Source: Bacilli bacterium (GTDB lineage Bacteria; Bacillota_I; Bacilli_A; RF39; UBA660). Taken from it: a DNA stretch of 64,000 nt. The stretch spans positions 16,189-80,188 of the forward strand of contig CAAERO010000005.1 of the NCBI GenBank assembly GCA_900758495.1, given 5' to 3'. Positions 1-64,000 of this stretch are shown in pieces (the stretch's first letter is position 1; every line of letters starts with the position of its first letter). A model generated the notes under the pieces. It searched no databases. It had not been told where the DNA came from and worked only from the letters and a program-made list of their open reading frames with translations. The position numbers and the translations under genes are program-made.

Positions 1-34
1 ATTTAAAAGCATCTCTAATACTTCTACCTAACAT
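1..34 (-). CDS. ftsX: cell-division ABC transporter permease FtsX, first 11 codons only (runs off the left edge)
   Basis: The ATG at 34-32 lies 11 nt after the ftsE TGA stop. MLGRSIRDAFK resembles FtsX N-termini, and ftsE-ftsX pairing is conserved. Confidence 0.5.
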   Translation of the reverse strand, partial: MLGRSIRDAFK

Positions 35-45
35 TCTGAAAAATC

Positions 46-735
46 TCATTCTTCATACTCCCCTTTCTCTACATGTTTTAATAAATGTCCATCTTTTAAG
101 ACTATTACTTCTTTTTTCATTTTATTAACAATATCTTTGTCATGAGTTGCCATAATAATGGTTGTTCCACAAGACTTATTAATTTGTTCTAGAACTTGCA
201 TTATCTCCATACTCATATCAGGATCCAAGTTTCCTGTTGGTTCATCACAAAGTAAAAGTTTAGGTTCATTTACAATAGCTCTTGCTATAGCAACACGTTG
301 TTGTTCTCCACCTGATAATTGATCTGGATAATTATGTATCTTATGTTTTAATCCAACTAATTCTATTGCTTTTAGAGTTTTCTTTCTAATTTCGTCACGT
401 CTAGCACCTAGAACTTCCATAGTGAAAGCAACATTTTCATAAACTGTAGACTTAGGTAATAGACGATAATCTTGAAATACAATTCCTAGCTTTCTTCTTA
501 GTTTATATACTTTTTTATTTCTAAGTTTTAAAACATTTAATCCACCAACAATTATTTCTCCTTTTGTTGGTTTTTCTTCGCGATATAACATCTTTATAAA
601 TGTACTTTTACCACTTCCACTTCCTCCAATCACAAAGACAAATGAGCCTTTTTTTATAGAAAGAGATAAATCATAGATAGCTGTTACACCATTTTTATAT
701 TGTTTGGTTACATTTTTAATTCTTATTAATTCCAT
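46..735 (-). CDS. ftsE: cell-division ATP-binding protein FtsE
   Basis: Walker A GGSGSGKST, ABC signature LSGGEQQRVAIARA and Walker B LLLCDEPTGNLD are present. RBS AAGGTGG sits 7 nt upstream of the ATG at 735, so the ORF-track start at 756 is probably an upstream in-frame Met. The gene ends in TGA. Confidence 0.9.
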   Translation of the reverse strand: MELIRIKNVTKQYKNGVTAIYDLSLSIKKGSFVFVIGGSGSGKSTFIKMLYREEKPTKGEIIVGGLNVLKLRNKKVYKLRRKLGIVFQDYRLLPKSTVYENVAFTMEVLGARRDEIRKKTLKAIELVGLKHKIHNYPDQLSGGEQQRVAIARAIVNEPKLLLCDEPTGNLDPDMSMEIMQVLEQINKSCGTTIIMATHDKDIVNKMKKEVIVLKDGHLLKHVEKGEYEE

Positions 736-843
736 CTTATCCCACCTTATATTCACTTAATATTTTAGCATAATTCGACTTTTTTTGATAGTGATAAATA
801 TTTCCTAAAGAAAAAAAGTGAAAAAAGTAAACTTTTTTACACT

Positions 844-1452
844 CTATTTTGTTATTATTATTAATGATTTATCTTTTCTTAGTATTTTATCCATTACTAT
901 TTTACTTATTATTAGAATAAAACTGGCATATAAAACTTTAGTATAAGTAAAGTACACTCCTCCTAGTATTACTATTATCATATTGATAAATAATGTGGTA
1001 TTACTAAGAGGAATCTTAAAGTACTTATAAAATATTTGACTAATAATATTAATTCCTCCGTTACTGAATCCTACTTTATACATAAATCCATTACTTATTC
1101 CTAAAGATATACCAATTATTAGACAACTTAGAAGTAAGTCAGAGGTATCTACTGTAATAATTTTAGTAACAGGTGATGTTATTGATACAAAAAATGGATA
1201 AATAAATGTTGCTAAAAGACTTGCTATTGTTTGTTCTTTAGATAAGAGTATTGTACTTAAAAAAAGACAAATACTACTACCTATAAAAATGATAATTGAT
1301 GGTGATACTTTTATTAGGTGATTAATAATGATTGCTATTCCATTCATTCCCCCAGTTACTAATTTAATTGGATATAAAAACAGATTAAAAATAATACTAG
1401 AAAAAAAGAGACAGATTATCAATACTCCATAACGATATAGAATATTTTTCAT
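844..1452 (-). CDS. YitT-family membrane protein, membrane domain only (no DUF2179-like C-terminal domain)
   Basis: A polytopic protein with the GG(M/V)(N/S)G(I/L) motif shared with the neighbouring YitT-type paralogue. It abuts the upstream gene. Confidence 0.6.
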   Translation of the reverse strand: MKNILYRYGVLIICLFFSSIIFNLFLYPIKLVTGGMNGIAIIINHLIKVSPSIIIFIGSSICLFLSTILLSKEQTIASLLATFIYPFFVSITSPVTKIITVDTSDLLLSCLIIGISLGISNGFMYKVGFSNGGINIISQIFYKYFKIPLSNTTLFINMIIVILGGVYFTYTKVLYASFILIISKIVMDKILRKDKSLIIITK

Positions 1453-2316
1453 CTATTCTCCTCCAAATACTTGATAAGCATCCGTTACTACAAAGAAAGC
1501 ATCTGGATCTATTAGATGTATTCCTTCTTTGAATCTATAATACTCTTTAGTTGGTATAACACTCATTAAAACGTTTTGATCTTTGTCTTTATAACCACCT
1601 GTTGCTTCAAATTTAGTAACTCCATGTTTCATTTCTCTTAGAATATATTCTTTAACTTCCTTATCTTTTTTAGTTATTATATAAAATGCTTTAGCATCAC
1701 TAATTCCTAGTAATACTCTATCCATTGCCCAAGTAACTAGATATAAAACTATCAAGGCATACATTAATTTATTAAATCCAAAAGCAAAGAATCCTAGTAA
1801 AACTATTGTTCCATCAGTAAATATCATTGCTTGGCCCATTCCAATTTTTAGTTTTTTAGATATAATCATATTTAAAATATCTGTTCCTCCAGTAGAAAAT
1901 CCAGCTTTAAAAATAAGTCCTGCTCCAACACCTTGAAGGAGTCCTCCAAAAATTGCTACTAAAAGCATTTCACTTTCATTAAAACTAACATATTTAGTTA
2001 AGAAACTTGTTAGATTTACAAAAATAGGAAATAAGATTGAACCTAAAATACTTAATTTTGTTTTTTCTTTGCCTAAGAATATATATGATAGAATTAATAA
2101 AAATATATTAGCTATCATTATTACATAAGATTGATTAAATTTAAAGAAATTATTTAAGACGATAGATAAACCACTTACTCCTCCTGCTACTATGTTATTA
2201 GGGGAATAAAATAAATTAAATGCAAGAGCTACTAGTAAACAACCAAAGATAAATTGTGTATATCTTTTTATTTTACTATGCTGATAAATATTATTAACAA
2301 TTGCCTTGGGTTTCAT
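1453..2316 (-). CDS. YitT-family membrane protein with C-terminal DUF2179-like domain
   Basis: AGGVSGLSIV and GFSTGGTDIL membrane repeats, followed by a soluble C-terminal domain (VTKFEATGGY...VVTDAYQVFGG) typical of YitT/YqfU proteins. Confidence 0.7.
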   Translation of the reverse strand: MKPKAIVNNIYQHSKIKRYTQFIFGCLLVALAFNLFYSPNNIVAGGVSGLSIVLNNFFKFNQSYVIMIANIFLLILSYIFLGKEKTKLSILGSILFPIFVNLTSFLTKYVSFNESEMLLVAIFGGLLQGVGAGLIFKAGFSTGGTDILNMIISKKLKIGMGQAMIFTDGTIVLLGFFAFGFNKLMYALIVLYLVTWAMDRVLLGISDAKAFYIITKKDKEVKEYILREMKHGVTKFEATGGYKDKDQNVLMSVIPTKEYYRFKEGIHLIDPDAFFVVTDAYQVFGGE

Positions 2317-3413
2317 TTTTTGCTCCTTTCAAATATGCCTCCATAAATGGAGTTAAGTCACCATCTAAAACTTTAGTTACATTACTTGTTTCATAGGATG
2401 TTCTATGATCTTTTACCATTGAATATGGATGCATTACATAACTTCTTATTTGTGAACCAAACTCTATATTCATTTGTTCACCTTTTTCTTTTGCTAGTTC
2501 TTGTTCTTTTTTCTGTTGTTCTAATACATAAAGCTTAGACTTTAAGACTTGTAGAGCTGTTTCTTTATTCTGAATTTGACTTCTTTCATTCTGACAAGTT
2601 ACTACTATACCAGTAGGAATATGCGTTACTCTTACAGCACTATCAGTAGTATTTACTCCTTGACCTCCTGCTCCTGTTGAACGATATACATCTATTCTTA
2701 TATCCTTTTCATCTATGTTTATATCTATATTTTTATCTATTTCTGGAGTTACATCAACACTTGCAAAGGAGGTATGACGACGATTGGAAGAATCAAATGG
2801 AGATAACCTAACTAAACGATGAACACCTTTTTCTTCTTTTAAATATCCATAAGCATAGCTACCATCTACTTTGAAAGACACACTTTTAATACCAGCTTCT
2901 TCTCCTGCTTGATAATTATATAATGTTACTTTATAGCCTTGTCTTTCACAGTATCTTAGATACATTCTATATAACATTTCTGCCCAATCACAAGCTTCTG
3001 TTCCACCAGCTCCTGAATGAATATCAATAGTACAAGAATTAGCATCATATTCACTATCAAATAGTAAATATATTTCAAATTGTTCTACTTCTTCTTTTAA
3101 TTTATCATAATCTTTTACTAATGTTTCTTCTAACTCATTATCTGGTTCTAGGGATAATAGTTCTATTAAATCTAGAGCATTCTTAGTATCTCCTTTATAT
3201 GAAATTATATTCTCTAAAATTGCATTTATGTTGCTAAGCTCAGAGAAAACACTTTCTCTCAATTCTTTATTATCCCAGAATCCTTCTTCTAGTTGTTTCT
3301 TTTCTAGTTTCTCTTTTTCTGTTACTTTCTTATCACAGTCAAAGTAACCTCCAAAGTTCTTCTAGTTTATTATTTAGTCTTTCATAATTTCTTTTAAGTT
3401 CAGTCAATTCCAT
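2294..3413 (-). CDS. prfB: peptide chain release factor 2, requiring a programmed +1 frameshift
   Basis: GGQ motif (STGAGGQGVNTTDSAVR) and SPF motif (RLSPFD) are present. The first 24 codons (MELTELKRNYERLNNKLEELWRLL) run from the ATG at 3413 and end at an in-frame TGA. The +1 frame then continues as DCDKKVTEKEKLE... into the long ORF. RBS AAAGGAGAG is upstream. Confidence 0.9.
3338..3353 (-). promoter_or_regulatory. prfB: RF2 autoregulatory +1 frameshift site (internal SD-like GGAGG, then CTT TGA C)
   Basis: The minus strand reads TGGAGGTTACTTTGAC. This is the canonical CUU UGA C slippery/stop context, preceded by a Shine-Dalgarno-like GGAGG. Confidence 0.85.
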
Positions 3414-3589
3414 AAATTAATCTCTCCTTTTATTCACATTTTAACAAATAATTATTTTTAAAGCAATTAAATGTATATTTTATAAACTGTTACATATTCT
3501 ATTACTGGGAAGGGTTCACGAAGTAGTGAAGATTCCCATTAAATATAGATGATACTATTAAGTATCAAAAAAACAATGTAATCAAAAGA

Positions 3590-4516
3590 TTAGATTGTTT
3601 TTTCTTTTATTTTAGTTTTAGTTGCAGATATTAATGATAACTCACTATCTAATGAAGAAATAACATCTTCTTTTTTTATTTTTGATAGTTGATTTTGCAA
3701 CTTCTCACACTCTTCACGACTATTAGTTTCCGTATACATTTTTAGTGATGGTAATAAAATAAAAGGTTCTTTACAAATTCCTACTGTCCTCTTAATGTAG
3801 TCAAGTTGAAAATCATGTTTTACTCCATCTATTATTCTTAGTGTTGGCATTAATAGTCCTGTACTTTTATAATATTCATCTTTAGCAAGTTTTTCAATAA
3901 ACTTTACTTGTCTTTCACTTTTAGAACTATTAATAGAATCAGCTGCCGTTAATAATTGTTCTTTATTTAATTCTTCTTGATCATATAATAATTCATTTAT
4001 CCCTCTAGCTTGATACTCTTCTTTACTATTTAAAACTTTACTAGCTAGTTCTAATGATATATCTTCTTTTATAGCTTCACTATTTAATAAGATATTTCGT
4101 TCTGCTATTCTTTGATAACTTTCTTTTGACTTTTTTAGTATTATTAGTGACTCTTCTACCTCATTATTCTTATGAATACTAGAACTACACATAACATCTC
4201 TCATACAATTAAGTAATATATCATCATTTGTTCTTGATAAGATAAAGGAATAATCTAAAATTTCTTCTTTTGATAAGAATGAATAACATAATAGTTTTCT
4301 TAAACCTTTAGAGTATCTATTGGTTATTAAGTCTTTTAACTCTTCTTTAGTAAATTTTCCTTCCTGTATAGTACTAACTGACATTAATTCTAAGATCCTT
4401 TCTATCTGTTTTTTATCAGTAGTTTCACTAAGCAATGTTACTACTAACATATCCTCTTTAGATAACTTAACATCATATCCCATATTCTTTAATTTTTCTT
4501 CTACTTCTTTTAGCAC
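3590..4516 (-). CDS. hypothetical protein (308 aa, helical, Lys/Glu-rich)
   Basis: A long ORF with a GTG start and GGAGG 6 nt upstream. No family recognised. Confidence 0.5.
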   Translation of the reverse strand: MLKEVEEKLKNMGYDVKLSKEDMLVVTLLSETTDKKQIERILELMSVSTIQEGKFTKEELKDLITNRYSKGLRKLLCYSFLSKEEILDYSFILSRTNDDILLNCMRDVMCSSSIHKNNEVEESLIILKKSKESYQRIAERNILLNSEAIKEDISLELASKVLNSKEEYQARGINELLYDQEELNKEQLLTAADSINSSKSERQVKFIEKLAKDEYYKSTGLLMPTLRIIDGVKHDFQLDYIKRTVGICKEPFILLPSLKMYTETNSREECEKLQNQLSKIKKEDVISSLDSELSLISATKTKIKEKTI

Positions 4517-4606
4517 TTTAAACCTCCAAAATATTGCTAGAAATACTATAACACATATTTAACTAATTATTAATTATTTTATTAAAAAAATGACCAATCA
4601 TTTGCA

Positions 4607-5137
4607 CTAGCCATTAGTTTTTGTTAATACTTTTTGGTATGCCGTAGTTTCTCCTTCTTTTACACAATCAACAAAGAACTTATTTCTCATTTTATAATAT
4701 CCATGCCAATCATTTCTTTTATTAGTTTTTATAACAGTATGTTCACTTTCAAAATCTAATTGACTTGATGGCATAATACAGTTATGCATTTTGTCATTTT
4801 CTAAATTGACATATAATAAGAAATTATCTTTTACACTAGGAGTAGTACCAAAAGTATCTAAATATTCTTCTAAAGTATATTTACCAATTAAAAACCAAAT
4901 ATCATTAGTTTCTTGTATAATACCTCGCGTATATTTTCCAAGTTCATGAATTGCAATTTCTTTATCATTGTTTAAATTTAAACCATTTTCTAACTCTTCT
5001 TTTAAATGCAATAAATGAATATATCTTTTAACTTTAGGATTTTTTTCTAGTTCTTGCATTTCCTCAAAGTTTGATCTAATTATTTCTTTTACATCTTCTA
5101 TATCTAATCTTAAATTTTCTAAAATTTCTTGTTTCAT
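4607..5137 (-). CDS. hypothetical protein (176 aa)
   Basis: The ATG at 5137 is preceded by GGGGGA. The ORF-track start at 5206 lacks an RBS. No family recognised. Confidence 0.5.
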   Translation of the reverse strand: MKQEILENLRLDIEDVKEIIRSNFEEMQELEKNPKVKRYIHLLHLKEELENGLNLNNDKEIAIHELGKYTRGIIQETNDIWFLIGKYTLEEYLDTFGTTPSVKDNFLLYVNLENDKMHNCIMPSSQLDFESEHTVIKTNKRNDWHGYYKMRNKFFVDCVKEGETTAYQKVLTKTNG

Positions 5138-5332
5138 TTTATTCCCCCAATCTATAAATCTATATAAAAAATAACTCAATACACTAATATACTTTAAAAA
5201 AAACATTTATATGCATAAATGGCATACTAGTTATATAATATTTTCCTTTTTATCACAAATTATTTTTTTGTTTTATCTTAGAAAAAAAGCAAAAATGATA
5301 CATATTTTATAAGCTATGTATCATTTTTATAA

Positions 5333-5836
5333 TTATATTTCTTCAAACAAATATACATTTTCAGGTAATTTTATTCTTTCAAATACTCTTTGTTTTATTA
5401 ATTTTCCACCCATATGTTTATAAAATTCATTTGTAGGATTAGCTGCTAAACAACCTACTATCATCTTTGTAAATCCCATATTTTTTAATTCTTTAATTGC
5501 TATAGCAAATAGCTTTCTACCATAACCATGTCCTTTATAATTATTTATCAAGTATAAAGCATACAACTCTCCACAATCATTATATTCAGCATCATCAGAT
5601 ACATCTAAATTAATAAACCCTACTATTTCATTATTTATTTCAAGAACATATTGATGATTAATATTCTCATCAAACTCTTTATAGGAGTTAGTTGCTCTTT
5701 CTTGTTCGTTTAAATAAAGATCATCTAAAAATTCATCATTTACTATACCTCTATAAGTTTCATTCCATGCAGTTGTTACTATTTTTGCTACAGAAAAGCA
5801 ATCATTTTTATCCATTTTTCTTATAATATAATCCAT
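5333..5836 (-). CDS. GNAT family N-acetyltransferase
   Basis: Acetyl-CoA binding motif YKGHGYGRKLF; AAGGAG RBS before the ATG at 5836. Confidence 0.8.
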   Translation of the reverse strand: MDYIIRKMDKNDCFSVAKIVTTAWNETYRGIVNDEFLDDLYLNEQERATNSYKEFDENINHQYVLEINNEIVGFINLDVSDDAEYNDCGELYALYLINNYKGHGYGRKLFAIAIKELKNMGFTKMIVGCLAANPTNEFYKHMGGKLIKQRVFERIKLPENVYLFEEI

Positions 5837-6204
5837 ATTTTTCTCCTTCACTATATGATGATTATTATTTAATTTTACTTAGTACTTTTGAGCATTTTAA
5901 ATATATAGTACTTTCTATCTTATAAATATTATTGATTTTTATATCCCATTAAATAAACTTTTATATCTAATATCAATAGCTATCCTAAATAATAATAAGA
6001 TAACTTTATAAAACCAGTAAGAAATAGTATCAAATTAAAATTCTAGAACTAATTTTTATATAAATTAATTACTAACACAATTATATATAAGTTAATTACT
6101 CTTTTAAATATACTTTCTCCTTGTAATTTTTTTGTACTTTCAAGTTAAGTATAGTATAATTAATATAGATATTAACTATAAAAAAAAGGCCTTTCTATAG
6201 CCTT

Positions 6205-6990
6205 TTATTGATTATCTTGAAGTATTATTTGTCCATCCATAATTGGTATATTTGGATAGCTTTCATCCATTAATGTAAAGTTTCTAAGTGGAGTAGTAAA
6301 CATTGAATATCTAATCCCATAAGAAGATATAAATTCTGTTCCTAGTGGTCTGGCTGGTCCTTGTGGACCTCTTTCTCCAGTAGCACCTTTTTCACCTTTT
6401 GGAATTAAAAATGCTAAATGATGTACCCAGTTTTCAAAGGTATCCATAACTTGAGCTGGTTCACCTGGTTCTAAAGTTTCTGTATAATCAATAGCTATAT
6501 GTTCTGTCCTTCCTATTTCTCCTGGTAATCCCCTTGGTCCCATATCTCCTTGGTCACCTTTCTCTCCCTTTGGTATTTTAAAATCTAAAAATACATCAAT
6601 AGGTGTACCAGTATTTACAACTTCTGCATCTTCTGTTGGATCAATTGTTTCAACAGTTCCAATTTGAATAGTGGCTGGTCCTTGATCTCCTTTAGGTCTG
6701 GGAATTCCTTGAGGTCCTATTTTTCCCTCTATCCCTTACTCACCTTTTGGTATTCTAAATCTTAAAACTACATCTTCATTTGTACCAATAGTTTCTACTT
6801 TAGCTTCTTGATGTGACTCTACTGTTTATGTAATACCTACTTCTATAGTAGCAGGTCCTTCTACTCCTCTATCTCCAGTAGCACCATTTTCTCCTTTAGG
6901 TCCTGTTGGTTCTTGAATATAACAATTTCTACATTTATCTATTCTTTTTTTTAACTTTTCAAAATTATCATTATTGTAAATAATTCTACT
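6205..6990 (-). pseudogene. collagen-like (G-X-Y) modular repeat protein, disrupted
   Basis: Translation gives three modules of G-X-Y runs (PKGENGATGDRGVEGP, GPQGIPRPKGDQGP, KGEKGDQGDMGPRGLPGE, KGEKGATGERGPQGP). These alternate with ~25-aa ATI(E/Q)(V/I)G...(F)xIPKGE linkers. In-frame TAA stops lie at 6826-6828 and 6736-6738, and no start codon is evident. Confidence 0.6.
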
Positions 6991-7033
6991 GTTAAAGAAA
7001 AAAACTATTCCTTTGAATAGTCTATTATAAATA

Positions 7034-7864
7034 TCATTTTGATAAAACTTCTACTACAGATTTTGCCATTGCTCTTTTACCTTTTGTTGGAACAAAATTA
7101 TTTATAAATAAATTATCTTCATTATGTTTCAAACCAAAGTAAGCAAAGAAACTAAATACTAAAGCACCAACAAAGTTAACAAATAAATCTTTCATCGTAT
7201 CGTTTATACCTATATCTAAATAACCCTTATCTATTGTTTGGATTATATTTCCCTTATTATCATAAATAACTGTTTTTCCAATATTATCAATTATGACTGG
7301 CTTATTTTTACCATCAGGATTTAATGCTACTGATGATATTTCTTGTACAATCGTATCTTTTTGCATATCGAGTTTTAAGATTTTATCGCTTCCATATTCA
7401 AAAAATTCCCATAGTACTCCTATCGTCATAGAAAAACAAAAAGCTACTAAACACAAATAAAATGGTGATAAATTAATATGTGTACTATTATTGTTTAATA
7501 AATTTACTAAGGAAAAACCAACAGCTGTCGCTAAAAATCCATTAATTGTATGTAGCATTGTATCCCAATAAGGAATTATTCCATAGAAATTATTAATTTC
7601 ACCTAATATTTCAGCAGAAAATATAAATAGGTATATAGCTATTTCTAATCCATCTGGCAAAGTTATTTCAAATTTATTTTGAATAAATAATGGTGCAAAT
7701 AATAATATTAATGATAATAAACATAATAAAGCATTATTTAAATCTCCTCTTATAAGCTGAAGCACCATACATAATATAACTAAAAATCTCAATATTAAAT
7801 ATATAGCTAGAGAACTTCTTTTATTTTCTTTATAAGCCATTTTGATTAATTTTTGAACTTTCAT
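7034..7864 (-). CDS. polytopic membrane protein (possibly YjdF/DUF2238-like; family uncertain)
   Basis: 276-aa ORF with about 6 hydrophobic segments and RBS AGGGGAAG upstream. Confidence 0.55.
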   Translation of the reverse strand: MKVQKLIKMAYKENKRSSLAIYLILRFLVILCMVLQLIRGDLNNALLCLLSLILLFAPLFIQNKFEITLPDGLEIAIYLFIFSAEILGEINNFYGIIPYWDTMLHTINGFLATAVGFSLVNLLNNNSTHINLSPFYLCLVAFCFSMTIGVLWEFFEYGSDKILKLDMQKDTIVQEISSVALNPDGKNKPVIIDNIGKTVIYDNKGNIIQTIDKGYLDIGINDTMKDLFVNFVGALVFSFFAYFGLKHNEDNLFINNFVPTKGKRAMAKSVVEVLSK

Positions 7865-7905
7865 TTTTCTCTTCCCCTTTAGTTTTGAAATTTAATTTGT
7901 TCTCC
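7850..7905. repeat. left copy of a ~56-bp direct repeat flanking the HAD-NUDIX module
   Basis: ttttgaactttcatttttctcttcccctttagttttgaaatttaatttgttctcc. The copy at 9080-9136 is almost identical (one indel, three substitutions). Confidence 0.85.
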
Positions 7906-8475
7906 TTTATTTAAATAATTTAAGTAGAAATTAATTAAATCTTTATCCATTAAATTTTCAGGTACTTCCTCTGGTTTAAAGAATTTTAATCTTTTAGTTT
8001 CAGAATCGCCTTTTAAATTATTAACGTCAATATTAGATATTTTTGCTAAATAAAGTGATGTATTGTTATAAACTATATCTCCGTTTAGATAACTATTCTT
8101 TCTTGATTTACCAGATAATGTATCTATTAGAATAATACTATTTGCCTCTATTTTTAATCCTGTTTCTTCATAAGCTTCTCTTACTGCAGTTTCTCTTAAA
8201 TCTTCTCCAAGCTCTTGACATCCTCCTGGTAGTCCCCATTTATTTCTATCCGTTCTTTCTTGAAGTAGTATTTCACCTTTATCATTTTCAATAACAATGG
8301 CAGATCCAGTTTGTATAAAAGGTATATGACAGATTCTACTATCTAAAGCCATCCTAAATAATACTGGATATCCTCCATAATTTTTACTTAAATTTAATAA
8401 TTCATCTTCACTTAAACTTAAAACTAGATTAACAAATTCTTCATGAGTATATTCTCTCATATTTTTTAATTTCAT
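7879..8475 (-). CDS. NUDIX hydrolase
   Basis: Nudix box GLPGGCQELGEDLRETAVREAYEETGL. AAGGAGAG RBS before the ATG at 8475. The last 8 aa (GEQIKFQN) are identical to the C-terminus of the hydrolase at 9109-10083. Confidence 0.8.
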   Translation of the reverse strand: MKLKNMREYTHEEFVNLVLSLSEDELLNLSKNYGGYPVLFRMALDSRICHIPFIQTGSAIVIENDKGEILLQERTDRNKWGLPGGCQELGEDLRETAVREAYEETGLKIEANSIILIDTLSGKSRKNSYLNGDIVYNNTSLYLAKISNIDVNNLKGDSETKRLKFFKPEEVPENLMDKDLINFYLNYLNKGEQIKFQN

Positions 8476-9046
8476 ACCACTCTCCTTCATTTAACATTAG
8501 GTATTTATATATCTCTCCCCAGTTATTTACATTTATAACTTTTTCTTTATCAACTTTATTTGATGCATTATTTTTAAAATACAACGCACATATTCCATTA
8601 TCAGCTGCGTTTATACAAATATTATCGTCATCGTCAATTATATAATAAACATGTTTCTCTAATAACTTCTCTATTTTATGATGTTCATTATTAAAGATTT
8701 TAATATTTTCAAATCCAATAGTTTTTAATTTTTCTCTTGCTATTTCAGTCTCAAAGTCATTTCTAGATGTTACTACAATAAATTTAAAATGATTTTTTAG
8801 TTTATTTAATACTATAGCAACACCAGTCATGAAATTTGCTGTAGTTAATATTTTTTCCACATTAGTATTATAAAATTCCTTAAATTCTTCTTCAGTCCAA
8901 TTATATCTCTTTTGAAATATTCTCTGAGTATTATCTATAATATTATCTTTTCCATTCTTTTCTACATCATATATTTCTGTATATACTCTATATAAATTTT
9001 CAGAATCAAATACAACTCCATCCAAATCAAGTGCTATTGCTTTCAT
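8441..9046 (-). CDS. HAD-superfamily hydrolase
   Basis: N-terminal DxD motif (IALDLDGVVFD) and a later IIDDD motif. Confidence 0.7.
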   Translation of the reverse strand: MKAIALDLDGVVFDSENLYRVYTEIYDVEKNGKDNIIDNTQRIFQKRYNWTEEEFKEFYNTNVEKILTTANFMTGVAIVLNKLKNHFKFIVVTSRNDFETEIAREKLKTIGFENIKIFNNEHHKIEKLLEKHVYYIIDDDDNICINAADNGICALYFKNNASNKVDKEKVINVNNWGEIYKYLMLNEGEWYEIKKYERIYS

Positions 9047-9079
9047 TTCTATACCCCCAAATATCCATTATATATTATT

Positions 9080-9136
9080 TTTTGAACTTTCATTTTTCTC
9101 TTTCCCCTTTAGTTTTGGAACTTAATTTGTTCACCT
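9080..9136. repeat. right copy of the ~56-bp direct repeat
   Basis: ttttgaactttcatttttctctttcccctttagttttggaacttaatttgttcacc. It contains an orphan copy of the RBS and the MKVQK start of the membrane-protein gene at 7864. Confidence 0.85.
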
Positions 9137-10083
9137 GTTATCAAAGGGTAATGAATTAATAAATTGCTATTAAGTTCTTCTTTATGCATATCTACAGCAC
9201 TAATTTGATGATTATTATAGGTTGTATAATAATAGATACCTTTACTAGTATTGCAACAAGAAGTGTATATAGTAATTTCAAATTTATTTTCTCCTAAATT
9301 ACAACATCCTCTTTGTTGATCAACCGAATTTAGAATATGAAAGAATTGACTTATGCTTTCACATTCATCTTCTTTTGATAAAGAATTCATTTTAACAAAT
9401 GCTACTCTAACAAATCGTGACATACTTGATAAATCACCCGGTAAACCCAATCCTCCCATTCCTCTACTGTATGTATCAAAGGTTAGTTTACTATTAAAAG
9501 TATTTTCTTTATTTTCTGTAGATAATTGACTATAATTGTTTAAATTGAATAACTGCTTATCAAATGTGGGATTATTGGTTAACACACCTACTGGATTATC
9601 ATATATTTTAATTCCTTCTTTTACTGACTCCAAAGTAATAGATTCTTCTTTATCAGATATAATCCAATGTAATTGAGCAAGTGGTAGGTCACTATTAAAT
9701 TTATCATTGGTAATATTTATTTTTTGTAATAACATTCTAGTTTCTTTTACAGAAGAACACTGACTTAATAAGTAAGGAATTAATTCAAATTGAGCTACAT
9801 TTTCTTTTTCTTTTTGTTCTTCATTATAATGGGCATTACCAACAAAATTTAATCCAGCTATTGCTAAACCTTTTTCATTTACAGCATCATAATATAAAGG
9901 ATAATCATTCATTATATATGCCATACCTATTATTGCATAATGACTATTTAAGTTCTTAACTCTTCTAAATTTAAATTCATAATTTCTTGGTGTTATAGTA
10001 ACTTCTTCATTATACGAGTATTCATAATCTAATGTTCTACCAAAATAGAAATCTTTTGTTTTATAAGTTGCAGCTGTACACAT
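9109..10083 (-). CDS. choloylglycine (bile salt) hydrolase / linear amide C-N hydrolase, Ntn family
   Basis: The N-terminus MCTAATYKTKDFYFGRTLDYEYSY has the Cys2 nucleophile, and the length (324 aa) is typical of the CBAH family. Confidence 0.8.
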   Translation of the reverse strand: MCTAATYKTKDFYFGRTLDYEYSYNEEVTITPRNYEFKFRRVKNLNSHYAIIGMAYIMNDYPLYYDAVNEKGLAIAGLNFVGNAHYNEEQKEKENVAQFELIPYLLSQCSSVKETRMLLQKINITNDKFNSDLPLAQLHWIISDKEESITLESVKEGIKIYDNPVGVLTNNPTFDKQLFNLNNYSQLSTENKENTFNSKLTFDTYSRGMGGLGLPGDLSSMSRFVRVAFVKMNSLSKEDECESISQFFHILNSVDQQRGCCNLGENKFEITIYTSCCNTSKGIYYYTTYNNHQISAVDMHKEELNSNLLIHYPLITGEQIKFQN

Positions 10084-10099
10084 ATTTCTTCCTCTTTTC

Positions 10100-10399
10100 T
10101 TATAATAATTTTAAATTATTTTCTTTATTAACTTGTTTTTGTAATAACTTTAAATCTTTTATATTTTTGTTATCTTTTAAGACTTTCAATTGTCTTCTTG
10201 CCGAATTATTAAGTCTTATTAATCTTTCACCTTGTGAAATTTTTTCTTCAATTAGTTCTGCATTTGTGTTTTGTAGATTGTTTAATATAACTAAATGAAG
10301 CAAATCAGTTAAAGAAATATAATTAACATTTCCAACTCTTAGTATTCCTACTTTATTTTCTTTAACTATTATTTCTGCTGTTACTAAATCTTTTTTCAA
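10100..10399 (-). CDS. KilA-N-type protein remnant (N-terminal strand region fused to the C-terminal tail; central part missing)
   Basis: The N-terminus (IIVKENKVGILRVGNVNYISLTDL) and C-terminus (SQGERLIRLNNSARRQLKVL) resemble the two ends of ~270-aa KilA-N domain proteins as I recall them. This ORF is only 99 aa. Confidence 0.4.
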   Translation of the reverse strand: MKKDLVTAEIIVKENKVGILRVGNVNYISLTDLLHLVILNNLQNTNAELIEEKISQGERLIRLNNSARRQLKVLKDNKNIKDLKLLQKQVNKENNLKLL

Positions 10400-10772
10400 T
10401 CTTTTTTCTCATTCCTACTTAGATTTTAAAAGATATTAACAAATATAATTATGTTCACACCTTTATTTTACTACATAATTTTAATTTTTGTGAACAAGTT
10501 TTGAAATAAACACAAGTCAAAGTACTCTGTTAATATCATTTTAAGCATTTTCTTTAGTTGTAATAACTCCATTATTATCTTCTATAAGTTGTAAAATTTA
10601 TTTTTCTTTATTCATAAGTATTATTTTCTTTAAATTTTATAATTCTATCTTCAAAAGAAAAATGTTATCACATTTTCTGTGATAGCATTCCTTATTTTAT
10701 AAACCTCAAGCCAATAATTTTTGAGTAATTTTTTATTCAAGTATTATAAACTTTTTTCACAACTCTACTCTA

Positions 10773-11414
10773 CTAAAATCGTTTGATTTTTCTAGCCTTA
10801 ATAAGAGTATAATCATCTTTATCAACATTGCTTGAAGTTATATCTTCAAAACCAACCCCTTTTAATGCTTCTATTTCATGTTCAACAGTAAGTGGTGTAT
10901 CTATATGTTTATGGCTTTCTATATTATGCTCTAATTCATATAACTGTTCATCTTCTATTTCCTGAGTTAAGGCAATTTTATCACAATTAATGAATTGACC
11001 ATGTTCTTTTAAACAATCGTAAATTTTCTTATATAGTTTAATTTTCTCTTCCTTTTTAAAATGATGAAGAGCTGATGTAGATATAACTGCATCATATTTG
11101 CCTCCAAATTCAACTTCAAAGAAATCTCCACATATTGTAATCACATGTTCTGCAAAGCTTCTTTTCCTTAATTCTTCAAGCATGTTTTCGGTAATATCTA
11201 TGACTGTAACTTCAGCACTTGGAAATAATTCAAATACATGAATTAATTCTAATCCTGTACCTGCTCCTAAGTCTAATATTTTTTTAGTTTCTTTATCTAA
11301 ACTATCCCCTAATGTTTTTTTAGTTTCCATATAAGTACTATGTACATCATCATATGAATCTATTTTCTCATTAAAGAATGTTCTTTGTTTTTGATTTCTT
11401 TCATATAAATTCAT
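10773..11414 (-). CDS. class I SAM-dependent methyltransferase
   Basis: Motif I ILDLGAGTGLE and post-I VTVIDITENM. RBS AAGGGGGA. Confidence 0.8.
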   Translation of the reverse strand: MNLYERNQKQRTFFNEKIDSYDDVHSTYMETKKTLGDSLDKETKKILDLGAGTGLELIHVFELFPSAEVTVIDITENMLEELRKRSFAEHVITICGDFFEVEFGGKYDAVISTSALHHFKKEEKIKLYKKIYDCLKEHGQFINCDKIALTQEIEDEQLYELEHNIESHKHIDTPLTVEHEIEALKGVGFEDITSSNVDKDDYTLIKARKIKRF

Positions 11415-11437
11415 AATTAATCCCCCTTAAATTTATT

Positions 11438-11971
11438 TCATATATTATTTTTAATTAAATCTTTGATTTCACTATCATTTAACTTAATACTATTAACACA
11501 TAATTGTGTTGCTATACCATGAGTATAGAATCTCACTTCACGATATACTTTTTTTGCTTCTTCTAAAGATATTTTGTATTGCTTTACCATTGCATTAATT
11601 GTTTCAATATTTCTATCAGTATTTAATACTTCTTCTACTGTTCTAGAACCAGCAAAGTCAGTCATAAATAAAGTGAAGAATATGTTTGGTTCTTTCTTTG
11701 CATAGAAAGCATATGCATAACTTATTGTGTATAAATAATCTTTTATATCTACATATTTATGAATAAAAGCTGAATAATCTTTTCTTAAATACAATTTAAG
11801 TTCATCCTTATACATATCAAAATTAGCATAATTTTTAAATATTGGTTGTGTTGAACATCCTATATAATTAGCAAGTTCTCTAACTGTTAGTTTTGAATAA
11901 CCATACATCTTTATAAAATCAACACTTTTCTCTAATATATCTTCTTTAGAATACTTAATTGTTCTTGCCAT
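11438..11971 (-). CDS. TetR/AcrR family transcriptional regulator
   Basis: N-terminal HTH (LTVRELANYIGCSTQPIFKNYANFD). GAGGTG lies 6 nt before the ATG at 11971. Confidence 0.8.
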   Translation of the reverse strand: MARTIKYSKEDILEKSVDFIKMYGYSKLTVRELANYIGCSTQPIFKNYANFDMYKDELKLYLRKDYSAFIHKYVDIKDYLYTISYAYAFYAKKEPNIFFTLFMTDFAGSRTVEEVLNTDRNIETINAMVKQYKISLEEAKKVYREVRFYTHGIATQLCVNSIKLNDSEIKDLIKNNI

Positions 11972-12028
11972 AGCCATCACCTCACAAATGTATAAAATAA
12001 CATTTGTTATTTATTTCTCACTTTTTTG

Positions 12029-12143
12029 ATGCAAAATTATCTAAATATTGTAATCACAGAAAAACCCACAATTTCCTATTTTATGCGGGTTTGCGAGCTT
12101 ATTTACACCACAACAATTCTTATATTTTCCCCTGAACCACATG
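12029..12143 (-). repeat. orphan SEC-C tail + terminator repeat, copy R1 (degenerate)
   Basis: The minus strand reads ..RPCGSG, then a 1-nt frame slip, then KYKNCCG, followed by a hairpin and T-run. It is homologous to R2-R4 and to the secA 3' end. Confidence 0.7.
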
Positions 12144-12319
12144 GCCTTTGATATTGTGGATTTTGGCAACTTTGTGGAACACTTGGCTCGTTAATTCGGC
12201 ATTTGGTTGCACTTGAGAGCACTCCGTAGCACTCGGTAAACCTAGCAGAACTTATCTAAAAAATCATCTAAAATAATTTGATTTTAATTTTTTATAATTT
12301 TTAAGTAATTATTTTATAC

Positions 12320-12895
12320 TTATTTTTGTGACTTGTTTCTAGCATCATATTTTGTAAACGATTTATCTATATCTATTTTGTATCGTCTTGTCTTTAAATT
12401 GTTACTATTTGAAGAACCATCACCTAAAACTGTTTCTATTAATTGGCCACCATTATTTTCAATAATATTAATTGAACCAACATTAGTATCATAGCAAGTT
12501 ATTATTGCTTCATTAAAAGCTAATTTTTTCATTTCTTGTAAAAGTAAATGGCAAATTATTGTACCATAACCTTGTTTACGGTATGTTGGTACAATTTGAT
12601 AAAAAATATGACCAGCATAAGTTTCAGTGGTTTTATCAATTTCTGGATTTAATCTTATGCTACCAGATCCTACTATTTTATCTTTGTCAAAAAGCCAGTA
12701 AAATATTTCTTTTAAACCATCATTACCTTTTCCTTCTCTATAGTCATTCATTCTTCTTAAATATTCATCAAAATTATTTTTGGTAACAAATGGTTCCCAG
12801 CTATTTGGATATGTTCTAATAAATTCTTGATTATATTCTTCAATTTTTGTAATATCTAACATTTCAGTGACAGGAAATAAAAAAATTTGATTCAT
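12320..12895 (-). CDS. GNAT family acetyltransferase
   Basis: Motif RKQGYGTIICHLLL. GAGGTG lies 5 nt before the ATG at 12895. Confidence 0.75.
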   Translation of the reverse strand: MNQIFLFPVTEMLDITKIEEYNQEFIRTYPNSWEPFVTKNNFDEYLRRMNDYREGKGNDGLKEIFYWLFDKDKIVGSGSIRLNPEIDKTTETYAGHIFYQIVPTYRKQGYGTIICHLLLQEMKKLAFNEAIITCYDTNVGSINIIENNGGQLIETVLGDGSSNSNNLKTRRYKIDIDKSFTKYDARNKSQK

Positions 12896-12999
12896 AATTT
12901 CACCTCTCAATATGCATTATTAACAAAAAACTATCTAGTTTCATAAATGTTTTAGCCTCATGTTATAAGGATTTAAAGTATCTTTAATAATTTGAAATA

Positions 13000-13133
13000 C
13001 TTATCTAAGACAAAAGACATGCCTAAAATTACCTAAATATTGTAATAATAGAAAAACCAGCAATCCATATTTTATACTGGTTTGTGAGCTTATTTGCCAC
13101 AACAATTTTTATATTTTTTTCTGAACCACACGG
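13000..13133 (-). repeat. orphan SEC-C tail + terminator repeat, copy R2 (frameshifted)
   Basis: The minus strand reads ..CKTSHPCGSE, then a frame slip in an A-run, then YKNCCGK*, followed by a hairpin. Confidence 0.7.
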
Positions 13134-13254
13134 ATGCGATGTTTTGCAATTCTGAGATCTTAAATACTATTCTAATCTCTTTAAAACACGTTATTTTATG
13201 TTAATTCACATTAAATCTTTGCTGAGAAAACTCTACTAAAATGTAGATAAAAAT

Positions 13255-15021
13255 TTATTTTAGTTTTCCATAATACATGTCACTAAAGATTCCTTCTTTT
13301 TCAATCAATTCATCATATTTTCCACTTTCTTCAATCTTACCTTTATTCAATACAATTATTCTGTCGCAATTCTTTAAAGTAGTTAATCTATGGGCAATTG
13401 CTATTATAGTAGTATTGTTTTCTTTTTGTAATTTTTCTATTTCACTTTGAATATGTTTTTCTGATGTGTTATCAAGAGCACTTGTTGCTTCATCTAATAT
13501 TAATATTTTTAGCTTTCTTAAGAATATTCTTGCAATTGCAATTCTTTGTCTTTGTCCTCCTGAAAGATTATTTCCACCTTCAGATATTAATGTATCGAAT
13601 TTTTCTGGTAGTTCTTCTATATAATCAAGTATATAAGCTTTTTTAGCAGCTTCTTCTACTTCTTCTATTGATACTTCTCTATTAATTCCATAAGTAATAT
13701 TTTCATAAATTGTTCCAGCAATTAAAAATGGACTTTGAGGAACTAAAGCAATTATATTAGAAATATCTTTTCTATTTAAGTTATCAATATTTGTATCATC
13801 CAAAATGATAGTACCATCTGCTTTTTCTAATTTACAAATTGATTTAATTAATGATGATTTACCGCATCCTGAAGGACCAGCTATTCCTAAATACATTCCT
13901 TTTTCTATATCAATATTGAAGTCTTTTAGAATTAACTTATCTTTATCTTCTGAATAGTGAAAACTTAAATTTTTTATATTTATAATTTCATCAGTTACTT
14001 CATTATTTAATTCTCTTTTCGTATCTAAATATGAAAAATCATTTGGTATTTCAACCATTTCAAAGAAATCACTTGCTAGTATTGTACATTCTGATACTTC
14101 ATCAAATATTCTGTGTAATTCTTCTAATGGTTTTGTTAATTGATTAAAACATAAATAAGCTGTTAATATAGCACCTACAGATATTATACCTTTAGTTGCT
14201 AAATAAGTAGATATTCCTATTATTAATACCGTGAACACCGCTTGATTTATAAATTTTAAACAATCATATAACGCCATCGCTTTATGATGTTTCATTTCTT
14301 TATTTCTTAAAAATTCAGACTTAGTATCAAATCTATTTATTTCAAAGTCAACACTATCACAAATTCTAATAACTTCTATTCCATTAATAAGTTCAACTAT
14401 TGTAACATCCATACTTGATTTTCTTTCTAACAATTCTACTCTTATACCTCTTTGACTATTTATTTGAGCTAAAATAATAGTAATACCTATAGGAATAACC
14501 ATTAACATAGGCAAAGCAAGTGTAATTGGCAAAGTTAAGAAAATTGTTATAATAGCAGCCACACTATTAAAAATAGCTGGAGCAAAATCCATAAATAATA
14601 ATTTTTCTAATTTTATAGTACCATCTAAGCATCTATTCATTCTTCCATGAATATTACCTATCATATTCTTTCTAAAATATGATAATGGGGCCATTAGTAG
14701 TGATTTTATAACCATTCCACGAGCTTTCTTTTCAGTTCTTGTTGCAACATCTTCCACCATTACTCTTCTTATAATCTTGATTATTTCATTACCTACATTA
14801 ACTACAAGAATCAAAATAAGAAAAGGAACAACTTTTTCAAACGTAACACCATTTACATTTAAAACATCATCTGTTAGTCATCCAATTGCTTTTGGAGTCA
14901 TCTGAGTTAAAACAGCTGATACAATCATTATTAATATAATAATTAAAAATTTTATTTTTTGCTTAAAATCTAATAATCTATATATTTTTCCTAATACCTT
15001 CTTCAAATTATTTTTTTTCAT
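13255..15021 (-). pseudogene. ABC transporter, fused permease/ATPase (exporter type), interrupted by one in-frame TGA
   Basis: The ATG at 15021 opens MKKNNLKKVLGKIYRLLDFKQKIKF...MTPKAIG. Then TGA (14878-14880) is followed by LTDDVLN... in the same frame as the 519-aa ORF. Walker A GPSGCGKSS, signature LSGGQRQRIAIAR and Walker B ILILDEATSALD are present. Confidence 0.8.
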
Positions 15022-15197
15022 AAATACACCTCTATTACAATCATAACACATTTTTTACCAACACCACTTTCGAAGTGAACGATTCTTGCTTCTCCCTTTT
15101 GTTATAAGAATTTTAACGTGTTTTTGAAAAGTTGTTAAATGTAGATAATGTGTAGATAGTGATGTAGTCTTTACAATTTATACCATTTTTTCAAGCA

Positions 15198-15284
15198 AAG
15201 AAAAATCTCACAAGCTCTTTATTTATAAGGCTTTGCAAACTTATTTACCACAACATTGTTTATATTTTTTTCCTGAGCCACAAG
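15198..15284 (-). repeat. orphan SEC-C tail + terminator repeat, copy R3 (tail in frame, but no start codon)
   Basis: The minus strand reads ..ILSCGSGKKYKQCCGK*, followed by a hairpin and T-run. A TAA lies about 25 codons upstream and there is no ATG. Confidence 0.7.
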
Positions 15285-15415
15285 ATAAAATATTAAAATA
15301 ACCTAGTAATTTTTTCCTTTTAAATTGTTATTTTTTACTTTAATTTAATAATTTTTTGTTGAAATATTACAAGTTTTTATTCAACAACTTATCTAATAAC
15401 TTATCTAAAAAAAAT

Positions 15416-16093
15416 CTATTTTTTCTTAATGCTATTGTTTCTATTTAAGAATAATTCTTTAGTTCCATGATATTCTTTAGATATCAAAATCTCGTCATCT
15501 TTAAAATATGATGATTTTTTTGTTCTAACGAATTCAAATCCAAGTTTTTCCATAATTCCCCATGATCCAGGATTTATTTCAGCTGCACTTGTTTTAATAT
15601 CAGTTATTTCTACTTCATTAAACATAAAATCTAATATTGCAACGGCTGCTTCTGTTGCATAGCCTTTTCCCTGACAATTAGGATCTATAAACCATCCAAC
15701 ATCTCTTATATTTTCAGGTTCATTATCTTTTGGTTGACAAGTTATTTGACCTATAACTGTATTGGTTCCTTTAAGAAAAATACTCCAAGTATACTTTTGA
15801 CTATCATCTTGTGCTTGGATGGATTCTATCTTCTTTTCATAAAATGGTTCTTGTCTTTTCCAATCAGACAATTGTTCTATAAAAATTTGTCTTGCTTTTT
15901 TTAAATCTTCTATATTATCCTTAGACAAATTATTTTTATCAAATATTCTATCTGGAGTAGGAAAATAATATTGATTGATATCTTCATTAATTAAAATTTT
16001 CCATAATCTATGTTGCTCCTCCATAGTAGGAATCCTCAATTCTAATCTATCAGTATATAAATTTTTAGAATTTATTTTATTCATTGTTATCAC
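15416..16093 (-). CDS. GNAT family acetyltransferase (RimJ/RimL-like)
   Basis: N-terminal TDRLELR motif and QGKGYATEAAVAILDF acetyl-CoA motif. Confidence 0.8.
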   Translation of the reverse strand: MITMNKINSKNLYTDRLELRIPTMEEQHRLWKILINEDINQYYFPTPDRIFDKNNLSKDNIEDLKKARQIFIEQLSDWKRQEPFYEKKIESIQAQDDSQKYTWSIFLKGTNTVIGQITCQPKDNEPENIRDVGWFIDPNCQGKGYATEAAVAILDFMFNEVEITDIKTSAAEINPGSWGIMEKLGFEFVRTKKSSYFKDDEILISKEYHGTKELFLNRNNSIKKK

Positions 16094-16149
16094 TTTCTTT
16101 TTAATTATATCATATACGCCCTATTTTACGTCTGATTTGGGTGAAAAAA

Positions 16150-16283
16150 CTTATCTAAACGATTTCTGATACAAAATTACCTAAAAAATTGTAAGTAGTA
16201 AAAAGCTCACAAGCCTTTTATTTATAAGGATTTGCGAGCTTATTTACCACAACATTATTTATATTTGCGTCCTGAGCTACAAG
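16150..16283 (-). repeat. orphan SEC-C tail + terminator repeat, copy R4 (internal stop)
   Basis: The minus strand reads ..GNTNNTISINNTDNMGTTTTCSSGRKYK*CCGK*. It is followed by the long hairpin AGCTCGCAAA-TCCTT..AAGG-CTTGTGAGCT and a T-run. Confidence 0.7.
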
Positions 16284-16439
16284 TAGTGGTTGTTCCCATA
16301 TTATCAGTATTATTTATACTTATAGTATTATTCGTATTTCCTTGTTTATCAGACTAGGTAACATCTATATTATTTGTATTTATGATATTATCTATAATAT
16401 AAGTATTTCTCTAACGTGGACTTATTGTGGACTTTATCC

Positions 16440-16925
16440 ACATCCGTTCATCTAATATGATTAGAACAATTTTTACTTTTTTATCCAATATGCAATTTAT
16501 TTATTTTCAATTTACTTTGTTTCACTTAATAGTCTATGAAAATCTGACACATAATTCTTATCCTGTATAACTTTATATTTTTCATATTCATTTTTCTAAT
16601 CTTCCAGATACATTGTTATATTTCTCTCTGCATTATTTTCAGCAATATCCAAAAATAAGTTTACTAAATTATTTAAATTTTTAATTCTTGTTCATTTAAA
16701 TAGTTCTTGGCAATAATTACGTCAGATTTTAAAATCTTCCCATCAGGTGAATTTTCCTAGGTAGTAAGTCCAATATTTTCTTTTGTAGAATCCACTCTTT
16801 GATAAACTATTTCAGCAGCAGTGTTTCCAGTAATTGCATAATGAAATTTATTTTGAATAGTTTTATAAAAAGTTATTGCAGTATCACTATTTTTATCACA
16901 ATCAATAGAACATTCAACAAATATA
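16440..16925 (-). pseudogene. RhuM-family protein, C-terminal two-thirds with internal stops
   Basis: Translation gives ..CSIDCDKNSDTAITFYKTIQNKFHYAITGNTAAEIVYQRVDSTKENIGLTT*..PDGKILKSDVIIAKNYLNEQELK.*..LFLDIAENNAERNITMYLED*. This matches my recollection of RhuM proteins (..IDYDKNS..TVQNKxHWAITGxTAAE..KxDVxIAKNYLxExEL..). There are at least 3 stops or frame breaks, and the N-terminal part is missing. Confidence 0.55.
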
Positions 16926-16931
16926 TTTTTA

Positions 16932-17408
16932 CTATTTTGTCTTACTATAATATTCTACTCCAGAATATGTTCCATCTTTATTAAGTCTCCTATTAGCAAT
17001 ATAACCATCTTTTTTAAAACCAGCTTTTTCCATTACTCTAGATGATTGTTTATTTAATTCATTGCAAGAACACTCAACTAAATAATATCCACTTTCTAAC
17101 AAATAATCCGATACAGCCTTTAATGCTTCTGATGCATAACCTTTTCCCCAATAAGCATACAATATTACATAACCAACGTTACAATAGTTATGTCTTTTTT
17201 CAATTCCATTTACAGATATATTCCCAATAGGAGTATTATCACTTTTTAAAGTAATTACCCATTTTTCATATTTTGAATCATCTGCATTTTTAATCAAATC
17301 TTTAATGCATTCTAGTTCTTCTTCTTTTGCTGTTATCTCATAGTTAATATCAGTTTCTTCATATCTTCTTAATATTAATCTTTCTGTTTCTAATTTTGGA
17401 CTTAGCAT
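16932..17408 (-). CDS. GNAT family acetyltransferase (RimJ/RimL-like)
   Basis: TERLILRRY N-terminal motif and WGKGYASEALKAVSDY motif. GGAG lies 8 nt before the ATG at 17408, and the ORF-track N-terminal extension is unlikely. Confidence 0.75.
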   Translation of the reverse strand: MLSPKLETERLILRRYEETDINYEITAKEEELECIKDLIKNADDSKYEKWVITLKSDNTPIGNISVNGIEKRHNYCNVGYVILYAYWGKGYASEALKAVSDYLLESGYYLVECSCNELNKQSSRVMEKAGFKKDGYIANRRLNKDGTYSGVEYYSKTK

Positions 17409-17576
17409 ATTATCAACTCCTAAATATATTTTAACATTAATTATCAAAAAAAGGATGTCCACATTTAAAACGTTTTCCCCATCCTTTTTCACTTATTTTT
17501 TTTAATATGTCGTAAGTAAACTATAAAGCAATAGTCAAATTAGTATTTTTCAATTTCAATTTTTCCTTATTTTATA

Positions 17577-20063
17577 CTACTTTCCACAGCAATTTTTATA
17601 CTTTTTTCCCGAACCACAAGGACAAGGATCATTACGACCTACTTTTTTACTCTTCTTTGGTTTCTTTACTGAATCTGATTTATCATCATTAGTTTGAACA
17701 TTTCTTGTAACTGGTTTTCTTTCAACAGTTTTTTGTATTTCTGCTTTTAGTAAGAATATAGTAACATCATGATCAATCTTTTGTAACATTTGATCAAATA
17801 AATCAAATCCTTCAGTACTATATGCTCTTAATGGATCTTCTTGACCATAACTACGTAAATAAATTCCTTCACGTAAGTGACTCATTACATTAATTTGTTC
17901 CATCCAATAGTTATCAATGACTTGTAAAGATAATGCTTTTTCAAATTCACTAGTTATTTCTTCTGGAACATCACTAAGTTTTTCTTCATATTCCTCTTTT
18001 GCTTTATTATATAAGAAATCTATCATATCATCATCTAATAGTGAACTAATATCATTTTCAGTAATATCTTTATCTAGTAAATTTTCGTTAGCAAAAGATA
18101 CTATTTCTTTCTTATCTTGTTCACTTAAAATACCATCTATAGTATGTGACTTAACTAAGTCAGTAACATAATTTCTCATACATTCAAGAACTTGTTCATG
18201 AACAGATTCACTATCTAGAATTTCATTTCTTCTACCATACATAATTTCACGTTGAGTGTTCATTACATCATCATATTGTAGTAATTGTTTTCTAGCATCA
18301 AAGTTATTTCCTTCAACTCTTTTTTGAGCAGTTGTAATAGCTTTAGAAAAGTATTTATTTTGAATAGCTTGATCACCAAATCCAAAACTAGTCATCATTT
18401 CTTTAATTTTTTCACTACCAAAGCGAACCATTAAATCATCTTCCATAGATACAAAGAACTGTGTAAATCCAGGATCTCCTTGACGACCAGAACGTCCTCT
18501 TAACTGATTATCAATACGACGAGATTCATGACGTTCAGTACCAATAACACATAATCCACCAAGTGCTCTTATCTCATCTGATAATTTAATATCAGTACCA
18601 CGACCAGCCATATTAGTAGCAATAGTAACTGACTTATGTTGACCAATCTTAGAAATAATTTCAGCTTCTCTTGCATGATTTTTAGCATTTAATATTTCAT
18701 GGGGAATCTTTTCTTTCTTTAATAAAGTACTTATTAATTCACTAGTTTCAATAGCAATAGTACCAATTAATACTGGTTGACCTTTAGCATATCTTTCTTT
18801 TACTTCATTAATAATAGCTTTATACTTAGCATTTTTAGTAGCAAATACTAAGTCAGAAGCATCAATTCTTTCAACTGGTTTATTAGTTGGAATACAAATA
18901 ACATACATATTATAAATATCACGAAATTCTTCTTCTTCTGTTTTTGCAGTACCAGTCATACCAGATAACTTTTTATACATTCTAAATAAGTTTTGAAAAG
19001 TAATAGTTGCTAAAGTTTTAGTTTCTTGATTAATGTGAACTCCTTCTTTTGCTTCAATTGCTTGATGAAGCCCATCACTATAAGCACGTCCTTTCATCAA
19101 ACGTCCAGTAAATTGGTCTACTATGACAACTTCTCCATCTTGAACAACATAATCTACATCTAGTTTCATTGAATAATTTGCTCTTAAAGCTTGATTAATA
19201 TAATGTACTAAAGTTGCATTTTCTACTTCATAAAGATTCTTAACTCGAAAAGCTTTTTCTGCTTTTTCACTACCTTCATCAGTTAATGTTACACTTTTTG
19301 TAGTTTCATCGTATAGATAATCCACATCATCTTTTAAACTTTTTACAAAACTATCAGCATCTTGATAAAGGTTAGCACTAACTAATTGTCCACCAGAAAT
19401 AATTAATGGAGTTCTTGCTTCATCGATTAAAACTGAATCCACTTCATCAACGATGGCAAAATTTAATGGTCTTTGAACTCTATCTTCTTTTCTAATAACC
19501 ATATTATCTCTTAAATAATCAAATCCAATTTCATTATTAGTAGAATATAAAATATCACAAGCATAAGCTTCTTGCTTTTCTTTAGGACTTAATTCTCTTG
19601 TATTAACTCCTACTGTTAAACCTAAAAATCTATGAATTCCACCCATCCATTCTGCATCACGAGTAGCTAAGTATTCATTAACTGTAATAATATGAACACC
19701 TTTTCCATCTAAGGCATTTAGATAAGCTGGTAATACTGATGTTAAAGTTTTACCTTCACCTGTTTTCATTTCCGCTATATTACCATAATGAATAGCTAAA
19801 GCACCTACTATTTGAACATAGAAAGGTTTTTCTCCAATAACGCGGTAAGCTGCTTCCCTTGCTGTAGCAAAAGCCTCTACTAATATATCTTCTAATGTTT
19901 CACCATTAGTTAAACGTTTCTTAAATTCTGCTGTTTTATTTTTTAATTCTTCATCTGATAGCTTTTGGTATTCTTCATCAAGAGCTACTATCTTATCAGC
20001 TAAAGATTCAAATCTTTTTAATTCTTTATATTCATGATCAAATAATCTTGTAAATATTCCCAT
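17577..20063 (-). CDS. secA: preprotein translocase ATPase SecA
   Basis: Walker A MKTGEGKTL and DEAD-like box IVDEVDSVLIDEARTPLIISG. The C-terminal SEC-C zinc motif is CPCGSGKKYKNCCGK. GAGGAG lies 9 nt before the ATG at 20063. Confidence 0.95.
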   Translation of the reverse strand: MGIFTRLFDHEYKELKRFESLADKIVALDEEYQKLSDEELKNKTAEFKKRLTNGETLEDILVEAFATAREAAYRVIGEKPFYVQIVGALAIHYGNIAEMKTGEGKTLTSVLPAYLNALDGKGVHIITVNEYLATRDAEWMGGIHRFLGLTVGVNTRELSPKEKQEAYACDILYSTNNEIGFDYLRDNMVIRKEDRVQRPLNFAIVDEVDSVLIDEARTPLIISGGQLVSANLYQDADSFVKSLKDDVDYLYDETTKSVTLTDEGSEKAEKAFRVKNLYEVENATLVHYINQALRANYSMKLDVDYVVQDGEVVIVDQFTGRLMKGRAYSDGLHQAIEAKEGVHINQETKTLATITFQNLFRMYKKLSGMTGTAKTEEEEFRDIYNMYVICIPTNKPVERIDASDLVFATKNAKYKAIINEVKERYAKGQPVLIGTIAIETSELISTLLKKEKIPHEILNAKNHAREAEIISKIGQHKSVTIATNMAGRGTDIKLSDEIRALGGLCVIGTERHESRRIDNQLRGRSGRQGDPGFTQFFVSMEDDLMVRFGSEKIKEMMTSFGFGDQAIQNKYFSKAITTAQKRVEGNNFDARKQLLQYDDVMNTQREIMYGRRNEILDSESVHEQVLECMRNYVTDLVKSHTIDGILSEQDKKEIVSFANENLLDKDITENDISSLLDDDMIDFLYNKAKEEYEEKLSDVPEEITSEFEKALSLQVIDNYWMEQINVMSHLREGIYLRSYGQEDPLRAYSTEGFDLFDQMLQKIDHDVTIFLLKAEIQKTVERKPVTRNVQTNDDKSDSVKKPKKSKKVGRNDPCPCGSGKKYKNCCGK

Positions 20064-20140
20064 TGTAAACATCTCCTCAAGGATTATTGTAACAAAAAAA
20101 GGGGACAATAGAAAGTATTTTCTCCCATTTTACACTATTT

Positions 20141-22435
20141 CTAAATCCTTACACAATTTTCTCCATGATACCAAGCATCTACTATAACTGGTGTTACAAT
20201 ATCATCTATAACTTTATCTATTTGTCTTGCTCCAAACTTATTATAATTAGACTTTAAAATGATTTTTTCCACAATATCTGTGGATATTTCCACTTTTATA
20301 TTTTTCTTTTGAAAAGCTTCTATTAATGTTGCTAGTTTCATATTAATAATTTTTTCAATATCACCCTTTGTTAATTCTTTAAAATGATACTTCTTATCAA
20401 TTCTATTAACAAATTCTACTCCTAAAAATTCTTCAATATCTCTATTGCTTATTTCGTCATTTGAAACAAAACCTATATCCGTTTTAGTGCCTCCTAAGTT
20501 GGTTGTCATAAAGAGAAAAATGTGTTCAAAAGACACTTTTCTGCCTTTAGAGTCTTTTAAATAACCTTCGTCCATAACTTGGAAAAATAATTTTAAGACT
20601 GATGGAGAAGCTTTTTCTATTTCATCTAATAGTATAACTGAGTGTGGATAAAGCCTTATCTGATCTAGTATCGTTTGATGATTATCAAATCCAACATAGC
20701 CTGGAGGAGCTCCTAGTATTTTGCTAACTGAATGTTCTTCTTTATATTCACTCATATCAAGCCTTAGAAAATGTTCTTTACCATATAAAAGGGAAGCATA
20801 TTCTTTTACTAAATAAGTTTTTCCTATTCCTGTTGTTCCAGATAAAAGAAAAGTATGTATCTTTGGAGTATCCTGAAATCCTAACTGCACTTTCTTAGTT
20901 AGATTACATAAATCGTGAATAATTTCATCTTGTCCCACTATTTTTGCTAGTAATTCTTTTTCTATAGAAAATAATTTTGTTTTATTACCTTCCATTACTT
21001 CATAAACTGGAATTTTGGTTTTTAAGTAAATTACCTCTGCAATCATTTCTTTTGTTATTTTTTTAGGTTTTCTTTTACCTATTAGGGAAATTTCTAATTC
21101 GTTCTTTTTAGTAATTAAGTTTTTCTCACTTTGTTTTAATTTAGAAGCTTTTTTAAAGTTCTGTTCCAATACTGCTTTTTTCTTTTCAGTTACTATCTTT
21201 TTTAATGAATTATTAAGCTTTTTTAGTTCTTTATCTTTCTTATCTTCTATAAGACTTGCTCTTGCACAAACTTCATCTAATATATCTATCGCTTTATCAG
21301 GTTGATAATAATCATAAATATATGTATTTGATAATTCAACTATCATATCAATCATTTCATCAGAAATAGATACTGAATGATAAGCCTCATAAAGAGGTTT
21401 TAATTTTCTAAGAATTTCTTTTGTTTTATCTTTGTTAGGTTCTTCTACTAATATTATTTGAAATCTCCTATTTAATGCTTTATCTTTTTCAATAAATTCT
21501 CGATATTCTGTCACTGTAGTAGCACCAATTAAATGGATTTTCCCTCTCGCTAAAGCTGGCTTTAAGATATTTGAAGCATCAATAGCTCCTTCTGCCCCAC
21601 CTGCTCCAACTAAAGTATGAATTTCATCTATAAATATTAGGTATTCATCATGTTCTTCAATTTCTTTTAAAATTTTTCCTACTCTTTCTTCAAATTCTCC
21701 GCGATATTTCGTACCAGCTACTAAAGAAGCCATTGATAGTGAAAGGATTACTTTTCCTTTTAAAGATCGAGGTACATTATCACTAACTATTTGTCTTGCC
21801 AATTCTTCTACAATAGCAGTCTTTCCTACACCAGCTTCACCTAATAATAACGGATTATTTTTAGTTCTTCTACAAAGAATTTCTATCATTCTTTTGATTT
21901 CATCTTCTCTACCTATTACAGGATCTATTTCATTAGATACAATTCTTTTGTTTAAGTTAATAGAAAACTCTTCTATTAATAATTTCTTATGATTACTCAC
22001 TTTCTTTTCTGAAAATGAAGTGGAAAATTCTTGATATAAAGAATCTATATCTATATTCATTCCCATCAATAATCTAATAGCAATTCCTTCTCCTTCTTCT
22101 AGAAGTGATAAAAATAATTCTGTTACTGATACTTCACTTTCCTTATTTTCTTTACTATTGAGTATTGCTGTTTCTAAGACTCTTTTTAGTAATGGCGTAT
22201 ATAAAAACCAATCATTAGTTGTTTTTCCTATTCCTACTACTCTTATTAATTCATCTTTAAATCTATCGTAAGTTAATCCTAATTGTTTTAAATGATTAGT
22301 TACTTTTAACTCTTTCATTGAGAGTATGGCTAAGAGCAAGTGTTCACTTCCAACATAGGGATGACGTAAAAGACGCATTTCTTTTCTGGCTAAAACTAAG
22401 GCTTTCTGGGCATCTTCACTAAATTTTGAAAACAT
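20141..22435 (-). CDS. clpC: Clp/Hsp100 AAA+ chaperone, ClpC-like (two AAA modules)
   Basis: Clp-N repeat at the N-terminus. Walker A motifs GEAGVGKTA and GTTGIGKTY, Walker B FIDEIH and LLDEIEKA. Confidence 0.8.
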   Translation of the reverse strand: MFSKFSEDAQKALVLARKEMRLLRHPYVGSEHLLLAILSMKELKVTNHLKQLGLTYDRFKDELIRVVGIGKTTNDWFLYTPLLKRVLETAILNSKENKESEVSVTELFLSLLEEGEGIAIRLLMGMNIDIDSLYQEFSTSFSEKKVSNHKKLLIEEFSINLNKRIVSNEIDPVIGREDEIKRMIEILCRRTKNNPLLLGEAGVGKTAIVEELARQIVSDNVPRSLKGKVILSLSMASLVAGTKYRGEFEERVGKILKEIEEHDEYLIFIDEIHTLVGAGGAEGAIDASNILKPALARGKIHLIGATTVTEYREFIEKDKALNRRFQIILVEEPNKDKTKEILRKLKPLYEAYHSVSISDEMIDMIVELSNTYIYDYYQPDKAIDILDEVCARASLIEDKKDKELKKLNNSLKKIVTEKKKAVLEQNFKKASKLKQSEKNLITKKNELEISLIGKRKPKKITKEMIAEVIYLKTKIPVYEVMEGNKTKLFSIEKELLAKIVGQDEIIHDLCNLTKKVQLGFQDTPKIHTFLLSGTTGIGKTYLVKEYASLLYGKEHFLRLDMSEYKEEHSVSKILGAPPGYVGFDNHQTILDQIRLYPHSVILLDEIEKASPSVLKLFFQVMDEGYLKDSKGRKVSFEHIFLFMTTNLGGTKTDIGFVSNDEISNRDIEEFLGVEFVNRIDKKYHFKELTKGDIEKIINMKLATLIEAFQKKNIKVEISTDIVEKIILKSNYNKFGARQIDKVIDDIVTPVIVDAWYHGENCVRI

Positions 22436-22512
22436 AACATTTCCTCCTTGTATAATTCTATTTTAGCGAGAAAAAATGGTTCTTTTCAACATTTTTAGTA
22501 CCCTAAAAAGTG

Positions 22513-22540
22513 ACAAAAAAAATTAGTCTTTAACTAATTT
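22513..22540 (-). terminator. rho-independent terminator overlapping the stop of the 22534 gene
   Basis: The minus strand reads AAATTAGTTAAAGACTAATTTTTTTT (7-bp stem, T-run). Confidence 0.5.
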
Positions 22541-23091
22541 AATTGTTCTATTGCTGATATTCTAACTTTTCCATAATATGATTTCCCAATAGCATCATTT
22601 TCGGCTGTTAAATTTAACCATGTACGTAATTCAAAATTCTGAGTAGTATTACCTGCTATCGAATATGTTCCAAGTTTATTACTACTACTAGCTAAACTAC
22701 CACTTGCTACTGATGTTCCATCCTTCTTCAAGTCATAAGATAAATAATTATAAGCTACTAAAGAACATCCATTACATGATGCTGTATCATCATCTAAGTA
22801 AACATCATAGTTAATTGTTCTTGTTCCTGTATTCTTTAGTGAAAAATTATATGGGGTAGATGCTAGACCATCACTATCTTCTTGAGGAATTGCATTTGTT
22901 ACACTAATACTTGATGTTCCTTCTACATAATTTAGTTGTAAATCTTTTGCTACTAATGTAACATTTTGCGTTCCATTTAACGTCATTTGTGAAAGTGCAA
23001 AACTAATACCTGCTATTAAAAAAATCAATATAAATAGACCAACAATTAGTAGTATGTTTTTACTATTATTAACTTTTATACTATCTTTCAT
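22534..23091 (-). CDS. secreted or anchored protein, divergent member of the SipW-client-like family found at 39386-43487
   Basis: It has an N-terminal TM/signal ending AGISFALSQ (compare VGISFAAFSYS). It shares blocks with that family: L.Y.EGT..I.VTNAIP..D..G, Y.F.L.N, INY, and a C-terminal FELRTWL...YYGKVRISA. Confidence 0.5.
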   Translation of the reverse strand: MKDSIKVNNSKNILLIVGLFILIFLIAGISFALSQMTLNGTQNVTLVAKDLQLNYVEGTSSISVTNAIPQEDSDGLASTPYNFSLKNTGTRTINYDVYLDDDTASCNGCSLVAYNYLSYDLKKDGTSVASGSLASSSNKLGTYSIAGNTTQNFELRTWLNLTAENDAIGKSYYGKVRISAIEQLN

Positions 23092-23207
23092 TATCCCTAC
23101 CTCACTTTATTATATATATTAAGTTTATAACCTATTTAAAAAAATGTATATATTTTATGCTTATATAGCATATTTTAATTTACAAAAAAAAAGAGATTTT
23201 CTCTTTT

Positions 23208-24794
23208 TTAGATTAGAACTAAGATTGTAAAGACAATGAATGAAACTGCTAATAGTTCTAATAGTATCTTCCAAATATATTTTAACCAATCTTTATATGA
23301 TACTTTTAAGTATGCTAATGTTAGCATTAATGTTATACTTGTAGGTGCTACTAATGTAACAATACCATATAATGTTTGAAATATAACTGATACTACAGGA
23401 TATGAATCTGTTGCTGTTACTACACTTACAAAGTAAGGTAAAACACTATAGAATGCATATACTGGATCTCCATTTATGATACTAGAAACAATTGCTACAA
23501 GACCAGTTGTGAATACATTGAATCCTTTGGTTAATCCTAATATAGATTTGTAAATAACTAAATAATAAGGATTATATGTAGTAAGAACTAAAATCAAGTA
23601 AATTACAAATGCAATAAATGCTGGTAATAAGGCTTTTCTTAATCCATTACTGAATCCTACAATCATATCATCCCAAGTAATTTTATAAACATATTTAATA
23701 ACTACAAGGGCAAGTAATAGTAGAACAATAATTTCAACTAAAGTCCAACTACCAAATGCTGGAACAGAACTTCCTAGTATTTTTCCAAAAATAGGAAAAC
23801 CAGTATTTAAAGTTTTAGTAATTCCTGTAAAGAATTTAGCTTTTACTCCAAAACTACCAATTAATACTACAACTGTGAACAAAGCAACAAGTCCATCAAT
23901 GATAATATATGTTTTCTTACTTGATTTTTTAGCAAATAGAATAATGTTAATTATTACTAATAATGCTAATAAAGCAACATAAGCTGGAATTGTAAATCCT
24001 GTAACAGCTGTTTTAATGTCTTCAAACAAGTTAATATTAAAGGCTTTAGTCCAAGAAATAAATCCTAATATAGTAACTACTAAAATAGTATCAATTATAG
24101 CTACTAATGGCCAATTTTTATTCTTCTTTTTATCTTGTTTTACAACTTCAGGAATATAGTTATCTTCATCTTTTGTTGATGTTGTACTTTCTCTCTTACC
24201 AAACTTCAAAATATTAGCTAATAAAATTACTAATCCTAAAACAAGTAAAATTATTCTAGTCCAGATTTGAGTTGTGGTTTTTACTGATAAATATTGTTGT
24301 AGCATTTGCGTTGTGCCATAAGCAAATGTTGTTCCCATTAAACCGATAGCAACGCTTCCTGCTGTTACAGCAGTTGCAGCTAATTTGTTATATCCAAGCA
24401 TCAATACTAAGGAAATAACAAATGGGAATAGCATTAGAAGTGCAAGTTGCATTCCACAGAATGATGTTAAAATAGCAAATAAAGAAGCAATTATAATAAT
24501 ACAAATATGTTCTTTACCTTTAAATTTTTTTACTATAGCATCTAATATTCTTCTATATGCGCCAACTTTTACTAATACTCCATAGAATCCACCAACTACT
24601 AAGATGAATAATGATACATATCCAAAATAACCTAATACTGTATTTTGATAAGATAATAAATCAAATAATCCAATTTGTGATTTACCAATCTCTTGATAAC
24701 TAGATTGATAAGTAGCAGCTGGTAAAATCCAGGTCAAAAGCACAAACACAGATAGTGTAATTAAACTAACTTTCAATGCATTATGTTTTTTCAT
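23208..24794 (-). CDS. polytopic membrane transporter, YfcC/DcuC-like (family assignment tentative)
   Basis: About 12 TM segments and an N-terminus resembling YfcC-family proteins. RBS before the ATG at 24794. Confidence 0.5.
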   Translation of the reverse strand: MKKHNALKVSLITLSVFVLLTWILPAATYQSSYQEIGKSQIGLFDLLSYQNTVLGYFGYVSLFILVVGGFYGVLVKVGAYRRILDAIVKKFKGKEHICIIIIASLFAILTSFCGMQLALLMLFPFVISLVLMLGYNKLAATAVTAGSVAIGLMGTTFAYGTTQMLQQYLSVKTTTQIWTRIILLVLGLVILLANILKFGKRESTTSTKDEDNYIPEVVKQDKKKNKNWPLVAIIDTILVVTILGFISWTKAFNINLFEDIKTAVTGFTIPAYVALLALLVIINIILFAKKSSKKTYIIIDGLVALFTVVVLIGSFGVKAKFFTGITKTLNTGFPIFGKILGSSVPAFGSWTLVEIIVLLLLALVVIKYVYKITWDDMIVGFSNGLRKALLPAFIAFVIYLILVLTTYNPYYLVIYKSILGLTKGFNVFTTGLVAIVSSIINGDPVYAFYSVLPYFVSVVTATDSYPVVSVIFQTLYGIVTLVAPTSITLMLTLAYLKVSYKDWLKYIWKILLELLAVSFIVFTILVLI

Positions 24795-24851
24795 ATTTTC
24801 TTCTCCTTCCATATATTAATTATACGAATAATAGTTTTGTTTTACAAGCAA

Positions 24852-25445
24852 TTAGCGATTTTTTTTGTGAATTTTTTGTGAAAATTTTTCTTCACATTTT
24901 AAGAAAAATTCTTTAAATATTTGTCGTGAAGCTTCATCTTCTTCATACAAACTTTCAGGATGCCACTGTAATCCTAAGAAAAAAGAATTATTTTTAATCT
25001 CTACTGCTTCAATACAATTATCTAAACTTTTAGCACTAACATACAACGATGATAGCTTAGAAATATAATCATTATGTCTTGAATTAACAAAAATTTCTTC
25101 CTTTTTTACTATATTATACAAAAAACTATCTTTTTTAATTGATACTAAGTGTACAGTACCATTATGGTTACTAATTTTTTTTGTTATATCTTTATCTTCA
25201 TTTAATAGAAAAGCAGACATTTCTTGCATTCCAAGACATATTCCTAATATAGGAACATTATTTTCTTTAGCATATTTAATTAATTTTATATCTTCTTTAT
25301 ACCACCCATCTCCTCCTGGTAAGTAAAAACCATCATACTTATAATAGTTTCCTTCTTTGGGACTAAATATCTCATAATTTATATTCTCTTTTTCAAATGG
25401 AATAAGTTTAAATTCATCTTCCCGATAAGCTATTCCTATTAACAT
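24852..25445 (-). CDS. class I glutamine amidotransferase / gamma-glutamyl hydrolase-like (peptidase C26)
   Basis: Nucleophile elbow GICLGMQ and the QWHPE histidine motif. Confidence 0.75.
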   Translation of the reverse strand: MLIGIAYREDEFKLIPFEKENINYEIFSPKEGNYYKYDGFYLPGGDGWYKEDIKLIKYAKENNVPILGICLGMQEMSAFLLNEDKDITKKISNHNGTVHLVSIKKDSFLYNIVKKEEIFVNSRHNDYISKLSSLYVSAKSLDNCIEAVEIKNNSFFLGLQWHPESLYEEDEASRQIFKEFFLKCEEKFSQKIHKKNR

Positions 25446-25498
25446 TTTTTATATACACCTCAATATATAGTATAAAAAAAGAAGGAAATTAATTCCTC

Positions 25499-27409
25499 CT
25501 AATATAACTTAGCTCCTGCTGGTATATGTTCATCTATCATTAATAAATGTAACTTTTCTTCTTTTTCTTCAGTATGAACAGCACTTAAAAGCATTCCACA
25601 AGAATTTATTCCCATCATTTTACGTGGTGGTAAGTTAGTGATGGCTATTAAAGTTTTACCAATTAATTCTTTTGGTTCATAATAAGCATGAATTCCACTA
25701 AGAATAGTTCTATCAGTACCAGTTCCATCATCTAAAGTAAATTGTAATAGTTTTTTACTTTTTGGTACAGCAACACAGTCTTTTACTTTTACAGCACGAA
25801 AATCACTTTTACTAAAGGTATCAAAATCAACATAATCAGTAAATAATGGTTCTATTTCTACTTTTGAAAAATCTATTATTTCTTTTTTATTTTCAACTAC
25901 TACTTCTTTTTTTAATGTCTCTGTACCATTTAATGGCTTCATAGTTGGGAATAGTATTACATCTCTAATTGAATCAGACTCTGTAAATAGCATTACCAAT
26001 CTGTCTATTCCATACCCAACTCCTCCTGCAGGAGGCATTCCATACTCTAAAGCCTCTACAAAATCCATATCGATATCGTTAGCTTCATCATTACCTAGAT
26101 TTTTTTCTTTTAATTGTTCTTCAAATCTTTCTAATTGATCAATTGGATCATTTAACTCAGTATAAGCATTAGCAAACTCTCTTCCAGCTATAAACAATTC
26201 AAATCTATCAACAAATCTTGGATCTTCAACATTTTTCTTAGTAAGTGGTGATATTTCTACTGGATGTCCGTATAAGAAAGTGGGTTGAATTAGAGTTTCC
26301 TCTACATATTTTTCAAAGAATAGATTAATAATATGTCCTACTGTCTTTTCGTGTTCTTCTACTACTATTTGATGTTCCCTAGCTAATTCTAAGGCTTCAT
26401 CAATAGACATTTCTTTCTTGAAGTCTATTCCTGTCTTTTCTTTTATAGCATCTACCATACTTATTCTTTTCCAAGGTCCTGCTAAATTAATTTCATAACC
26501 ATACCAGTTATAAACCATTTTACCTATTACTTCTTTAGCAATAGTTTGATACATATTTTCTGTTAAGTTCATCATACCTTCTAAGTCACTATATGCTAAA
26601 TATGCTTCCATTAAGGTAAACTCTGGATTGTGTTTTAAATCCATTCCTTCGTTTCTAAATACTCTTCCTATTTCATAAACAGCTTCCATTCCACCAACTA
26701 GTAATCTTTTTAATGGTAACTCTAAAGCTATTCTTAAATACATATCTAAGTCTTGAGCATTATGATGAGTAACAAATGGTTTTGCACTTGCTCCTGTAAG
26801 TAATGTTGATAAAACTGGTGTTTCCACTTCTGTAAACCCTTGTTTATCCATATAGTTTTGAATACATCTAATAATTTTAGGACGTAAAAAAGCTACCCTT
26901 CTTGAATCATCATTCATTATTAAATCAACATAACGTCTTCTATATCTCTCTTCTTTATCTGTAAGTCCATGAAATTTTTCAGGAAGAGGTTTTAAAGCTT
27001 TTACAAGTGGGGTATACTCTAAACACTTTATAGTTACCTCACCTGTCTTTGTTTTCATTATCTTTCCACGTACTCCTACTATATCACCAATATCTGCTGT
27101 TTTAAATAAGTTGTACTTATCTTCACCTATATCGTTGATTGATATATAAATTTGAATAAGACCTGTCTTGTCTTTAATCGTACAAAAGGAAGCTTTTCCC
27201 ATCTTTCGAATAAACATTATTCTTCCTGCAACTATGGCTTCATCTGTCATATTTTCAAATACATCATGTTCTACATCTTTATACTTATCTTTTATTTCTT
27301 GTGCATAGGCATTTCTTTTAAAACTATGGCCAAATGGATCTAAACCTAATTCTTTTAATTTTTCTGCTTTTTCACGTCTTACAACTTCTTGTTCTGTTAA
27401 TTCTCGCAT
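25499..27409 (-). CDS. lysS: lysine--tRNA ligase (class II) fused to a C-terminal Trbp111/EMAP-type tRNA-binding domain
   Basis: The LysRS core runs to about ..DVILFPTMKP (about aa 492). A further ~144 aa contain FRAVKVKDCVAVPKSKKLLQFTLDDGTGTDRTILSGIHAYYEPKELIGKTLIAITNLPPRKMMGINSCGMLLSA. This resembles the C-terminal domain of long-form MetRS. Confidence 0.9.
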   Translation of the reverse strand: MRELTEQEVVRREKAEKLKELGLDPFGHSFKRNAYAQEIKDKYKDVEHDVFENMTDEAIVAGRIMFIRKMGKASFCTIKDKTGLIQIYISINDIGEDKYNLFKTADIGDIVGVRGKIMKTKTGEVTIKCLEYTPLVKALKPLPEKFHGLTDKEERYRRRYVDLIMNDDSRRVAFLRPKIIRCIQNYMDKQGFTEVETPVLSTLLTGASAKPFVTHHNAQDLDMYLRIALELPLKRLLVGGMEAVYEIGRVFRNEGMDLKHNPEFTLMEAYLAYSDLEGMMNLTENMYQTIAKEVIGKMVYNWYGYEINLAGPWKRISMVDAIKEKTGIDFKKEMSIDEALELAREHQIVVEEHEKTVGHIINLFFEKYVEETLIQPTFLYGHPVEISPLTKKNVEDPRFVDRFELFIAGREFANAYTELNDPIDQLERFEEQLKEKNLGNDEANDIDMDFVEALEYGMPPAGGVGYGIDRLVMLFTESDSIRDVILFPTMKPLNGTETLKKEVVVENKKEIIDFSKVEIEPLFTDYVDFDTFSKSDFRAVKVKDCVAVPKSKKLLQFTLDDGTGTDRTILSGIHAYYEPKELIGKTLIAITNLPPRKMMGINSCGMLLSAVHTEEKEEKLHLLMIDEHIPAGAKLY

Positions 27410-28044
27410 AATTTTTCCTCCTCTTTATTTTCTGCTATATTAGTACAAACTACTACTGTTCCTACTAACTTATCATGAAGACCTTGTTTTTCTTTTGTAA
27501 ATGCAATAAGAAAAAAACTAATTAATAATATACTATATTGTACAAGATTTAGCAAACTATTAGTTGCTAAATAGGTGTCTTTATCAAGAAATAGAATTGT
27601 ACAGAATCCTATAATACTCACTAAAGTTCCCTGTAATATCATAGTTCTAAATAATAAATCATTCATTGTTAATTGGTCATTATTTTTCTTTTTAATTTTA
27701 ATTTTCATCATCTTCTTACCAATGGTTTGGCCATCATTTTTATATACATATAAGACATAGTATAAAAGTGAAATTGCTATTCCTATTAGTGTTGCTATTC
27801 CAGTTTGTTTAGCAATGTCATAACTAATATCCACAAGTTGATTTACATACTCTTCCATAGTTATTTTCTGGCTGGTATAATTTTCAATAATTTTTGTCTG
27901 TTGATCATATAATTTATCAATAGTACCATTTGTTGGAATAAATGTTGTTACTAAACTCGTTAAGGCTGATACTAAAAACAAATCTATCATAAATGCCACA
28001 AATCGTTGTGAAAATAAGGCTTTCACTTCTTTTTTCTCTTTCAT
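27397..28044 (-). CDS. RDD-family membrane protein
   Basis: RFVAFMIDLFLVS N-terminal RDD-type segment and C-terminal GLHDKLVGTVVV. Confidence 0.7.
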   Translation of the reverse strand: MKEKKEVKALFSQRFVAFMIDLFLVSALTSLVTTFIPTNGTIDKLYDQQTKIIENYTSQKITMEEYVNQLVDISYDIAKQTGIATLIGIAISLLYYVLYVYKNDGQTIGKKMMKIKIKKKNNDQLTMNDLLFRTMILQGTLVSIIGFCTILFLDKDTYLATNSLLNLVQYSILLISFFLIAFTKEKQGLHDKLVGTVVVCTNIAENKEEEKLCEN

Positions 28045-29018
28045 ATAAAGTTCCTCCTAAATACTTCTAACATATGTAGTATATCACAAAGACTGGTCAT
28101 TTGATAAATATTATTTTTTAACTGATTACTACCATCTACCCCTTTTAAATACCACGCAATATGATTTCTAATTTCTAAGACTGCTACTTTTTCGTTTTTT
28201 AATTTACCTAATAATTTTAAATGTTTTATGCACATATCTATTTTTTCTACAGGTGTTATTTCTTCGAAATCTTTCTTTCCATCAAGTAATGCTACTGTAT
28301 CCCTTATCAACCAAGGATTACCTAAAACTCCTCGTCCAATCATTATAGCATCACAACCTGTTTCTTCTAACATTTTTTTTGCTAATTCTTTAGTAGTTAT
28401 ATCACCATTTCCTATTACAGGAATGGAAACACTTTCTTTTACCTGTTTTATAACATTCCAATCAGCTTTACCACTATATCCTTGTTTTCTAGTTCTTGGA
28501 TGAACACATATAGCACTTGCTCCAGCTTCTTCACATATTTTGGCTATTTCCACGGCATTAATAGATTCACTATCCCAACCACTTCTAATTTTAACAGTAA
28601 CTGGACATTTAACACTTTTCACTACTGCTGTTACTATTTCTTTAACTTTTTCAGGGCTTTTAAGTAGAGCACTACCAGCTTGAGCTCTAACCGCTACTTT
28701 CGGTACAGGACATCCCATATTTATATCAATTATATCTGGCTGCATATTTTTTTCAATATATTTTGCAGCTGTTACAAAACTATCTACATCACTACCAAAT
28801 ATTTGTTGAGTAATAGGTCTTTCTTCTTCACTCATATACAACATATCAATAGTTTTTTGATTATCATAGCAAATTGCTTTATCACTTACCATTTCAGCAT
28901 AAATCAAACCACAACCCATTTCTTTAATAATTCTTCTATAAGCACTGTTACAAATTCCTGCCATTGGTGCTAATACTACTTGATTTTCTATTTCTACATC
29001 TCTAATTTTCCACTTCAT
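28041..29018 (-). CDS. dusB: tRNA-dihydrouridine synthase
   Basis: LAPMAGICNSAYR, DINMGCP and IPVIGNGDI motifs. Confidence 0.9.
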   Translation of the reverse strand: MKWKIRDVEIENQVVLAPMAGICNSAYRRIIKEMGCGLIYAEMVSDKAICYDNQKTIDMLYMSEEERPITQQIFGSDVDSFVTAAKYIEKNMQPDIIDINMGCPVPKVAVRAQAGSALLKSPEKVKEIVTAVVKSVKCPVTVKIRSGWDSESINAVEIAKICEEAGASAICVHPRTRKQGYSGKADWNVIKQVKESVSIPVIGNGDITTKELAKKMLEETGCDAIMIGRGVLGNPWLIRDTVALLDGKKDFEEITPVEKIDMCIKHLKLLGKLKNEKVAVLEIRNHIAWYLKGVDGSNQLKNNIYQMTSLCDILHMLEVFRRNFI

Positions 29019-29027
29019 AAATACCCC

Positions 29028-30050
29028 TTATATTATTTTTTTTACTTTTGTCTTTAATTTTTGATTTTTGCTTTTGAATTTTAATGATGCCTTTGCTAAA
29101 ACCAAATTTTCTAATAAGACATTTTCTAATTCTAAATTGTTTTCACATCTTATTTTACTTATAGTAACATTTGTTAGAAAAGCTAAACTATCATATAATG
29201 AATAGTCCTCTACTTTTTCTGGTAAAGTCAAATTATCTAGTTCATCACAAGCACTATGTATCTGTATAATTCGACCATTGCTGTATCTTTCATAAAAACT
29301 ATTAACATCTCTTGCTAATTCTTGACTATTTACTGATTGCATAATAATTTTTCTATTATCAATTCCTTTATGATAATTAGGATTAAGCATTGGCATCTTC
29401 TTTCTAGTACAAAAATCTGCTAATACCAGACCATAAATTGTTTCGTGAATAAGACTATCACTACTGTATACCTCTTCACCAACTTTTTCTAAATGGTTTG
29501 CTACTTCATTTATTTTAGAGTTAGGTATGTTTAATTCTTCTGTTAATTGATTAAAAATTACAGCATTAAGGCTTAGTATTAAATTAAGATTTTGTTCTTT
29601 ATCACCATATAGCTTAGTTAAATGATACATAGTAACAGTAGTCATAACATTTATGCCAACTTTTTCCAAAAGTTTTATCATTGCTTCTTTTGTTCCTATT
29701 TCTTTAGTTTCATCTATTTGCTCAAAACTTCTTCTAATTAGTTGAGCAGGATTTTCAAAAGAAGATACTAAATCAACTGGTTCTGCTTTATAAAAGAAAC
29801 CATAGACTATCTTTTTTAACTCATTTATATCTTTAACTTCTAATGATGGTACTTTTTCTAAAAAATAGTCATTCATATAATTATAATATTTATTCTTTAA
29901 GTAATAACTTTCCTTGCCATATAATATATCAGCAGATTTTATTATTTCTTTGATTTTTTTTAAGGTTTCTTTATCATAATTTTTTTCATAAAATTTATCA
30001 GGATAAGTTTTTAAAAGTATTAATATATTTGCTATATTATCATCAGTCAC
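29028..30050 (-). CDS. hypothetical protein (340 aa), paralogue of 30127-31116
   Basis: Shared blocks with its neighbour: KYDK.TL..(I/L)KEIIK(S/T)AD.LYGK, FFYK, NPNY, EDYSLYD.L.(A/F)LT..T.SKI..ENN..LEN.LL.NL.L(A/S)K. It probably has a GTG start and a weak RBS. Confidence 0.55.
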   Translation of the reverse strand: MTDDNIANILILLKTYPDKFYEKNYDKETLKKIKEIIKSADILYGKESYYLKNKYYNYMNDYFLEKVPSLEVKDINELKKIVYGFFYKAEPVDLVSSFENPAQLIRRSFEQIDETKEIGTKEAMIKLLEKVGINVMTTVTMYHLTKLYGDKEQNLNLILSLNAVIFNQLTEELNIPNSKINEVANHLEKVGEEVYSSDSLIHETIYGLVLADFCTRKKMPMLNPNYHKGIDNRKIIMQSVNSQELARDVNSFYERYSNGRIIQIHSACDELDNLTLPEKVEDYSLYDSLAFLTNVTISKIRCENNLELENVLLENLVLAKASLKFKSKNQKLKTKVKKII

Positions 30051-30126
30051 TCTATCATCTACTTTCTGTTATAATATGTTAAGAATTGTGTTACTTAATA
30101 ACATTTTTTTATATTTATTGTTAAAT

Positions 30127-31116
30127 TTATAATTTTTTTATTTTAGATTTTAAGTTATTTTTTTTAGCTTTAGGTTCTAATATTTTCTTTGATAATGCTA
30201 AATTTTGTAATAAAGTATTTTCTAGTGATATATTATTTTCCTTTGTTATTTTAGATAGCGTAGTAGTTGTTAAAGCTGTTAAACAATCATATAATGAGTA
30301 ATCTTCTATTTTTTTAGAAGAAGTTTTTAAACTTTCAATATCTGTTATACTTTCGTCTATATTTATATATTTTTTTGAAGTATTTCTTCGAAAATATTGT
30401 TTAGAAATATCTTCTAAATCTGATATAGTCATTTTTCTTTCAATATTCTTGTTAGCTGGATTCTTTCCATCATAATTAGGATTAGGTCTGAACACTTCTT
30501 TTTCAATACAAAAATTTGCTAAAGTATTTCCATAAACAGCTGTAAAAAATTTAGAATCAGTAAGTAATATGTCACTACTCATTTCATAAAATTTATCAGC
30601 AATCAATTTAGTACAAAAATAATCTGTTTTTCTTGTATTAATTTGATTTGCTATGCAAGCATTTATTCCTAATAAGGATGTTAAAACTAGATTATCTATT
30701 ATGGAAGGCATTATAGAACAAGAAAAAGCACCAATACTATCAGTAGCAAATAATTTTCTAATAGAAACTTCATCTCTTTTTCTTTTTACTTCACTTATTT
30801 GATTAAAACAACTTTCTACATAGTCTATAGCATCAGTTAAATCTATTCTAGGAGTTTTATAAAAGAAAGCTAGTGCCACTTCTTCTAATTCTTTTTTCTG
30901 CTTTACTCCTTTTTTGTCCAGAAAAAGGTACTTTTCTAAAAATAAATTATATTTATTTATTAGATATTCATTTTGTTGCTTTCCATATAATGTATCAGCT
31001 GTTTTTATTATTTCTTTTAATCTAGCTAAAGTTCTTTTATCATATTTATCTTTACTTAACTCTAACGGACTAGTTTTAATATCATTTAATATTCCTAAAA
31101 TTGCTTCATCTTGCAT
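30127..31116 (-). CDS. hypothetical protein (329 aa), paralogue of 29028-30050
   Basis: Evidence as for its paralogue. The ATG lies 11 nt after the mscL stop. Confidence 0.55.
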   Translation of the reverse strand: MQDEAILGILNDIKTSPLELSKDKYDKRTLARLKEIIKTADTLYGKQQNEYLINKYNLFLEKYLFLDKKGVKQKKELEEVALAFFYKTPRIDLTDAIDYVESCFNQISEVKRKRDEVSIRKLFATDSIGAFSCSIMPSIIDNLVLTSLLGINACIANQINTRKTDYFCTKLIADKFYEMSSDILLTDSKFFTAVYGNTLANFCIEKEVFRPNPNYDGKNPANKNIERKMTISDLEDISKQYFRRNTSKKYINIDESITDIESLKTSSKKIEDYSLYDCLTALTTTTLSKITKENNISLENTLLQNLALSKKILEPKAKKNNLKSKIKKL

Positions 31117-31127
31117 TTAATCACTAC

Positions 31128-31553
31128 CTATTTACTATTTTTTAGCAAATCTCTTATTTCTTCTAAGAGAATAATTTGTTCATCTTTCTTTGATTTTTCT
31201 TCTTCTTTTTTATGACCTAACTTCTTATCGGCTTTTTCTTTTAGACTATTAAGTATCTGTAACATAGTAAAGATACAAAGTGCGATTATTAGAAAATCAA
31301 CGACACTTTGAATAAAGGAACCATACTTGATAGAAGCATCTCCAACCTTAATACTTAATGAACTGAAATCAAGACCACCTAAAACAACTCCTACTAATGG
31401 CATAATAATATCATTTACTAAACTACCAACTATTTTTCCAAAAGCTCCACCAATAATTACACCAATAGCCATATCTACAACTGAACCTCTACTTATAAAT
31501 TTTTTAAATTCATCAGCTTCTTTTTTTAAATTTTTATTCACTTTTCTATCCAT
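31128..31553 (-). CDS. mscL: large-conductance mechanosensitive channel
   Basis: FKKFISRGSVVDMAIGVIIGGAFGKIVGSLVNDIIMP is the hallmark MscL TM1 region. Confidence 0.9.
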   Translation of the reverse strand: MDRKVNKNLKKEADEFKKFISRGSVVDMAIGVIIGGAFGKIVGSLVNDIIMPLVGVVLGGLDFSSLSIKVGDASIKYGSFIQSVVDFLIIALCIFTMLQILNSLKEKADKKLGHKKEEEKSKKDEQIILLEEIRDLLKNSK

Positions 31554-31609
31554 CTTATCCTCCTTTTCACTACTCGTGAAATTTCACACATATTATACTA
31601 AAAAAAGAA

Positions 31610-33574
31610 CTATTTCTCAAGTTCTTTTATAATTTCTTCCTTATCCATCTTTGAATAGCCTTTAATACCTTTTCCTTTAGCTATTTCTTTAAGTTTAGTT
31701 AAACTCATTTTTTCATAAGTTGTTTCTTCTTCTTCACTAGGCATTTTACCATTTTCTACTAAATAATCAATTTGTTCCTTAGTTAATGTTTCATATTCTA
31801 ATAAGGTTGTTGCTAATAATTCTAATAAGTCACGGTTATCGTTAATTATTTGTGTAGCTTTCTTATAACATTCATCAATAATTTTTCTCATTTCTGTATC
31901 TATTTCGTGAGCTACTTCATTAGAAAAGTTTCTTGATTTATTGTAATCTCTTCCAAGGAAGACACTTCCTTCTTGTTGTTCTAACTGCATTGGTCCCAAA
32001 TCACTCATTCCATATTCAGTAACCATTGCTCTTGCAATCTTTGTAGCTTTTGAAAAATCATTTTCAGCTCCTGTTGTAATTTCTCCAAATACTACTTCTT
32101 CAGCAACACGACCAGCAAGTAAACCTGTTATTTGTTCTAATAAATCAGTCTTAGTAGAGCACATTTTTTCCTCACTAGGAATCATCATATTATAACCACC
32201 AGCAGAACCACGTGGAATAATGGTTACTTTTTGAACATCATTTGCACCTTTTAATTTAATTCCTACTACAGCATGACCAGACTCGTGGTATGCTACTAAC
32301 TTACGATCATTTTCACTGCGTGTTTTACTAGATTTTGCAGGCCCCATTAGTACTCTGTCACTTGCTTCATCTATTTCACTCATTGTAATTGCTTCTTTAT
32401 TTCTTCTAACAGCAAGTAATGCTGCTTCGTTTAATAAGTTTTCTAAGTCAGCTCCTGAATAACCTGGCGTTCTTTTTGCAAGAGCTGGAATGTTTACACC
32501 ATCTGCTAAAACTTTATTTCTAGCATGTACTTTAAGAATTTCTTCTCTACCTTTTACATCTGGTAAATTAACTGTTACTTGTCTATCAAATCTTCCAGGT
32601 CTAAGTAATGCAGGATCCAAAACATCTGGTCTATTAGTTGCGGCAATTATAATAATACCCGCATTTTCTCCAAAGCCATCCATTTCTGTAAGTAATTGGT
32701 TTAATGTTTGTTCTCTTTCATCATGACCTCCACCAATACCACTGCCACGTTGGCGTCCAACTGCATCTATTTCATCAATAAAGATTAAGCAAGGAGCTGT
32801 TCTTTTAGCTTGTTGAAACATATCTCTAACACGACTAGCACCTACTCCAACAAATAGTTCTACAAAGTCAGAACCACTAATATAGTAGAAAGGTACGTTG
32901 GCTTCACCAGCTACTGCTCGTGCTAGTAACGTTTTACCTGTTCCTGGAGGACCATATAATAATACTCCTTTAGGAATTCTTGCTCCAAGTTTTTGAAATT
33001 TCTTAGGATTTTTCAAAAAGTCAATTAATTCCTTAACTTCTTCTTTTTCTTCTTTTAAACCAGCTACATCTTTAAATGTTACTTTATTTTTATCACTTGA
33101 TAATTTGGCTTTACTTTTACCAAAATCGAATGAACCATTTTTACCACCCATTTGTTTATTTAAAAACCAAAAACCAATAGCAAGTACTAATAGCATAGGC
33201 AAATAATTTGCAACTATTATTAATAAAGAATTTGATTCAGGATCAGCTACAGCTGTAAACTCAAAATTGTATTTATCACTTGCCGCAACTAATTTTTTCA
33301 TCACTTGTTCTGATAATGGCAATCTTACATAAAAAGTTTCATTTTCTTTATAATTTTTTAACTTACCACGTACCTCATAAATACTAGCTCTTTCTCTTGG
33401 CTTAACCTCTAATTCAGTTACTTCACTAGAATCTAATGATTTCATAAATTCACTATAACTTAAGTTATTAATTTTTTGATTAGCAATAGTAACAAAGTAA
33501 AAAACGCCAAGCATTATAAGTAGTAAAAATACATATGGAAATAATCCCTGTCTTACTTTTTTATTTTGTGTCAT
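31610..33574 (-). CDS. ftsH: ATP-dependent zinc metalloprotease FtsH
   Basis: Walker [15 protein letters not shown] region and HEXGH zinc motif (YHESGHAV). Confidence 0.95.
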
Positions 33575-33591
33575 TTCAACATCTCCTTTAA

Positions 33592-34908
33592 CTATTCATA
33601 TTTTAGTATTATATCATAGAATTCGTCTTTTTTCTTATCGTATTTAGTTTTTTTAAGCCCTGGTATAAAAATTATTTGATTCTTACTATCAACCACTACT
33701 GGCCATAAATCTCTATCTTTTGAAGGAATTTTACAATCTATAAATATGTTTTTTAATTTTTTATGTCCACCATTTTTAATAACTAATGTATCTCCATATT
33801 CTCTAGTTCTAACTCTTAATGGCAAAGTTAAATCTTTACTAGATATTCTTGTGATATTGTTACTATTTCCTTGTTCTTCTTCTACTACTTTTAAAGTATG
33901 TCCATTAGGAAGTTTAGCATAATTTGATAATTCTATTTCGTATGTATCTATTATCTCTGTGTTTCTATCAAATTCTATAGTACCATAACTTTTTCTAATT
34001 ACTACATCATTTGGAAAATTCAGTTTTACATTAGCTCTTTTGGAAGTAATTATTTTAAATATAGCATCTAGATGTTTATCTGATATTAAGACTAAATCGT
34101 CTTGATAATATTTTTTTAACAACTCCTCTAAAATCAATTTTTGAATTATCTTATCTAATTCATTAAATGGTTCGATAAATAATTTATCATTTCTTACTAC
34201 TTTGGTCAAGGCTTTTTGCACCTCTTTATTTAGGTATTCTGACACTTCTTCTAAGGTAGTATGAAATTTTATGAATTTTTGCTCTACTTTACTATCTTCC
34301 TTCTTTAAAAACGGTAATACTTCTTTACGATAACGGTTTCTTGTATAAACTGAACTATTATTAGAAGCGTCTATAGCATAAGGAATTTTATATCTATGGT
34401 CATAATCTAATAATTTAGCTTTAGTTATCTCAAAGAATGGACGATAAATTGTATATGTATTCATATCTATTATTTTTTTAAAACCTGAATAACCATAAAT
34501 ATTAGAACCTCTTACTATTCGCATTAAAATAGTTTCCATTAAATCATCGGCATGATGAGCAGTCATTAAATATTTTGCTTGATATTTATTAACTATTTCT
34601 TCAAAGAAGTTATATCTTATATTTCTTGCTTCATTATGAAAATTATCATCACCATAATTTTTTATACGCATATATTCAAAGGTAACATTATTTTTAACAC
34701 AATATTCTTCTAGTAAAACTTTTTCCTCTTCACTTTCTTTTCTTTTACCATGATTTACATGGGCACAAATTAATTTGATATTTGTCTTTTTTCTTAGCAT
34801 TAACAACGTATGAAATAGTGCCATGGAATCTGGTCCATAACTACATCCAAACACTATTACGTCATCATCTTTTATTTTTACATCTTTATATAGTAACTCT
34901 ATATCCAT
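33592..34908 (-). CDS. tilS: tRNA(Ile)-lysidine synthase
   Basis: PP-loop-like GCSYGPDSMAL. The length and the position immediately upstream of ftsH fit the conserved order. Confidence 0.8.
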   Translation of the reverse strand: MDIELLYKDVKIKDDDVIVFGCSYGPDSMALFHTLLMLRKKTNIKLICAHVNHGKRKESEEEKVLLEEYCVKNNVTFEYMRIKNYGDDNFHNEARNIRYNFFEEIVNKYQAKYLMTAHHADDLMETILMRIVRGSNIYGYSGFKKIIDMNTYTIYRPFFEITKAKLLDYDHRYKIPYAIDASNNSSVYTRNRYRKEVLPFLKKEDSKVEQKFIKFHTTLEEVSEYLNKEVQKALTKVVRNDKLFIEPFNELDKIIQKLILEELLKKYYQDDLVLISDKHLDAIFKIITSKRANVKLNFPNDVVIRKSYGTIEFDRNTEIIDTYEIELSNYAKLPNGHTLKVVEEEQGNSNNITRISSKDLTLPLRVRTREYGDTLVIKNGGHKKLKNIFIDCKIPSKDRDLWPVVVDSKNQIIFIPGLKKTKYDKKKDEFYDIILKYE

Positions 34909-34932
34909 TTTTACACCTCAATAAAAGAATAC

Positions 34933-35229
34933 CTACTCTTCTTCTGGTATTCTAAGAATATATTCTCCATCTTTTGAATAATAATACTTTTCTCTTGCAT
35001 ACCTTGCTACATAATCTGCATCTTGTAATTTTAAAACATCAGCCTTTAGCTCATCTTCTTTGTCCTTTAAACTAGCAAGTTCTTTAGTAAGTTCTTTCTT
35101 TTCTTTATATTTACTATAGATACTAACCCAGTATTTCCCTACAGTATAGGTTGTGAACACTATCATGGCAAGAGAAAAAACACATAGAAAAAAGGGACCA
35201 ATTTTCTTTTTTTTCTTATTTTTAGCCAT
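34933..35229 (-). CDS. divIC: septum formation initiator (FtsB/DivIC family)
   Basis: Lys-rich N-terminus, single TM, coiled coil and ..DADYVARYAREKYYYSKDGEYI. It follows yabP-yabQ, as in Bacillus. Confidence 0.7.
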   Translation of the reverse strand: MAKNKKKKKIGPFFLCVFSLAMIVFTTYTVGKYWVSIYSKYKEKKELTKELASLKDKEDELKADVLKLQDADYVARYAREKYYYSKDGEYILRIPEEE

Positions 35230-35284
35230 AATATCACCCACTTTTCCTGATATTATTATAGACTTTTTTTCTAAGTTTTGCAAA

Positions 35285-35578
35285 TTAACTAGTATTTTTT
35301 TTTAATCTTGACATTATTCTCTGTATTTTTCTATAAGTAAGTATATATCCTAAAAAAATTAACAAATAAAAAAGGGGATGAATCATTGCATTATTTATCT
35401 TTTTCATTGATATAAAATATAGTAATGCCATATCTAGGGAGAAAAGAATGTTACCAATTATTTTAATTGTTTTTCTACTTTCAAATAGAAAGGTATAGTT
35501 AAGAGTAATAAGAAGCGATAATAATATTCCGTACAGTCCTGAAAAAAAAATGGAGATAAGTTGTATTTTTAAACTCAT
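35285..35578 (-). CDS. yabQ: spore cortex biosynthesis protein YabQ-like small membrane protein
   Basis: A 97-aa, 3-TM protein translationally abutting yabP. The call rests on position and size. Confidence 0.6.
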   Translation of the reverse strand: MSLKIQLISIFFSGLYGILLSLLITLNYTFLFESRKTIKIIGNILFSLDMALLYFISMKKINNAMIHPLFYLLIFLGYILTYRKIQRIMSRLKKNTS

Positions 35579-35874
35579 TATTTAAACAATCTTTGAAAGA
35601 TACTATTTCCTTCTTTATCTTTCTTTGAAGTATCATCTATATAAGTAAAACCATTAACATAACCTTTAATTGATACATTTCCTGATATTGTGTCTAATTT
35701 TATAAGTTCTAAACCATCACCTTTTACTACTAAAAAACCCATAGTAGTTTCTATTAAGAATTCTTCCTTATCAAAGTTTTCTATTTTTTTAACTCCTGTT
35801 ATTAAAAGATTTTTTCTTTCTGTTAAAGTTATGCTATGATTATAGTTACTTATTATTGTCTCTTTAGTTTCCAT
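35578..35874 (-). CDS. yabP: sporulation protein YabP
   Basis: HSITLTERKNLLITGVKKIENFDKEEFLIETTMGFLVVKGDGLELIKLD matches the YabP/YqfC family pattern. Confidence 0.8.
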   Translation of the reverse strand: METKETIISNYNHSITLTERKNLLITGVKKIENFDKEEFLIETTMGFLVVKGDGLELIKLDTISGNVSIKGYVNGFTYIDDTSKKDKEGNSIFQRLFK

Positions 35875-35916
35875 CTATTCTCCTCCTAGTTATAGAGTAT
35901 GAATTAGAAAATATTA

Positions 35917-35947
35917 AAAGAACAAAAAAAGAAGAACTAATCTTCCT
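35917..35947 (-). terminator. probable rho-independent terminator after spoVG
   Basis: The minus strand reads AGGAAGATTAGTTCTTCTTTTTTTG. Confidence 0.45.
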
Positions 35948-35957
35948 ATAGTAATTA

Positions 35958-36224
35958 TTATTCAGAATCCAAAGTATTTTGGTAAGCTTCTAGAATTTTA
36001 TCTTGAAACATTGCTCTTACTTCAGGATTGATTGGATGAGCTATATCACGATATCCACCAGTAGGAGTCTTTCTGCTTGGCATTGCAATAAATAAGCCAT
36101 TTTCTCCTTCAATGATTCTGATATCATGAACTGCAAAACTATCATCCAATAAGACAGATGCAATTCCTCTCATACGAGAACCTTCTTTGTCAACTTTTCG
36201 TACAGTGACTGATGTAATTTCCAT
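35958..36224 (-). CDS. spoVG: septation/sporulation regulator SpoVG
   Basis: [11 protein letters not shown]...[45 protein letters not shown] is the hallmark SpoVG sequence. Confidence 0.9.
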
Positions 36225-36323
36225 ATATCTTCCTCCTTTTAAAGCACTGACACTTTATACTTTAATTCTATCTTATCTCTTTTATAATTGCAAGAAGTTT
36301 ATAGGTACTTGACAGCAAACACG

Positions 36324-36542
36324 TCAACTGATTATTTCGACACTTTCTGTTATTAAATCACTATAACTAAACGACTTTATTTTATTTTCTTCTCCTTCTA
36401 ACCTAACTAAAAATATTGAAGGATAAAGTTCAATTATTTCTCCATTAAATTCTTCTATTTGATTTCGACTTCCATTAACTTTAAAATGTAAAATAGTTCC
36501 TTCTTTTTCTTTAATTTTATTTCTCATAGTATCTAAATTCAT
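36324..36542 (-). CDS. veg: Veg protein
   Basis: ..LYPSIFLVRLEGEENKIKSFSYSDLITESVEI parallels B. subtilis Veg (..[34 protein letters not shown]). The start overlaps the yabG stop (ATGA). Confidence 0.85.
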   Translation of the reverse strand: MNLDTMRNKIKEKEGTILHFKVNGSRNQIEEFNGEIIELYPSIFLVRLEGEENKIKSFSYSDLITESVEIIS

Positions 36543-37318
36543 CTTGGATACCCCACATACATAGTACCATTTGTGATAATTCCACCCATACCAGCACTTC
36601 CATAATGAGTTTTATCTATTAGATGTATCAAATCAATTGCTTTATTTACAGGAGATAATGCTACACAAGAAGCTACTATTGCTGGATCTAGGGCATGTAT
36701 GTTTATTCTTTTAGGACTTGAAGCAAAATTACTTCCAGCTTTTATTAATTCTTCATAGTTTGACTGACAAGCACCAGCTATTATTATTAATTTGTCTTGA
36801 TTTTTTTCATACATTCTAGCTTTTTTTATAGCATTAACAAAATTTTCAGAATTTTGATAATTTTCTATTTTGCTTTTATCTTTGGCATATTTTTTTAAAA
36901 AGTCATGTCCTGTTATTACTATTATATCTGGCTTATACTTTTCTAGGGTATCTATTATTACATTTTCTATTTCACTTTCCTTAACTTTTATTCCATAAGC
37001 TTCTAAATGCATATCTTTATAAAAGTTTATACACCTATCTAAATAAAATTTATCAGAATCAAACTGAACTATCTTACCTGGCAAGTAGAAGTATTCACTT
37101 CTATCTAATGATATCAAACTTTCTACTTTTAAAATATCTATCCGATCTGTTTCTTTCTTTACTGACACTTTATTTAAATCATCTAACTCGCTATCAGCAT
37201 AAAGTCTAACATCAACACCTCTTAAATAAGCTATATCTTCTTCTATATCGATTATTTGAAAAACTAAGTCGTTATTATAAGACTGCCTAGTTACATAGTC
37301 ACATAACTTAAAATTCAT
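36539..37318 (-). CDS. yabG: sporulation-specific protease YabG
   Basis: The ..PDIIVITGHD... and ..IIAGACQS.. blocks match, and the position between rsmA and veg is as in Bacillus. Confidence 0.75.
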   Translation of the reverse strand: MNFKLCDYVTRQSYNNDLVFQIIDIEEDIAYLRGVDVRLYADSELDDLNKVSVKKETDRIDILKVESLISLDRSEYFYLPGKIVQFDSDKFYLDRCINFYKDMHLEAYGIKVKESEIENVIIDTLEKYKPDIIVITGHDFLKKYAKDKSKIENYQNSENFVNAIKKARMYEKNQDKLIIIAGACQSNYEELIKAGSNFASSPKRINIHALDPAIVASCVALSPVNKAIDLIHLIDKTHYGSAGMGGIITNGTMYVGYPR

Positions 37319-37356
37319 CTAATCACCCAGTTAATTTTATGCAAGAACAATTTAAT

Positions 37357-38151
37357 TTATTTATAAAGTTTATTTGCTATATCTACAAATATCTTATAGT
37401 CTAATTGCTCAGATCTTACACTTAAGTCTAAATTATACTTTGCTAATACTTCGCTAACTAAATTTAAATCATATTTCTTTAGGTTATTTCTTATTGTCTT
37501 CCTTTTAAATTGAAAACTATCATGAACTATCTGCTGAAAAAATTCTTCACTTTTCAATTTTTCTTTTGTTACTTTTGGTTTAAAGGATACTACAACACTA
37601 TCTACATTAGGCTTTGGAATAAACTCCTCTCTACTTACTAAAAACTCCTTTTTTGTATCAAAATAATATCTTAATAAGACAGTTAGAGCTCCATACTCTT
37701 TCTTTCCTGTAATTGACGTAAATCTTTCTCCTACTTCTTTTTGTACCATCATTACAATTTTATTAAAATAAAGTCCAGAATTCATCAATTTAAAAAGTAT
37801 AGGTGTTGTTATATAATATGGTACATTACTTACAAAATATAAATTTTCATATTGATAATTAGCTAAATCTTTTTTTATGTCTTGATTCAAAAAGTCACCA
37901 AAATAGATAGAAACATTATCTGCTCCTTCTAAATTTTTTACTAATATATCTTCTAGAGTTTTATCTATTTCATAACATAATACTTGTCCTCTATCTTTTA
38001 AATACTTAGTTAAAGCTCCTGCTCCTGGACCTACTTCAATTATTAAAGATTCATTTTTAATCTCTGCTACTTCTACAATTTTTTCTAATACGTTTTCATT
38101 TTTTATAAAGTTTTGACCAAATTTTTTCTTAAACTGAAATTTCTCATTCAT
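37357..38151 (-). CDS. rsmA: 16S rRNA (adenine1518/1519-N6)-dimethyltransferase
   Basis: FKKKFGQNFI N-terminus, SAM motif IIEVGPGAGALT and NVPYYITTPI. Confidence 0.9.
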   Translation of the reverse strand: MNEKFQFKKKFGQNFIKNENVLEKIVEVAEIKNESLIIEVGPGAGALTKYLKDRGQVLCYEIDKTLEDILVKNLEGADNVSIYFGDFLNQDIKKDLANYQYENLYFVSNVPYYITTPILFKLMNSGLYFNKIVMMVQKEVGERFTSITGKKEYGALTVLLRYYFDTKKEFLVSREEFIPKPNVDSVVVSFKPKVTKEKLKSEEFFQQIVHDSFQFKRKTIRNNLKKYDLNLVSEVLAKYNLDLSVRSEQLDYKIFVDIANKLYK

Positions 38152-38260
38152 ATTAAAACCTCTTTCTCAATGTTATTATTGTACCAAATTCCCAAAGAAA
38201 AATCTCTTCTTTAAACAAAAATTATTTCAAATTAAATATCTAAATTAAAAAAAGAAAAGT

Positions 38261-38695
38261 TTATTTTTTCAACTCTTCTTTAACTGGTTTTATCATAAAT
38301 AGTAAGTTAGAAACTGATAAACCATATAACATTATTTTCATATAAGATATAAAAGTATTAAAATAGTTAAAATCTATTCCATAACCATATTTTTCATTGA
38401 GAACCATATTTTTATCAGCAAATGCTCTATATCCTACTACTATTATTGTAGTAAAAATTATACAGGATGTTAAGTTATAGAATATGTTATTATTAACACC
38501 TTCTTGCTTAAATACAAGGTTAATTATAAATAATAAGAAAATAATTAGAAAGGGAATAAATTCTGGCATTAGGGTGATAAAACTTTTTTCTAGTCTAACA
38601 TTCATTCTTACCATTATAAATAGGGTAATTGCAAATGCACCTAATAATAAGATATATTTCAATACTACAAATATAATATTTAATATTTTCTTCAT
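38261..38695 (-). CDS. small 4-TM membrane protein, last gene of the sipW operon
   Basis: Its ATG lies 1 nt after the upstream stop (TAATATG). It is hydrophobic, and no family was recognised. Confidence 0.5.
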   Translation of the reverse strand: MKKILNIIFVVLKYILLLGAFAITLFIMVRMNVRLEKSFITLMPEFIPFLIIFLLFIINLVFKQEGVNNNIFYNLTSCIIFTTIIVVGYRAFADKNMVLNEKYGYGIDFNYFNTFISYMKIMLYGLSVSNLLFMIKPVKEELKK

Positions 38696-38696
38696 A

Positions 38697-39386
38697 TTAA
38701 CCTCCCATTACTTCGTTATAATACCAATTTGAAAGTTCTACTAGAAGATCTAAAGTATTTTGATAATTGGTATTAATTGAGTTATAACTATCTTTAGCTA
38801 AGAAGAAAATACTTGATTTACTTATGTCATTCGTAAAATAATAATTATCAGCACTTTCTAAGTTTGAAGTAATATAACTATTACTTGATAATTGTTCATT
38901 AATAGTTGTTTTGATAAATGGTCTTATAGCTTTTAAACTTTCTATATTGAAGCTATTACTTTCATCAATAAATGCATTTAATTGCATTACAACACAATCA
39001 TTTAAAATATTATTTTGATAAAATTTTCCTAATTTATAAACATCACTTAACTCTATACTTTGTTTACTAGCTAATTCTTTATATTCATTACTTTCAAATA
39101 CTTTAACACAATTATTTAATTTTATTTGAATACTATTCATATCATATACATTATTTTTTCCTTGATACGAATTTTGTTGGTATGAATTTATATTAGTCTT
39201 TATCTTATCTAATTTCTCTTGTGTTTTTTGTGCATTTGCAATTACTTCACTACTAACATCAACTTTTGTACTTAATTCTCTGTAGTGGTAGAAATTTATA
39301 AATAATAAGAAAAAAGAAAAACCAAATACTAAACCAGTCAAGGCATAAGCAAATATATTTATATATTCTAATAACATTTTTTTCAT
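38697..39386 (-). CDS. hypothetical single-pass membrane protein (229 aa)
   Basis: One N-terminal TM followed by a helical ectodomain. Its start overlaps the upstream stop (TAATG). Confidence 0.5.
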   Translation of the reverse strand: MKKMLLEYINIFAYALTGLVFGFSFFLLFINFYHYRELSTKVDVSSEVIANAQKTQEKLDKIKTNINSYQQNSYQGKNNVYDMNSIQIKLNNCVKVFESNEYKELASKQSIELSDVYKLGKFYQNNILNDCVVMQLNAFIDESNSFNIESLKAIRPFIKTTINEQLSSNSYITSNLESADNYYFTNDISKSSIFFLAKDSYNSINTNYQNTLDLLVELSNWYYNEVMGG

Positions 39387-39901
39387 TAATTATTCTCCTT
39401 TACTATTATGTTGACTTTATAAGCATAGTTTTTATTTTCCCAAGTACCCTTTTCTAATGAATCTGGTATATATACTTTAAGTTCATAATTATTAATTTTT
39501 CCAGCCATAATGTATCTTTCATCTAAAATATTATCTTTTAACTTTGCTAAGTTTCCTTTTTTTATAATTTTACCATTAAGCATTAATTCATAACTTAATT
39601 GACTTTTAGAAAGCTTGTCTTCTGTAATGTTAACTTCTTCAAAAACTACTTTATAAGAACTTTTAAAATCATTGACATTCTTGATACTAAATTTATAATT
39701 TGGAATAGATTGCGCTTCACTTTCAGTCGTTGGTACTAAATTTTCAGTTAATGCTACCTCGTCACTTTCTTTTTGTACTTGTAATGTGTTTATTTTTCCA
39801 ATATCACCATAGTAAAAGACTTTATACCAAAGAAATGATGTGCAAATTACAAAAGCAAAAAGAAGAATTCCTCCTAAAGTAAGAAATATTTTTTTTGTCA
39901 T
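39386..39901 (-). CDS. hypothetical N-terminally anchored beta-rich protein (171 aa), distant member of the SipW-client-like family
   Basis: One TM, then blocks YKFSIKN, LSYELMLNG and YELKVYIPD...YAYKVNIIV. These echo Y.FDF.V, (V/I)KVYL and YRLRMWV...Y.LKVNVYG of the paralogues. Its start overlaps the sipW stop (TAATG). Confidence 0.45.
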   Translation of the reverse strand: MTKKIFLTLGGILLFAFVICTSFLWYKVFYYGDIGKINTLQVQKESDEVALTENLVPTTESEAQSIPNYKFSIKNVNDFKSSYKVVFEEVNITEDKLSKSQLSYELMLNGKIIKKGNLAKLKDNILDERYIMAGKINNYELKVYIPDSLEKGTWENKNYAYKVNIIVKENN

Positions 39902-40650
39902 TACTTATATCTTCCCCTTTCTGTTTTTGCATTATTATCTATTTTTTTTGTTTTTTCTTTTGTTTTTGGTACTTCTTTACTTTTATTTTCTTTCTTATTA
40001 TTAGGATCATTTTTTATGGTCTTAATTATTTTAACTATATCTGCTCCAATAATTCCTACTGTTGGAACAATAATTAATAATATCCATCCTATTACACTAC
40101 TCAATATGTATTGTATATATCCAATCTTTGGTAAACGTATAAGAACTTTTCCATAAATAGTATCAAAAGTCTGACGAGAAGCATCTTCTGTATTATTAGC
40201 ATCTCCTTTTGTTGTAAATAAATACTTACCATCATCTGTTTTTTCTATTTTTCTAACTCTATGTGTAACGGTCACTCCCGAACTGCGATAATCTGTTGAA
40301 TTAAAAGTTATTACATCTCCAACTTTTATTTTTGAGGGATCCTTTACTCTCATTGTTACAATTACATCTAACACATTTATATTTGGTACCATACTGGGAC
40401 TTACTATTGTATAGGCAGACACCAATGGTGGTTTTGTGATACCCTTTTTTAAATTGTTTCGCTGATCTAAAAAGTTTATAATTATCAGTAAGAACACTAA
40501 AATCATTATTAGTAAAACTGAGTACATAATAATTGTAAATATATAGTGTGCTATTCTTTTCAATTTTTCAAATAAAGAAAGATTAGAAAAGGGTACTGCA
40601 ATAGCTATTTCATTATCATTCAAATTCATCACCCACTTATCATTCTCCAC
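39901..40650 (-). CDS. sipW: signal peptidase I, SipW (ER/archaeal) type
   Basis: Catalytic Ser box IVSPSMVP, His box VTHRV and TKGDANNTED. There is one TM before and one after the catalytic domain, plus a Lys-rich tail. Confidence 0.85.
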   Translation of the reverse strand: MENDKWVMNLNDNEIAIAVPFSNLSLFEKLKRIAHYIFTIIMYSVLLIMILVFLLIIINFLDQRNNLKKGITKPPLVSAYTIVSPSMVPNINVLDVIVTMRVKDPSKIKVGDVITFNSTDYRSSGVTVTHRVRKIEKTDDGKYLFTTKGDANNTEDASRQTFDTIYGKVLIRLPKIGYIQYILSSVIGWILLIIVPTVGIIGADIVKIIKTIKNDPNNKKENKSKEVPKTKEKTKKIDNNAKTERGRYK

Positions 40651-40693
40651 TATTATAAGTGTATCACATCTTTATTTTTTTTTAAATAGAAGT

Positions 40694-41329
40694 TTATTGT
40701 TTAGATTTAGCTTTGGCATTTGCATGAAGTGCCACTTGAACTGTAAATATTCTTTGGGTTGCATCAACTTTAGTATTTTCATCTACCCACATTCTTAAGC
40801 GATAATTATCAGTTTTGCTAGTATCAACTGTATTCTTATATAATAACATTGTTCCTTTTTCACTTCCAATATCTGTTAATGAAGTTAATGGTGTGAAATG
40901 TTTAGGTTTCATTACTTCTTCATATGTTCCGCCATTTTTCTTTTCTAAATATAATTTTACTTCATTATTTTTTAAAGTTGAATTCTCCTGCTTTTGTCCA
41001 GAAATTTCATATGTAATAGTTGCATTTCCTTGAATAGTTGATGTTACACTGAAGTCGAAATATTGATTGGTGGCAGACATTGTTTTTCCACTTTCATCTG
41101 TCATCGGCATTGCATTAGTAATTGTTATTCCGTTAGTGTCTTCAGTATAGTCTAGTGATATCCTTCCAGTAGTGATAGAGTTTGTTTTATCTCCTTTTTT
41201 TGTTACTGTTACTGATATAGCGGATATACCTATTATTAATAAGATTAATAATAATAAAATAATAAGTGTAAAATATAATTTCCCGTTTTTTTCCTCTTTT
41301 AGTTCTTCTTTTCTCTCTTTATTTTTCAT
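40694..41329 (-). CDS. SipW-client-like secreted protein, divergent paralogue 4
   Basis: Charged N-terminus, TM ending IGISAISVTV, then ITTGRISLDYTEDTNGITITNAMPMTDESGK, YFDFSV, ITY, VKLYL and YRLRMWVDEN. RBS AGGAG before the ATG at 41329. Confidence 0.55.
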   Translation of the reverse strand: MKNKERKEELKEEKNGKLYFTLIILLLLILLIIGISAISVTVTKKGDKTNSITTGRISLDYTEDTNGITITNAMPMTDESGKTMSATNQYFDFSVTSTIQGNATITYEISGQKQENSTLKNNEVKLYLEKKNGGTYEEVMKPKHFTPLTSLTDIGSEKGTMLLYKNTVDTSKTDNYRLRMWVDENTKVDATQRIFTVQVALHANAKAKSKQ

Positions 41330-41383
41330 ATTCAAGACACTCCTATTCTGTTTAAATTGTAGCATACTTTCATTTTGTGGTAA

Positions 41384-41411
41384 AGAAAAAAGTGTCAGAG
41401 ATTAGACACTT
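41384..41411 (-). terminator. rho-independent terminator after paralogue 1
   Basis: The minus strand reads AAGTGTC-TAATCTCT-GACACTT followed by TTTTTT. The same hairpin is repeated after paralogues 2 and 3. Confidence 0.7.
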
Positions 41412-41422
41412 AACTATGTTCA

Positions 41423-42025
41423 TTATTGAGCATTTGCTTTTCCATACACGTTAACTCTTAGCTTATACGTTTGCTTAGTACTTGTATTACTATATGTATC
41501 AGCAACCCACATTCTCAAACGATAACTAGTTGATATTGAAGATTTTGTGCTTCCTGATTTCAATATAAATTGACCACTTGGAGCTCCACTCGCTTCACTA
41601 GACGATGTTGTTGTTAAGTTTGATACTAATGTTGGTTCTAACACTACATTCTTATCATCTTCACTAGTTAAATATACTTTAATTCCAGAATTCAAAGCTG
41701 AACTTGCAGAATCTACTGATGCTGTTACAGCATAATTAATAGTTGCAGTACCTTGAACAGTTGTAGCTACTGTAAAATCAAAAGTATTATTAGTACCAGT
41801 TAATTTTTTTCCTGAATCATCGGTCATTGGTAAAGCATCTGTTAAATTAATACCATTCGTTGGTTCAGTATAACTCATTGTAATAGTACCTGTTGTAACA
41901 GTATTTACCTTTGTACCTGTTTTTGAATAAGTGAATGCTGCAAAGGAAATACCAACTAATGCTACTACTAAGATTGCAACTCCTAAGATGGAAACTAGAA
42001 TCTGTTTTGAATTACTTTCGCTCAT
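41423..42025 (-). CDS. SipW-client-like secreted protein, paralogue 1 (putative fibre/surface subunit)
   Basis: The signal peptide ..ILVSILGVAILVVALVGISFAAFTYSKTG resembles the G..FAAF SipW-dependent signal of TasA/CalY. The N-terminal ~75 aa and C-terminal YRLRMWV..YKLRVNVYG are conserved, and the middle is variable. AAGGAGG RBS. Confidence 0.65.
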   Translation of the reverse strand: MSESNSKQILVSILGVAILVVALVGISFAAFTYSKTGTKVNTVTTGTITMSYTEPTNGINLTDALPMTDDSGKKLTGTNNTFDFTVATTVQGTATINYAVTASVDSASSALNSGIKVYLTSEDDKNVVLEPTLVSNLTTTSSSEASGAPSGQFILKSGSTKSSISTSYRLRMWVADTYSNTSTKQTYKLRVNVYGKANAQ

Positions 42026-42048
42026 TTGTCTAACCTCCTTACAATATA

Positions 42049-42078
42049 AAGATATCACATATATCAGCCAATTAACAA
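42049..42078 (-). promoter_or_regulatory. putative sigma-A promoter of paralogue 1 (TTGTTA, N18 including an extended TG, then TATCTT)
   Basis: The minus strand reads cacTTGTTAattggctgatatatgTGaTATCTTtatattgtAAGGAGG. The same arrangement occurs upstream of paralogue 2. Confidence 0.4.
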
Positions 42079-42091
42079 GTGATTTTTTTGT

Positions 42092-42121
42092 AAAAAAAAA
42101 AGTGTCAATAATTAGACACTT
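42092..42121 (-). terminator. rho-independent terminator after paralogue 2
   Basis: The minus strand reads AAGTGTC-TAATTATT-GACACTT followed by a T-run of 10. Confidence 0.7.
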
Positions 42122-42131
42122 TTATACATCA

Positions 42132-42737
42132 TTATTTTGCAACTGCTTGTCCATAAACATTTACTTTTAAGATATATTTTTGGCTTGTAGCTGGGACTGT
42201 ATAATCGTCAGCAACCCACATTCTTAGACGATAATTATCAGTATGAGTTCCAGTACCATAAGTACCAGTTTTTAATACATATTGATCAGCTGGTGCTCCT
42301 GCTGCATTGCCCGCAACAGTTTTAGTTAAAGCAGTAACCTTAGTAGGTGCAAGAATTTGTGCATCTTCTTGATCTGTTAGATATACTTTAACTCCACCAT
42401 CAGCAATTGTACATTCATCACCTTTTACAGCTGTTACAACATAGTTAATAGTTGTACTACCACTAACTGTTGCAGATACTGTAAAATCAAAAGTATTATT
42501 AGCCCCTGTTAGTGCCTTACCAGCTGTATCAGTTATAGGAAGAGCATCTGTTAAATTAATACCATTTGTTGGTTCAGTATAACTCATTGTAATAGTACCT
42601 GTTGTAATAGTATTTGCTACATTACCAGTCTTTGAATAACTAAATGCAGCAAATGAAATTCCTACCACAGCTACTATTAAAATTGCAACTCCTAAAATTG
42701 ATACAAGAACTTGCTTTGATGAATTGCTATTGTTCAT
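42132..42737 (-). CDS. SipW-client-like secreted protein, paralogue 2
   Basis: Signal ..VLVSILGVAILIVAVVGISFAAFSYSKTG. TGTITMSYTEPTNGINLTDALPITD is identical or near-identical to paralogues 1 and 3. C-terminal YRLRMWVADDY..YILKVNVYG. Confidence 0.65.
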   Translation of the reverse strand: MNNSNSSKQVLVSILGVAILIVAVVGISFAAFSYSKTGNVANTITTGTITMSYTEPTNGINLTDALPITDTAGKALTGANNTFDFTVSATVSGSTTINYVVTAVKGDECTIADGGVKVYLTDQEDAQILAPTKVTALTKTVAGNAAGAPADQYVLKTGTYGTGTHTDNYRLRMWVADDYTVPATSQKYILKVNVYGQAVAK

Positions 42738-42762
42738 CTTTGTCTAACCTCCTTACAATATA

Positions 42763-42792
42763 AAGATATCACAAAGATATAATATTTAACAA
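42763..42792 (-). promoter_or_regulatory. putative sigma-A promoter of paralogue 2
   Basis: The minus strand reads TTGTTA (42792-42787), an 18-nt spacer containing TG, then TATCTT (42768-42763). Confidence 0.4.
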
Positions 42793-42811
42793 GTATTTTT
42801 TTCAAAACAAA

Positions 42812-42837
42812 GAAAAAGTGTCAGAGATTAGACACTT
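42812..42837 (-). terminator. rho-independent terminator after paralogue 3
   Basis: The minus strand reads AAGTGTC-TAATCTCT-GACACTT followed by TTTTC. Confidence 0.65.
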
Positions 42838-42848
42838 TAATAGCTAAA

Positions 42849-43487
42849 CTATTGAGCTTTAGCAGCACCATAAACATTAACTTTTAAGATATACTTATGT
42901 TGAGCAGCAAATTCTGTAGTGTTAGCACCACCAGCTTGTTGACCATAATTTGCATCTACCCACATTCTTAAACGATAATTATCTGTTCCTGTAGCAGTAT
43001 AGTTTCCTGTTTTAAGAATATATTGATCAGCTGGTGCTCCAGCATCATTTCCAGCAACAGTTTTATTTAATTGAGATACTAGTTTAGGTGCAAATACAGC
43101 AGTTTCAGTTTCTCCACTTGTTGCTGTTAAGTAAACCTTAACTCCTGTATCTGGAAGATCACTAGCAGCATCTTTTACAGCACTAATTACATAGTTAATG
43201 TTAGTATCACCAGCAATAGTAGCTCCTACTGTAAAATCAAAAGTTTTTCCATCACCTTTTAATGCTTTACCAGCATCATCTGTGATAGGAAGTGCATCTG
43301 TTAAACTGATACCATTTGTTGGTTCAGTATAAGTCATTGTAATAGTACCAGTTGTAATAGTATTTGATACTTCACCAGTTTTTGAATAACTAAATGCAGC
43401 GAATGAAATACCTACTACAGCTACTACTAGAATTGCAACTCCTAGTACAGATAATAGAATCTGCTTTGATGAATTGTTATTGTTCAT
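42849..43487 (-). CDS. SipW-client-like secreted protein, paralogue 3
   Basis: Signal ..ILLSVLGVAILVVAVVGISFAAFSYSKTG, the same conserved N- and C-terminal blocks, and a longer variable middle. Confidence 0.65.
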   Translation of the reverse strand: MNNNNSSKQILLSVLGVAILVVAVVGISFAAFSYSKTGEVSNTITTGTITMTYTEPTNGISLTDALPITDDAGKALKGDGKTFDFTVGATIAGDTNINYVISAVKDAASDLPDTGVKVYLTATSGETETAVFAPKLVSQLNKTVAGNDAGAPADQYILKTGNYTATGTDNYRLRMWVDANYGQQAGGANTTEFAAQHKYILKVNVYGAAKAQ

Positions 43488-43513
43488 CTTTGTCTAACCT
43501 CCTTTACAATACA

Positions 43514-43542
43514 AATATAACACAGTTAGCAAGGCAAGGCAA
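43514..43542 (-). promoter_or_regulatory. putative sigma-A promoter of paralogue 3 (TTGCCT, N17 with TG, then TATATT)
   Basis: The minus strand reads TTGCCTtgccttgctaacTGtgtTATATTtgtattgtaAAGGAGG. Confidence 0.35.
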
Positions 43543-43559
43543 GATGTATTTTGTATTTT

Positions 43560-44315
43560 TTAGTGTAGTTTTGTAAATAAAGACAGGGCATTTTTAGTTG
43601 TTTCATTTTCAATAATATTTGTATCTAGATTTAATTCAGTAGCTATAAATCTAGCTATTATCGGTATATTTTTAGAGGTATTTATTTCTCCCCTATATGG
43701 AACTGGAGAAAGATAGGGGCTATCTGTTTCTAAAACTATATTTTCTAGGCTTAGCTGTTTTATTGTATCCTTTAAATGGCAATTTTTAAATGTTATAATT
43801 CCACCAATTCCAAGTAAATATCCCATTTTTATATATTGACAAGCAGTTTCATAACTTCCACTAAAACAATGAATAATTCCTTTTACTTTATATTTTTTTA
43901 AAATAGTTATAGTATCGTTCGTAGCTTCTCTTGTATGAATAACTACTGGCAAATTATATTTTTCTGCTAAAGCTAATTGTTTTTCAAATAATTCCTTTTG
44001 TTTTTCCTTATTTTCAGTAGAATAATAATAATCTAAACCTATTTCACCAATTCCTACTATTTTATTAATTAGTATTAAACTTTCTATTTTTTGTAGATCT
44101 GTATCTATAATTTTATTTGCTTCTTCTGGATGATATCCAATTGTAGCATAAACAGATGGAAAATTATTAATTATTTCTATTGTCTCATCTAAATCTTCTT
44201 TAGTGCAACCAGAAATAATAGTTTTTTCTACTCCTGCTTTTATATTTTCTTCTACTACATTTGAAATATTATCATAATCATTTTTACTTAAATGACAGTG
44301 TGTATCTATAAACAT
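43560..44315 (-). CDS. tatD: TatD-family metal-dependent DNase/hydrolase (YabD)
   Basis: MFIDTHCHL N-terminal His motif, GEIGLDYY and ETDSPYL. Confidence 0.9.
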   Translation of the reverse strand: MFIDTHCHLSKNDYDNISNVVEENIKAGVEKTIISGCTKEDLDETIEIINNFPSVYATIGYHPEEANKIIDTDLQKIESLILINKIVGIGEIGLDYYYSTENKEKQKELFEKQLALAEKYNLPVVIHTREATNDTITILKKYKVKGIIHCFSGSYETACQYIKMGYLLGIGGIITFKNCHLKDTIKQLSLENIVLETDSPYLSPVPYRGEINTSKNIPIIARFIATELNLDTNIIENETTKNALSLFTKLH

Positions 44316-44368
44316 ATTTTATTCCTTCAATCTTTTTTATTAGTATTATTTTAATAAAAGAAAATAGT

Positions 44369-44554
44369 CTACCTATTTAGCAAACTATTCTTATTTTTCT
44401 TTTTATAAATGTAAATTCTTATAAAATAAACAGTCAAAAATATTGCATACGATATGTCTAAAATGTTACGTTCATCAATTGCAGTAATTACAATACCAAT
44501 ATACAGCAATATAAAGGCCAAATGACATATTCCAACGCCTTTTGATTCATCCAT
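44369..44554 (-). CDS. possible small 2-TM membrane protein (61 aa)
   Basis: Only an ORF with two hydrophobic segments. No RBS was checked convincingly. Confidence 0.3.
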   Translation of the reverse strand: MDESKGVGICHLAFILLYIGIVITAIDERNILDISYAIFLTVYFIRIYIYKKKNKNSLLNR

Positions 44555-44652
44555 AAAAAGTAACCTCTTCCTATACTACCCATATTAGAAATATACTATT
44601 TTTGGAAAAAAATCAATAATATATTATTTTATTTTTCTTAATTTACATTTTT

Positions 44653-46173
44653 TTACAATGATTTAATATCAATTCTTTCAAATAATATTGATGGTTTATT
44701 AACAAAATATTCATTACCAACTTTAAATACTAAATCTTTATCATCTATATTTAATTGTTGTAAAATAATATCACTTGTATCTGGTAAATATGGTGATAAT
44801 AAAATTCCACAAACCCTAATTGATTCTAACAAATTATACAATACTGTCTCTAATCTATCTTTATCAGCAACATTTTTAGCTAAAATCCAAGGAGTTGTAT
44901 CATCTATATACTTATTACTGCTTCTCAATACTTCAAATATCTCACCAATAGCATTTGCCACTTGTAAATTATCCATATTTTTTAGGACATTTTTGTCTAA
45001 ATTATTTATTTTATTAATAAATTCACTATCTACTTCATTAGTAATATTTTTGTTAGTTACTTTTCCATTAAAATATTTTAATGTCATAGTCAATGTCCTG
45101 TTTACTAAATTTCCTAATATGTTTGCTAAATCGGAATTATGTTTATTTGCTAATAATTCGTTTGTAATATTTCCATCCTGCGCAAATGGTATTTCGTGTA
45201 ATAGATAATATCTTACTGTATCTACTCCAAATTTTTCTACTAAATCATCTGCGTATAGAACATTACCTTTACTTTTACTCATTTTATCATTAGCCATTAA
45301 TAACCAAGGATGACCAAATACTTTTTCTGGTAAAGGTAAATCTAAAGCCATCAATATTATTGGCCAATATATTGTATGAAATCTTAAAATATCCTTTCCT
45401 ATTAAATGTAAATTTGCAGGCCAATATTTCTTAAATTTCTCACTTTGATTTTCTGTATCATATCCTAAAAAAGTTATGTAATTTGTTAAAGCATCTATCC
45501 AAACGTAAATTACGTGCTTTGTATCAAATGGAACTGGAATACCCCACTTGAATGTTGTTCTTGAAACACATAAGTCTTGCAAACCTGGTTTTAAAAAATT
45601 TTGAATCATCTCATTTTTTCTAGACTCTGGTTCTATAAAATGTGGATGTGTCTCAATATATTCTTCTAATTGTTTCTGATATTTACTCATTCTGAAAAAA
45701 TACGCTTCTTCTTTAGATTTTGTTACTTTTCTATGGCAATCTGGGCAATGGCCATCGATTAATTGGCTATCTGTAAAAAAAGATTCGCATGGTAAACAAT
45801 ACCAGCCTTCATATTCACCTTTATATATATCTCCTTTATCATACAATTTTTGAAAAATATGTTGAACTACTTTTTCATGTTGTTCATCGGTTGTTCTTAT
45901 AAACTTGTCATAACTGGTATTCATTAAATCCCATATTCTTTTTATTTCACTTGATACTTCATCTGTAAATTTTTTTGGTGTTTTCCCTTCTAACTTTGCC
46001 TTTTCCTCTACTTTTTGTCCGTGTTCATCTGTACCAGTCTGAAAATAAACATCGTATCCTTTTAATCTTTTATAACGAGCAATTGCATCTGCTAAAACTA
46101 TCTCATAAGTATTTCCTATATGTGGTTTACCTGATGTATAAGTAATTGCTGTACTAATATAATATTTTTCCAT
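44653..46173 (-). CDS. metG: methionine--tRNA ligase, short form (no C-terminal tRNA-binding domain)
   Basis: HIGN motif (GKPHIGNTYE), KMSKS motif, and zinc knuckle CLPCESF..CPDCH. It ends after the anticodon-binding domain at 506 aa. Confidence 0.9.
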   Translation of the reverse strand: MEKYYISTAITYTSGKPHIGNTYEIVLADAIARYKRLKGYDVYFQTGTDEHGQKVEEKAKLEGKTPKKFTDEVSSEIKRIWDLMNTSYDKFIRTTDEQHEKVVQHIFQKLYDKGDIYKGEYEGWYCLPCESFFTDSQLIDGHCPDCHRKVTKSKEEAYFFRMSKYQKQLEEYIETHPHFIEPESRKNEMIQNFLKPGLQDLCVSRTTFKWGIPVPFDTKHVIYVWIDALTNYITFLGYDTENQSEKFKKYWPANLHLIGKDILRFHTIYWPIILMALDLPLPEKVFGHPWLLMANDKMSKSKGNVLYADDLVEKFGVDTVRYYLLHEIPFAQDGNITNELLANKHNSDLANILGNLVNRTLTMTLKYFNGKVTNKNITNEVDSEFINKINNLDKNVLKNMDNLQVANAIGEIFEVLRSSNKYIDDTTPWILAKNVADKDRLETVLYNLLESIRVCGILLSPYLPDTSDIILQQLNIDDKDLVFKVGNEYFVNKPSILFERIDIKSL

Positions 46174-46179
46174 TTTATC

Positions 46180-46395
46180 TCTCCTTAAACAAAAAAGCTA
46201 TTGCTCAAAGGACGAAAAATTCCGCATACCACCCTGTTTACAATAACCTGTATAACTTTCTGGATTTAACGCTCCACAACGATTATATCTATGTATTGAT
46301 ACAATAACTCTGGAGTCCTAATACATAGCCTACTTACTATAAAAATAAACTACAAATATCTCCATCAATGTTTTCAACAGTGTTATTTTATCACA
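46180..46395 (-). promoter_or_regulatory. T-box leader (probably Met-specific) upstream of metG
   Basis: The minus strand contains AACAGGGTGGTATGCGGAATTTTTCGTCC, matching the T-box core (GGGTGGTACCGCG...TTCGTCC). A stem-I-like GATGGAGATATTTGTAG..CCAGAG lies upstream, along with a candidate ATG specifier (GGCTATGTA). I could not fold a convincing terminator. Confidence 0.5.
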
Positions 46396-46402
46396 AATAT
46401 AT

Positions 46403-46948
46403 TTACTCTTCAAGACATTTTTCTAAAAATTGGGCGATAATTTGTGAAATATGAATTTGTTCTTCACTAAATCTTTTACCAGTGTGTATATCTATTATTA
46501 AAACTAATCCAACGACTTCGCCGTCGGATAATATAGGGCATACTAAATAATCAAATATTTTATCTAAATATTCATCGGAGTTAATTATGTCATTATATGA
46601 AATACTATATTTAATAACTTTTTCATTATTGAGTAAAATATTTTCTAAGTTACTTGAAATACTTCTATCAATAAATTCTTTTTTCAAGGCGCCGCTTCCA
46701 CTAATGATGTTATCGCGATCTGCTATAAAAATATTACTTTTTATAGTACTAGCTATAGTATCGATTAAACTTTGAGATATTTCCTTCAAATCTGATGCAG
46801 AAGTGAACTTTTTTAAGATTATTTCTTCTTCGTTGGTGTAAATTTCTAATGATTCGCCATCTCTAATGCGTAATGTTTTTCTAATTTCTTTTGGCAATAC
46901 TATTCTCCCCAAATCATCAATTCTTCTTACTACGCCTGTTGATTTCAT
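46403..46948 (-). CDS. spoVT: stage V sporulation protein T (AbrB-type N-domain + GAF-like C-domain)
   Basis: The MKSTGVVRRIDDLGRIVLPKEIRKTLRIRDGESLEIY swapped-hairpin AbrB domain is followed by ~125 aa. Its size and its position after mfd match SpoVT. Confidence 0.8.
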   Translation of the reverse strand: MKSTGVVRRIDDLGRIVLPKEIRKTLRIRDGESLEIYTNEEEIILKKFTSASDLKEISQSLIDTIASTIKSNIFIADRDNIISGSGALKKEFIDRSISSNLENILLNNEKVIKYSISYNDIINSDEYLDKIFDYLVCPILSDGEVVGLVLIIDIHTGKRFSEEQIHISQIIAQFLEKCLEE

Positions 46949-47083
46949 AAAATGCTCCCTTCTTTCTAGCAATATTTTTCCCAAGTTTATTTATTTTATA
47001 CCATTAAAAAACCTTTATATTATTATTATATACAGGTGCTATTGCTTTTTTGTGTGGTAATTATTTCCAAAATAAAAGCACCT

Positions 47084-47722
47084 CTAATCAAAGAGATGCG
47101 AGTTTTTTTGAGTAAAAATAAAGCGCTTGGTTTGTTCATTTATTCCATTTATCAATGTAGTATTTTTCACAATAATTTTCATATCTATAGTTTTCATTAA
47201 ATCATTTGGAAATGTAATTTTAAAATATTTTATTATATATTTTACTAACTTATCTGGCATTTTATCTGTCTGATAAAAATTAGAAATATTTTCAATTAAA
47301 AAATTCATATTTTTTATTAGTTCTAGTTTTATTTCTTTTTTTAAACTTTTATCTAATGCAGATAAGTCCTTTCTCAACAATTTAATTGATCCACTTTTAC
47401 TTTTTTTAGATAACATTTCTATATAATTTTCCAAGTATTTTTTTCTAAGTTTCTCTAATGATTTTATTTTTTGTTGCATTGATAATCTATACTTTTCAAT
47501 ATAATTATCCACTTCTTGTGTATTTAATATTAGTTTATAGTCTTTACCTAAAGAAAGTAATTTTTGTTTTATTGTATCCATAGCCTCTAAAGGTGGTTTC
47601 ATAAAAATTGGTAATAAATCATCATTTATCAATGAATAAGTATTATTATTTATTAATTCCTCTAATGAATTCAAATATATTTTTAAATGCTGTTCAAATA
47701 ATTCACCTTGTTCCAGTTCCAT
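47084..47722 (-). CDS. hypothetical protein (212 aa, helical)
   Basis: A long ORF between mfd and spoVT. No family recognised. Confidence 0.5.
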   Translation of the reverse strand: MELEQGELFEQHLKIYLNSLEELINNNTYSLINDDLLPIFMKPPLEAMDTIKQKLLSLGKDYKLILNTQEVDNYIEKYRLSMQQKIKSLEKLRKKYLENYIEMLSKKSKSGSIKLLRKDLSALDKSLKKEIKLELIKNMNFLIENISNFYQTDKMPDKLVKYIIKYFKITFPNDLMKTIDMKIIVKNTTLINGINEQTKRFIFTQKNSHLFD

Positions 47723-47774
47723 ATATCTTTCCTTACCTTCATTACCTTAAGAATAGCAATACTTTGTTGATAAG

Positions 47775-50700
47775 TCAAGAGGTAATTATTGACGATAATA
47801 ATTCTGTTAGATAGAAAATAGGGTGTTTTTCAAGTTTAATTGTGTCTAGTATTATTGTTATACCATCACTAGTTGATTTAAATCTAAACATTGGACTAAT
47901 ATTAAATGCTGTTCGAAATAGAGATTCGCCATTCTTTATTTTTTCTGTTAAAATAGTTATTTCTATTGTGTTCTTTGTTTGATGAACTTTCTTTATATCT
48001 AATTTCTTAACTAATTTTTCAAACCATTCTTCATACATATAAACTATAATATCTTCATTAAGTTTTCCAAAACGATCTTCTAATTCCTGCTTAGTTGCTA
48101 AAAGTTTTTCTTTACTATCTATTTGATTTATAATTCTATGAATTTCTATTTTTAATTCTTCTTCTTTGACATAAGAATCAGATATATGTGTTGAAACAGA
48201 AATTAATGGTGGTTGCAAATTTTCTTCGGCTGCTGGTTCTTCCCCTTTTATCTTCTTTGTTTCTTCTTCTAACATTTTCAAATACAAATCAATACCTACA
48301 CTATCAATAAATCCAGCTTGTTCGCTTCCCAATATATCTCCTGCTCCCCTTATTGATAAATCTCTCGTTGCAATAGCGAAACCACTTCCTAATGAAGTAA
48401 AGTCTTTTATTACTTTTAATCGTTTAGTAGCATTAGGTGATAATATTTTTCCTTCTTGGTACATTAAATAACAATAAGCAATTTTATTACTTCTGCCTAC
48501 TCTTCCTCTGATTTGGTATAATTGACTTAATCCAAAATGATCTGCATCAAGTATAATTAAAGTATTTACATTTGGAATATCTATTCCTGTTTCAATAATT
48601 GTAGTACACACTAAGACATCAGCATCATGATTTATAAATTTTATCATTTTATCTTCTATTTCATTCTTATCCATTTGACCATGAGCAGATATAACTATTG
48701 CATTTTTAACTAAATTACTAATTTCAGCTACTTTTTCATCTATATCTTTTACATGATTATATAATATGAATACCTGTCCATCACGAGCTAATTCTTTATT
48801 TATTGCCTCTTTTATTAATGTCTTATTTGTAGGTAACACATAAGTTTGAACTGGATATCTATTTATTGGAGGAGTTTCAATCAAAGACATACTTCTCAAA
48901 CCTGTTATTGATAGTTGGAGAGTTCTCGGAATTGGTGTTGCTGTTAATGTAAGCACATCAATAGTACTTTTATATATTTTAAGCTTTTCTTTTTGTTTAA
49001 CTCCAAATCTCTGTTCTTCATCGATAACCAACAATCCTAAATCTTTAGGCTTAATATCATCGCTTAAAAGTCTGTGTGTCCCAATTACTAAATCGATTGT
49101 TCCAGATTTTAGAGAATTGATTATTCTTGTAGTTTCCTTTGGAGAAGTAAATCTATTTAATAATCCTATTTTTATTGGAAATAACGAAAACCTTTCTAAA
49201 GCTGTTTCATAATGTTGATTTGAAAGAATAGTAGTTGGACAAAGAAATAAAACTTGTTTTTGGCTTAAAATTGCCTTAAAAATTGCTCTAAATGCAACTT
49301 CTGTTTTACCAAAACCAACATCTCCAACTAATAATCTATCCATTGGATGAGGAGTTTCCATATCTTCTTTAATTTGACTTGTAGCAATCAATTGATCTTT
49401 TGTTGGTTGATAATCAAAACTTTCTTCAAATTGTTTTTGTAACTCATCATCTTTTAAAAAGGCAAATCCTCTTTTATTTTCTCTTTCTGATTGGATTCTT
49501 AATAGATCGAGGGCCATATCATGGACTTTCGTCTTTACTCTATTTTTAACTTTTTGCCATTGATTACCACCTAACTGGTATATTTTAGGTTCTACACCTT
49601 CTTTAGATGAATACTTAAGTAATAAATCAATTTTTTCTACTGGAATATACAATTTATCCTTATCCTGATATAATACTTCAACATAATCTTTTAACTTGTC
49701 TCCTTGTTTCAATGTTTTCAAACCATTGTATATCCCTATACCACAACTTTGATGGACAACATAATCCCCAATTTCCAGCTTATTAATATCCATTATTTTT
49801 GTTCCATATTTAAAATTTGTTTTATATTTTTTAACTAACACTTTATTTTGAAATAATTCATTTGCTGTCAAAAAAATATAATTTTTATATATAAATCCAC
49901 TTTCCATATCTAACGAAATATAATTTATCTTAGCTGATATGATATTTTCTAAAGTAGTAGAAATTGATGGTAACTTTATTTTATTAATTAAATTTTTTTG
50001 TTGATATTCTTTGATAGCAATAATTATTGTTTTTCCATTTGATAATTCTTCTTTTAGATATTTCTCTATTGCCTCTACATTCTCATAAAATTGAGGAGGA
50101 TTTTTAGTATTAAACGATACTATTTTTTTATCAAATTCAATGGCACTATCTATCGAAAAATAAAATATTGAATTTTCAGTATATCTATCTTTATATGGAA
50201 AAAAATATCTTTTTTGTTCTATAGATTGTTCTTTTACGTAATCAGATACTTCATTTTTAGTAGTTTTATATATGTTTTTTATTGTATATGGATCCTTATA
50301 AATAATGATTGGTTTATTTAAATAATCTTGAACTGAATTTACTTCTATATAATCCTCTAGAGTTTTGTGTGAGCTATTTGCTTCTATTAATTCATTAGTT
50401 AAATATTCTGTACAAGGATAAATTGTTATTTTCTTTTTATGTTCTAATGAACGTTGACTATTTTCATCAAAAGTTCTTATCGATTCTATATTATCCCCAA
50501 AAAACTCTATTCTTATTGGATGTATTTCTCCCAATGGGAATACATCCAATATAAATCCACGAACTCCTAGTTCACCAGTTCTTGTTACTATAGTTTCTTT
50601 TTTATATCCAAGTAATAATAATTTATTAACTAAATCATCACGAGAAATTTCCATATCAACTTCTAAATTCAATATTTTCGAATCATAATTTTCCTTAGTT

Positions 50701-51047
50701 GGCAAAAAATGTAAATAACCAATCAAATGTGTAATTACAATTAACGGTTTATCTAAACTTATTGCTTTCAAAGTTTCTAATCTAGTAATTAGCAAATCAG
50801 GAGAAACTGCAATTGCTTCACTTGTTAAAAAATCATCCATTGGGAATAAATAAGTATCCTCAGTATATAAAATAATTTTCTGAAATAATTTATTTGCTTC
50901 TAATAAAGTTGGTGTCACTAGCAATATATTTTTCTTTTCTTGTTTTAATAATTTCCACATATATATTGCAAAAAGTTCTTCAGACATATTGTCCAAAGAA
51001 ATAGGCTCAATTTTTATTGGTTTTAATACATCGTCTATAAAATTCAT
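47775..51047 (-). CDS. mfd: transcription-repair coupling factor
   Basis: CarD-like domain (GDYVVHQSCGIGIY), helicase motifs GDVGFGKTEVA and DEEQRFG, and a TRG motif region. Confidence 0.95.
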   Translation of the reverse strand: MNFIDDVLKPIKIEPISLDNMSEELFAIYMWKLLKQEKKNILLVTPTLLEANKLFQKIILYTEDTYLFPMDDFLTSEAIAVSPDLLITRLETLKAISLDKPLIVITHLIGYLHFLPTKENYDSKILNLEVDMEISRDDLVNKLLLLGYKKETIVTRTGELGVRGFILDVFPLGEIHPIRIEFFGDNIESIRTFDENSQRSLEHKKKITIYPCTEYLTNELIEANSSHKTLEDYIEVNSVQDYLNKPIIIYKDPYTIKNIYKTTKNEVSDYVKEQSIEQKRYFFPYKDRYTENSIFYFSIDSAIEFDKKIVSFNTKNPPQFYENVEAIEKYLKEELSNGKTIIIAIKEYQQKNLINKIKLPSISTTLENIISAKINYISLDMESGFIYKNYIFLTANELFQNKVLVKKYKTNFKYGTKIMDINKLEIGDYVVHQSCGIGIYNGLKTLKQGDKLKDYVEVLYQDKDKLYIPVEKIDLLLKYSSKEGVEPKIYQLGGNQWQKVKNRVKTKVHDMALDLLRIQSERENKRGFAFLKDDELQKQFEESFDYQPTKDQLIATSQIKEDMETPHPMDRLLVGDVGFGKTEVAFRAIFKAILSQKQVLFLCPTTILSNQHYETALERFSLFPIKIGLLNRFTSPKETTRIINSLKSGTIDLVIGTHRLLSDDIKPKDLGLLVIDEEQRFGVKQKEKLKIYKSTIDVLTLTATPIPRTLQLSITGLRSMSLIETPPINRYPVQTYVLPTNKTLIKEAINKELARDGQVFILYNHVKDIDEKVAEISNLVKNAIVISAHGQMDKNEIEDKMIKFINHDADVLVCTTIIETGIDIPNVNTLIILDADHFGLSQLYQIRGRVGRSNKIAYCYLMYQEGKILSPNATKRLKVIKDFTSLGSGFAIATRDLSIRGAGDILGSEQAGFIDSVGIDLYLKMLEEETKKIKGEEPAAEENLQPPLISVSTHISDSYVKEEELKIEIHRIINQIDSKEKLLATKQELEDRFGKLNEDIIVYMYEEWFEKLVKKLDIKKVHQTKNTIEITILTEKIKNGESLFRTAFNISPMFRFKSTSDGITIILDTIKLEKHPIFYLTELLSSIITS

Positions 51048-51053
51048 AAGATC

Positions 51054-51620
51054 CTACTTCCTGTGATTATATTTATTCATAACTATGTCAAATCTTTCAT
51101 TGACATAATCATTGATTATCTCCCTAACTACTGGTTCTAATTCTATTAACTTTTTTTCTTCTTCTAAACTAAACTTAGAGAGTACAAATGTTGTTTGATC
51201 CATTGTATTTCTAAGTTCCGAGTTTATTCCTATTCTCAATCTATTATACTTATTAGTTTTTAAACATTCTTCTATATTTTTTAACCCGTTGTGACCTCCA
51301 CTACTTCCTTGACTACGTAATCGATAGGTACCAATAGGAAGAGCTATATCATCACTAATGACTAATATTTCTTCTGGCTTTATTTTATAATATTTTGAAA
51401 ATAAAACTACTGATTCTCCAGAAAGATTCATATAAGTTTGTGGTTTTAAAAATATTACTTTCTCACCATTGATTATTTTTTCGCAATATAGTCCTTTAAA
51501 CTTATTTTTAAAAATTACATTTTGACCTGAAAAGTAACTATCTATAAAACGAAAGCCTATATTATGTCTTGTATTTTTGTATTCATTTCCATAATTTCCC
51601 AATCCTACTATTAATTTCAT
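51054..51620 (-). CDS. pth: peptidyl-tRNA hydrolase
   Basis: MKLIVGLGNYGNEYKNTRHNIGF and GSSGGHNGLKNI motifs. Confidence 0.9.
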   Translation of the reverse strand: MKLIVGLGNYGNEYKNTRHNIGFRFIDSYFSGQNVIFKNKFKGLYCEKIINGEKVIFLKPQTYMNLSGESVVLFSKYYKIKPEEILVISDDIALPIGTYRLRSQGSSGGHNGLKNIEECLKTNKYNRLRIGINSELRNTMDQTTFVLSKFSLEEEKKLIELEPVVREIINDYVNERFDIVMNKYNHRK

Positions 51621-51657
51621 TACTAACCTCTTTTCAAAATTATTTCCCAGGAAATAA

Positions 51658-52473
51658 TTATTTGCTTTGATGATATTCTTTATAAATAATAGACTTAGCT
51701 AATCCACGTTCTTTTGCTACTTTTTTCATTGCCTCATTTAATGTCATATTGTCTTGTAAATATAAATTAACATGTTCCTTTATTGCTAATTTTTGGTAAT
51801 TTTGTTTGTTTCCTTCGACTACTAAAACTATTTCACCTTTTAGCTCAAATGTATTATTTAAATATTCAATTATATCAGTTCTAATAACTTCCTCATATTT
51901 TTTGGTCAACTCTCTAACAATTGCTATCTTTCTATTTCCAAATATTTCCAACATATTTTTTAATGTATCAATTATTCTCTTTGGTGATTCATAAAATACC
52001 ATTGTAAATTCATAATTTTTTAATATGTCTAATTCTTTTAATTGCTTACTGCTTTTTGAATTTAAAAATCCATAAAATAAAAATGGTTGAGGAGCCAATG
52101 CTGATAATGTCAATGCAGGAACAAATGCAGTTGCTCCAGGTAAACTTACAATATCGTAGCCTTTTTTTGCTACAGATGATACTATTTTATAACCTGGATC
52201 ACTAATAATCGGAGTTCCTTGATCTGTTACCAATCCTATATTCAACCCATTATCTAAATATTCAATAACTTTACTACACATTTGTTCTTCATTATGATCA
52301 TGACAACTTACTAATTTTTTTTTAATATTAAAGTTACTTAATAATTTACCAGTTTCTCTTGTATCTTCACATAAAAGAATTTCTACAAATTCTAAAATTT
52401 TCAATGCTCTTATTGTTATATCATCATAATTACCAATTGGAGTTGGAATTAAGTATAATTTGTTATTTTTCAC
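51658..52473 (-). CDS. rsmI: 16S rRNA (cytidine1402-2'-O)-methyltransferase
   Basis: LYLIPTPIGNYDDITIRALKIL..CEDTR and SDPGYK motifs of the tetrapyrrole-methylase-fold RsmI. Confidence 0.9.
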   Translation of the reverse strand: MKNNKLYLIPTPIGNYDDITIRALKILEFVEILLCEDTRETGKLLSNFNIKKKLVSCHDHNEEQMCSKVIEYLDNGLNIGLVTDQGTPIISDPGYKIVSSVAKKGYDIVSLPGATAFVPALTLSALAPQPFLFYGFLNSKSSKQLKELDILKNYEFTMVFYESPKRIIDTLKNMLEIFGNRKIAIVRELTKKYEEVIRTDIIEYLNNTFELKGEIVLVVEGNKQNYQKLAIKEHVNLYLQDNMTLNEAMKKVAKERGLAKSIIYKEYHQSK

Positions 52474-53167
52474 TTTTTATCTCGCTTTCTAAAAAAATTG
52501 GTGGTTCTATTTTTAAACCTGATTTTCCATAATATATTGCATCTACTAAAAATAATGATGCCACTGAATTTCTATTATGGTGAATAAATCTGATTCTTTT
52601 TGGTTCTAAATTATGCTTTTTTAAAATTGTCAATATTTCAATAAAACGTTCTGATCTTTGTATAAAATAAAAATGTCCGTTTTGCTTCATTATTTTACTT
52701 GCATACAATGAAATTTCTTCAAAATCTATTTCAATTTCATGACGAGAAATCGCTTTTGAAAGTGAAATACTCATTTTTCTGTTTTCATTTATTTTAAAAT
52801 AAGGAGGATTAGTTATTAATATATCAATACTATTCGGAGAAAAATAGTTTTGGCAATTTTGAAACTTATCTTCTATAATTTCTATTTGCCTGCTTAAATT
52901 ATTATTATGAATATTTAATTTAGCAATTTTGACTAATTCTTTCTGTACTTCTATTCCATAAATTTTATTATTTATTTTTGTACTCAATAATAAAGGAATT
53001 AATCCTTGACCTGTTCCCACATCAAGAATAACCCTATTTCTATTATGTGGTAAATCAATAAAGTCGGCTAATAAGACGCTATCACTAGTTAATAAAAAAG
53101 AGTTTGAAGACTGTGTATAACTTATTTGCGTTTTATTATGCTCTATTGTTTGTACCTTAATTTTCAT
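52463..53167 (-). CDS. SAM-dependent methyltransferase, YabB / tRNA (adenine-N6) TrmN6-like
   Basis: ILDVGTGQGLIPL SAM motif and NPPY (ITNPPYF) catalytic motif. The position matches Bacillus yabB. Confidence 0.7.
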   Translation of the reverse strand: MKIKVQTIEHNKTQISYTQSSNSFLLTSDSVLLADFIDLPHNRNRVILDVGTGQGLIPLLLSTKINNKIYGIEVQKELVKIAKLNIHNNNLSRQIEIIEDKFQNCQNYFSPNSIDILITNPPYFKINENRKMSISLSKAISRHEIEIDFEEISLYASKIMKQNGHFYFIQRSERFIEILTILKKHNLEPKRIRFIHHNRNSVASLFLVDAIYYGKSGLKIEPPIFLESEIKSEK

Positions 53168-53960
53168 TTTTTATTTCAACTACTTCCTTATTTTTCAATT
53201 CTACTTTATAGGTATTATTTAATATATTTATTTCTGTGACTTTCCCCTCCACATTCCCAATTTTTACCATTTTTCCAATATTTGGAAAATTTTTTTTTGA
53301 ATTTGTATAATTTTCATCTTCATATTTTAAACAACATAATAATCTACCACAAATACCATTTATTTTTGTTGGGTTCAAAGCTAAAAACTGATTTTTAGCC
53401 ATTCCAATAGATACACTGGAAAAATCTGTCAAAAAAGTGTTACAACATAAAAATAAACCACAGGGGCCTATTCCGCCTATTTTTTGAGCTTTATCACGAA
53501 CTCCAATTTGTCTAAGTTCTATTCTTGTTTTATATTTTTGTGCTAAAACCTTAGTCAATTCTCTAAAGTCAATTCTAGTATCAGCCACATAACTTATAAA
53601 TAATTGTTTTTTATCAAAAGTATAAAAAGAATCAATGAACTTCATTTCTAACTTTAATTCATTAGCTTTAGCTTGTGAATAAGATAAAACCTCTGTACAA
53701 TCAAGTTCATTTTTTCTCTGTTGAGTTAAATCATCAGTAGTAGCTACCCTAATAAATTTTGTTTTTTTCTCTAAAATAAGATTGGACATACTACTTTCCA
53801 TTTCAACTTTTATTACTTCTGCTAATCTAAAGTTGGATTCCGTTTCAACAATTATTTTGGTTCCAATATCTATTGTTTCACCATTTTGAGGCTTAAATTT
53901 TATTACAACGATTTCCTTCTTTAAACATGAATTGCTATATCTAATCATTAAAAGATTCAT
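53157..53960 (-). CDS. ricT: PSP1-domain protein RicT (YaaT)
   Basis: Cys-rich PSP1 C-terminal region (GPCGLFLCCNTFL, GICGRLLCCLKYE). It follows holB, as in Bacillus. Confidence 0.85.
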   Translation of the reverse strand: MNLLMIRYSNSCLKKEIVVIKFKPQNGETIDIGTKIIVETESNFRLAEVIKVEMESSMSNLILEKKTKFIRVATTDDLTQQRKNELDCTEVLSYSQAKANELKLEMKFIDSFYTFDKKQLFISYVADTRIDFRELTKVLAQKYKTRIELRQIGVRDKAQKIGGIGPCGLFLCCNTFLTDFSSVSIGMAKNQFLALNPTKINGICGRLLCCLKYEDENYTNSKKNFPNIGKMVKIGNVEGKVTEINILNNTYKVELKNKEVVEIKNEN

Positions 53961-54819
53961 TTAATACCTCCGTAAATTTAATAAATAAAGAATCAAGCCA
54001 AAGTTTAATATTTACATTATATTGTAATCTAACCAAAAATTCATCAATAATTCCAATTATCTTTAGTAATTTTACTTTTGATAAACTTAGTTCATCTATA
54101 TTTATATTTTGAACTTTTATACTACTATTTTCTAAATAATTCTGAAATATTTTTGACAATTCTTTCATAGTCTTTATTGATTGTTCTTTTGTTTGAAATA
54201 AATTTTCATAGTATTTATTAAAATTTAGTATAAGTGGTTTTTCTTTTGAGAAAAAATCATTAACTAATTCTAATAATATTGAACTATAATTCTCATTTAA
54301 AAAAAAAGTTTTTTCCTTTTTAAGTGACATAACTATACATCTAGACAGAATTGTTGGTAAAATTTTATAACGATGAGTGGATAATAAGATAGCAATAATA
54401 TTTTCTTCTGGCTCTTCTAAAAATTTCAAAATAGTATTTGAAGCGCTTTTATTTAACATTTCAGCATTATGAATTACATATATTTGATAGTTATTATAAA
54501 TTGATTTGGTGGAAAATTTGTTCATTACTTGTAATAACCGCTCTTTTTTTATCATATTTGATTCTGGATAAATATTTATTAGTTCTGGATAATTATTTGT
54601 ATCAATAAGATTTATTAACTTATCCTCGCTTAATAAATTAGTCTCTTTATTTTTTAACAATATAATTATCTTGCAAAATTCTTTAATATAAGAATCAATT
54701 AACTGTTCATCATTGCTATTTGTTTCAATCAAATATGCATGATGAACCTTTCCTAAATAGAGTGGAACAATTGCTTGTTTATAAAATAATTGTTGGTTCT
54801 GTTCTAATCGTTCTAACAT
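53941..54819 (-). CDS. holB: DNA polymerase III delta-prime subunit
   Basis: ..KVHHAYLIE.., NKSASNTILKFLEEPEENIIAILL and TILSRC motifs. Confidence 0.8.
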   Translation of the reverse strand: MLERLEQNQQLFYKQAIVPLYLGKVHHAYLIETNSNDEQLIDSYIKEFCKIIILLKNKETNLLSEDKLINLIDTNNYPELINIYPESNMIKKERLLQVMNKFSTKSIYNNYQIYVIHNAEMLNKSASNTILKFLEEPEENIIAILLSTHRYKILPTILSRCIVMSLKKEKTFFLNENYSSILLELVNDFFSKEKPLILNFNKYYENLFQTKEQSIKTMKELSKIFQNYLENSSIKVQNINIDELSLSKVKLLKIIGIIDEFLVRLQYNVNIKLWLDSLFIKFTEVLNESFND

Positions 54820-54879
54820 TTACTAATCACTATCAACCAATAGAATGACTTTCTATTAAATGGTTCCTTTCTAAAAAAA

Positions 54880-55065
54880 TTAAAATAACAACACTTTTAA
54901 CAAAATGAATACAAAAAGTATCGGAAATCCTAATACCCCAACGGAACCAATAGTAATTAGGTTTATCGGTATTACTAGGTTAAACTTTGTTGCAATCAAA
55001 TTATAACTATAAAGTATTAAAATACTTAATATGATTCTTTTTAAAATTGCCATTATTATTTTCAT
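54880..55065 (-). CDS. bofA: pro-sigma-K processing inhibitor BofA-like small membrane protein
   Basis: ..VIPINLITIGSVGVLGFPIL.. parallels B. subtilis BofA (..HVPINLVTTAISGILGIPGI..). It lies after recR, as in Bacillus. Confidence 0.6.
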   Translation of the reverse strand: MKIIMAILKRIILSILILYSYNLIATKFNLVIPINLITIGSVGVLGFPILFVFILLKVLLF

Positions 55066-55102
55066 ATTTTCACCTAATAATAATTATGATTCATTTTGCA
55101 AT

Positions 55103-55699
55103 TTATGCTATTTCTTTTCTGTCTTCTAAGGCTTTTGATAAAGTTAAACCATCGACGTATTCCATATCTGCTCCCATAGGTACACCACTAGCTAACCTTG
55201 TTATCTTTAAATCTTGAGATTCTAATACTTTTTTTATATATAATGATGTTATTTCTCCTTCTACATTTGGTTTTAATGCTAAAATTATCTCTTTATATTT
55301 TTGTTTTTTTAATCTACTCAGTATTTTTTCAATACCAATATCTTCTGGCTTAATTTCATCTAAAGGGGAAATTAAGCCATTTAAAACATGATACTTTCCT
55401 TTATATATTCCTATTTTTTCAAATAAAAATACAATTTTAGAATCCTCTACAATACACAATGTTTCGTCATTCCTAGTTTCATCAGAGCATATTGTACATA
55501 TTTCTTTATCAGTTAAAGTTTGACAAATAGGACATTTATGTATATTTTGTCTTACATTTTTTATTCCATCTTCTAAAGATATAATTCTATCATTATCAAA
55601 ATCCAATAAGTTAAACGCCATTCTTTCAGCTGTTTTCTCACCAATTCCAGGAAATGATTTAAAACTATCTATCAAATTTTTTAAACTTTCTGGATACAT
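55103..55699 (-). CDS. recR: recombination protein RecR
   Basis: N-terminal HhH (LIDSFKSFPGIGEKTAERMAF), C4 zinc finger (CPICQ..CTIC) and a Toprim domain. Confidence 0.95.
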   Translation of the reverse strand: MYPESLKNLIDSFKSFPGIGEKTAERMAFNLLDFDNDRIISLEDGIKNVRQNIHKCPICQTLTDKEICTICSDETRNDETLCIVEDSKIVFLFEKIGIYKGKYHVLNGLISPLDEIKPEDIGIEKILSRLKKQKYKEIILALKPNVEGEITSLYIKKVLESQDLKITRLASGVPMGADMEYVDGLTLSKALEDRKEIA

Positions 55700-55700
55700 A

Positions 55701-56000
55701 TTACATAATTCCAGGAATACTACCTGCTAGTGCTCCCATTGTATCTTGAACAGTTTGATCTATCTTTTTACAAGTATTATTTATGGCTATTTTTATCATA
55801 TCTTCTAAAATATCTTTATCGTCTGATGTGAACTCTGTATCTAAATCAATTTTTAGTGCTATCACTTCTTTTTTTCCATTCATTTTCACTGTTACAAATC
55901 CTTGTTTTGTTTCAAACTCCATTTTGTCTATTTCAGCTTGTTTATTCATTAAATCCTTTTGCATTTTTTGTGCTTGTTTCATCATTGCTTGTATATTCAT
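55701..56000 (-). CDS. ybaB: nucleoid-associated protein YbaB/EbfC (YaaK)
   Basis: MMKQAQKMQKDLMNKQAEI.. pattern, and its position between dnaX and recR. Confidence 0.9.
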   Translation of the reverse strand: MNIQAMMKQAQKMQKDLMNKQAEIDKMEFETKQGFVTVKMNGKKEVIALKIDLDTEFTSDDKDILEDMIKIAINNTCKKIDQTVQDTMGALAGSIPGIM

Positions 56001-56019
56001 TATATTTTCCTTCTTTCTT

Positions 56020-57645
56020 TTATCTAATTTCTACTAAATTTCCAAATAACTCTTTTGCCATTTCATATCGATTATTACTATTTAAACTTTCATTATTTTT
56101 TTTTTCGATGACAGGTTCATCTACTATTGTTAATCTTTTTCCTGATTTTACTATATCTATATATTCACTTTTAAGTTTTACCCATTCATCGGTTGATATA
56201 AAAGACATTTTTTTATTTTTTTGAAATAAGCTGTTATAATAGTCATTAATCTTCTGGCAGTGATCATAAAGTTTTTTTAAACTAGATATATATTCATAGC
56301 TAACAACTATTGAGTTTTCACTTGCAGCCCGTGGTATTCCATCCAGCAATTCACAAGCTATATATCCATTATTAACATCAAAAGTATAATCATTCAATTT
56401 TTTCCAAAGATCTAATTCCTTGTTTAGTTCGATTTTAGATGCTTCTGCCATAGTATTTTTGGCACGTATTGTCATTAAATTTTCTATTTCATTATAATTA
56501 ATTTTTTCACTTCTTTTTATTTTTTCAACATCATTTACTGATTCTTCAGTTACTATAATATAATCTGCTTTTTCATTATTTTCTTTAACATCTTTTTTTG
56601 TGATTTTACTTTTGTTATTTTTATTAATAAAATTTAATATCATTATCTCAATATAAGTTTTCATATCATCCGTTTTTTTAATATCAGATATTTTTTCATT
56701 TAGTAGATTAACTAATTCAATTGTATCATTTTCATTATATTTCAAAGGTATATCTTTAATATATAACTCTACTAGTTTATTCTTTAAGTCAAATATCAAC
56801 TGTTTTAAGACTTGTAATAAGTCTTTACCATCACTGTAATATTGTTCTATTTTTTCAAGCATTTCATTAGCCTTATAGAACAAAATTGTATCCTCAAATT
56901 CTTCCAAATCATCTGATCTTATTTGCCCATTCATAACTAGAAAATCATTATATTTTATTGTGCCTTCCTTATAAGAGCTTAATTTGTCTAATAATCCTAT
57001 TGCATCTCGCAACCCACCATCTGATGAAATTGATATAGATTGTAAAACTTTTTCCTCTACATCAATGTTCTCTTCGACTGATATTTTTTTTAATAAGTTC
57101 ACTATATCTAGTGAACTTATTTTCTTAAATTGAAAACTTTGACATCTAGATATTATAGTATTAGGAATTTTTTGAGGATCAGTGGTTGCTAAAACAAAAA
57201 TAACATGTTCAGGTGGCTCTTCTAAAGTTTTTAATAAAGCATTAAAGGCCCCTATTGAAAGCATATGAACTTCATCAATTATATAAACTTTATATTTTAA
57301 TTCAGTGGGAAGAATTTTTACCTTATTTCTTAATTCTCTAATTTCATCTACTCCATTGTTTGAAGCAGCATCTATTTCTATAATGTCCATACACTCTTTT
57401 TGAACTGAATATAAACAATTTTTACACTTCTCACAAATTTCATTTTTATAATCCAAACAATTAATCGCTCTCGCAAATATTTTAGCAATTGTTGTTTTAC
57501 CAGTTCCCCTTGGGCCAGCAAATAAATAAGCATGGTTGATATGATGATTCTTTATACTATTTTCTAATGTTGTCACAATTACATTTTGACCTACTACATC
57601 AGAAAATTTTTTTGGTCTATACTTTCTATATAAAGCTTGATACAT
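56020..57645 (-). CDS. dnaX: DNA polymerase III subunits gamma/tau
   Basis: MYQALYRKYRPKKFSDVVGQ, Walker A GPRGTGKTT, zinc module CEKCKNC and DEVHML. Confidence 0.9.
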   Translation of the reverse strand: MYQALYRKYRPKKFSDVVGQNVIVTTLENSIKNHHINHAYLFAGPRGTGKTTIAKIFARAINCLDYKNEICEKCKNCLYSVQKECMDIIEIDAASNNGVDEIRELRNKVKILPTELKYKVYIIDEVHMLSIGAFNALLKTLEEPPEHVIFVLATTDPQKIPNTIISRCQSFQFKKISSLDIVNLLKKISVEENIDVEEKVLQSISISSDGGLRDAIGLLDKLSSYKEGTIKYNDFLVMNGQIRSDDLEEFEDTILFYKANEMLEKIEQYYSDGKDLLQVLKQLIFDLKNKLVELYIKDIPLKYNENDTIELVNLLNEKISDIKKTDDMKTYIEIMILNFINKNNKSKITKKDVKENNEKADYIIVTEESVNDVEKIKRSEKINYNEIENLMTIRAKNTMAEASKIELNKELDLWKKLNDYTFDVNNGYIACELLDGIPRAASENSIVVSYEYISSLKKLYDHCQKINDYYNSLFQKNKKMSFISTDEWVKLKSEYIDIVKSGKRLTIVDEPVIEKKNNESLNSNNRYEMAKELFGNLVEIR

Positions 57646-57865
57646 GATATCACCTCACATTTAATATTATAACACTTTTAATACCTATTAGTAAAATAAT
57701 GTGAATAAAAAACAAATCGTTTGATAAATATTTGTTCCATTTTTTAACATAATAAGCTAGATATTAATTACACTTTCTATTCTGTTCTGCAATATTATAC
57801 TTACTAAGTATAATAAATTATTAATTATACTATTAAAAGCAACATTTTTCACTAGAACATTTGTA

Positions 57866-58309
57866 TTATCTTTTGCTTTTAAAAAATTTTCTTAATAATA
57901 TTAAACTCTCATTTTCTTTTAATCCTGAAAAATATTTTATAGAAAAATTATTATCTCTATTTTCGCAAATCATTTCAAATATTTTGTGATTATTTATATT
58001 ACTAGATTTAGCCCCATAATATATATTACTAATTCTACTTTGCTTAATAGCACTTGCACACATGGGGCATGGTTCAAGCGTGACGTATATGTCACAATTA
58101 TTTAATCTCCAATTTTGTAATTTTCTACTAGCTTCTTCTATCACAAGCATTTCTGCATGAGCTAAAGAAGAATTATTTTTATTTTTTAAATTATGAGCTC
58201 TTGCTAAAATTTTACCATTATTAACTATAATTGCACCAACTGGTACTTCATCAAGATCAAGTGATTTTCTTGCTTCAATCAGTGCCTCCTTCATAAATTT
58301 TTCATTCAT
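57866..58309 (-). CDS. tadA: tRNA adenosine(34) deaminase
   Basis: HAEM zinc motif and PCPMCASA motif. RBS before the ATG at 58309. Confidence 0.9.
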   Translation of the reverse strand: MNEKFMKEALIEARKSLDLDEVPVGAIIVNNGKILARAHNLKNKNNSSLAHAEMLVIEEASRKLQNWRLNNCDIYVTLEPCPMCASAIKQSRISNIYYGAKSSNINNHKIFEMICENRDNNFSIKYFSGLKENESLILLRKFFKSKR

Positions 58310-58342
58310 ATAATATAATCTCCATTTTTTTACAAAATAAAA

Positions 58343-58416
58343 GTGCACATAAATGAATTATGTTAAGGCTGCTATGTTTCCATCCTGACCTATTTCCATA
58401 AACATCTATTGCACAT
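58343..58416 (-). ncRNA. ffs: small (4.5S-type, ~75 nt) signal recognition particle RNA
   Basis: The minus strand reads GTGCAATAGATGTTTATGGAAATAGGTCAGGATGGAAACATAGCAGCCTTAACATAATTCATTTATGTGCAC. The core GGTCAGG..GGAA..AGCAGCC parallels E. coli 4.5S domain IV (GGUCAGGUCCGGAAGGAAGCAGCC). The ends are complementary (GTGCA/TGCAC) and a T-run follows. An ffs gene next to tadA and dnaX is expected from Bacillus synteny. Confidence 0.55.
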
Positions 58417-58558
58417 ATATATAATAAATTAAGATTTGTAAAAAAGCAAGACTTTTCCTGTGAAAAATTAGAAAAAATGACAGTAATTTAAAATCAAGAA
58501 AAATGAAATAATTAGTGAAAATGATAGTAATTTGTTTTAATACAACCTTTTGTATTCA

Positions 58559-59255
58559 AAGGAGGTTATTTTTTGTTAAATAGATATGTGCAAAAAAATA
58601 TGATATTATTTCACTGTTTGTGCACAAGAAAACTGTTCAGTTGTATAAAAAAATAAAGACACTTATTAAAGAAGATAGATAGTACTAACAAAAGTGAAGA
58701 AAATGTTGAATTATTTAAGTCAAGAATTATAGAAACAGAAAAAGCACATCCAAGAAAGTCTAATAATTTATATGTATTTGGTCAAGAATCACAAATAGAT
58801 ATTTGTCAAAAAGTTCGGTTTAGTGGTACTCCCTCGTTTTTACACTTAGCAGTTGATAAGGCTACAATGTGGAAAGAGAAAATAAAACATTTAAAGATAG
58901 ACTAATTGCTGAATTAAGATATATGAATATAACCAATATTGATGAATCAATAAATATTTAAATGAAGTATTTATACCTAAAATGAATAGAATTTTTTTTC
59001 TTATGCTATTGATGAAAAAAACAACATTGATGAGAAGAAATTCTTATACAAAAGAAGAATTAAAATTAATTATTTAAGAAAGAAAAGAAAAAATAATAGA
59101 TAATACATCATGTATAAGTTAGAACAAAAAATATTATATTCCATTAAATTTATAAACTGGAGAGACAACTAATTTTAAAAGAGGGACAAAATATACTTTG
59201 ATAATTGATTATGATGGTAAGTTATTACAACATGTTAAAACTTAAAAATAGAGAT
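58559..59255 (+). pseudogene. heavily decayed rve-type (ISNCY/IS1202-like?) transposase
   Basis: The plus-strand frame reads ..AHPRKSNNLYVFGQESQIDICQKVRFSGTPSFLHLAVDKAT... This resembles the H.R....G...Q.D.S...WF....L...IDDAT block. Later come ..NEVFIPKMN..F.YAI and a C-terminal ..YIPLNL.TGETTNFKRGTKYTLIIDYDGKLL. There are many stops and frameshifts. Confidence 0.4.
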
Positions 59256-60332
59256 TCTGTTATAAAAAAATAAGAAACAGCCTGTTTCTTACATTAGTAA
59301 AAATTTTCAATAATTTATGGAACAATTAACTTAAAAAAATAGAAAAATAAAAGATTAAATACATTGCCAATAATATGAAAAAGACATTACTTATCTGAAT
59401 GTAGTAATGTCTCACTATGAAGGAATAAATGTATATAGAAATTGAAAATAAAAAATTGAGTATTTTAATTACACCATTAATCTAAATTGTAACTTTCATT
59501 TTTGAATATTACCCATAATAGATTAAAAAACACTTTATTAATTAATTATTGACTTATTTAATATCTATAAACATGAGAACTATTTAAGCCTAGTTTTTAT
59601 TAAAAGTAAAAAAATTTTACAAGTAAAAAAGAAGTAAGCAAAAAAATCGCCCAGATGCCAACTTCTTTTTCAAACACAAATCTAGAAAGTTTAAATTTAA
59701 ACTTTCAATTAAGATTTGCTAACTAAATTATAACAAATAATTTGCTTTTTGAAAACTAGTAATGGAAAATTTAAAGATTTTTTTGTATTTATTAAGTTTT
59801 ATGAATAAAAAAAATAATACCCAAGCTGGTTTTTCTTTTGTTTTGTAAGGTAATTAGATAGTAACAGCTAACAATACAAATAGAAAAACAAACAAAAAAA
59901 TTCTAATTATATATGAATTTAAGTCATAAATAAGGATACAAAGAAAAATCAAAAAAAGAGATAAACAACTCATAATAAATTTCGATTAAAAAAGCATTAA
60001 TTAAATATAAATTAAGTATATATTGAATAGTATGAATTTAAACAAGGAAATAAACACTAAAAAAAGCAAAAAAATTTTATATTATTTATTTATCTTTAAA
60101 TCTGAGTAAAAAAACTCAGATTTAAAAATAAAATATCAGGTGATTATGGGAGAGAGTATGCATATAAAATAATACTTTGCTAACTCTTTAATAATTAGTT
60201 TTTGTTTTATGTATGATATTTTTTTTAATATTACTGTCGTTTTAGTCTTGACACTTTTTCCTCAGAATTTTTGTTCAATAGCTTTATGTCATACTTTATT
60301 CTATTTATTTTCACATTTTTTCCTTCCTATTT

Positions 60333-60348
60333 TGTTTCACATGAAACA
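60333..60348. promoter_or_regulatory. parS-like site, 1 mismatch (TGTTTCACATGAAACA)
   Basis: Read directly from the sequence, unit 1. Confidence 0.6.
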
Positions 60349-60364
60349 TATTATTTATTATTTT

Positions 60365-60380
60365 TATTTCCTTGGAAATA
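60365..60380. promoter_or_regulatory. degenerate NBS-like site (TATTTCCTTGGAAATA)
   Basis: Read directly from the sequence, unit 1. There are two core mismatches. Confidence 0.4.
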
Positions 60381-60408
60381 TTTTTTCCACAGTTTTGCTT
60401 TCCTATTT

Positions 60409-60424
60409 TGTTTTACGTGAAACA
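60409..60424. promoter_or_regulatory. parS-like site, 1 mismatch (TGTTTTACGTGAAACA)
   Basis: Read directly from the sequence, unit 2. Confidence 0.6.
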
Positions 60425-60440
60425 TATTATTTATTATGTT

Positions 60441-60456
60441 TATTTTCCAGGAAATA
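60441..60456. promoter_or_regulatory. degenerate NBS-like site (TATTTTCCAGGAAATA)
   Basis: Read directly from the sequence, unit 2. There are two mismatches. Confidence 0.4.
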
Positions 60457-60484
60457 TTTTTTTCACATTTTTGCTTTCCTTTTT

Positions 60485-60500
60485 TGTTTCACGTGAAACA
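60485..60500. promoter_or_regulatory. perfect consensus parS (TGTTTCACGTGAAACA)
   Basis: Read directly from the sequence, unit 3. It is a perfect 16-bp palindrome. Confidence 0.8.
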
Positions 60501-60516
60501 TATTATTTATTATGTT

Positions 60517-60532
60517 TATTTCCCGGGAAATA
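60517..60532. promoter_or_regulatory. perfect consensus Noc-binding site (TATTTCCCGGGAAATA)
   Basis: Read directly from the sequence, unit 3. It is a perfect 16-bp palindrome. Confidence 0.75.
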
Positions 60533-60560
60533 TTTTTTTCACATTTTTGCTTTCCTATTT

Positions 60561-60576
60561 TGTTTCACGTGAAACA
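60561..60576. promoter_or_regulatory. perfect consensus parS
   Basis: Read directly from the sequence, unit 4. Confidence 0.8.
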
Positions 60577-60592
60577 TATTATTTATTATGTT

Positions 60593-60608
60593 TATTTCCC
60601 GGGAAATA
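60593..60608. promoter_or_regulatory. perfect consensus Noc-binding site
   Basis: Read directly from the sequence, unit 4. Confidence 0.75.
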
Positions 60609-60635
60609 TTTTTTTCACATTTTGTTTTCCTTTTT

Positions 60636-60651
60636 TGTTTCACGTGAAACA
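60636..60651. promoter_or_regulatory. perfect consensus parS
   Basis: Read directly from the sequence, unit 5. Confidence 0.8.
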
Positions 60652-60667
60652 TATTATTTATTATGTT

Positions 60668-60683
60668 TATTTCCCGGGAAATA
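60668..60683. promoter_or_regulatory. perfect consensus Noc-binding site
   Basis: Read directly from the sequence, unit 5. Confidence 0.75.
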
Positions 60684-60711
60684 TTTTTTCCACAGTTTTG
60701 CTTTCCTATTT

Positions 60712-60727
60712 TGTTTTACGTGAAACA
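60712..60727. promoter_or_regulatory. parS-like site, 1 mismatch (TGTTTTACGTGAAACA)
   Basis: Read directly from the sequence, unit 6. Confidence 0.6.
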
Positions 60728-60743
60728 TATTATTTATTATGTT

Positions 60744-60759
60744 TATTTCCCGGGAAATA
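60744..60759. promoter_or_regulatory. perfect consensus Noc-binding site
   Basis: Read directly from the sequence, unit 6. Confidence 0.75.
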
Positions 60760-60784
60760 TTTTTTCCACAGTTTTGATTTTATT

Positions 60785-61793
60785 TTTGCTGTTTATCTGT
60801 TTTATATTATTTTCACTACAATAATCTAAATTTTTTTTTCAAAATATGCACCATCACCAATTATTGCTTCAATTTCAATTCCAGTATTTTCACTTTTTTC
60901 TATTAAATTAATAAGTTCTGTTCCATCGTATTTTTCACCAGTAGTAATAGTGGACAGCGATAATTATTCTTTCTGGTGTCATGGCTATATGTGTTTTGTA
61001 ACCAAAAAATGATGTATCAGCAGTTTTATGTCCTACTTTTGCATCTTGATTTTTTGAATATTCTAGTTCTATTTCTGTATCATTCATAGTTTCTTCTAAA
61101 TAATCTATTTGTTCTTTTATGCCTGGAAGTGCAGTGAATCTTCCATCATCTTTAACAATTTGCAATAGTTCTTTTGTATAATCAATTTGATTCTCCAACA
61201 ATCCTGTCGTTTCTCTTTTTATAGGCATTTTGTCATGCATGGATTCATCTATTTTATATATTGAATTTCTTAGTTCTTTAGCTTGTCTTATTAGTTCTTC
61301 TATTGGCGATATATGGTGAAACATAGTATTTGTATGAGTTGAGTCAACTATAATTTTATTTTTAACTTCTATCAAACCTTTTTCTAATGCATCTCTACAG
61401 TTTTATTGATTAATTTATCCATTAGATTTTCTTCTTCATCTTTTAATCTTTCTCGGCGAAAAACAGTTAATAAACTTGGATTAATTAACTTTGTTTCTTT
61501 TGGATCATAACCTAAAAAATACTTAAATAACAAATCTGTCTGAGTTCTTTCTACTAAACCTCTGTCAGATAATTTGAAATATGATTTCAGTAACAAATAT
61601 TTAAACATTCCTATTACAGCTCCACTTGTTCTTCCCATTGTTAAAGAATATTTATCTTTTAGTTCTTCATACACAAATGAAAAGTCTATCATATCGTTTA
61701 ATTGTTTCCAAAAATTGTCTTATTTAATTAATATATCGTATAATTCTGTATGTTTACTAAAGTTCAACTCTAACTGATTTGTTCTTTTTAACA
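60785..61793 (-). mobile_element. IS1182/IS5-type transposase pseudogene, 3'-truncated where it meets the repeat array
   Basis: N-terminal MLKRTNQLELNFSKH..*, then the DUF772-like block (FKYLLLKSYFKLSDRGLVERTQTDLLFKYFLG), then DSTH, GYKTHIAMT, and after frameshifts ..TTGEKYDGTELINLIEKSENTGIEIEAIIGDGAYF..NLDYCSENNIKQI. At least 4 stops or frameshifts are present. No terminal inverted repeats were identified. Confidence 0.65.
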
Positions 61794-61833
61794 TATTTAT
61801 CACCATAATTCTTACAGACATATTATTTATATC

Positions 61834-61869
61834 AAAATAAAAAGACTACTGAAATATTTACAGTAATCT
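61834..61869 (-). terminator. rho-independent terminator after gyrA
   Basis: The minus strand reads AGATTACTG-TAAATATTT-CAGTAGTCT followed by TTTTATTTT. Confidence 0.55.
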
Positions 61870-61892
61870 ACATAAACTTTTTCAGCAGCTTC

Positions 61893-64000
61893 TTATTCAG
61901 TTTCTATTTTTTCTTCTTTATCTACTATAGCAATAGTTGCTACTTTCTGATTTTCTTTCAAATTAATTAGTCTATTACCCTGTGTGGCCCTTTTTAAAGT
62001 AGCAATCTGATTCAATGGCATTCTCATAATAATTCCGCTATCTGTGACTATCATTATATCAAGTTTATCAACTATTAATGGATCAACATATTTTAATGTT
62101 ACCATACTTCCATTTTTGTCTGTAATGTTTAATGCCTTAACTCCTTTACTGCCCCTATGAGTTAATCTATACTCATCTATTGTAGTCTTTTTGCCATAAC
62201 CATTTTCTGTAACAATTAAAATTTCTTCACCTGGATTTATAATTTCGGTGCTTACTACTTCACTATTATCAGATAAATCGATTCCCTTTACACCAGAAGT
62301 TCCTCTACCCATGGATCTAATTTCTGATTCTTTAAATCTTACCATTCGCCCATTATTTGTTCCTATGACTACTTCATCGCTTCCAGTAGTTTTTCTCACA
62401 GATATCAATTCATCACCATCTTTTAAGACTATTGAAATCTTTCCACTTTTTCTAATGTTATTAAATTCATCTATTGGTGTTCTTTTAACTAATCCTTGTT
62501 TAGTAGAAAATAGTAAGTATTTAATTCTGTCTTCATTAGAATCCAATTCTAACATGGAACGTATGTTTTCTTTTTTTTCTAATGATAATAAATTAACTAT
62601 AGGTATACCTTTAGATTGTCTACTAAATTCTGGTATTTCATATCCTTTTAATCTATATACTTTTCCATTATTTGAGAAAAATAATAAATAATCATGGGTT
62701 TTCATAGGAATTACTTGCTCTACAAAGTCTTCATCATTAGTTGACATTCCTTTAATGCCCACTCCACCTCTATTTTGACTTCTATATGTATCTGATTTAA
62801 TTCTTTTAATATATCCTTTATTAGTTAATGTTACAATTATATCATCTACTGGTATTAAGGACTCATCTTCAATATATTCGATTGCAGTCATATCAATATT
62901 AGTTCTTCGTTCATCTGCATATTTTTCTTTTATTTCTAATAATTCTTCTTTGATAACTTTAAGAATATTTTCATCACTACTTAGTACTTCTTTTAACTTT
63001 TCTATTGTTTTTAATAATTCATCTAGTTCAGATTCTATTTTTTCTCTCTCAAGACCTGTCAATCTTCTTAATTTCATTTCTAAAATAGAATTAGCTTGAA
63101 TTTCTGTTAAACCAAATTGATTGATTAGACCTGTTCTGGCCTCATCATCTGTTTTAGAAGCACGAATCAATTTTATAACAGCATCAATGTGATCCAGAGC
63201 TATTTTTAAGCCTTCTAAAATATGAACTCTTTTCTCAGCAACATCTAAATCATACTTAGTTCTACGGATTATTACTTCCTTTTGATAATCAATATACTTA
63301 ACTATAATATCTCTTAAGCCTAATGTCTTAGGTACACCTTGATCTAGCATTAAAAATATTATTCCATATGTAGTTTGAAAAGCTGTATGTTTAAATAATT
63401 TATTCAATACTACTTGAGCATTAGCATCTTTTTTTAACGTAATAGTTATCTTTATGCCATTCTTTAAATCAGAATGATAATCAGAAATTCCCTCAATTGT
63501 TTTATTATGAACAAGTTCTGCCACTTTATTCTTTAATTCAAGTGTATTAACTCCATATGGAACTTCGTCTATTATTATATATTGACGACCATTTTTTTCT
63601 TCAATAGTAGCCTTACTTCTTATAGTAATAGAACCACGTCCAGTTTCATATGCCTTTCTGATTCCACTATTGCCAAGTATATTAGCTCCAGTTGGAAAGT
63701 CTGGTCCCTTAATATACTGCATTAATTCGTCTAAAGTTATATCGTGGTTATCAATATAGGCAACACATCCATCTATAACTTCACCTAAATTATGTGGTGG
63801 TATATTGGTAGCCATTCCTACTGCTATACCAGTTGTTCCATTAACCAAAATATTTGGAAATCTAGATGGTAAGACTTCTGGCTCTTTTGTTGTTTCATCA
63901 AAGTTTGGTATAAAATTAACAGTGTTCTTATTAATATTTCTTAACAATTCAAGTGAAATCTTTGATAATCTTGTTTCAGTATAACGCATTGCAGCAGCAC
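61893..64000 (-). CDS. gyrA: DNA gyrase subunit A, C-terminal ~700 aa (N-terminus beyond the right edge)
   Basis: The frame is open to the window edge (..AAAMRYTETRLSKI, the hallmark GyrA segment just after the catalytic Tyr region). GyrA-box/beta-pinwheel repeats follow (QNRGGVGIKG...). Confidence 0.95.
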   Translation of the reverse strand, partial: AAAMRYTETRLSKISLELLRNINKNTVNFIPNFDETTKEPEVLPSRFPNILVNGTTGIAVGMATNIPPHNLGEVIDGCVAYIDNHDITLDELMQYIKGPDFPTGANILGNSGIRKAYETGRGSITIRSKATIEEKNGRQYIIIDEVPYGVNTLELKNKVAELVHNKTIEGISDYHSDLKNGIKITITLKKDANAQVVLNKLFKHTAFQTTYGIIFLMLDQGVPKTLGLRDIIVKYIDYQKEVIIRRTKYDLDVAEKRVHILEGLKIALDHIDAVIKLIRASKTDDEARTGLINQFGLTEIQANSILEMKLRRLTGLEREKIESELDELLKTIEKLKEVLSSDENILKVIKEELLEIKEKYADERRTNIDMTAIEYIEDESLIPVDDIIVTLTNKGYIKRIKSDTYRSQNRGGVGIKGMSTNDEDFVEQVIPMKTHDYLLFFSNNGKVYRLKGYEIPEFSRQSKGIPIVNLLSLEKKENIRSMLELDSNEDRIKYLLFSTKQGLVKRTPIDEFNNIRKSGKISIVLKDGDELISVRKTTGSDEVVIGTNNGRMVRFKESEIRSMGRGTSGVKGIDLSDNSEVVSTEIINPGEEILIVTENGYGKKTTIDEYRLTHRGSKGVKALNITDKNGSMVTLKYVDPLIVDKLDIMIVTDSGIIMRMPLNQIATLKRATQGNRLINLKENQKVATIAIVDKEEKIETE

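Follow-up and report, generated by a model that had tools for sequence, protein, structure and literature searches.

The window, the 64,000-nucleotide stretch of Bacilli DNA analysed here, carries on its minus strand (38261-43487) three genes for paralogous proteins of about 200 amino acids (para1, para2 and para3), a divergent fourth paralogue (para4), a signal peptidase gene (sipW) and three genes for membrane proteins (p171, p229 and p144) (Table 1). All eight open reading frames (ORFs) described in a first-pass annotation of this DNA are present at the positions and on the strand proposed. Its end point for the locus was wrong: the final base of tatD is 43560, and the locus itself stops at 43487 plus a leader. 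The flanking genes were correctly named as tatD and rsmA (TatD, TIGR00010, 265.7 bits; RsmA, TIGR00755, 235.2 bits). The operon runs para4-sipW-p171-p229-p144, with para4 as its first gene, and the tight coupling reported within it is seen as 1-nt overlaps at 39901 and 39386 and a 1-nt gap at 38696. The true start of para3 is the ATG at 42025, since the leader and AAGGAGG ribosome-binding site in front of it are conserved and line up with their para1 and para2 counterparts.

The para1 leader contains a promoter-like site (43542-43514, a consensus match only), and the leaders of para2 (42738-42800) and para3 (42026-42090) are near-identical to it. For the hairpins, the pattern AGTGTC-N8-GACACTTTT has a chance expectation of 0 matches in the window and is found in 45 of 92 related loci.

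Table 1. Coordinates of the locus features and of a further family member in the window
Feature	Position	Strand	Evidence
para1 leader: promoter-like element and AAGGAGG ribosome-binding site	43488-43559	minus	Leader alignment
para1, major subunit, 212 aa	42849-43487	minus	ORF; family HMM E = 3e-79
Terminator-like hairpin and T-run, directly 3' of para1	42815-42838	minus	
para2, major subunit, 201 aa	42132-42737	minus	ORF; protein used for modelling
Terminator-like hairpin and T-run, directly 3' of para2	42098-42123	minus	
para3, major subunit, 200 aa from ATG	41423-42025	minus	ORF list: 41423-42058, from an upstream GTG
Terminator-like hairpin and T-run, directly 3' of para3	41390-41411	minus	
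para4, divergent single-copy minor subunit	40694-41329 (ORF listed to 41365)	minus	Start at 41329 probable
SipW/ER-archaeal-type signal peptidase I	39901-40650	minus	TIGR02228
p171, membrane-anchored subunit homologue	39386-39901	minus	hhalign against subunits
p229, single-pass membrane protein	38697-39386	minus	Alignment, hydropathy
p144, small membrane protein with 3-4 transmembrane segments	38261-38695	minus	Alignment, hydropathy
Fifth, unlinked family member, 185 aa, GISFA↓LSQ motif	22534-23091	minus	Family HMM E = 8.5e-21

The peptidase is of the SipW/ER type, as its annotation had it: TIGR02228 scores 92.6 bits against a cut-off of 51.85, and the SPSM, THRV and TKGDANN boxes are visible in the translation. 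These are Ser/His/Asp boxes rather than a Ser/Lys dyad, as in ER/archaeal-type enzymes, and the bacterial-type signal peptidase model TIGR02227 reaches only E = 0.57. The Bacillus SipW equivalog model scores 75.7 bits, under its cut-off of 190, showing that this is a SipW-like enzyme and not a SipW orthologue. Hydropathy indicates two transmembrane segments (residues 40-58 and 182-200), and the C-terminal tail is lysine-rich.

The paralogues are 71% (para2), 57% (para3) and 36% (para4) identical to para1, and p171 is 17% identical. The signatures described for the subunits are all present, namely the signal-peptide end VGISFAAF(S/T)YSKTG, a near-identical N-terminal stretch of about 75 residues and the C-terminal YRLRMWV...VNVYG. 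In para1 a Sec-type signal peptide ending GISFA↓AF (the arrow marks the predicted cleavage position) is followed by a jelly-roll-like β-sandwich. The para4 protein has a K/E-rich cytoplasmic N terminus and a degenerate cleavage motif, GISAISV here and S[MV]ATFT in most species. A further member, which the first-pass annotation does not mention, lies outside the locus (Table 1) and in type falls between the subunits and p171.

The subunits belong to a family with no Pfam or NCBIfam model; we found 1,194 relatives of para2, and every relative found is unnamed or called 'hypothetical protein' in its source. The family extends far beyond the locus, comprising at least 4,842 clusters at 50% identity, and many of its members are multidomain and adhesin-like, the module of about 200 residues forming the N-terminal head of Big_2, Listeria-Bacteroides-repeat and lectin-like proteins that reach 1,743 aa. 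The motif [ST][FYW]A[AVI][FY] is kept in 103 of 149 superfamily representatives, and in 49 of the 59 representatives that have 300 or more residues. In some variants spacers of 60-260 residues set the N-terminal segment apart from the core, showing that it is separable. Residues 31-40, the presumed donor strand, are only moderately conserved (entropy 2.46).

The p171 protein is a true anchored homologue of the paralogues, as proposed (hhalign probability 97.8%, E = 8.6e-13, 166 columns), with one transmembrane segment by hydropathy. It lacks the cleavage motif, having Trp at the position of the subunits' -1 Ala, and this difference exactly at the cleavage position implies two classes, cleaved and anchored. 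Hydropathy also gives p229 a single transmembrane segment, next to an extracytoplasmic domain of about 190 residues with two invariant Cys. It is found only in the SipW cassette, has no relatives matched in Pfam, NCBIfam or the PDB, and is proposed to be an assembly or peptidase accessory factor. The best conserved accessory gene is p144, with a mean column identity of 65% in the alignment and no Pfam, NCBIfam or PDB match; of the four transmembrane segments claimed for it, hydropathy shows three clearly and makes the fourth only probable.

Mapping sipW together with the family, a step suggested in the first-pass annotation, shows about 60 species-level genomes with the cassette at this position; they come from uncultured gut Bacilli of the order RF39 (GTDB RF39/UBA660, CAG-451 and Ca. 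Onthousia). The site between tatD and rsmA was rightly identified, but the cassette is no insertion confined to one genome: the whole clade has it as an ancestral syntenic feature. The genes sipW, p171, p229 and p144 are conserved together in 59-62 loci (p171 in 61, p144 in 59), the three membrane genes strictly so with sipW. Each cassette has one to six copies of the major subunit. In most loci para4 occurs once, just upstream of sipW; it is missing from the most divergent loci.

The ends of the subunit signal peptides resemble that of TasA, as first noted (G-I-S-F-A↓A-F against G-T-W-A↓A-F in hhalign). Residues 8-67 of para2 align by hhalign with residues 5-62 of TasA (E = 0.002-0.007), and the subunit family aligns with TasA at the N terminus only (E = 0.002 with a probability of 13%). 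TasA residues 22-62 match the end of the subunits' signal peptide, the predicted donor strand and the next strand. In TasA, cryo-EM assigns residues 28-38 to the donor strand, 39-47 to a linker and 48-61 to the self-complementing strand (PMC9674648), and the stretch aligned with para2 spans all three. The conserved family residues I44, G47, I49, E55, I60 and P67 fall on TasA F39, G42, L44, E50, V55 and P62. The earlier verdict of no likeness to TasA in the mature sequences was too strong, since about the first 35 mature residues align. No TasA/camelysin family model reaches significance. Peptidase_M73 (Pfam PF12389) has no match, at E up to 10, among the four paralogues of the window or in 60 diverse members, the TasA model NF046066 matches only 2 of the 60 (best E = 0.011, far below the cut-off), and TIGR04088, the SipW-dependent signal, gives sub-threshold matches in seven of them (best E = 0.07). 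A profile search against PDB sequences found nothing, TasA included. In shuffle tests run without the signal peptide, the similarity to TasA is marginal for a region picked post hoc (p of about 0.001-0.008), and over the full mature protein it does not reach significance.

Both AF2 models of para2 have a mature core that is an all-β sandwich (pLDDT of about 90), with residues 31-45 undocked (pLDDT below 50). Foldseek, suggested earlier as a test of likeness to TasA, ranks the TasA fibre 8AUR first among 350,542 chains searched with the mature model (probability 0.97, E = 2.1e-3, TM 0.37), but the match is weak: no chain reaches E <= 0.001, TM does not exceed 0.39, and generic jelly-rolls and CBMs do about as well as the TasA-type matches. 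The top 30 include donor-strand subunits (the 0406 thread, FimG, AbpA, the PapG pilin domain and BPSL1626). Taken together, the N-terminal alignment and the best, if weak, structural match suggest that the subunits are probably very distant TasA relatives, forming a divergent branch of the TasA superfamily and not an unrelated new fibre.

With moderate confidence, we interpret the locus as the core assembly cluster of a surface fibre or pilus whose subunits would constitute a new, very divergent TasA-superfamily branch, served by novel accessory proteins. The promoter-like element, strong ribosome-binding site and hairpin of each gene suggest that para1-3 would be highly expressed from individual cassettes. 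Their products would be exported by Sec and cleaved by the SipW-type peptidase after [ST]-[FY]-A, giving a mature N terminus A-F-x, as in TasA (A28-F29). The undocked state of the N-terminal 15 residues or so and their alignment with the TasA exchange segment point indirectly to donor-strand polymerisation: once freed, this intrinsically unstructured segment could enter a neighbouring subunit's sandwich as donor strand, displacing the 'G.I.M.YTE' strand, as in TasA. Uncleaved and membrane-tethered, p171 is proposed to anchor or nucleate the polymer or to serve as a chaperone, a TapA-like role. The para4 product would be a minor subunit, and p229, p144 and SipW may form a membrane complex that couples cleavage to assembly. 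The unlinked members, in which the module is fused to Ig-like, repeat or lectin-like domains, could use the same peptidase in trans and be incorporated as adhesive tip or decorating subunits.

The alternative that fares best, although we think it unlikely, is that the module is a non-polymerising domain for SipW-dependent export and surface retention. The small paralogues would then make up a monomeric or loose coat or a variable antigen layer, and the long members would be single adhesins whose module binds one-to-one to p171 or to wall polymers. In keeping with a general display handle, the module stands in front of many unrelated passengers (Big_2, Flg_new and DUF6273), and its structural matches include the carbohydrate-binding modules CBM3, CBM32 and PA14; variable middle and C-terminal loops and a copy number of 1-6 would also fit an exposed layer. 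However, this leaves unexplained the conserved undocked N-terminal extension and its alignment with the TasA exchange region. Fibre loci typically express small subunits of about 170 residues from separate cassettes followed by minor subunits, and a protein that is cleaved and has no wall anchor would escape from the cell unless it bound something.

Constancy at the cleavage site bears on a second alternative, in which the hydrophobic N terminus is an uncleaved signal anchor, the products are type-II surface proteins and the SipW-type enzyme is a general signal peptidase that merely lies nearby. AF2 does model residues 6-24 of para2 as a single long helix, para4 here has a poor -1/-3 pattern, and p171 and the spacer variants appear uncleaved. 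We nevertheless consider this improbable, because [ST]-x-A followed by A/V-F/Y is conserved over hundreds of divergent members and mirrors the experimentally cleaved site of TasA, because p171 deviates from the subunits precisely there, and because sipW is translationally coupled to p171, p229 and p144 and linked to subunits in every locus.

We give equally little credence to the products being spore-surface components (coat, exosporium or appendage) instead of vegetative fibres, which would be compatible with polymerisation: the locus lies in the yab region and adjoins yabG, spoVG and spoVT, spoIIGA and sigE occur on related contigs, the earliest description of TasA was as a spore-associated protein (PMC9674648) and RF39 is predicted to hold both sporulating and non-sporulating species (PMC10868615), but the neighbourhood is ancestral Bacillota housekeeping synteny and not a sporulation regulon (metG, tatD and rsmA are not sporulation genes), Pfam and NCBIfam gave no coat or exosporium family matches, and the leaders have sigma-70-like elements, a weak argument.

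Type IV pilins were rejected: Pilin_N and PilA4 match at chance level only (E = 0.05-0.5), there is no G/A-↓-hydrophobic leader motif, the conserved motif instead following the hydrophobic segment, and the cassette has no prepilin peptidase. Sortase pili were also rejected, as the subunits end ...VNVYGQAVAK without LPXTG or a C-terminal transmembrane segment, and no sortase is found among the cassette genes and identified flanking genes.

Chaperone-usher (type 1/P) pili offer a mechanistic analogy only, an N-terminal extension completing the incomplete sandwich of a neighbour. FimG, the PapG pilin domain and type-1 fimbrial subunits are weak fold matches of the RF39 subunit, but the sequences are unrelated and the RF39 organism is monoderm, without periplasmic chaperone or outer-membrane usher. 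In Clostridium perfringens sipW-bsaABC, SipW is needed for export and polymerisation of a subunit of about 23 kDa without a sortase (PMC7395162). That locus is likewise a Bacillota operon of sipW and several secreted paralogues, a likeness of operon make-up; it differs in having a two-component regulator and no p229- or p144-like genes.

With B. subtilis tapA-sipW-tasA (PDB 8AUR and 5OF1) the RF39 locus shares a SipW-type peptidase gene in the operon, the signal-peptide end x-[ST]-[WFY]-A↓A-F, a β-sandwich or jelly-roll-like core, here modelled, and an accessory protein proposed as anchor or nucleator (TapA and p171, respectively). By contrast, the RF39 subunit core is about 60 residues shorter and has no significant sequence-family match to TasA, p229 and p144 have no counterpart, up to six major subunit genes stand in tandem, and large multidomain proteins carry the module again as their N-terminal head.

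TasA-superfamily clusters combine major and minor subunits, a TIGR02228 peptidase, accessory proteins and an anchor (bioRxiv 10.64898/2026.01.04.697558). The RF39 locus follows the same cluster logic as those of AbpA bundling pili, AbpX, Tafi, Saci_0406 threads and cannulae, with a TIGR02228 peptidase, para4 as minor paralogue and p171 as anchored homologue, linked in about 60 loci. It differs from the archaeal and bacterial systems in having p229 and p144 in place of a DUF5305 accessory protein, in lacking an SLH or LPXTG anchor and in belonging to host-associated Bacilli; for AbpX-type loci a peptidase with ten transmembrane segments is reported, against two here. Relationships within the superfamily likewise show up only with the most sensitive methods, and AbpA and the 0406 thread are among the Foldseek matches of the RF39 subunit. 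Cleavage of the signal peptide frees an N-terminal donor strand in the superfamily, and we propose the same for the RF39 subunits.

Eight consecutive ORFs occupy the locus in the layout that the first-pass annotation gave: three genes for major putative secreted subunits (para1, para2 and para3), one for a divergent minor paralogue (para4), the signal peptidase gene sipW, and three genes for membrane proteins (p171, p229 and p144) whose junctions show one-base overlap or one-base spacing. Relative to para1, sequence identity is 71% for para2, 57% for para3 and 36% for para4. The assignment of the peptidase to the ER/archaeal type holds: against TIGR02228 (archaeal/ER-type signal peptidase I; cut-off 51.85) it reaches 92.6 bits, its translation has SPSM, THRV and GDAN boxes, and the bacterial LepB-type model gives only E = 0.57. 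Hydropathy gives two transmembrane (TM) segments in the peptidase, one each in p171 and p229, and three to four in p144. None of the Pfam or NCBIfam models matches any paralogue, p171, p229 or p144. We give an even chance to the reading that this locus is a SipW-processed, TasA-like donor-strand fibre system.

After its second TM segment the peptidase has a charged, low-complexity cytoplasmic tail of very variable length among orthologues, the whole protein reaching 412 aa in the related locus L075. The longer SipW orthologues of L075 and L064 were considered as informative fusions and rejected, having low-complexity cytoplasmic tails only; no domain was detected in the tail of the SipW-type peptidase.

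Features of the locus, its surroundings in the window and related contigs
Feature	Coordinates	Strand	Size	Remarks
Locus of eight consecutive ORFs	38261-43487	minus		
para1, para2, para3		minus	~200-212 aa each	
Hairpin after major subunit gene	42815-42838	minus		
Hairpin after major subunit gene	42098-42123	minus		
Hairpin after major subunit gene	41390-41411	minus		
Signal peptidase (sipW)		minus	249 aa	downstream of para4; then p171, p229, p144
Peptidase tail	39901-40040	minus	~45 residues	
p229	38697-39386	minus		
TatD				flank; 265.7 bits
RsmA				flank; 235.2 bits
MetG, YabG				further out
Hydrophobic ORF	44369-44554	minus	61 aa	between metG and tatD; may not be a gene
Bacterial small SRP RNA	58329-58425	minus		RF00169, 55.5 bits; sole Rfam match in window
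Fifth family member	22534-23091	minus	185 aa	between clpC and DcuC-type transporter gene
Sporulation-type genes	35000-37320, 46403-46984			yabG, spoVG, veg, yabP/yabQ-like ORFs, spoVT
SipW orthologue, L075	8740-9978			
SipW orthologue, L064	8738-9649			
spoIIGA-sigE, related contig L077	4728-6115			

The locus had been described as inserted between tatD and rsmA. Clade-wide synteny shows instead that the arrangement is ancestral, and the idea of a horizontally acquired island was rejected. Essentially all loci long enough to judge (roughly 60 recovered loci span the locus) share the order metG, tatD, one to six major subunit genes, para4, sipW, p171, p229, p144, rsmA, yabG, veg and spoVG. sipW is found in 62 loci, p171 in 61, p229 in 60 and p144 in 59, and the most divergent loci lack para4 and keep the four-gene core sipW-p171-p229-p144. 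GC content is mildly raised in the subunit genes (0.32-0.34 versus about 0.25), for which a composition rich in Ala, Gly and Thr is the likelier cause.

When one genome was scanned for each GTDB species, 236 relatives were found. The matches listed all come from uncultured gut Bacilli, Clostridium sp. CAG:451, Candidatus Onthousia or MAGs labelled 'Tenericutes', in human, chicken, rabbit, mouse and rumen samples, and all genome and protein sources found are metagenome-assembled or uncultured-organism records. Scanning metagenomes for distant loci with the p229 profile yielded the same cassette only. The idea that the locus replaces sortase display in a clade without sortases was rejected, because the statement of sortase absence applies to RFN20 and ML615J-28 (PMC10868615) and CAG-451, which is order RF39, family UBA660 in GTDB (PMC9302107), lies outside both.

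Upstream of each of para1-para3 lies a near-identical leader that carries an AAGGAGG ribosome-binding site, and a hairpin plus T-run, likewise near-identical among the three, comes after each gene. The architecture fits high, individually terminated expression of the major subunits, with less read-through into the minor subunit and assembly genes; such a layout would be typical of pilin-like loci. The linker across which para1 would be read in frame into para2 holds six stop codons. Within the window, AGTGTC-N8-GACACTTTT occurs at the three hairpin sites only (0 expected by chance), and it follows subunit genes in 45 of the 92 related loci fetched. The sequence of the stem (AGTGTC...GACACT), beyond its structure, is conserved across species whose subunits are ~50-60% identical to those of the window, which is more than a plain terminator would need. 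The hairpin may bind a protein or stabilise the mRNA, or it may be a trace of concerted cassette evolution.

The subunits belong to a large and modular family. Exhaustive profile searching gave 4,842 clusters (at 50% identity) at E <= 1e-3 and 2,136 at the stricter E <= 1e-10, and the signature G[IV][ST][FY]A[AV]F...TG.I.M.YTE..NGI.I.NA.P..D..GK marks the N terminus family-wide. Among the best 149 representatives, 59 are at least 300 aa long; in these, which run to as much as 1,743 aa, the ~200-aa module is N-terminal and is followed by Big_2, Listeria-Bacteroides repeats, DUF6273 or sequence without annotation. A cluster look-up yielded neither names nor taxonomy for the long members. Such long members lie among housekeeping genes without a sipW of their own, and one genome (locus tag EGP98_) has one para4 orthologue and two long members together. 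In some variants a 60-260-residue spacer (low-complexity or Cys/Asp-repeat) lies between the N-terminal TM-plus-motif segment and a core that begins at 'G.I.M.YTE', so that segment and core can be separated. Long-spacer variants are P0387, P0334, P0327, P0320 and P0378, and in P0387 a Cys/Asp motif (CDRNCDDDGDGK-like) recurs about 20 times, in a manner that recalls calcium-binding repeats. The window itself contains a fifth, unlinked member with a GISFA|LSQ motif (family HMM E = 8.5e-21), whose sequence is intermediate between those of the subunit and p171 types.

The module might serve export and retention without polymerising, a reading that we take seriously but regard as unlikely. More speculatively, the N-terminal segment and jelly-roll could be a general strand-exchange handle, such that one machine (SipW, p171, p229 and p144) would cleave many proteins and dock or co-polymerise them non-covalently onto the anchored paralogue; its clients would be the small structural subunits together with large adhesins of Ig-like, repeat or lectin-like kind, whose genes are spread across the chromosome. 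If so, a human-gut lineage that is abundant and uncultured would have a sortase-independent surface display and pilus system with previously unknown assembly factors.

An AF2 model of para2 (61-sequence alignment) has a confident all-beta core (pLDDT about 90-97 at residues 60-200), a hydrophobic helix at residues 6-24 and an undocked stretch at 26-45 (pLDDT below 50). When mature para2 is modelled from Ala31, the first 15 residues are unstructured once more. Family conservation is among the highest at residues 41-70 and moderate at 31-40, except for the A-F start.

Sequence models of camelysin and of TasA, the Bacillus subtilis fibre protein, give no significant match to the family, with sub-threshold matches to TIGR04088 in 7 of 60 members and to the TasA model in 2 of 60. 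With hhalign, the family profile aligns para2 8-67 to TasA 5-62 (TasA sequence checked as identical to 8AUR) at 28-29% identity (E = 0.002-0.007, probability 5-13%), and conserved I44, G47, I49, E55, I60 and P67 fall opposite TasA F39, G42, L44, E50, V55 and P62. In TasA this stretch takes in the A27|A28 cleavage site, the donor strand at 28-38, a linker (39-47) and a strand (48-61) with which the monomer complements itself and which is displaced once the fibre forms (PMC9674648). A shuffle test without the signal peptide is marginal (for TasA 28-75, a region picked post hoc, 1-16 of 2,000 shuffles reach the real score), and that of the whole mature protein against TasA is not significant.

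Foldseek searches with the full-length model gave weak matches only, with AbpA, the 0406 thread and the TasA fibre amid generic beta-sandwiches. The first-pass annotation had proposed such a structural comparison. With the mature model the fibre form of TasA ranks first among 350,542 chains (probability 0.97, E = 2.1e-3, TM score 0.37). The top 30 also include the 0406 thread, FimG, AbpA, the PapG pilin domain and a type-1 fimbrial subunit, and likewise CBMs and viral jelly-rolls. Given these hhalign, shuffle and Foldseek results, we rate distant homology of the subunit family to TasA as likely but unproven. Type IV pilin identity was rejected, with matches at chance level only.

p171 is homologous to the subunits (hhalign probability 97.8%, E = 8.6e-13, 166 columns), and where they have S-F-A|A-F it has a conserved T-S-x-L-W-Y. 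Because Trp occupies the -1 position, p171 should remain anchored in the membrane, and some 10-15 residues would separate its sandwich from it. That the subunits are themselves uncleaved, signal-anchored surface proteins seems improbable to us. The outside domain of p229 is ~190 residues long and contains two invariant Cys; these residues, C93 and C131 (24 of 24 aligned orthologues), lie within the predicted extracytoplasmic domain, suggesting a disulfide or metal site in a surface protein of an anaerobe. p144 has a mean column identity of 65%. Neither p229 nor p144 has relatives in Pfam, NCBIfam or PDB profiles. The translational coupling of p229 and p144 to sipW suggests that their products form a membrane complex with the peptidase. 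For the fibre system we infer subunit cleavage and polymerisation, with the membrane-tethered p171 as putative anchor, nucleator or chaperone and p229 and p144 as two candidate new accessory membrane proteins.

A spore-surface location would be compatible with polymerisation, and we consider it a long shot. Because sporulation-type genes are kept in the window and on related contigs, this small-genome, low-GC (~25%) RF39 lineage may form endospores, as predicted for part of RF39 (PMC10868615).

The locus is kept in roughly 60 long-enough loci, in a housekeeping position and with an apparent layout for high expression, and is linked to a family of several thousand proteins that lack annotation, many of which carry adhesin-like domains. 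Human and animal guts are widely populated by RF39 bacteria. In the literature searched we found no earlier description of the subunit family, of SipW systems in related Bacilli, or of surface building or attachment in RF39. If the donor-strand model is true, TasA-type fibres would occur in a major gut lineage as well as in soil Bacilli that form biofilms and in extremophilic archaea, p229 and p144 would join an assembly machinery that is poorly understood even for TasA, and there would be a route to annotating surface proteins that gut metagenomes list by the thousand as 'hypothetical'. Should the model fail, the family would remain a large, uncharacterised class of SipW-linked surface proteins, one that deserves a curated model.

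The kind of system, a dedicated ER-type signal peptidase with beta-sandwich fibre subunits, is already known, and the locus matches the layout of the TasA superfamily in its major and minor subunits, TIGR02228 peptidase, accessory proteins and anchor (bioRxiv 10.64898/2026.01.04.697558). Other loci of that superfamily use DUF5305 as accessory protein (bioRxiv 10.64898/2026.01.04.697558), whereas p229 and p144 are not DUF5305 and have zero Pfam matches at E <= 1. New here are the subunit family, these two accessory proteins, the host lineage, the large adhesin-like proteins that reuse the module, and an anchored paralogue where TasA has its accessory protein TapA.

Follow-up and report, generated by a model that had tools for sequence, protein, structure and literature searches.

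Alternating parS and Noc-binding palindromes in an origin-proximal tandem array, a probable composite chromosomal centromere of uncultured gut Bacilli

Results

Structure and setting of the array

The window of this study, a stretch of 64,000 nucleotides from contig CAAERO010000005.1, ends inside gyrA and contains a tandem array, for which Tandem Repeats Finder reported 6.3 copies with a period of 76 bp, 93% matches and no indels (Table 1). Each unit carries one parS palindrome (consensus TGTTTCACGTGAAACA) and, 32 bp further on, one Noc-binding site (NBS, consensus TATTTCCCGGGAAATA). Three parS copies match TGTTNCACGTGAAACA perfectly and three with one mismatch; four of the NBS copies are perfect matches to TATTTCCCGGGAAATA and two are degenerate. 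By chance, 0 exact sites of either kind would be expected. From start to start, the distance from parS to NBS is 32 bp and that from NBS to the next parS is 44, 44, 44, 43 and 44 bp. These results are in agreement with the initial annotation, which had described head-to-tail units of ~76 bp with two palindromes each, spacings of 32 bp and 43-44 bp, a parS that is perfect in units 3-5 and singly substituted in units 1, 2 and 6, and an NBS that is perfect in units 3-6 and degenerate in units 1-2; a re-scan returned the same assignments. The two consensus identities are also right: both 16-mers agree letter for letter with the parS and NBS consensus sequences used by Jalal et al. 2020 (PMC7383237).

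The array end lies 1.1 kb from the gyrA stop codon (61893), and ~9.5-10 kb separate the array from the start of dnaA, which is on the same contig, so that the claimed origin-proximal position is borne out by the coordinates. On the other side the SRP RNA gene, followed by tadA and dnaX, forms the conserved right boundary of the spacer. The transposase remnant next to the array was likewise correctly recognised as IS1182-type; its fragments match Pfam DUF772 and positions 30-126 and 137-285 of the 488 positions of the NCBIfam model transpos_IS1182. By tblastn these fragments are confined to the species of the window (the window and locus L001 only), and they are an incidental insertion. The filler that separates the array from the SRP RNA gene holds no ORF of ≥40 aa wholly within it; the longest stop-free stretches of this 1.9-kb region (58430-60290) have no Pfam match, and it is without similarity to the sister species. 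Plus-strand ORFs of 49-105 aa across the array were rejected as repeat artefacts, and an Rfam scan of positions 50000-64000 gave the SRP RNA as sole match, with no RNA family over the array.

Outside the array, no parS match with up to 3 mismatches was found in the 64-kb window (0 expected by chance), and neither parS nor NBS with up to 2 mismatches occurs in the 21 kb left of oriC. The array is the sole parS cluster in the ~85 kb of origin-proximal DNA read. An isolated NBS-like site in a 37-bp spacer between pth and an rsmI-like gene is also present in loci L001 and L002.

Table 1. Features of the array region (window positions)
Feature	Position	Strand	Remarks
gyrA, 3' part	61893..64000	-	conserved left boundary of the centromere spacer
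truncated IS1182-family transposase	60935..61692	-	two ORF fragments, 61384-61692 and 60935-61375
tandem array, 76-bp unit	60302..60780	.	Tandem Repeats Finder score 802; repeat family D1
parS, unit 1	60333..60348	.	TGTTTCACATGAAACA, 1 mismatch
NBS, unit 1	60365..60380	.	TATTTCCTTGGAAATA, degenerate, 2 mismatches
DnaA-box-like motif TTTTCCACA	60383..60391	+	1 mismatch to TTATCCACA; 3 bp after NBS
parS, unit 2	60409..60424	.	TGTTTTACGTGAAACA, 1 mismatch
NBS, unit 2	60441..60456	.	TATTTTCCAGGAAATA, degenerate, 2 mismatches
parS, unit 3	60485..60500	.	perfect consensus
NBS, unit 3	60517..60532	.	perfect consensus
parS, unit 4	60561..60576	.	perfect consensus
NBS, unit 4	60593..60608	.	perfect consensus
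parS, unit 5	60636..60651	.	perfect consensus
NBS, unit 5	60668..60683	.	perfect consensus
parS, unit 6	60712..60727	.	TGTTTTACGTGAAACA, 1 mismatch
NBS, unit 6	60744..60759	.	perfect consensus
non-coding filler, array to SRP RNA	58457..60290	.	species-specific; absent from the sister species
SRP RNA, small bacterial type	58329..58425	-	Rfam RF00169, 55.5 bits
tadA	57866-58309		beyond the SRP RNA, then dnaX
isolated NBS-like site	51641..51656	.	TATTTCCCAGGAAATA, 1 mismatch

Assembly and copy number

Short-read assemblies break or gap inside the array: a same-strain ENA scaffold has N-gaps within it that leave room for roughly 8 units, and two further short-read contigs end within it. This behaviour could suggest an assembly artefact, yet the identical array is present in independent assemblies of the same strain, and homologous arrays exist in sister species, among them one on a gapless 1.55-Mb contig (L138) with 20.3 units of 82 bp. 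An artefact is hence hardly conceivable. The L138 array comprises 21 NBS and 20 parS, and all 41 sites are perfect, in contrast to the 3-13 sites on short-read scaffolds of the sister species. In view of the gaps and contig ends within the array and of this contrast, the six units of the window are probably a lower bound; only the copy number of the array is unreliable.

Conservation and spacing in related genomes

A scan of GTDB genomes for the pattern parS-N(6-36)-NBS returned at least 119 stretches, nearly all from metagenome-assembled genomes of uncultured gut Bacilli-type organisms, a clade which we take to be the GTDB order RF39. Among the listed stretches the cluster directly follows gyrA, in the same spacer, in 104 of 119, and tadA-dnaX adjoins it in about 100. 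The spacer that holds both kinds of site measures ~0.5-1.7 kb. Together the main clusters of the 119 loci contain 447 parS and 289 NBS in about 76 kb, compared with 36 parS and 57 NBS, i.e. scattered NBS, in the remaining 794 kb. Species picked by DnaA similarity alone (74-94%) all carry parS and NBS in the same spacer. Some relatives are poor in NBS there (one NBS against four parS in L133; several loci of the order PNPPPPPP). The two kinds of site alternate: hetero-typic neighbours make up 440 of 617 pairs, against 317 ± 11 in label shuffles, a statistic that, like those on spacing given below, overstates independence because the 119 loci were ascertained on close pairs and are phylogenetically related.

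Unit length and spacer sequence vary between species, the palindromes remain perfect, and some clusters are not tandem at all; L132, for instance, has the order N-P-N-P-N-P-N-P-N with unique, non-repeated spacers. The strict phasing in which the initial annotation had seen the essence of the array is therefore not shared by relatives that alternate the same sites; it is a by-product, at the level of single species, of the amplification of a unit. Identity of the units is 93-98% within species and 74-80% between species, the latter below that of the flanking tadA (86%), which indicates that the array units are under concerted evolution.

In the clade clusters the spacing of neighbouring parS and NBS peaks at 25-27, 35-37 and 45-49 bp, and the peaks at ~26, 36 and 47 bp correspond to half-integral helical turns. 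The Rayleigh z of 22 at a period of 10.5-11 bp was reached in 0 of 20000 smooth-null simulations. In the same clusters parS-parS spacings, and parS-NBS spacings beyond 50 bp, showed no periodicity. The spacings of the window (32 and 43/44 bp) lie off these peaks, so that the phasing rule is not obeyed in this species. Since the 76-bp unit amounts to 7.24 helical turns, successive units are rotated by ~86 degrees, and the proposal that all 12 sites face one side of the DNA had to be abandoned, all the more as the clade favours half-integral distances.

ParB, ParA and a Noc-like paralogue near oriC

There are no par genes beside the array, and tblastn with Spo0J and Noc queries found none, neither in the window nor in the GTDB loci of 8 kb. 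The genes were reached by walking along the contig to the other side of oriC, where the order is rsmG - Noc-like gene - parA - parB, followed by rpmH and dnaA-dnaN-recF-gyrB-gyrA; the parAB operon is ~17 kb from the array. The parB/soj/noc homologues that the initial annotation wanted to see are thus encoded near oriC, as a ParB, a ParA and a Noc-type paralogue.

ParA (261 aa) is encoded upstream of ParB (293 aa), whose specificity residues R, M, N and G (GKSRSHVTNMMGLLNLP...SMGHAR) include the R173 and G201 of parS-type proteins; M and N at positions 179 and 184 are unusual. The GERR CTP-binding motif is kept in both ParB and the Noc-like protein, in ParB as GERRVLA instead of GERRxRA. The Noc-like protein (481 aa) has the specificity residues Q, K, S and R, i.e. 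the NBS-type combination of Q173, a lysine at 179 or 184, and R201, one lysine at either of the two positions being enough (PMC7383237). Of the 151 members of its family, 151 have Q173, 148 have K179 and 150 have R201. The best NCBIfam model is nucleoid_noc (TIGR04285) with 296 bits, against 192 bits for parB_part; this is just below the cut-off of 315 bits, and an inserted linker breaks the match into two parts. The best PDB matches are Noc structures, and the gene occupies the position of noc between rsmG (gidB) and parA/soj.

The Noc-like protein lacks the N-terminal amphipathic helix without which Noc can neither bind the membrane nor bring about nucleoid occlusion (PMC4331003, PMC8429893). 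Only 16 residues precede its PNRFQPR motif, compared with 39 in B. subtilis Noc, and the start is marked by a Shine-Dalgarno sequence and an in-frame stop 3 codons upstream. The N-terminus is helix-less throughout the family of at least 150 clusters, in which a disordered linker is long (65-528 aa). The membrane tethering that had been ascribed to Noc at the interleaved sites cannot, therefore, be assumed.

Discussion

From the sites, their conservation and synteny, the spacing statistics, the genes and the specificity residues we infer binding, clamp loading and an effect of co-loading. The array is probably an amplified composite chromosomal centromere that provides dense, origin-proximal loading sites for two paralogous ParB-family CTP clamps. 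ParB would nucleate on parS, close into CTP clamps and spread; the resulting partition complex would be moved by ParA and, by analogy, may load SMC. The Noc-type paralogue is predicted from its specificity residues to nucleate on the interleaved NBS palindromes, so that a single locus some 10 kb from oriC would load both clamp populations. The tandem form presumably goes back to unequal crossing-over, which would have multiplied and homogenised a 76-bp unit with one site of each kind; selection would maintain the two palindromes and the short, helically phased distance between them rather than the spacer sequences. The composite centromere suggested by the initial annotation is strongly backed by syntenic parS and NBS clusters in more than 100 species; its membrane-tethering part is not. 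Against the reading as a whole count the score of the Noc-like protein just below the noc cut-off and its missing helix, the off-peak spacings of the window, the degenerate NBS of units 1-2, the mismatch in three parS copies and the scarcity of NBS in some relatives. Because the Noc-like protein has no N-terminal membrane helix, a role in the origin partition complex is more likely than membrane-tethered nucleoid occlusion. The protein may be part of that complex or shape it, by co-assembly with ParB, by halting or delimiting ParB clamps as a roadblock or boundary, or by recruiting a partner through its long disordered linker.

The division of the sites into two classes bears on the idea that both palindromes are targets of a single ParB-family protein whose specificity is relaxed or dual, the alternation diversifying the sites of one clamp. 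Only 2 positions in each half-site distinguish parS from NBS, variants with dual specificity can be obtained in the laboratory (PMC7383237), and the residues at 179 and 184 as well as the altered GERR motif of the clade ParB would suit such a protein. We nevertheless regard this as unlikely, given that two separate paralogues hold the canonical sets (R...G and Q,K,-,R), that natural ParB and Noc are specific and conserved (PMC7383237), and that the arrays contain no intermediate half-sites, each site being a clean parS or a clean NBS. There is a small but real chance that the array is a replication-control element which titrates or positions DnaA via DnaA-box-like sequences of its units, together with ParB, ParA and Noc. 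Once parS and NBS are masked, no 9-mer is more enriched in the clusters than TTATCCACA: perfect boxes number 22, where shuffles give 0.7, and their density is 0.29 per kb, compared with 0.06 per kb in the flanks. In the window TTTTCCACA recurs at 60686-60694 and 60762-60770, so that three copies each lie next to an NBS, and the arrangement NBS+ATTTTT(T)CCAC is also found in the related L027 and L128/L129; in Staphylococcus aureus, Noc has reportedly been linked to the control of replication initiation (PMC5540599). Yet a perfect box is present in only 12 of 119 clusters (37 of 119 with up to 1 mismatch), half of the window's units carry TTTTTCACA with 2 mismatches instead, and close relatives may have kept the arrangement simply because they inherited the unit from a common ancestor.

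A neutral minisatellite, in which a 76-bp unit with, by chance, a parS and an NBS-like palindrome was amplified by replication slippage and neither multiplicity nor the NBS is selected, would be in keeping with the 93% unit identity, which implies recent amplification, with copy numbers that differ between assemblies and with decaying edge units. Such an origin is very improbable and appears largely refuted by the comparative data: the palindromes are perfect in more than 100 species despite unrelated spacers and unit lengths, non-tandem clusters included, and over all sites of L138, and alternation and helical phasing are non-random. The initial annotation had also considered a captured partition site of a plasmid or element; such a site, which might equally stem from a phage, would have arrived with the IS1182 element. 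The array abuts the transposase fragments, and centromeres built of tandem repeats are a plasmid trait, as in sopC of F. We rule this origin out with next to no reservation, as the fragments occur in one species only, the cluster keeps its place between gyrA and tadA clade-wide and has no adjoining par genes, and neither blastn of the array against plasmids and phages nor a pattern scan of viral contigs gave a match.

The sopC centromere consists of 12 repeats of 43 bp, each with a SopB-binding inverted repeat, and multiplicity in plasmid tandem centromeres is thought to boost assembly of the partition complex. The array resembles sopC in its head-to-tail repeats with a palindrome for a ParB-family protein in each, binding being predicted here, but it is chromosomal, syntenic and ~17 kb from the par operon, and its unit has sites for two different paralogues. 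Clusters of parS near oriC are known from Corynebacterium, Myxococcus and Streptomyces, and Pseudomonas aeruginosa has four parS sites there (PMC4368675). They share with the array several parS near the origin, i.e. a ParB loading zone, but contain parS only, are spread over kilobases and have neither a second palindrome class nor a tandem unit. In B. subtilis the order rsmG-noc-soj-spo0J near oriC corresponds to the rsmG-noc-parA(soj)-parB(spo0J) order beside oriC of the clade, both 16-bp consensus sequences are identical and the logic of the specificity residues is equal. The parS sites of B. subtilis are, however, dispersed single copies. Its NBS, too, lie scattered over the chromosome (Wu et al. 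2009, as cited in PMC8429893), whereas the clade packs and interleaves both kinds in one spacer and its paralogue has no N-terminal amphipathic helix but the long disordered linker. The synthetic mParSpot system also uses ParB/parS and Noc/NBS side by side, but labels separate loci in human cells and is no natural interleaved array (PMC11109969). The literature searched on RF39, ParB, Noc-binding and origin-proximal topics yielded no description of composite parS/NBS clusters.

Within the composite centromere that we favour, we tentatively propose, as a possibility only, that a helix-less Noc is co-loaded with ParB at interleaved sites in stereospecific register, about half-integral turns apart, to give a mixed origin complex. 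This could be the ancestral state of Noc soon after duplication of ParB, when it still bound the centromere and had neither gained the helix nor seen its sites disperse; alternatively, Bacilli with reduced genomes could have secondarily re-purposed Noc for their centromere.

ParB/parS and Noc/NBS are the textbook case of a DNA-binding protein which, once duplicated, took on another binding site and another task (partition versus nucleoid occlusion), and in model organisms the two pairs act at separate, dispersed sites. An abundant uncultured gut clade has both site types side by side and in phase at its presumed single centromere, in arrays of up to 41 sites. Because short-read assemblies collapse such arrays, the centromeres of these genomes are systematically under-represented. 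The pairing with an anchor-less Noc suggests either that the paralogues cooperate in a way not seen before or that an intermediate stage in the evolution of Noc has survived. The two proteins, both small, and one array unit (76 or 82 bp) make up a testable system, which bears on the interactions of ParB-family clamps on DNA and on the origin of Noc function.

An alternating array of ParB and Noc sites downstream of gyrA

All genes of the window lie on the minus strand, and its G+C content is ~27%. The spacer following gyrA houses a single tandem array, each unit of which carries one 16-bp palindrome of the ParB-site type (parS) and one of the Noc-binding-site type (NBS); measured start to start, the NBS is 32 bp from its parS, and the following parS is another 43-44 bp on. 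Neither palindrome was matched in shuffled versions of the window, and no further parS was found anywhere in the 64 kb even if 3 mismatches were allowed. The array with its two palindromes, as proposed in the initial annotation, was borne out by Tandem Repeats Finder and by a mismatch-tolerant site search, and the consensus sequences given there are correct: the two 16-mers are exactly the consensus parS and consensus NBS of Jalal et al. 2020 (PMC7383237). The assumption that all 12 sites are located on one side of the DNA fails, because the 76-bp unit corresponds to 7.24 helical turns.

Features of the window and of the related loci discussed in the text
Feature	Position	Remark
gyrA, 3' end	61893	
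IS1182-family transposase, fragment	61384-61692	between gyrA and array
IS1182-family transposase, fragment	60935-61375	between gyrA and array
Tandem array	60302-60780	period 76, 6.3 copies, 93% matches
parS TGTTTCACGTGAAACA, perfect	60485, 60561, 60636	
parS, 1 mismatch	60333, 60409, 60712	
NBS TATTTCCCGGGAAATA, perfect	60517, 60593, 60668, 60744	
NBS, 2 mismatches	60365, 60441	
TTTTCCACA	60383-60391, 60686-60694, 60762-60770	DnaA-box-like, each 3 bp after an NBS
Higher-order unit variants	60378-60760	
Non-coding A-rich filler, 1.9 kb	58457-60290	separates array from SRP RNA
Positive GC and AT skew	58001-60000	
SRP RNA	58329-58425	
tadA, dnaX, ybaB, recR		beyond SRP RNA, in this order
Isolated NBS-like site TATTTCCCAGGAAATA	51641-51656	1 mismatch
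Sister-species array, gapless contig	L138:18966-20633	
noc-like gene (481 aa, P0121)	L130:10001-11446	
parB (293 aa)	L130:12322-13203	
ComK-family gene	L125:12769-13221	between dnaN and recF

The same DNA is present on a 208,772-bp human-gut metagenome scaffold (ENA ERZ28577779), along which the order is mscS-parB-parA-(481-aa ParB-family protein)-rsmG-mnmG-mnmE-x-jag-yidC-rnpA-rpmH, followed by dnaA-dnaN-comK-like-recF-gyrB-gyrA-IS fragments-array. The array is ~9.5-10 kb from dnaA on one side and the par genes are 7-10 kb away on the other; array and par genes therefore flank dnaA on opposite sides. The ComK-family gene (~150 aa, PF06338) is an unusual insertion into the otherwise canonical dnaA-dnaN-recF-gyrB-gyrA block; it is present in every clade species examined, and at the same place in L127-L140.

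The filler between array and SRP RNA has no Pfam match, only stop-riddled reading frames and no counterpart in the sister species, and is probably a decayed insertion; the skewed region has a strand composition opposite to the remainder of the window. In the 37 bp that separate pth from the gene of an rsmI-like methyltransferase, much of the space is taken up by the isolated NBS-like site. Perfect NBS are also scattered in the origin-proximal DNA of relatives, at ~1 per 14 kb of flanking sequence, and parS is almost restricted to the cluster.

Copy number of the array

The same-strain scaffold has runs of N within the array, with space for ~8 units, and two further short-read contigs of this strain terminate inside it. 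For a sister species whose DnaA is 94% identical, the array has 3-13 sites in eight short-read assemblies, seven of which have a 100-N gap; a gapless contig of 1,546,216 bp (ENA ERZ28754907 contig_4467) contains 20.3 copies of an 82-bp unit, and its 21 NBS and 20 parS are without exception perfect. The array is real, the window's six units probably understate its copy number, and short-read MAGs systematically collapse such centromere arrays. Units 2 and 6 of the window share CCACAG and TGTTTTAC, and units 3-5 share TCACAT and TGTTTCAC, a pattern suggesting that several units were duplicated as one block or that the assembly was misjoined or collapsed here.

The site pair is conserved throughout the clade

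When GTDB, at one genome per species, was searched for GTTTCACGTGAAAC-N(6-36)-ATTTCCCGGGAAAT, i.e. a parS followed by an NBS, at least 119 matching stretches were found. Nearly all matches listed come from uncultured gut MAGs with the labels Bacilli, Erysipelotrichaceae, Mycoplasma, Tenericutes or Clostridium sp. CAG:710, which, judging from record titles, appear to resemble the genome-reduced order RF39 and relatives. parS and NBS are densely clustered in almost every listed locus (median 3 parS and 2 NBS, maximum 12 and 13); the main clusters total 447 parS and 289 NBS, and the remaining ~794 kb hold 36 and 57, respectively. The cluster immediately follows gyrA in 104 of the 119 listed loci and precedes tadA-dnaX in ~100.

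Species found through DnaA similarity alone provided a sample that was not ascertained on the motif, and each of these loci (L127-L129, L132-L140) has sites inside the gyrA-tadA spacer. At 94% DnaA identity (L127-L129, L135-L140) the spacer contains a homologous array of 80-82-bp units; at 78% (L132) it reads N-P-N-P-N-P-N-P-N (N, NBS; P, parS) across 870 bp of unique, non-repeated spacers; at 76% (L133) it has one NBS and four parS, and at 75% (L134) P-N-P. The parS/NBS cluster is thus clade-wide and not a curiosity of a single genome.

Unit length differs by species (62, 76, 80-82, 84, 117, 136 or ~170 bp) and the spacers are unrelated; the conserved entity is the palindrome pair together with its arrangement. 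Units are 93-98% identical within the array of the window or of the sister species and 74-80% identical between the two, compared with 86% in the adjoining tadA region; this pattern is diagnostic of concerted evolution by unequal exchange. Among the related loci of the scan, at least 119 and all ascertained on a pair, the order of sites is strongly non-random: 440 of 617 neighbouring pairs are hetero-typic, i.e. a parS beside an NBS, against 317 +/- 11 after shuffling of labels within clusters. Counted once per locus, close parS-NBS distances are concentrated at 25-27, 35-37 and 45-49 bp and are scarce at 29-30 and 41-44 bp. Tested for a period of 10.5-11 bp, they give a Rayleigh statistic of 22, a value attained by none of 20,000 smoothed-null samples, for loci that are phylogenetically related and were chosen for one parS-NBS pair at 20-50 bp. 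This phase amounts to n+1/2 helical turns, so that adjacent dimers would sit on opposite sides of the helix. No periodicity was found for parS-parS distances or for distances >50 bp. The spacings of the window (32 and 43/44 bp) fall between the clade peaks, and the sister species, with 35 and 47 bp, is on them.

ParB and a Noc-like paralogue

A gene pair for ParB and a Noc-like protein is encoded in the window species and was found in every related species examined, so the lack of a Noc or ParB homologue, which the initial annotation had named as refuting its reading, does not apply. ParB starts with an N-terminal peptide of the usual ParA-stimulating type, RRALGKGLEELF, possesses the GERR motif and has the recognition helix GKSRSHVTNMMGLLNLP...SMGHAR with R173 and G201 (numbering of PMC7383237), the parS type. 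Instead of the usual GERRxRA arginine patch, ParB has GERRVLA in the window species and GERRVKA in relatives (L132, L133, L134), and the Noc-like family mostly GERRYKA at this position; in B. subtilis Noc the equivalent R91A is the sole tolerated substitution within the patch (PMC4331003).

The 481-aa protein encoded at the noc position has nucleoid_noc as its top NCBIfam model (296 bits, cut-off 315; parB_part 192 bits), and among PDB entries the three structures of Noc, 7nfu, 7ng0 and 7ol9, match it best (E = 2.5e-62 to 6.6e-54; best ParB 7.8e-52). Its helix GKSQSAVANKLRLLSLS...SERHAR provides Q173, K179, S184 and R201. According to PMC7383237, specificity is switched to NBS by Q173 and R201, for which one lysine, at 179 or 184, suffices as the permissive residue. 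Clustering of the family at 50% identity left 151 representatives; all 151 have Q173, 148 have K179 and 150 have R201, and position 184 is variable.

The N-terminal amphipathic helix of Noc is highly conserved and needed for membrane binding and nucleoid occlusion (PMC4331003; PMC8429893). B. subtilis Noc has 39 residues ahead of its PNRFQPR motif, starting MKHSFSRFFGLGEKE (PDB 7ol9), whereas the protein described here has only 16 and lacks the helix; an in-frame stop is located three codons upstream of its ATG and a Shine-Dalgarno sequence is present. Nearly all family members have 13-21 residues before PNRFQPR. The membrane tethering by Noc that the initial annotation had ascribed to the NBS half therefore cannot be assumed. 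A long disordered linker of 65-528 aa (~230 aa in the window species) joins the DNA-binding domain to a C-terminal domain that is conserved and Noc-like; N, E, P and S are abundant in this linker and R is almost absent. A K/R-F-F motif is found in the linker of 53/151 representatives, about a third, for example NKFFNFLEDEE, or GNFKFFQPD around residue 342 of the window-species protein (linker residues ~205-415). It resembles SRFFGLGEKE of the canonical Noc N-terminus (PDB 7ol9) and may represent a relocated membrane-targeting or partner-binding motif. By these features, this Noc is non-canonical. The motif DSLL occurs three times in the 481-aa protein.

Discussion

From the sites, their conservation, the encoded genes and the specificity residues we infer binding of the two proteins and the consequences of their co-loading. 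In our judgement, the probable reading is that parS and NBS are both functional and under selection, each loading its own paralogue, and that they jointly form a centromere; any particular downstream role of co-loading is considerably less certain. The spacer following gyrA would then be the centromere of the organism, a high-density loading zone for ParB-CTP clamps that, by analogy, would partition via ParA and load SMC. The interleaved NBS would be loading sites for a second, paralogous clamp, and amplification of a unit with one site of each kind would multiply both in step. Because phased close spacing and alternation recur across species, the two bound proteins presumably affect each other, be it by mixed assemblies, by acting as roadblocks to each other and so keeping clamps at the origin, or by recruitment of partners through the Noc linker.

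A neutral minisatellite is contradicted by the comparative data, as the pair persists with unrelated spacers and its order and spacing are non-random, and an assembly artefact by the 20.3 units of the gapless sister-species contig. Capture of a plasmid or mobile-element partition site, the alternative offered in the initial annotation, is contradicted by the gyrA-tadA synteny; moreover, no match was found in viral contigs, plasmids or phages and the IS1182 fragments are restricted to the window's species among the loci compared, and a captured site is therefore excluded.

A single protein of dual specificity could in principle bind parS and NBS, but ParB and the Noc-like protein have two clean residue sets and intermediate sites are absent from the arrays, which makes this very improbable. 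A DnaA-related role as an added function appears unlikely as well: TTATCCACA is the most enriched 9-mer of the clusters (L003-L121) after masking, with 22 perfect boxes against 0.7 expected, and the NBS-associated TTTTCCACA of the window has a similar NBS+TTTTT(T)CCAC arrangement in L027 and L128, yet just 12 of the 119 listed loci have a perfect TTATCCACA.

Both site types, both protein families, parS clusters and tandem centromeres of plasmids are already known. In the literature we found no description of a conserved, interleaved and phased parS/NBS centromere, locally amplified to 41 sites, of the clade-wide position of such a cluster after gyrA, or of a link between such a cluster and a Noc subfamily without the membrane helix and with a long disordered linker. 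The parS/NBS centromere is of high interest because it bears directly on the divergence of Noc from ParB, and because the system is tractable, needing just a pair of small proteins and an array unit of ~80 bp.
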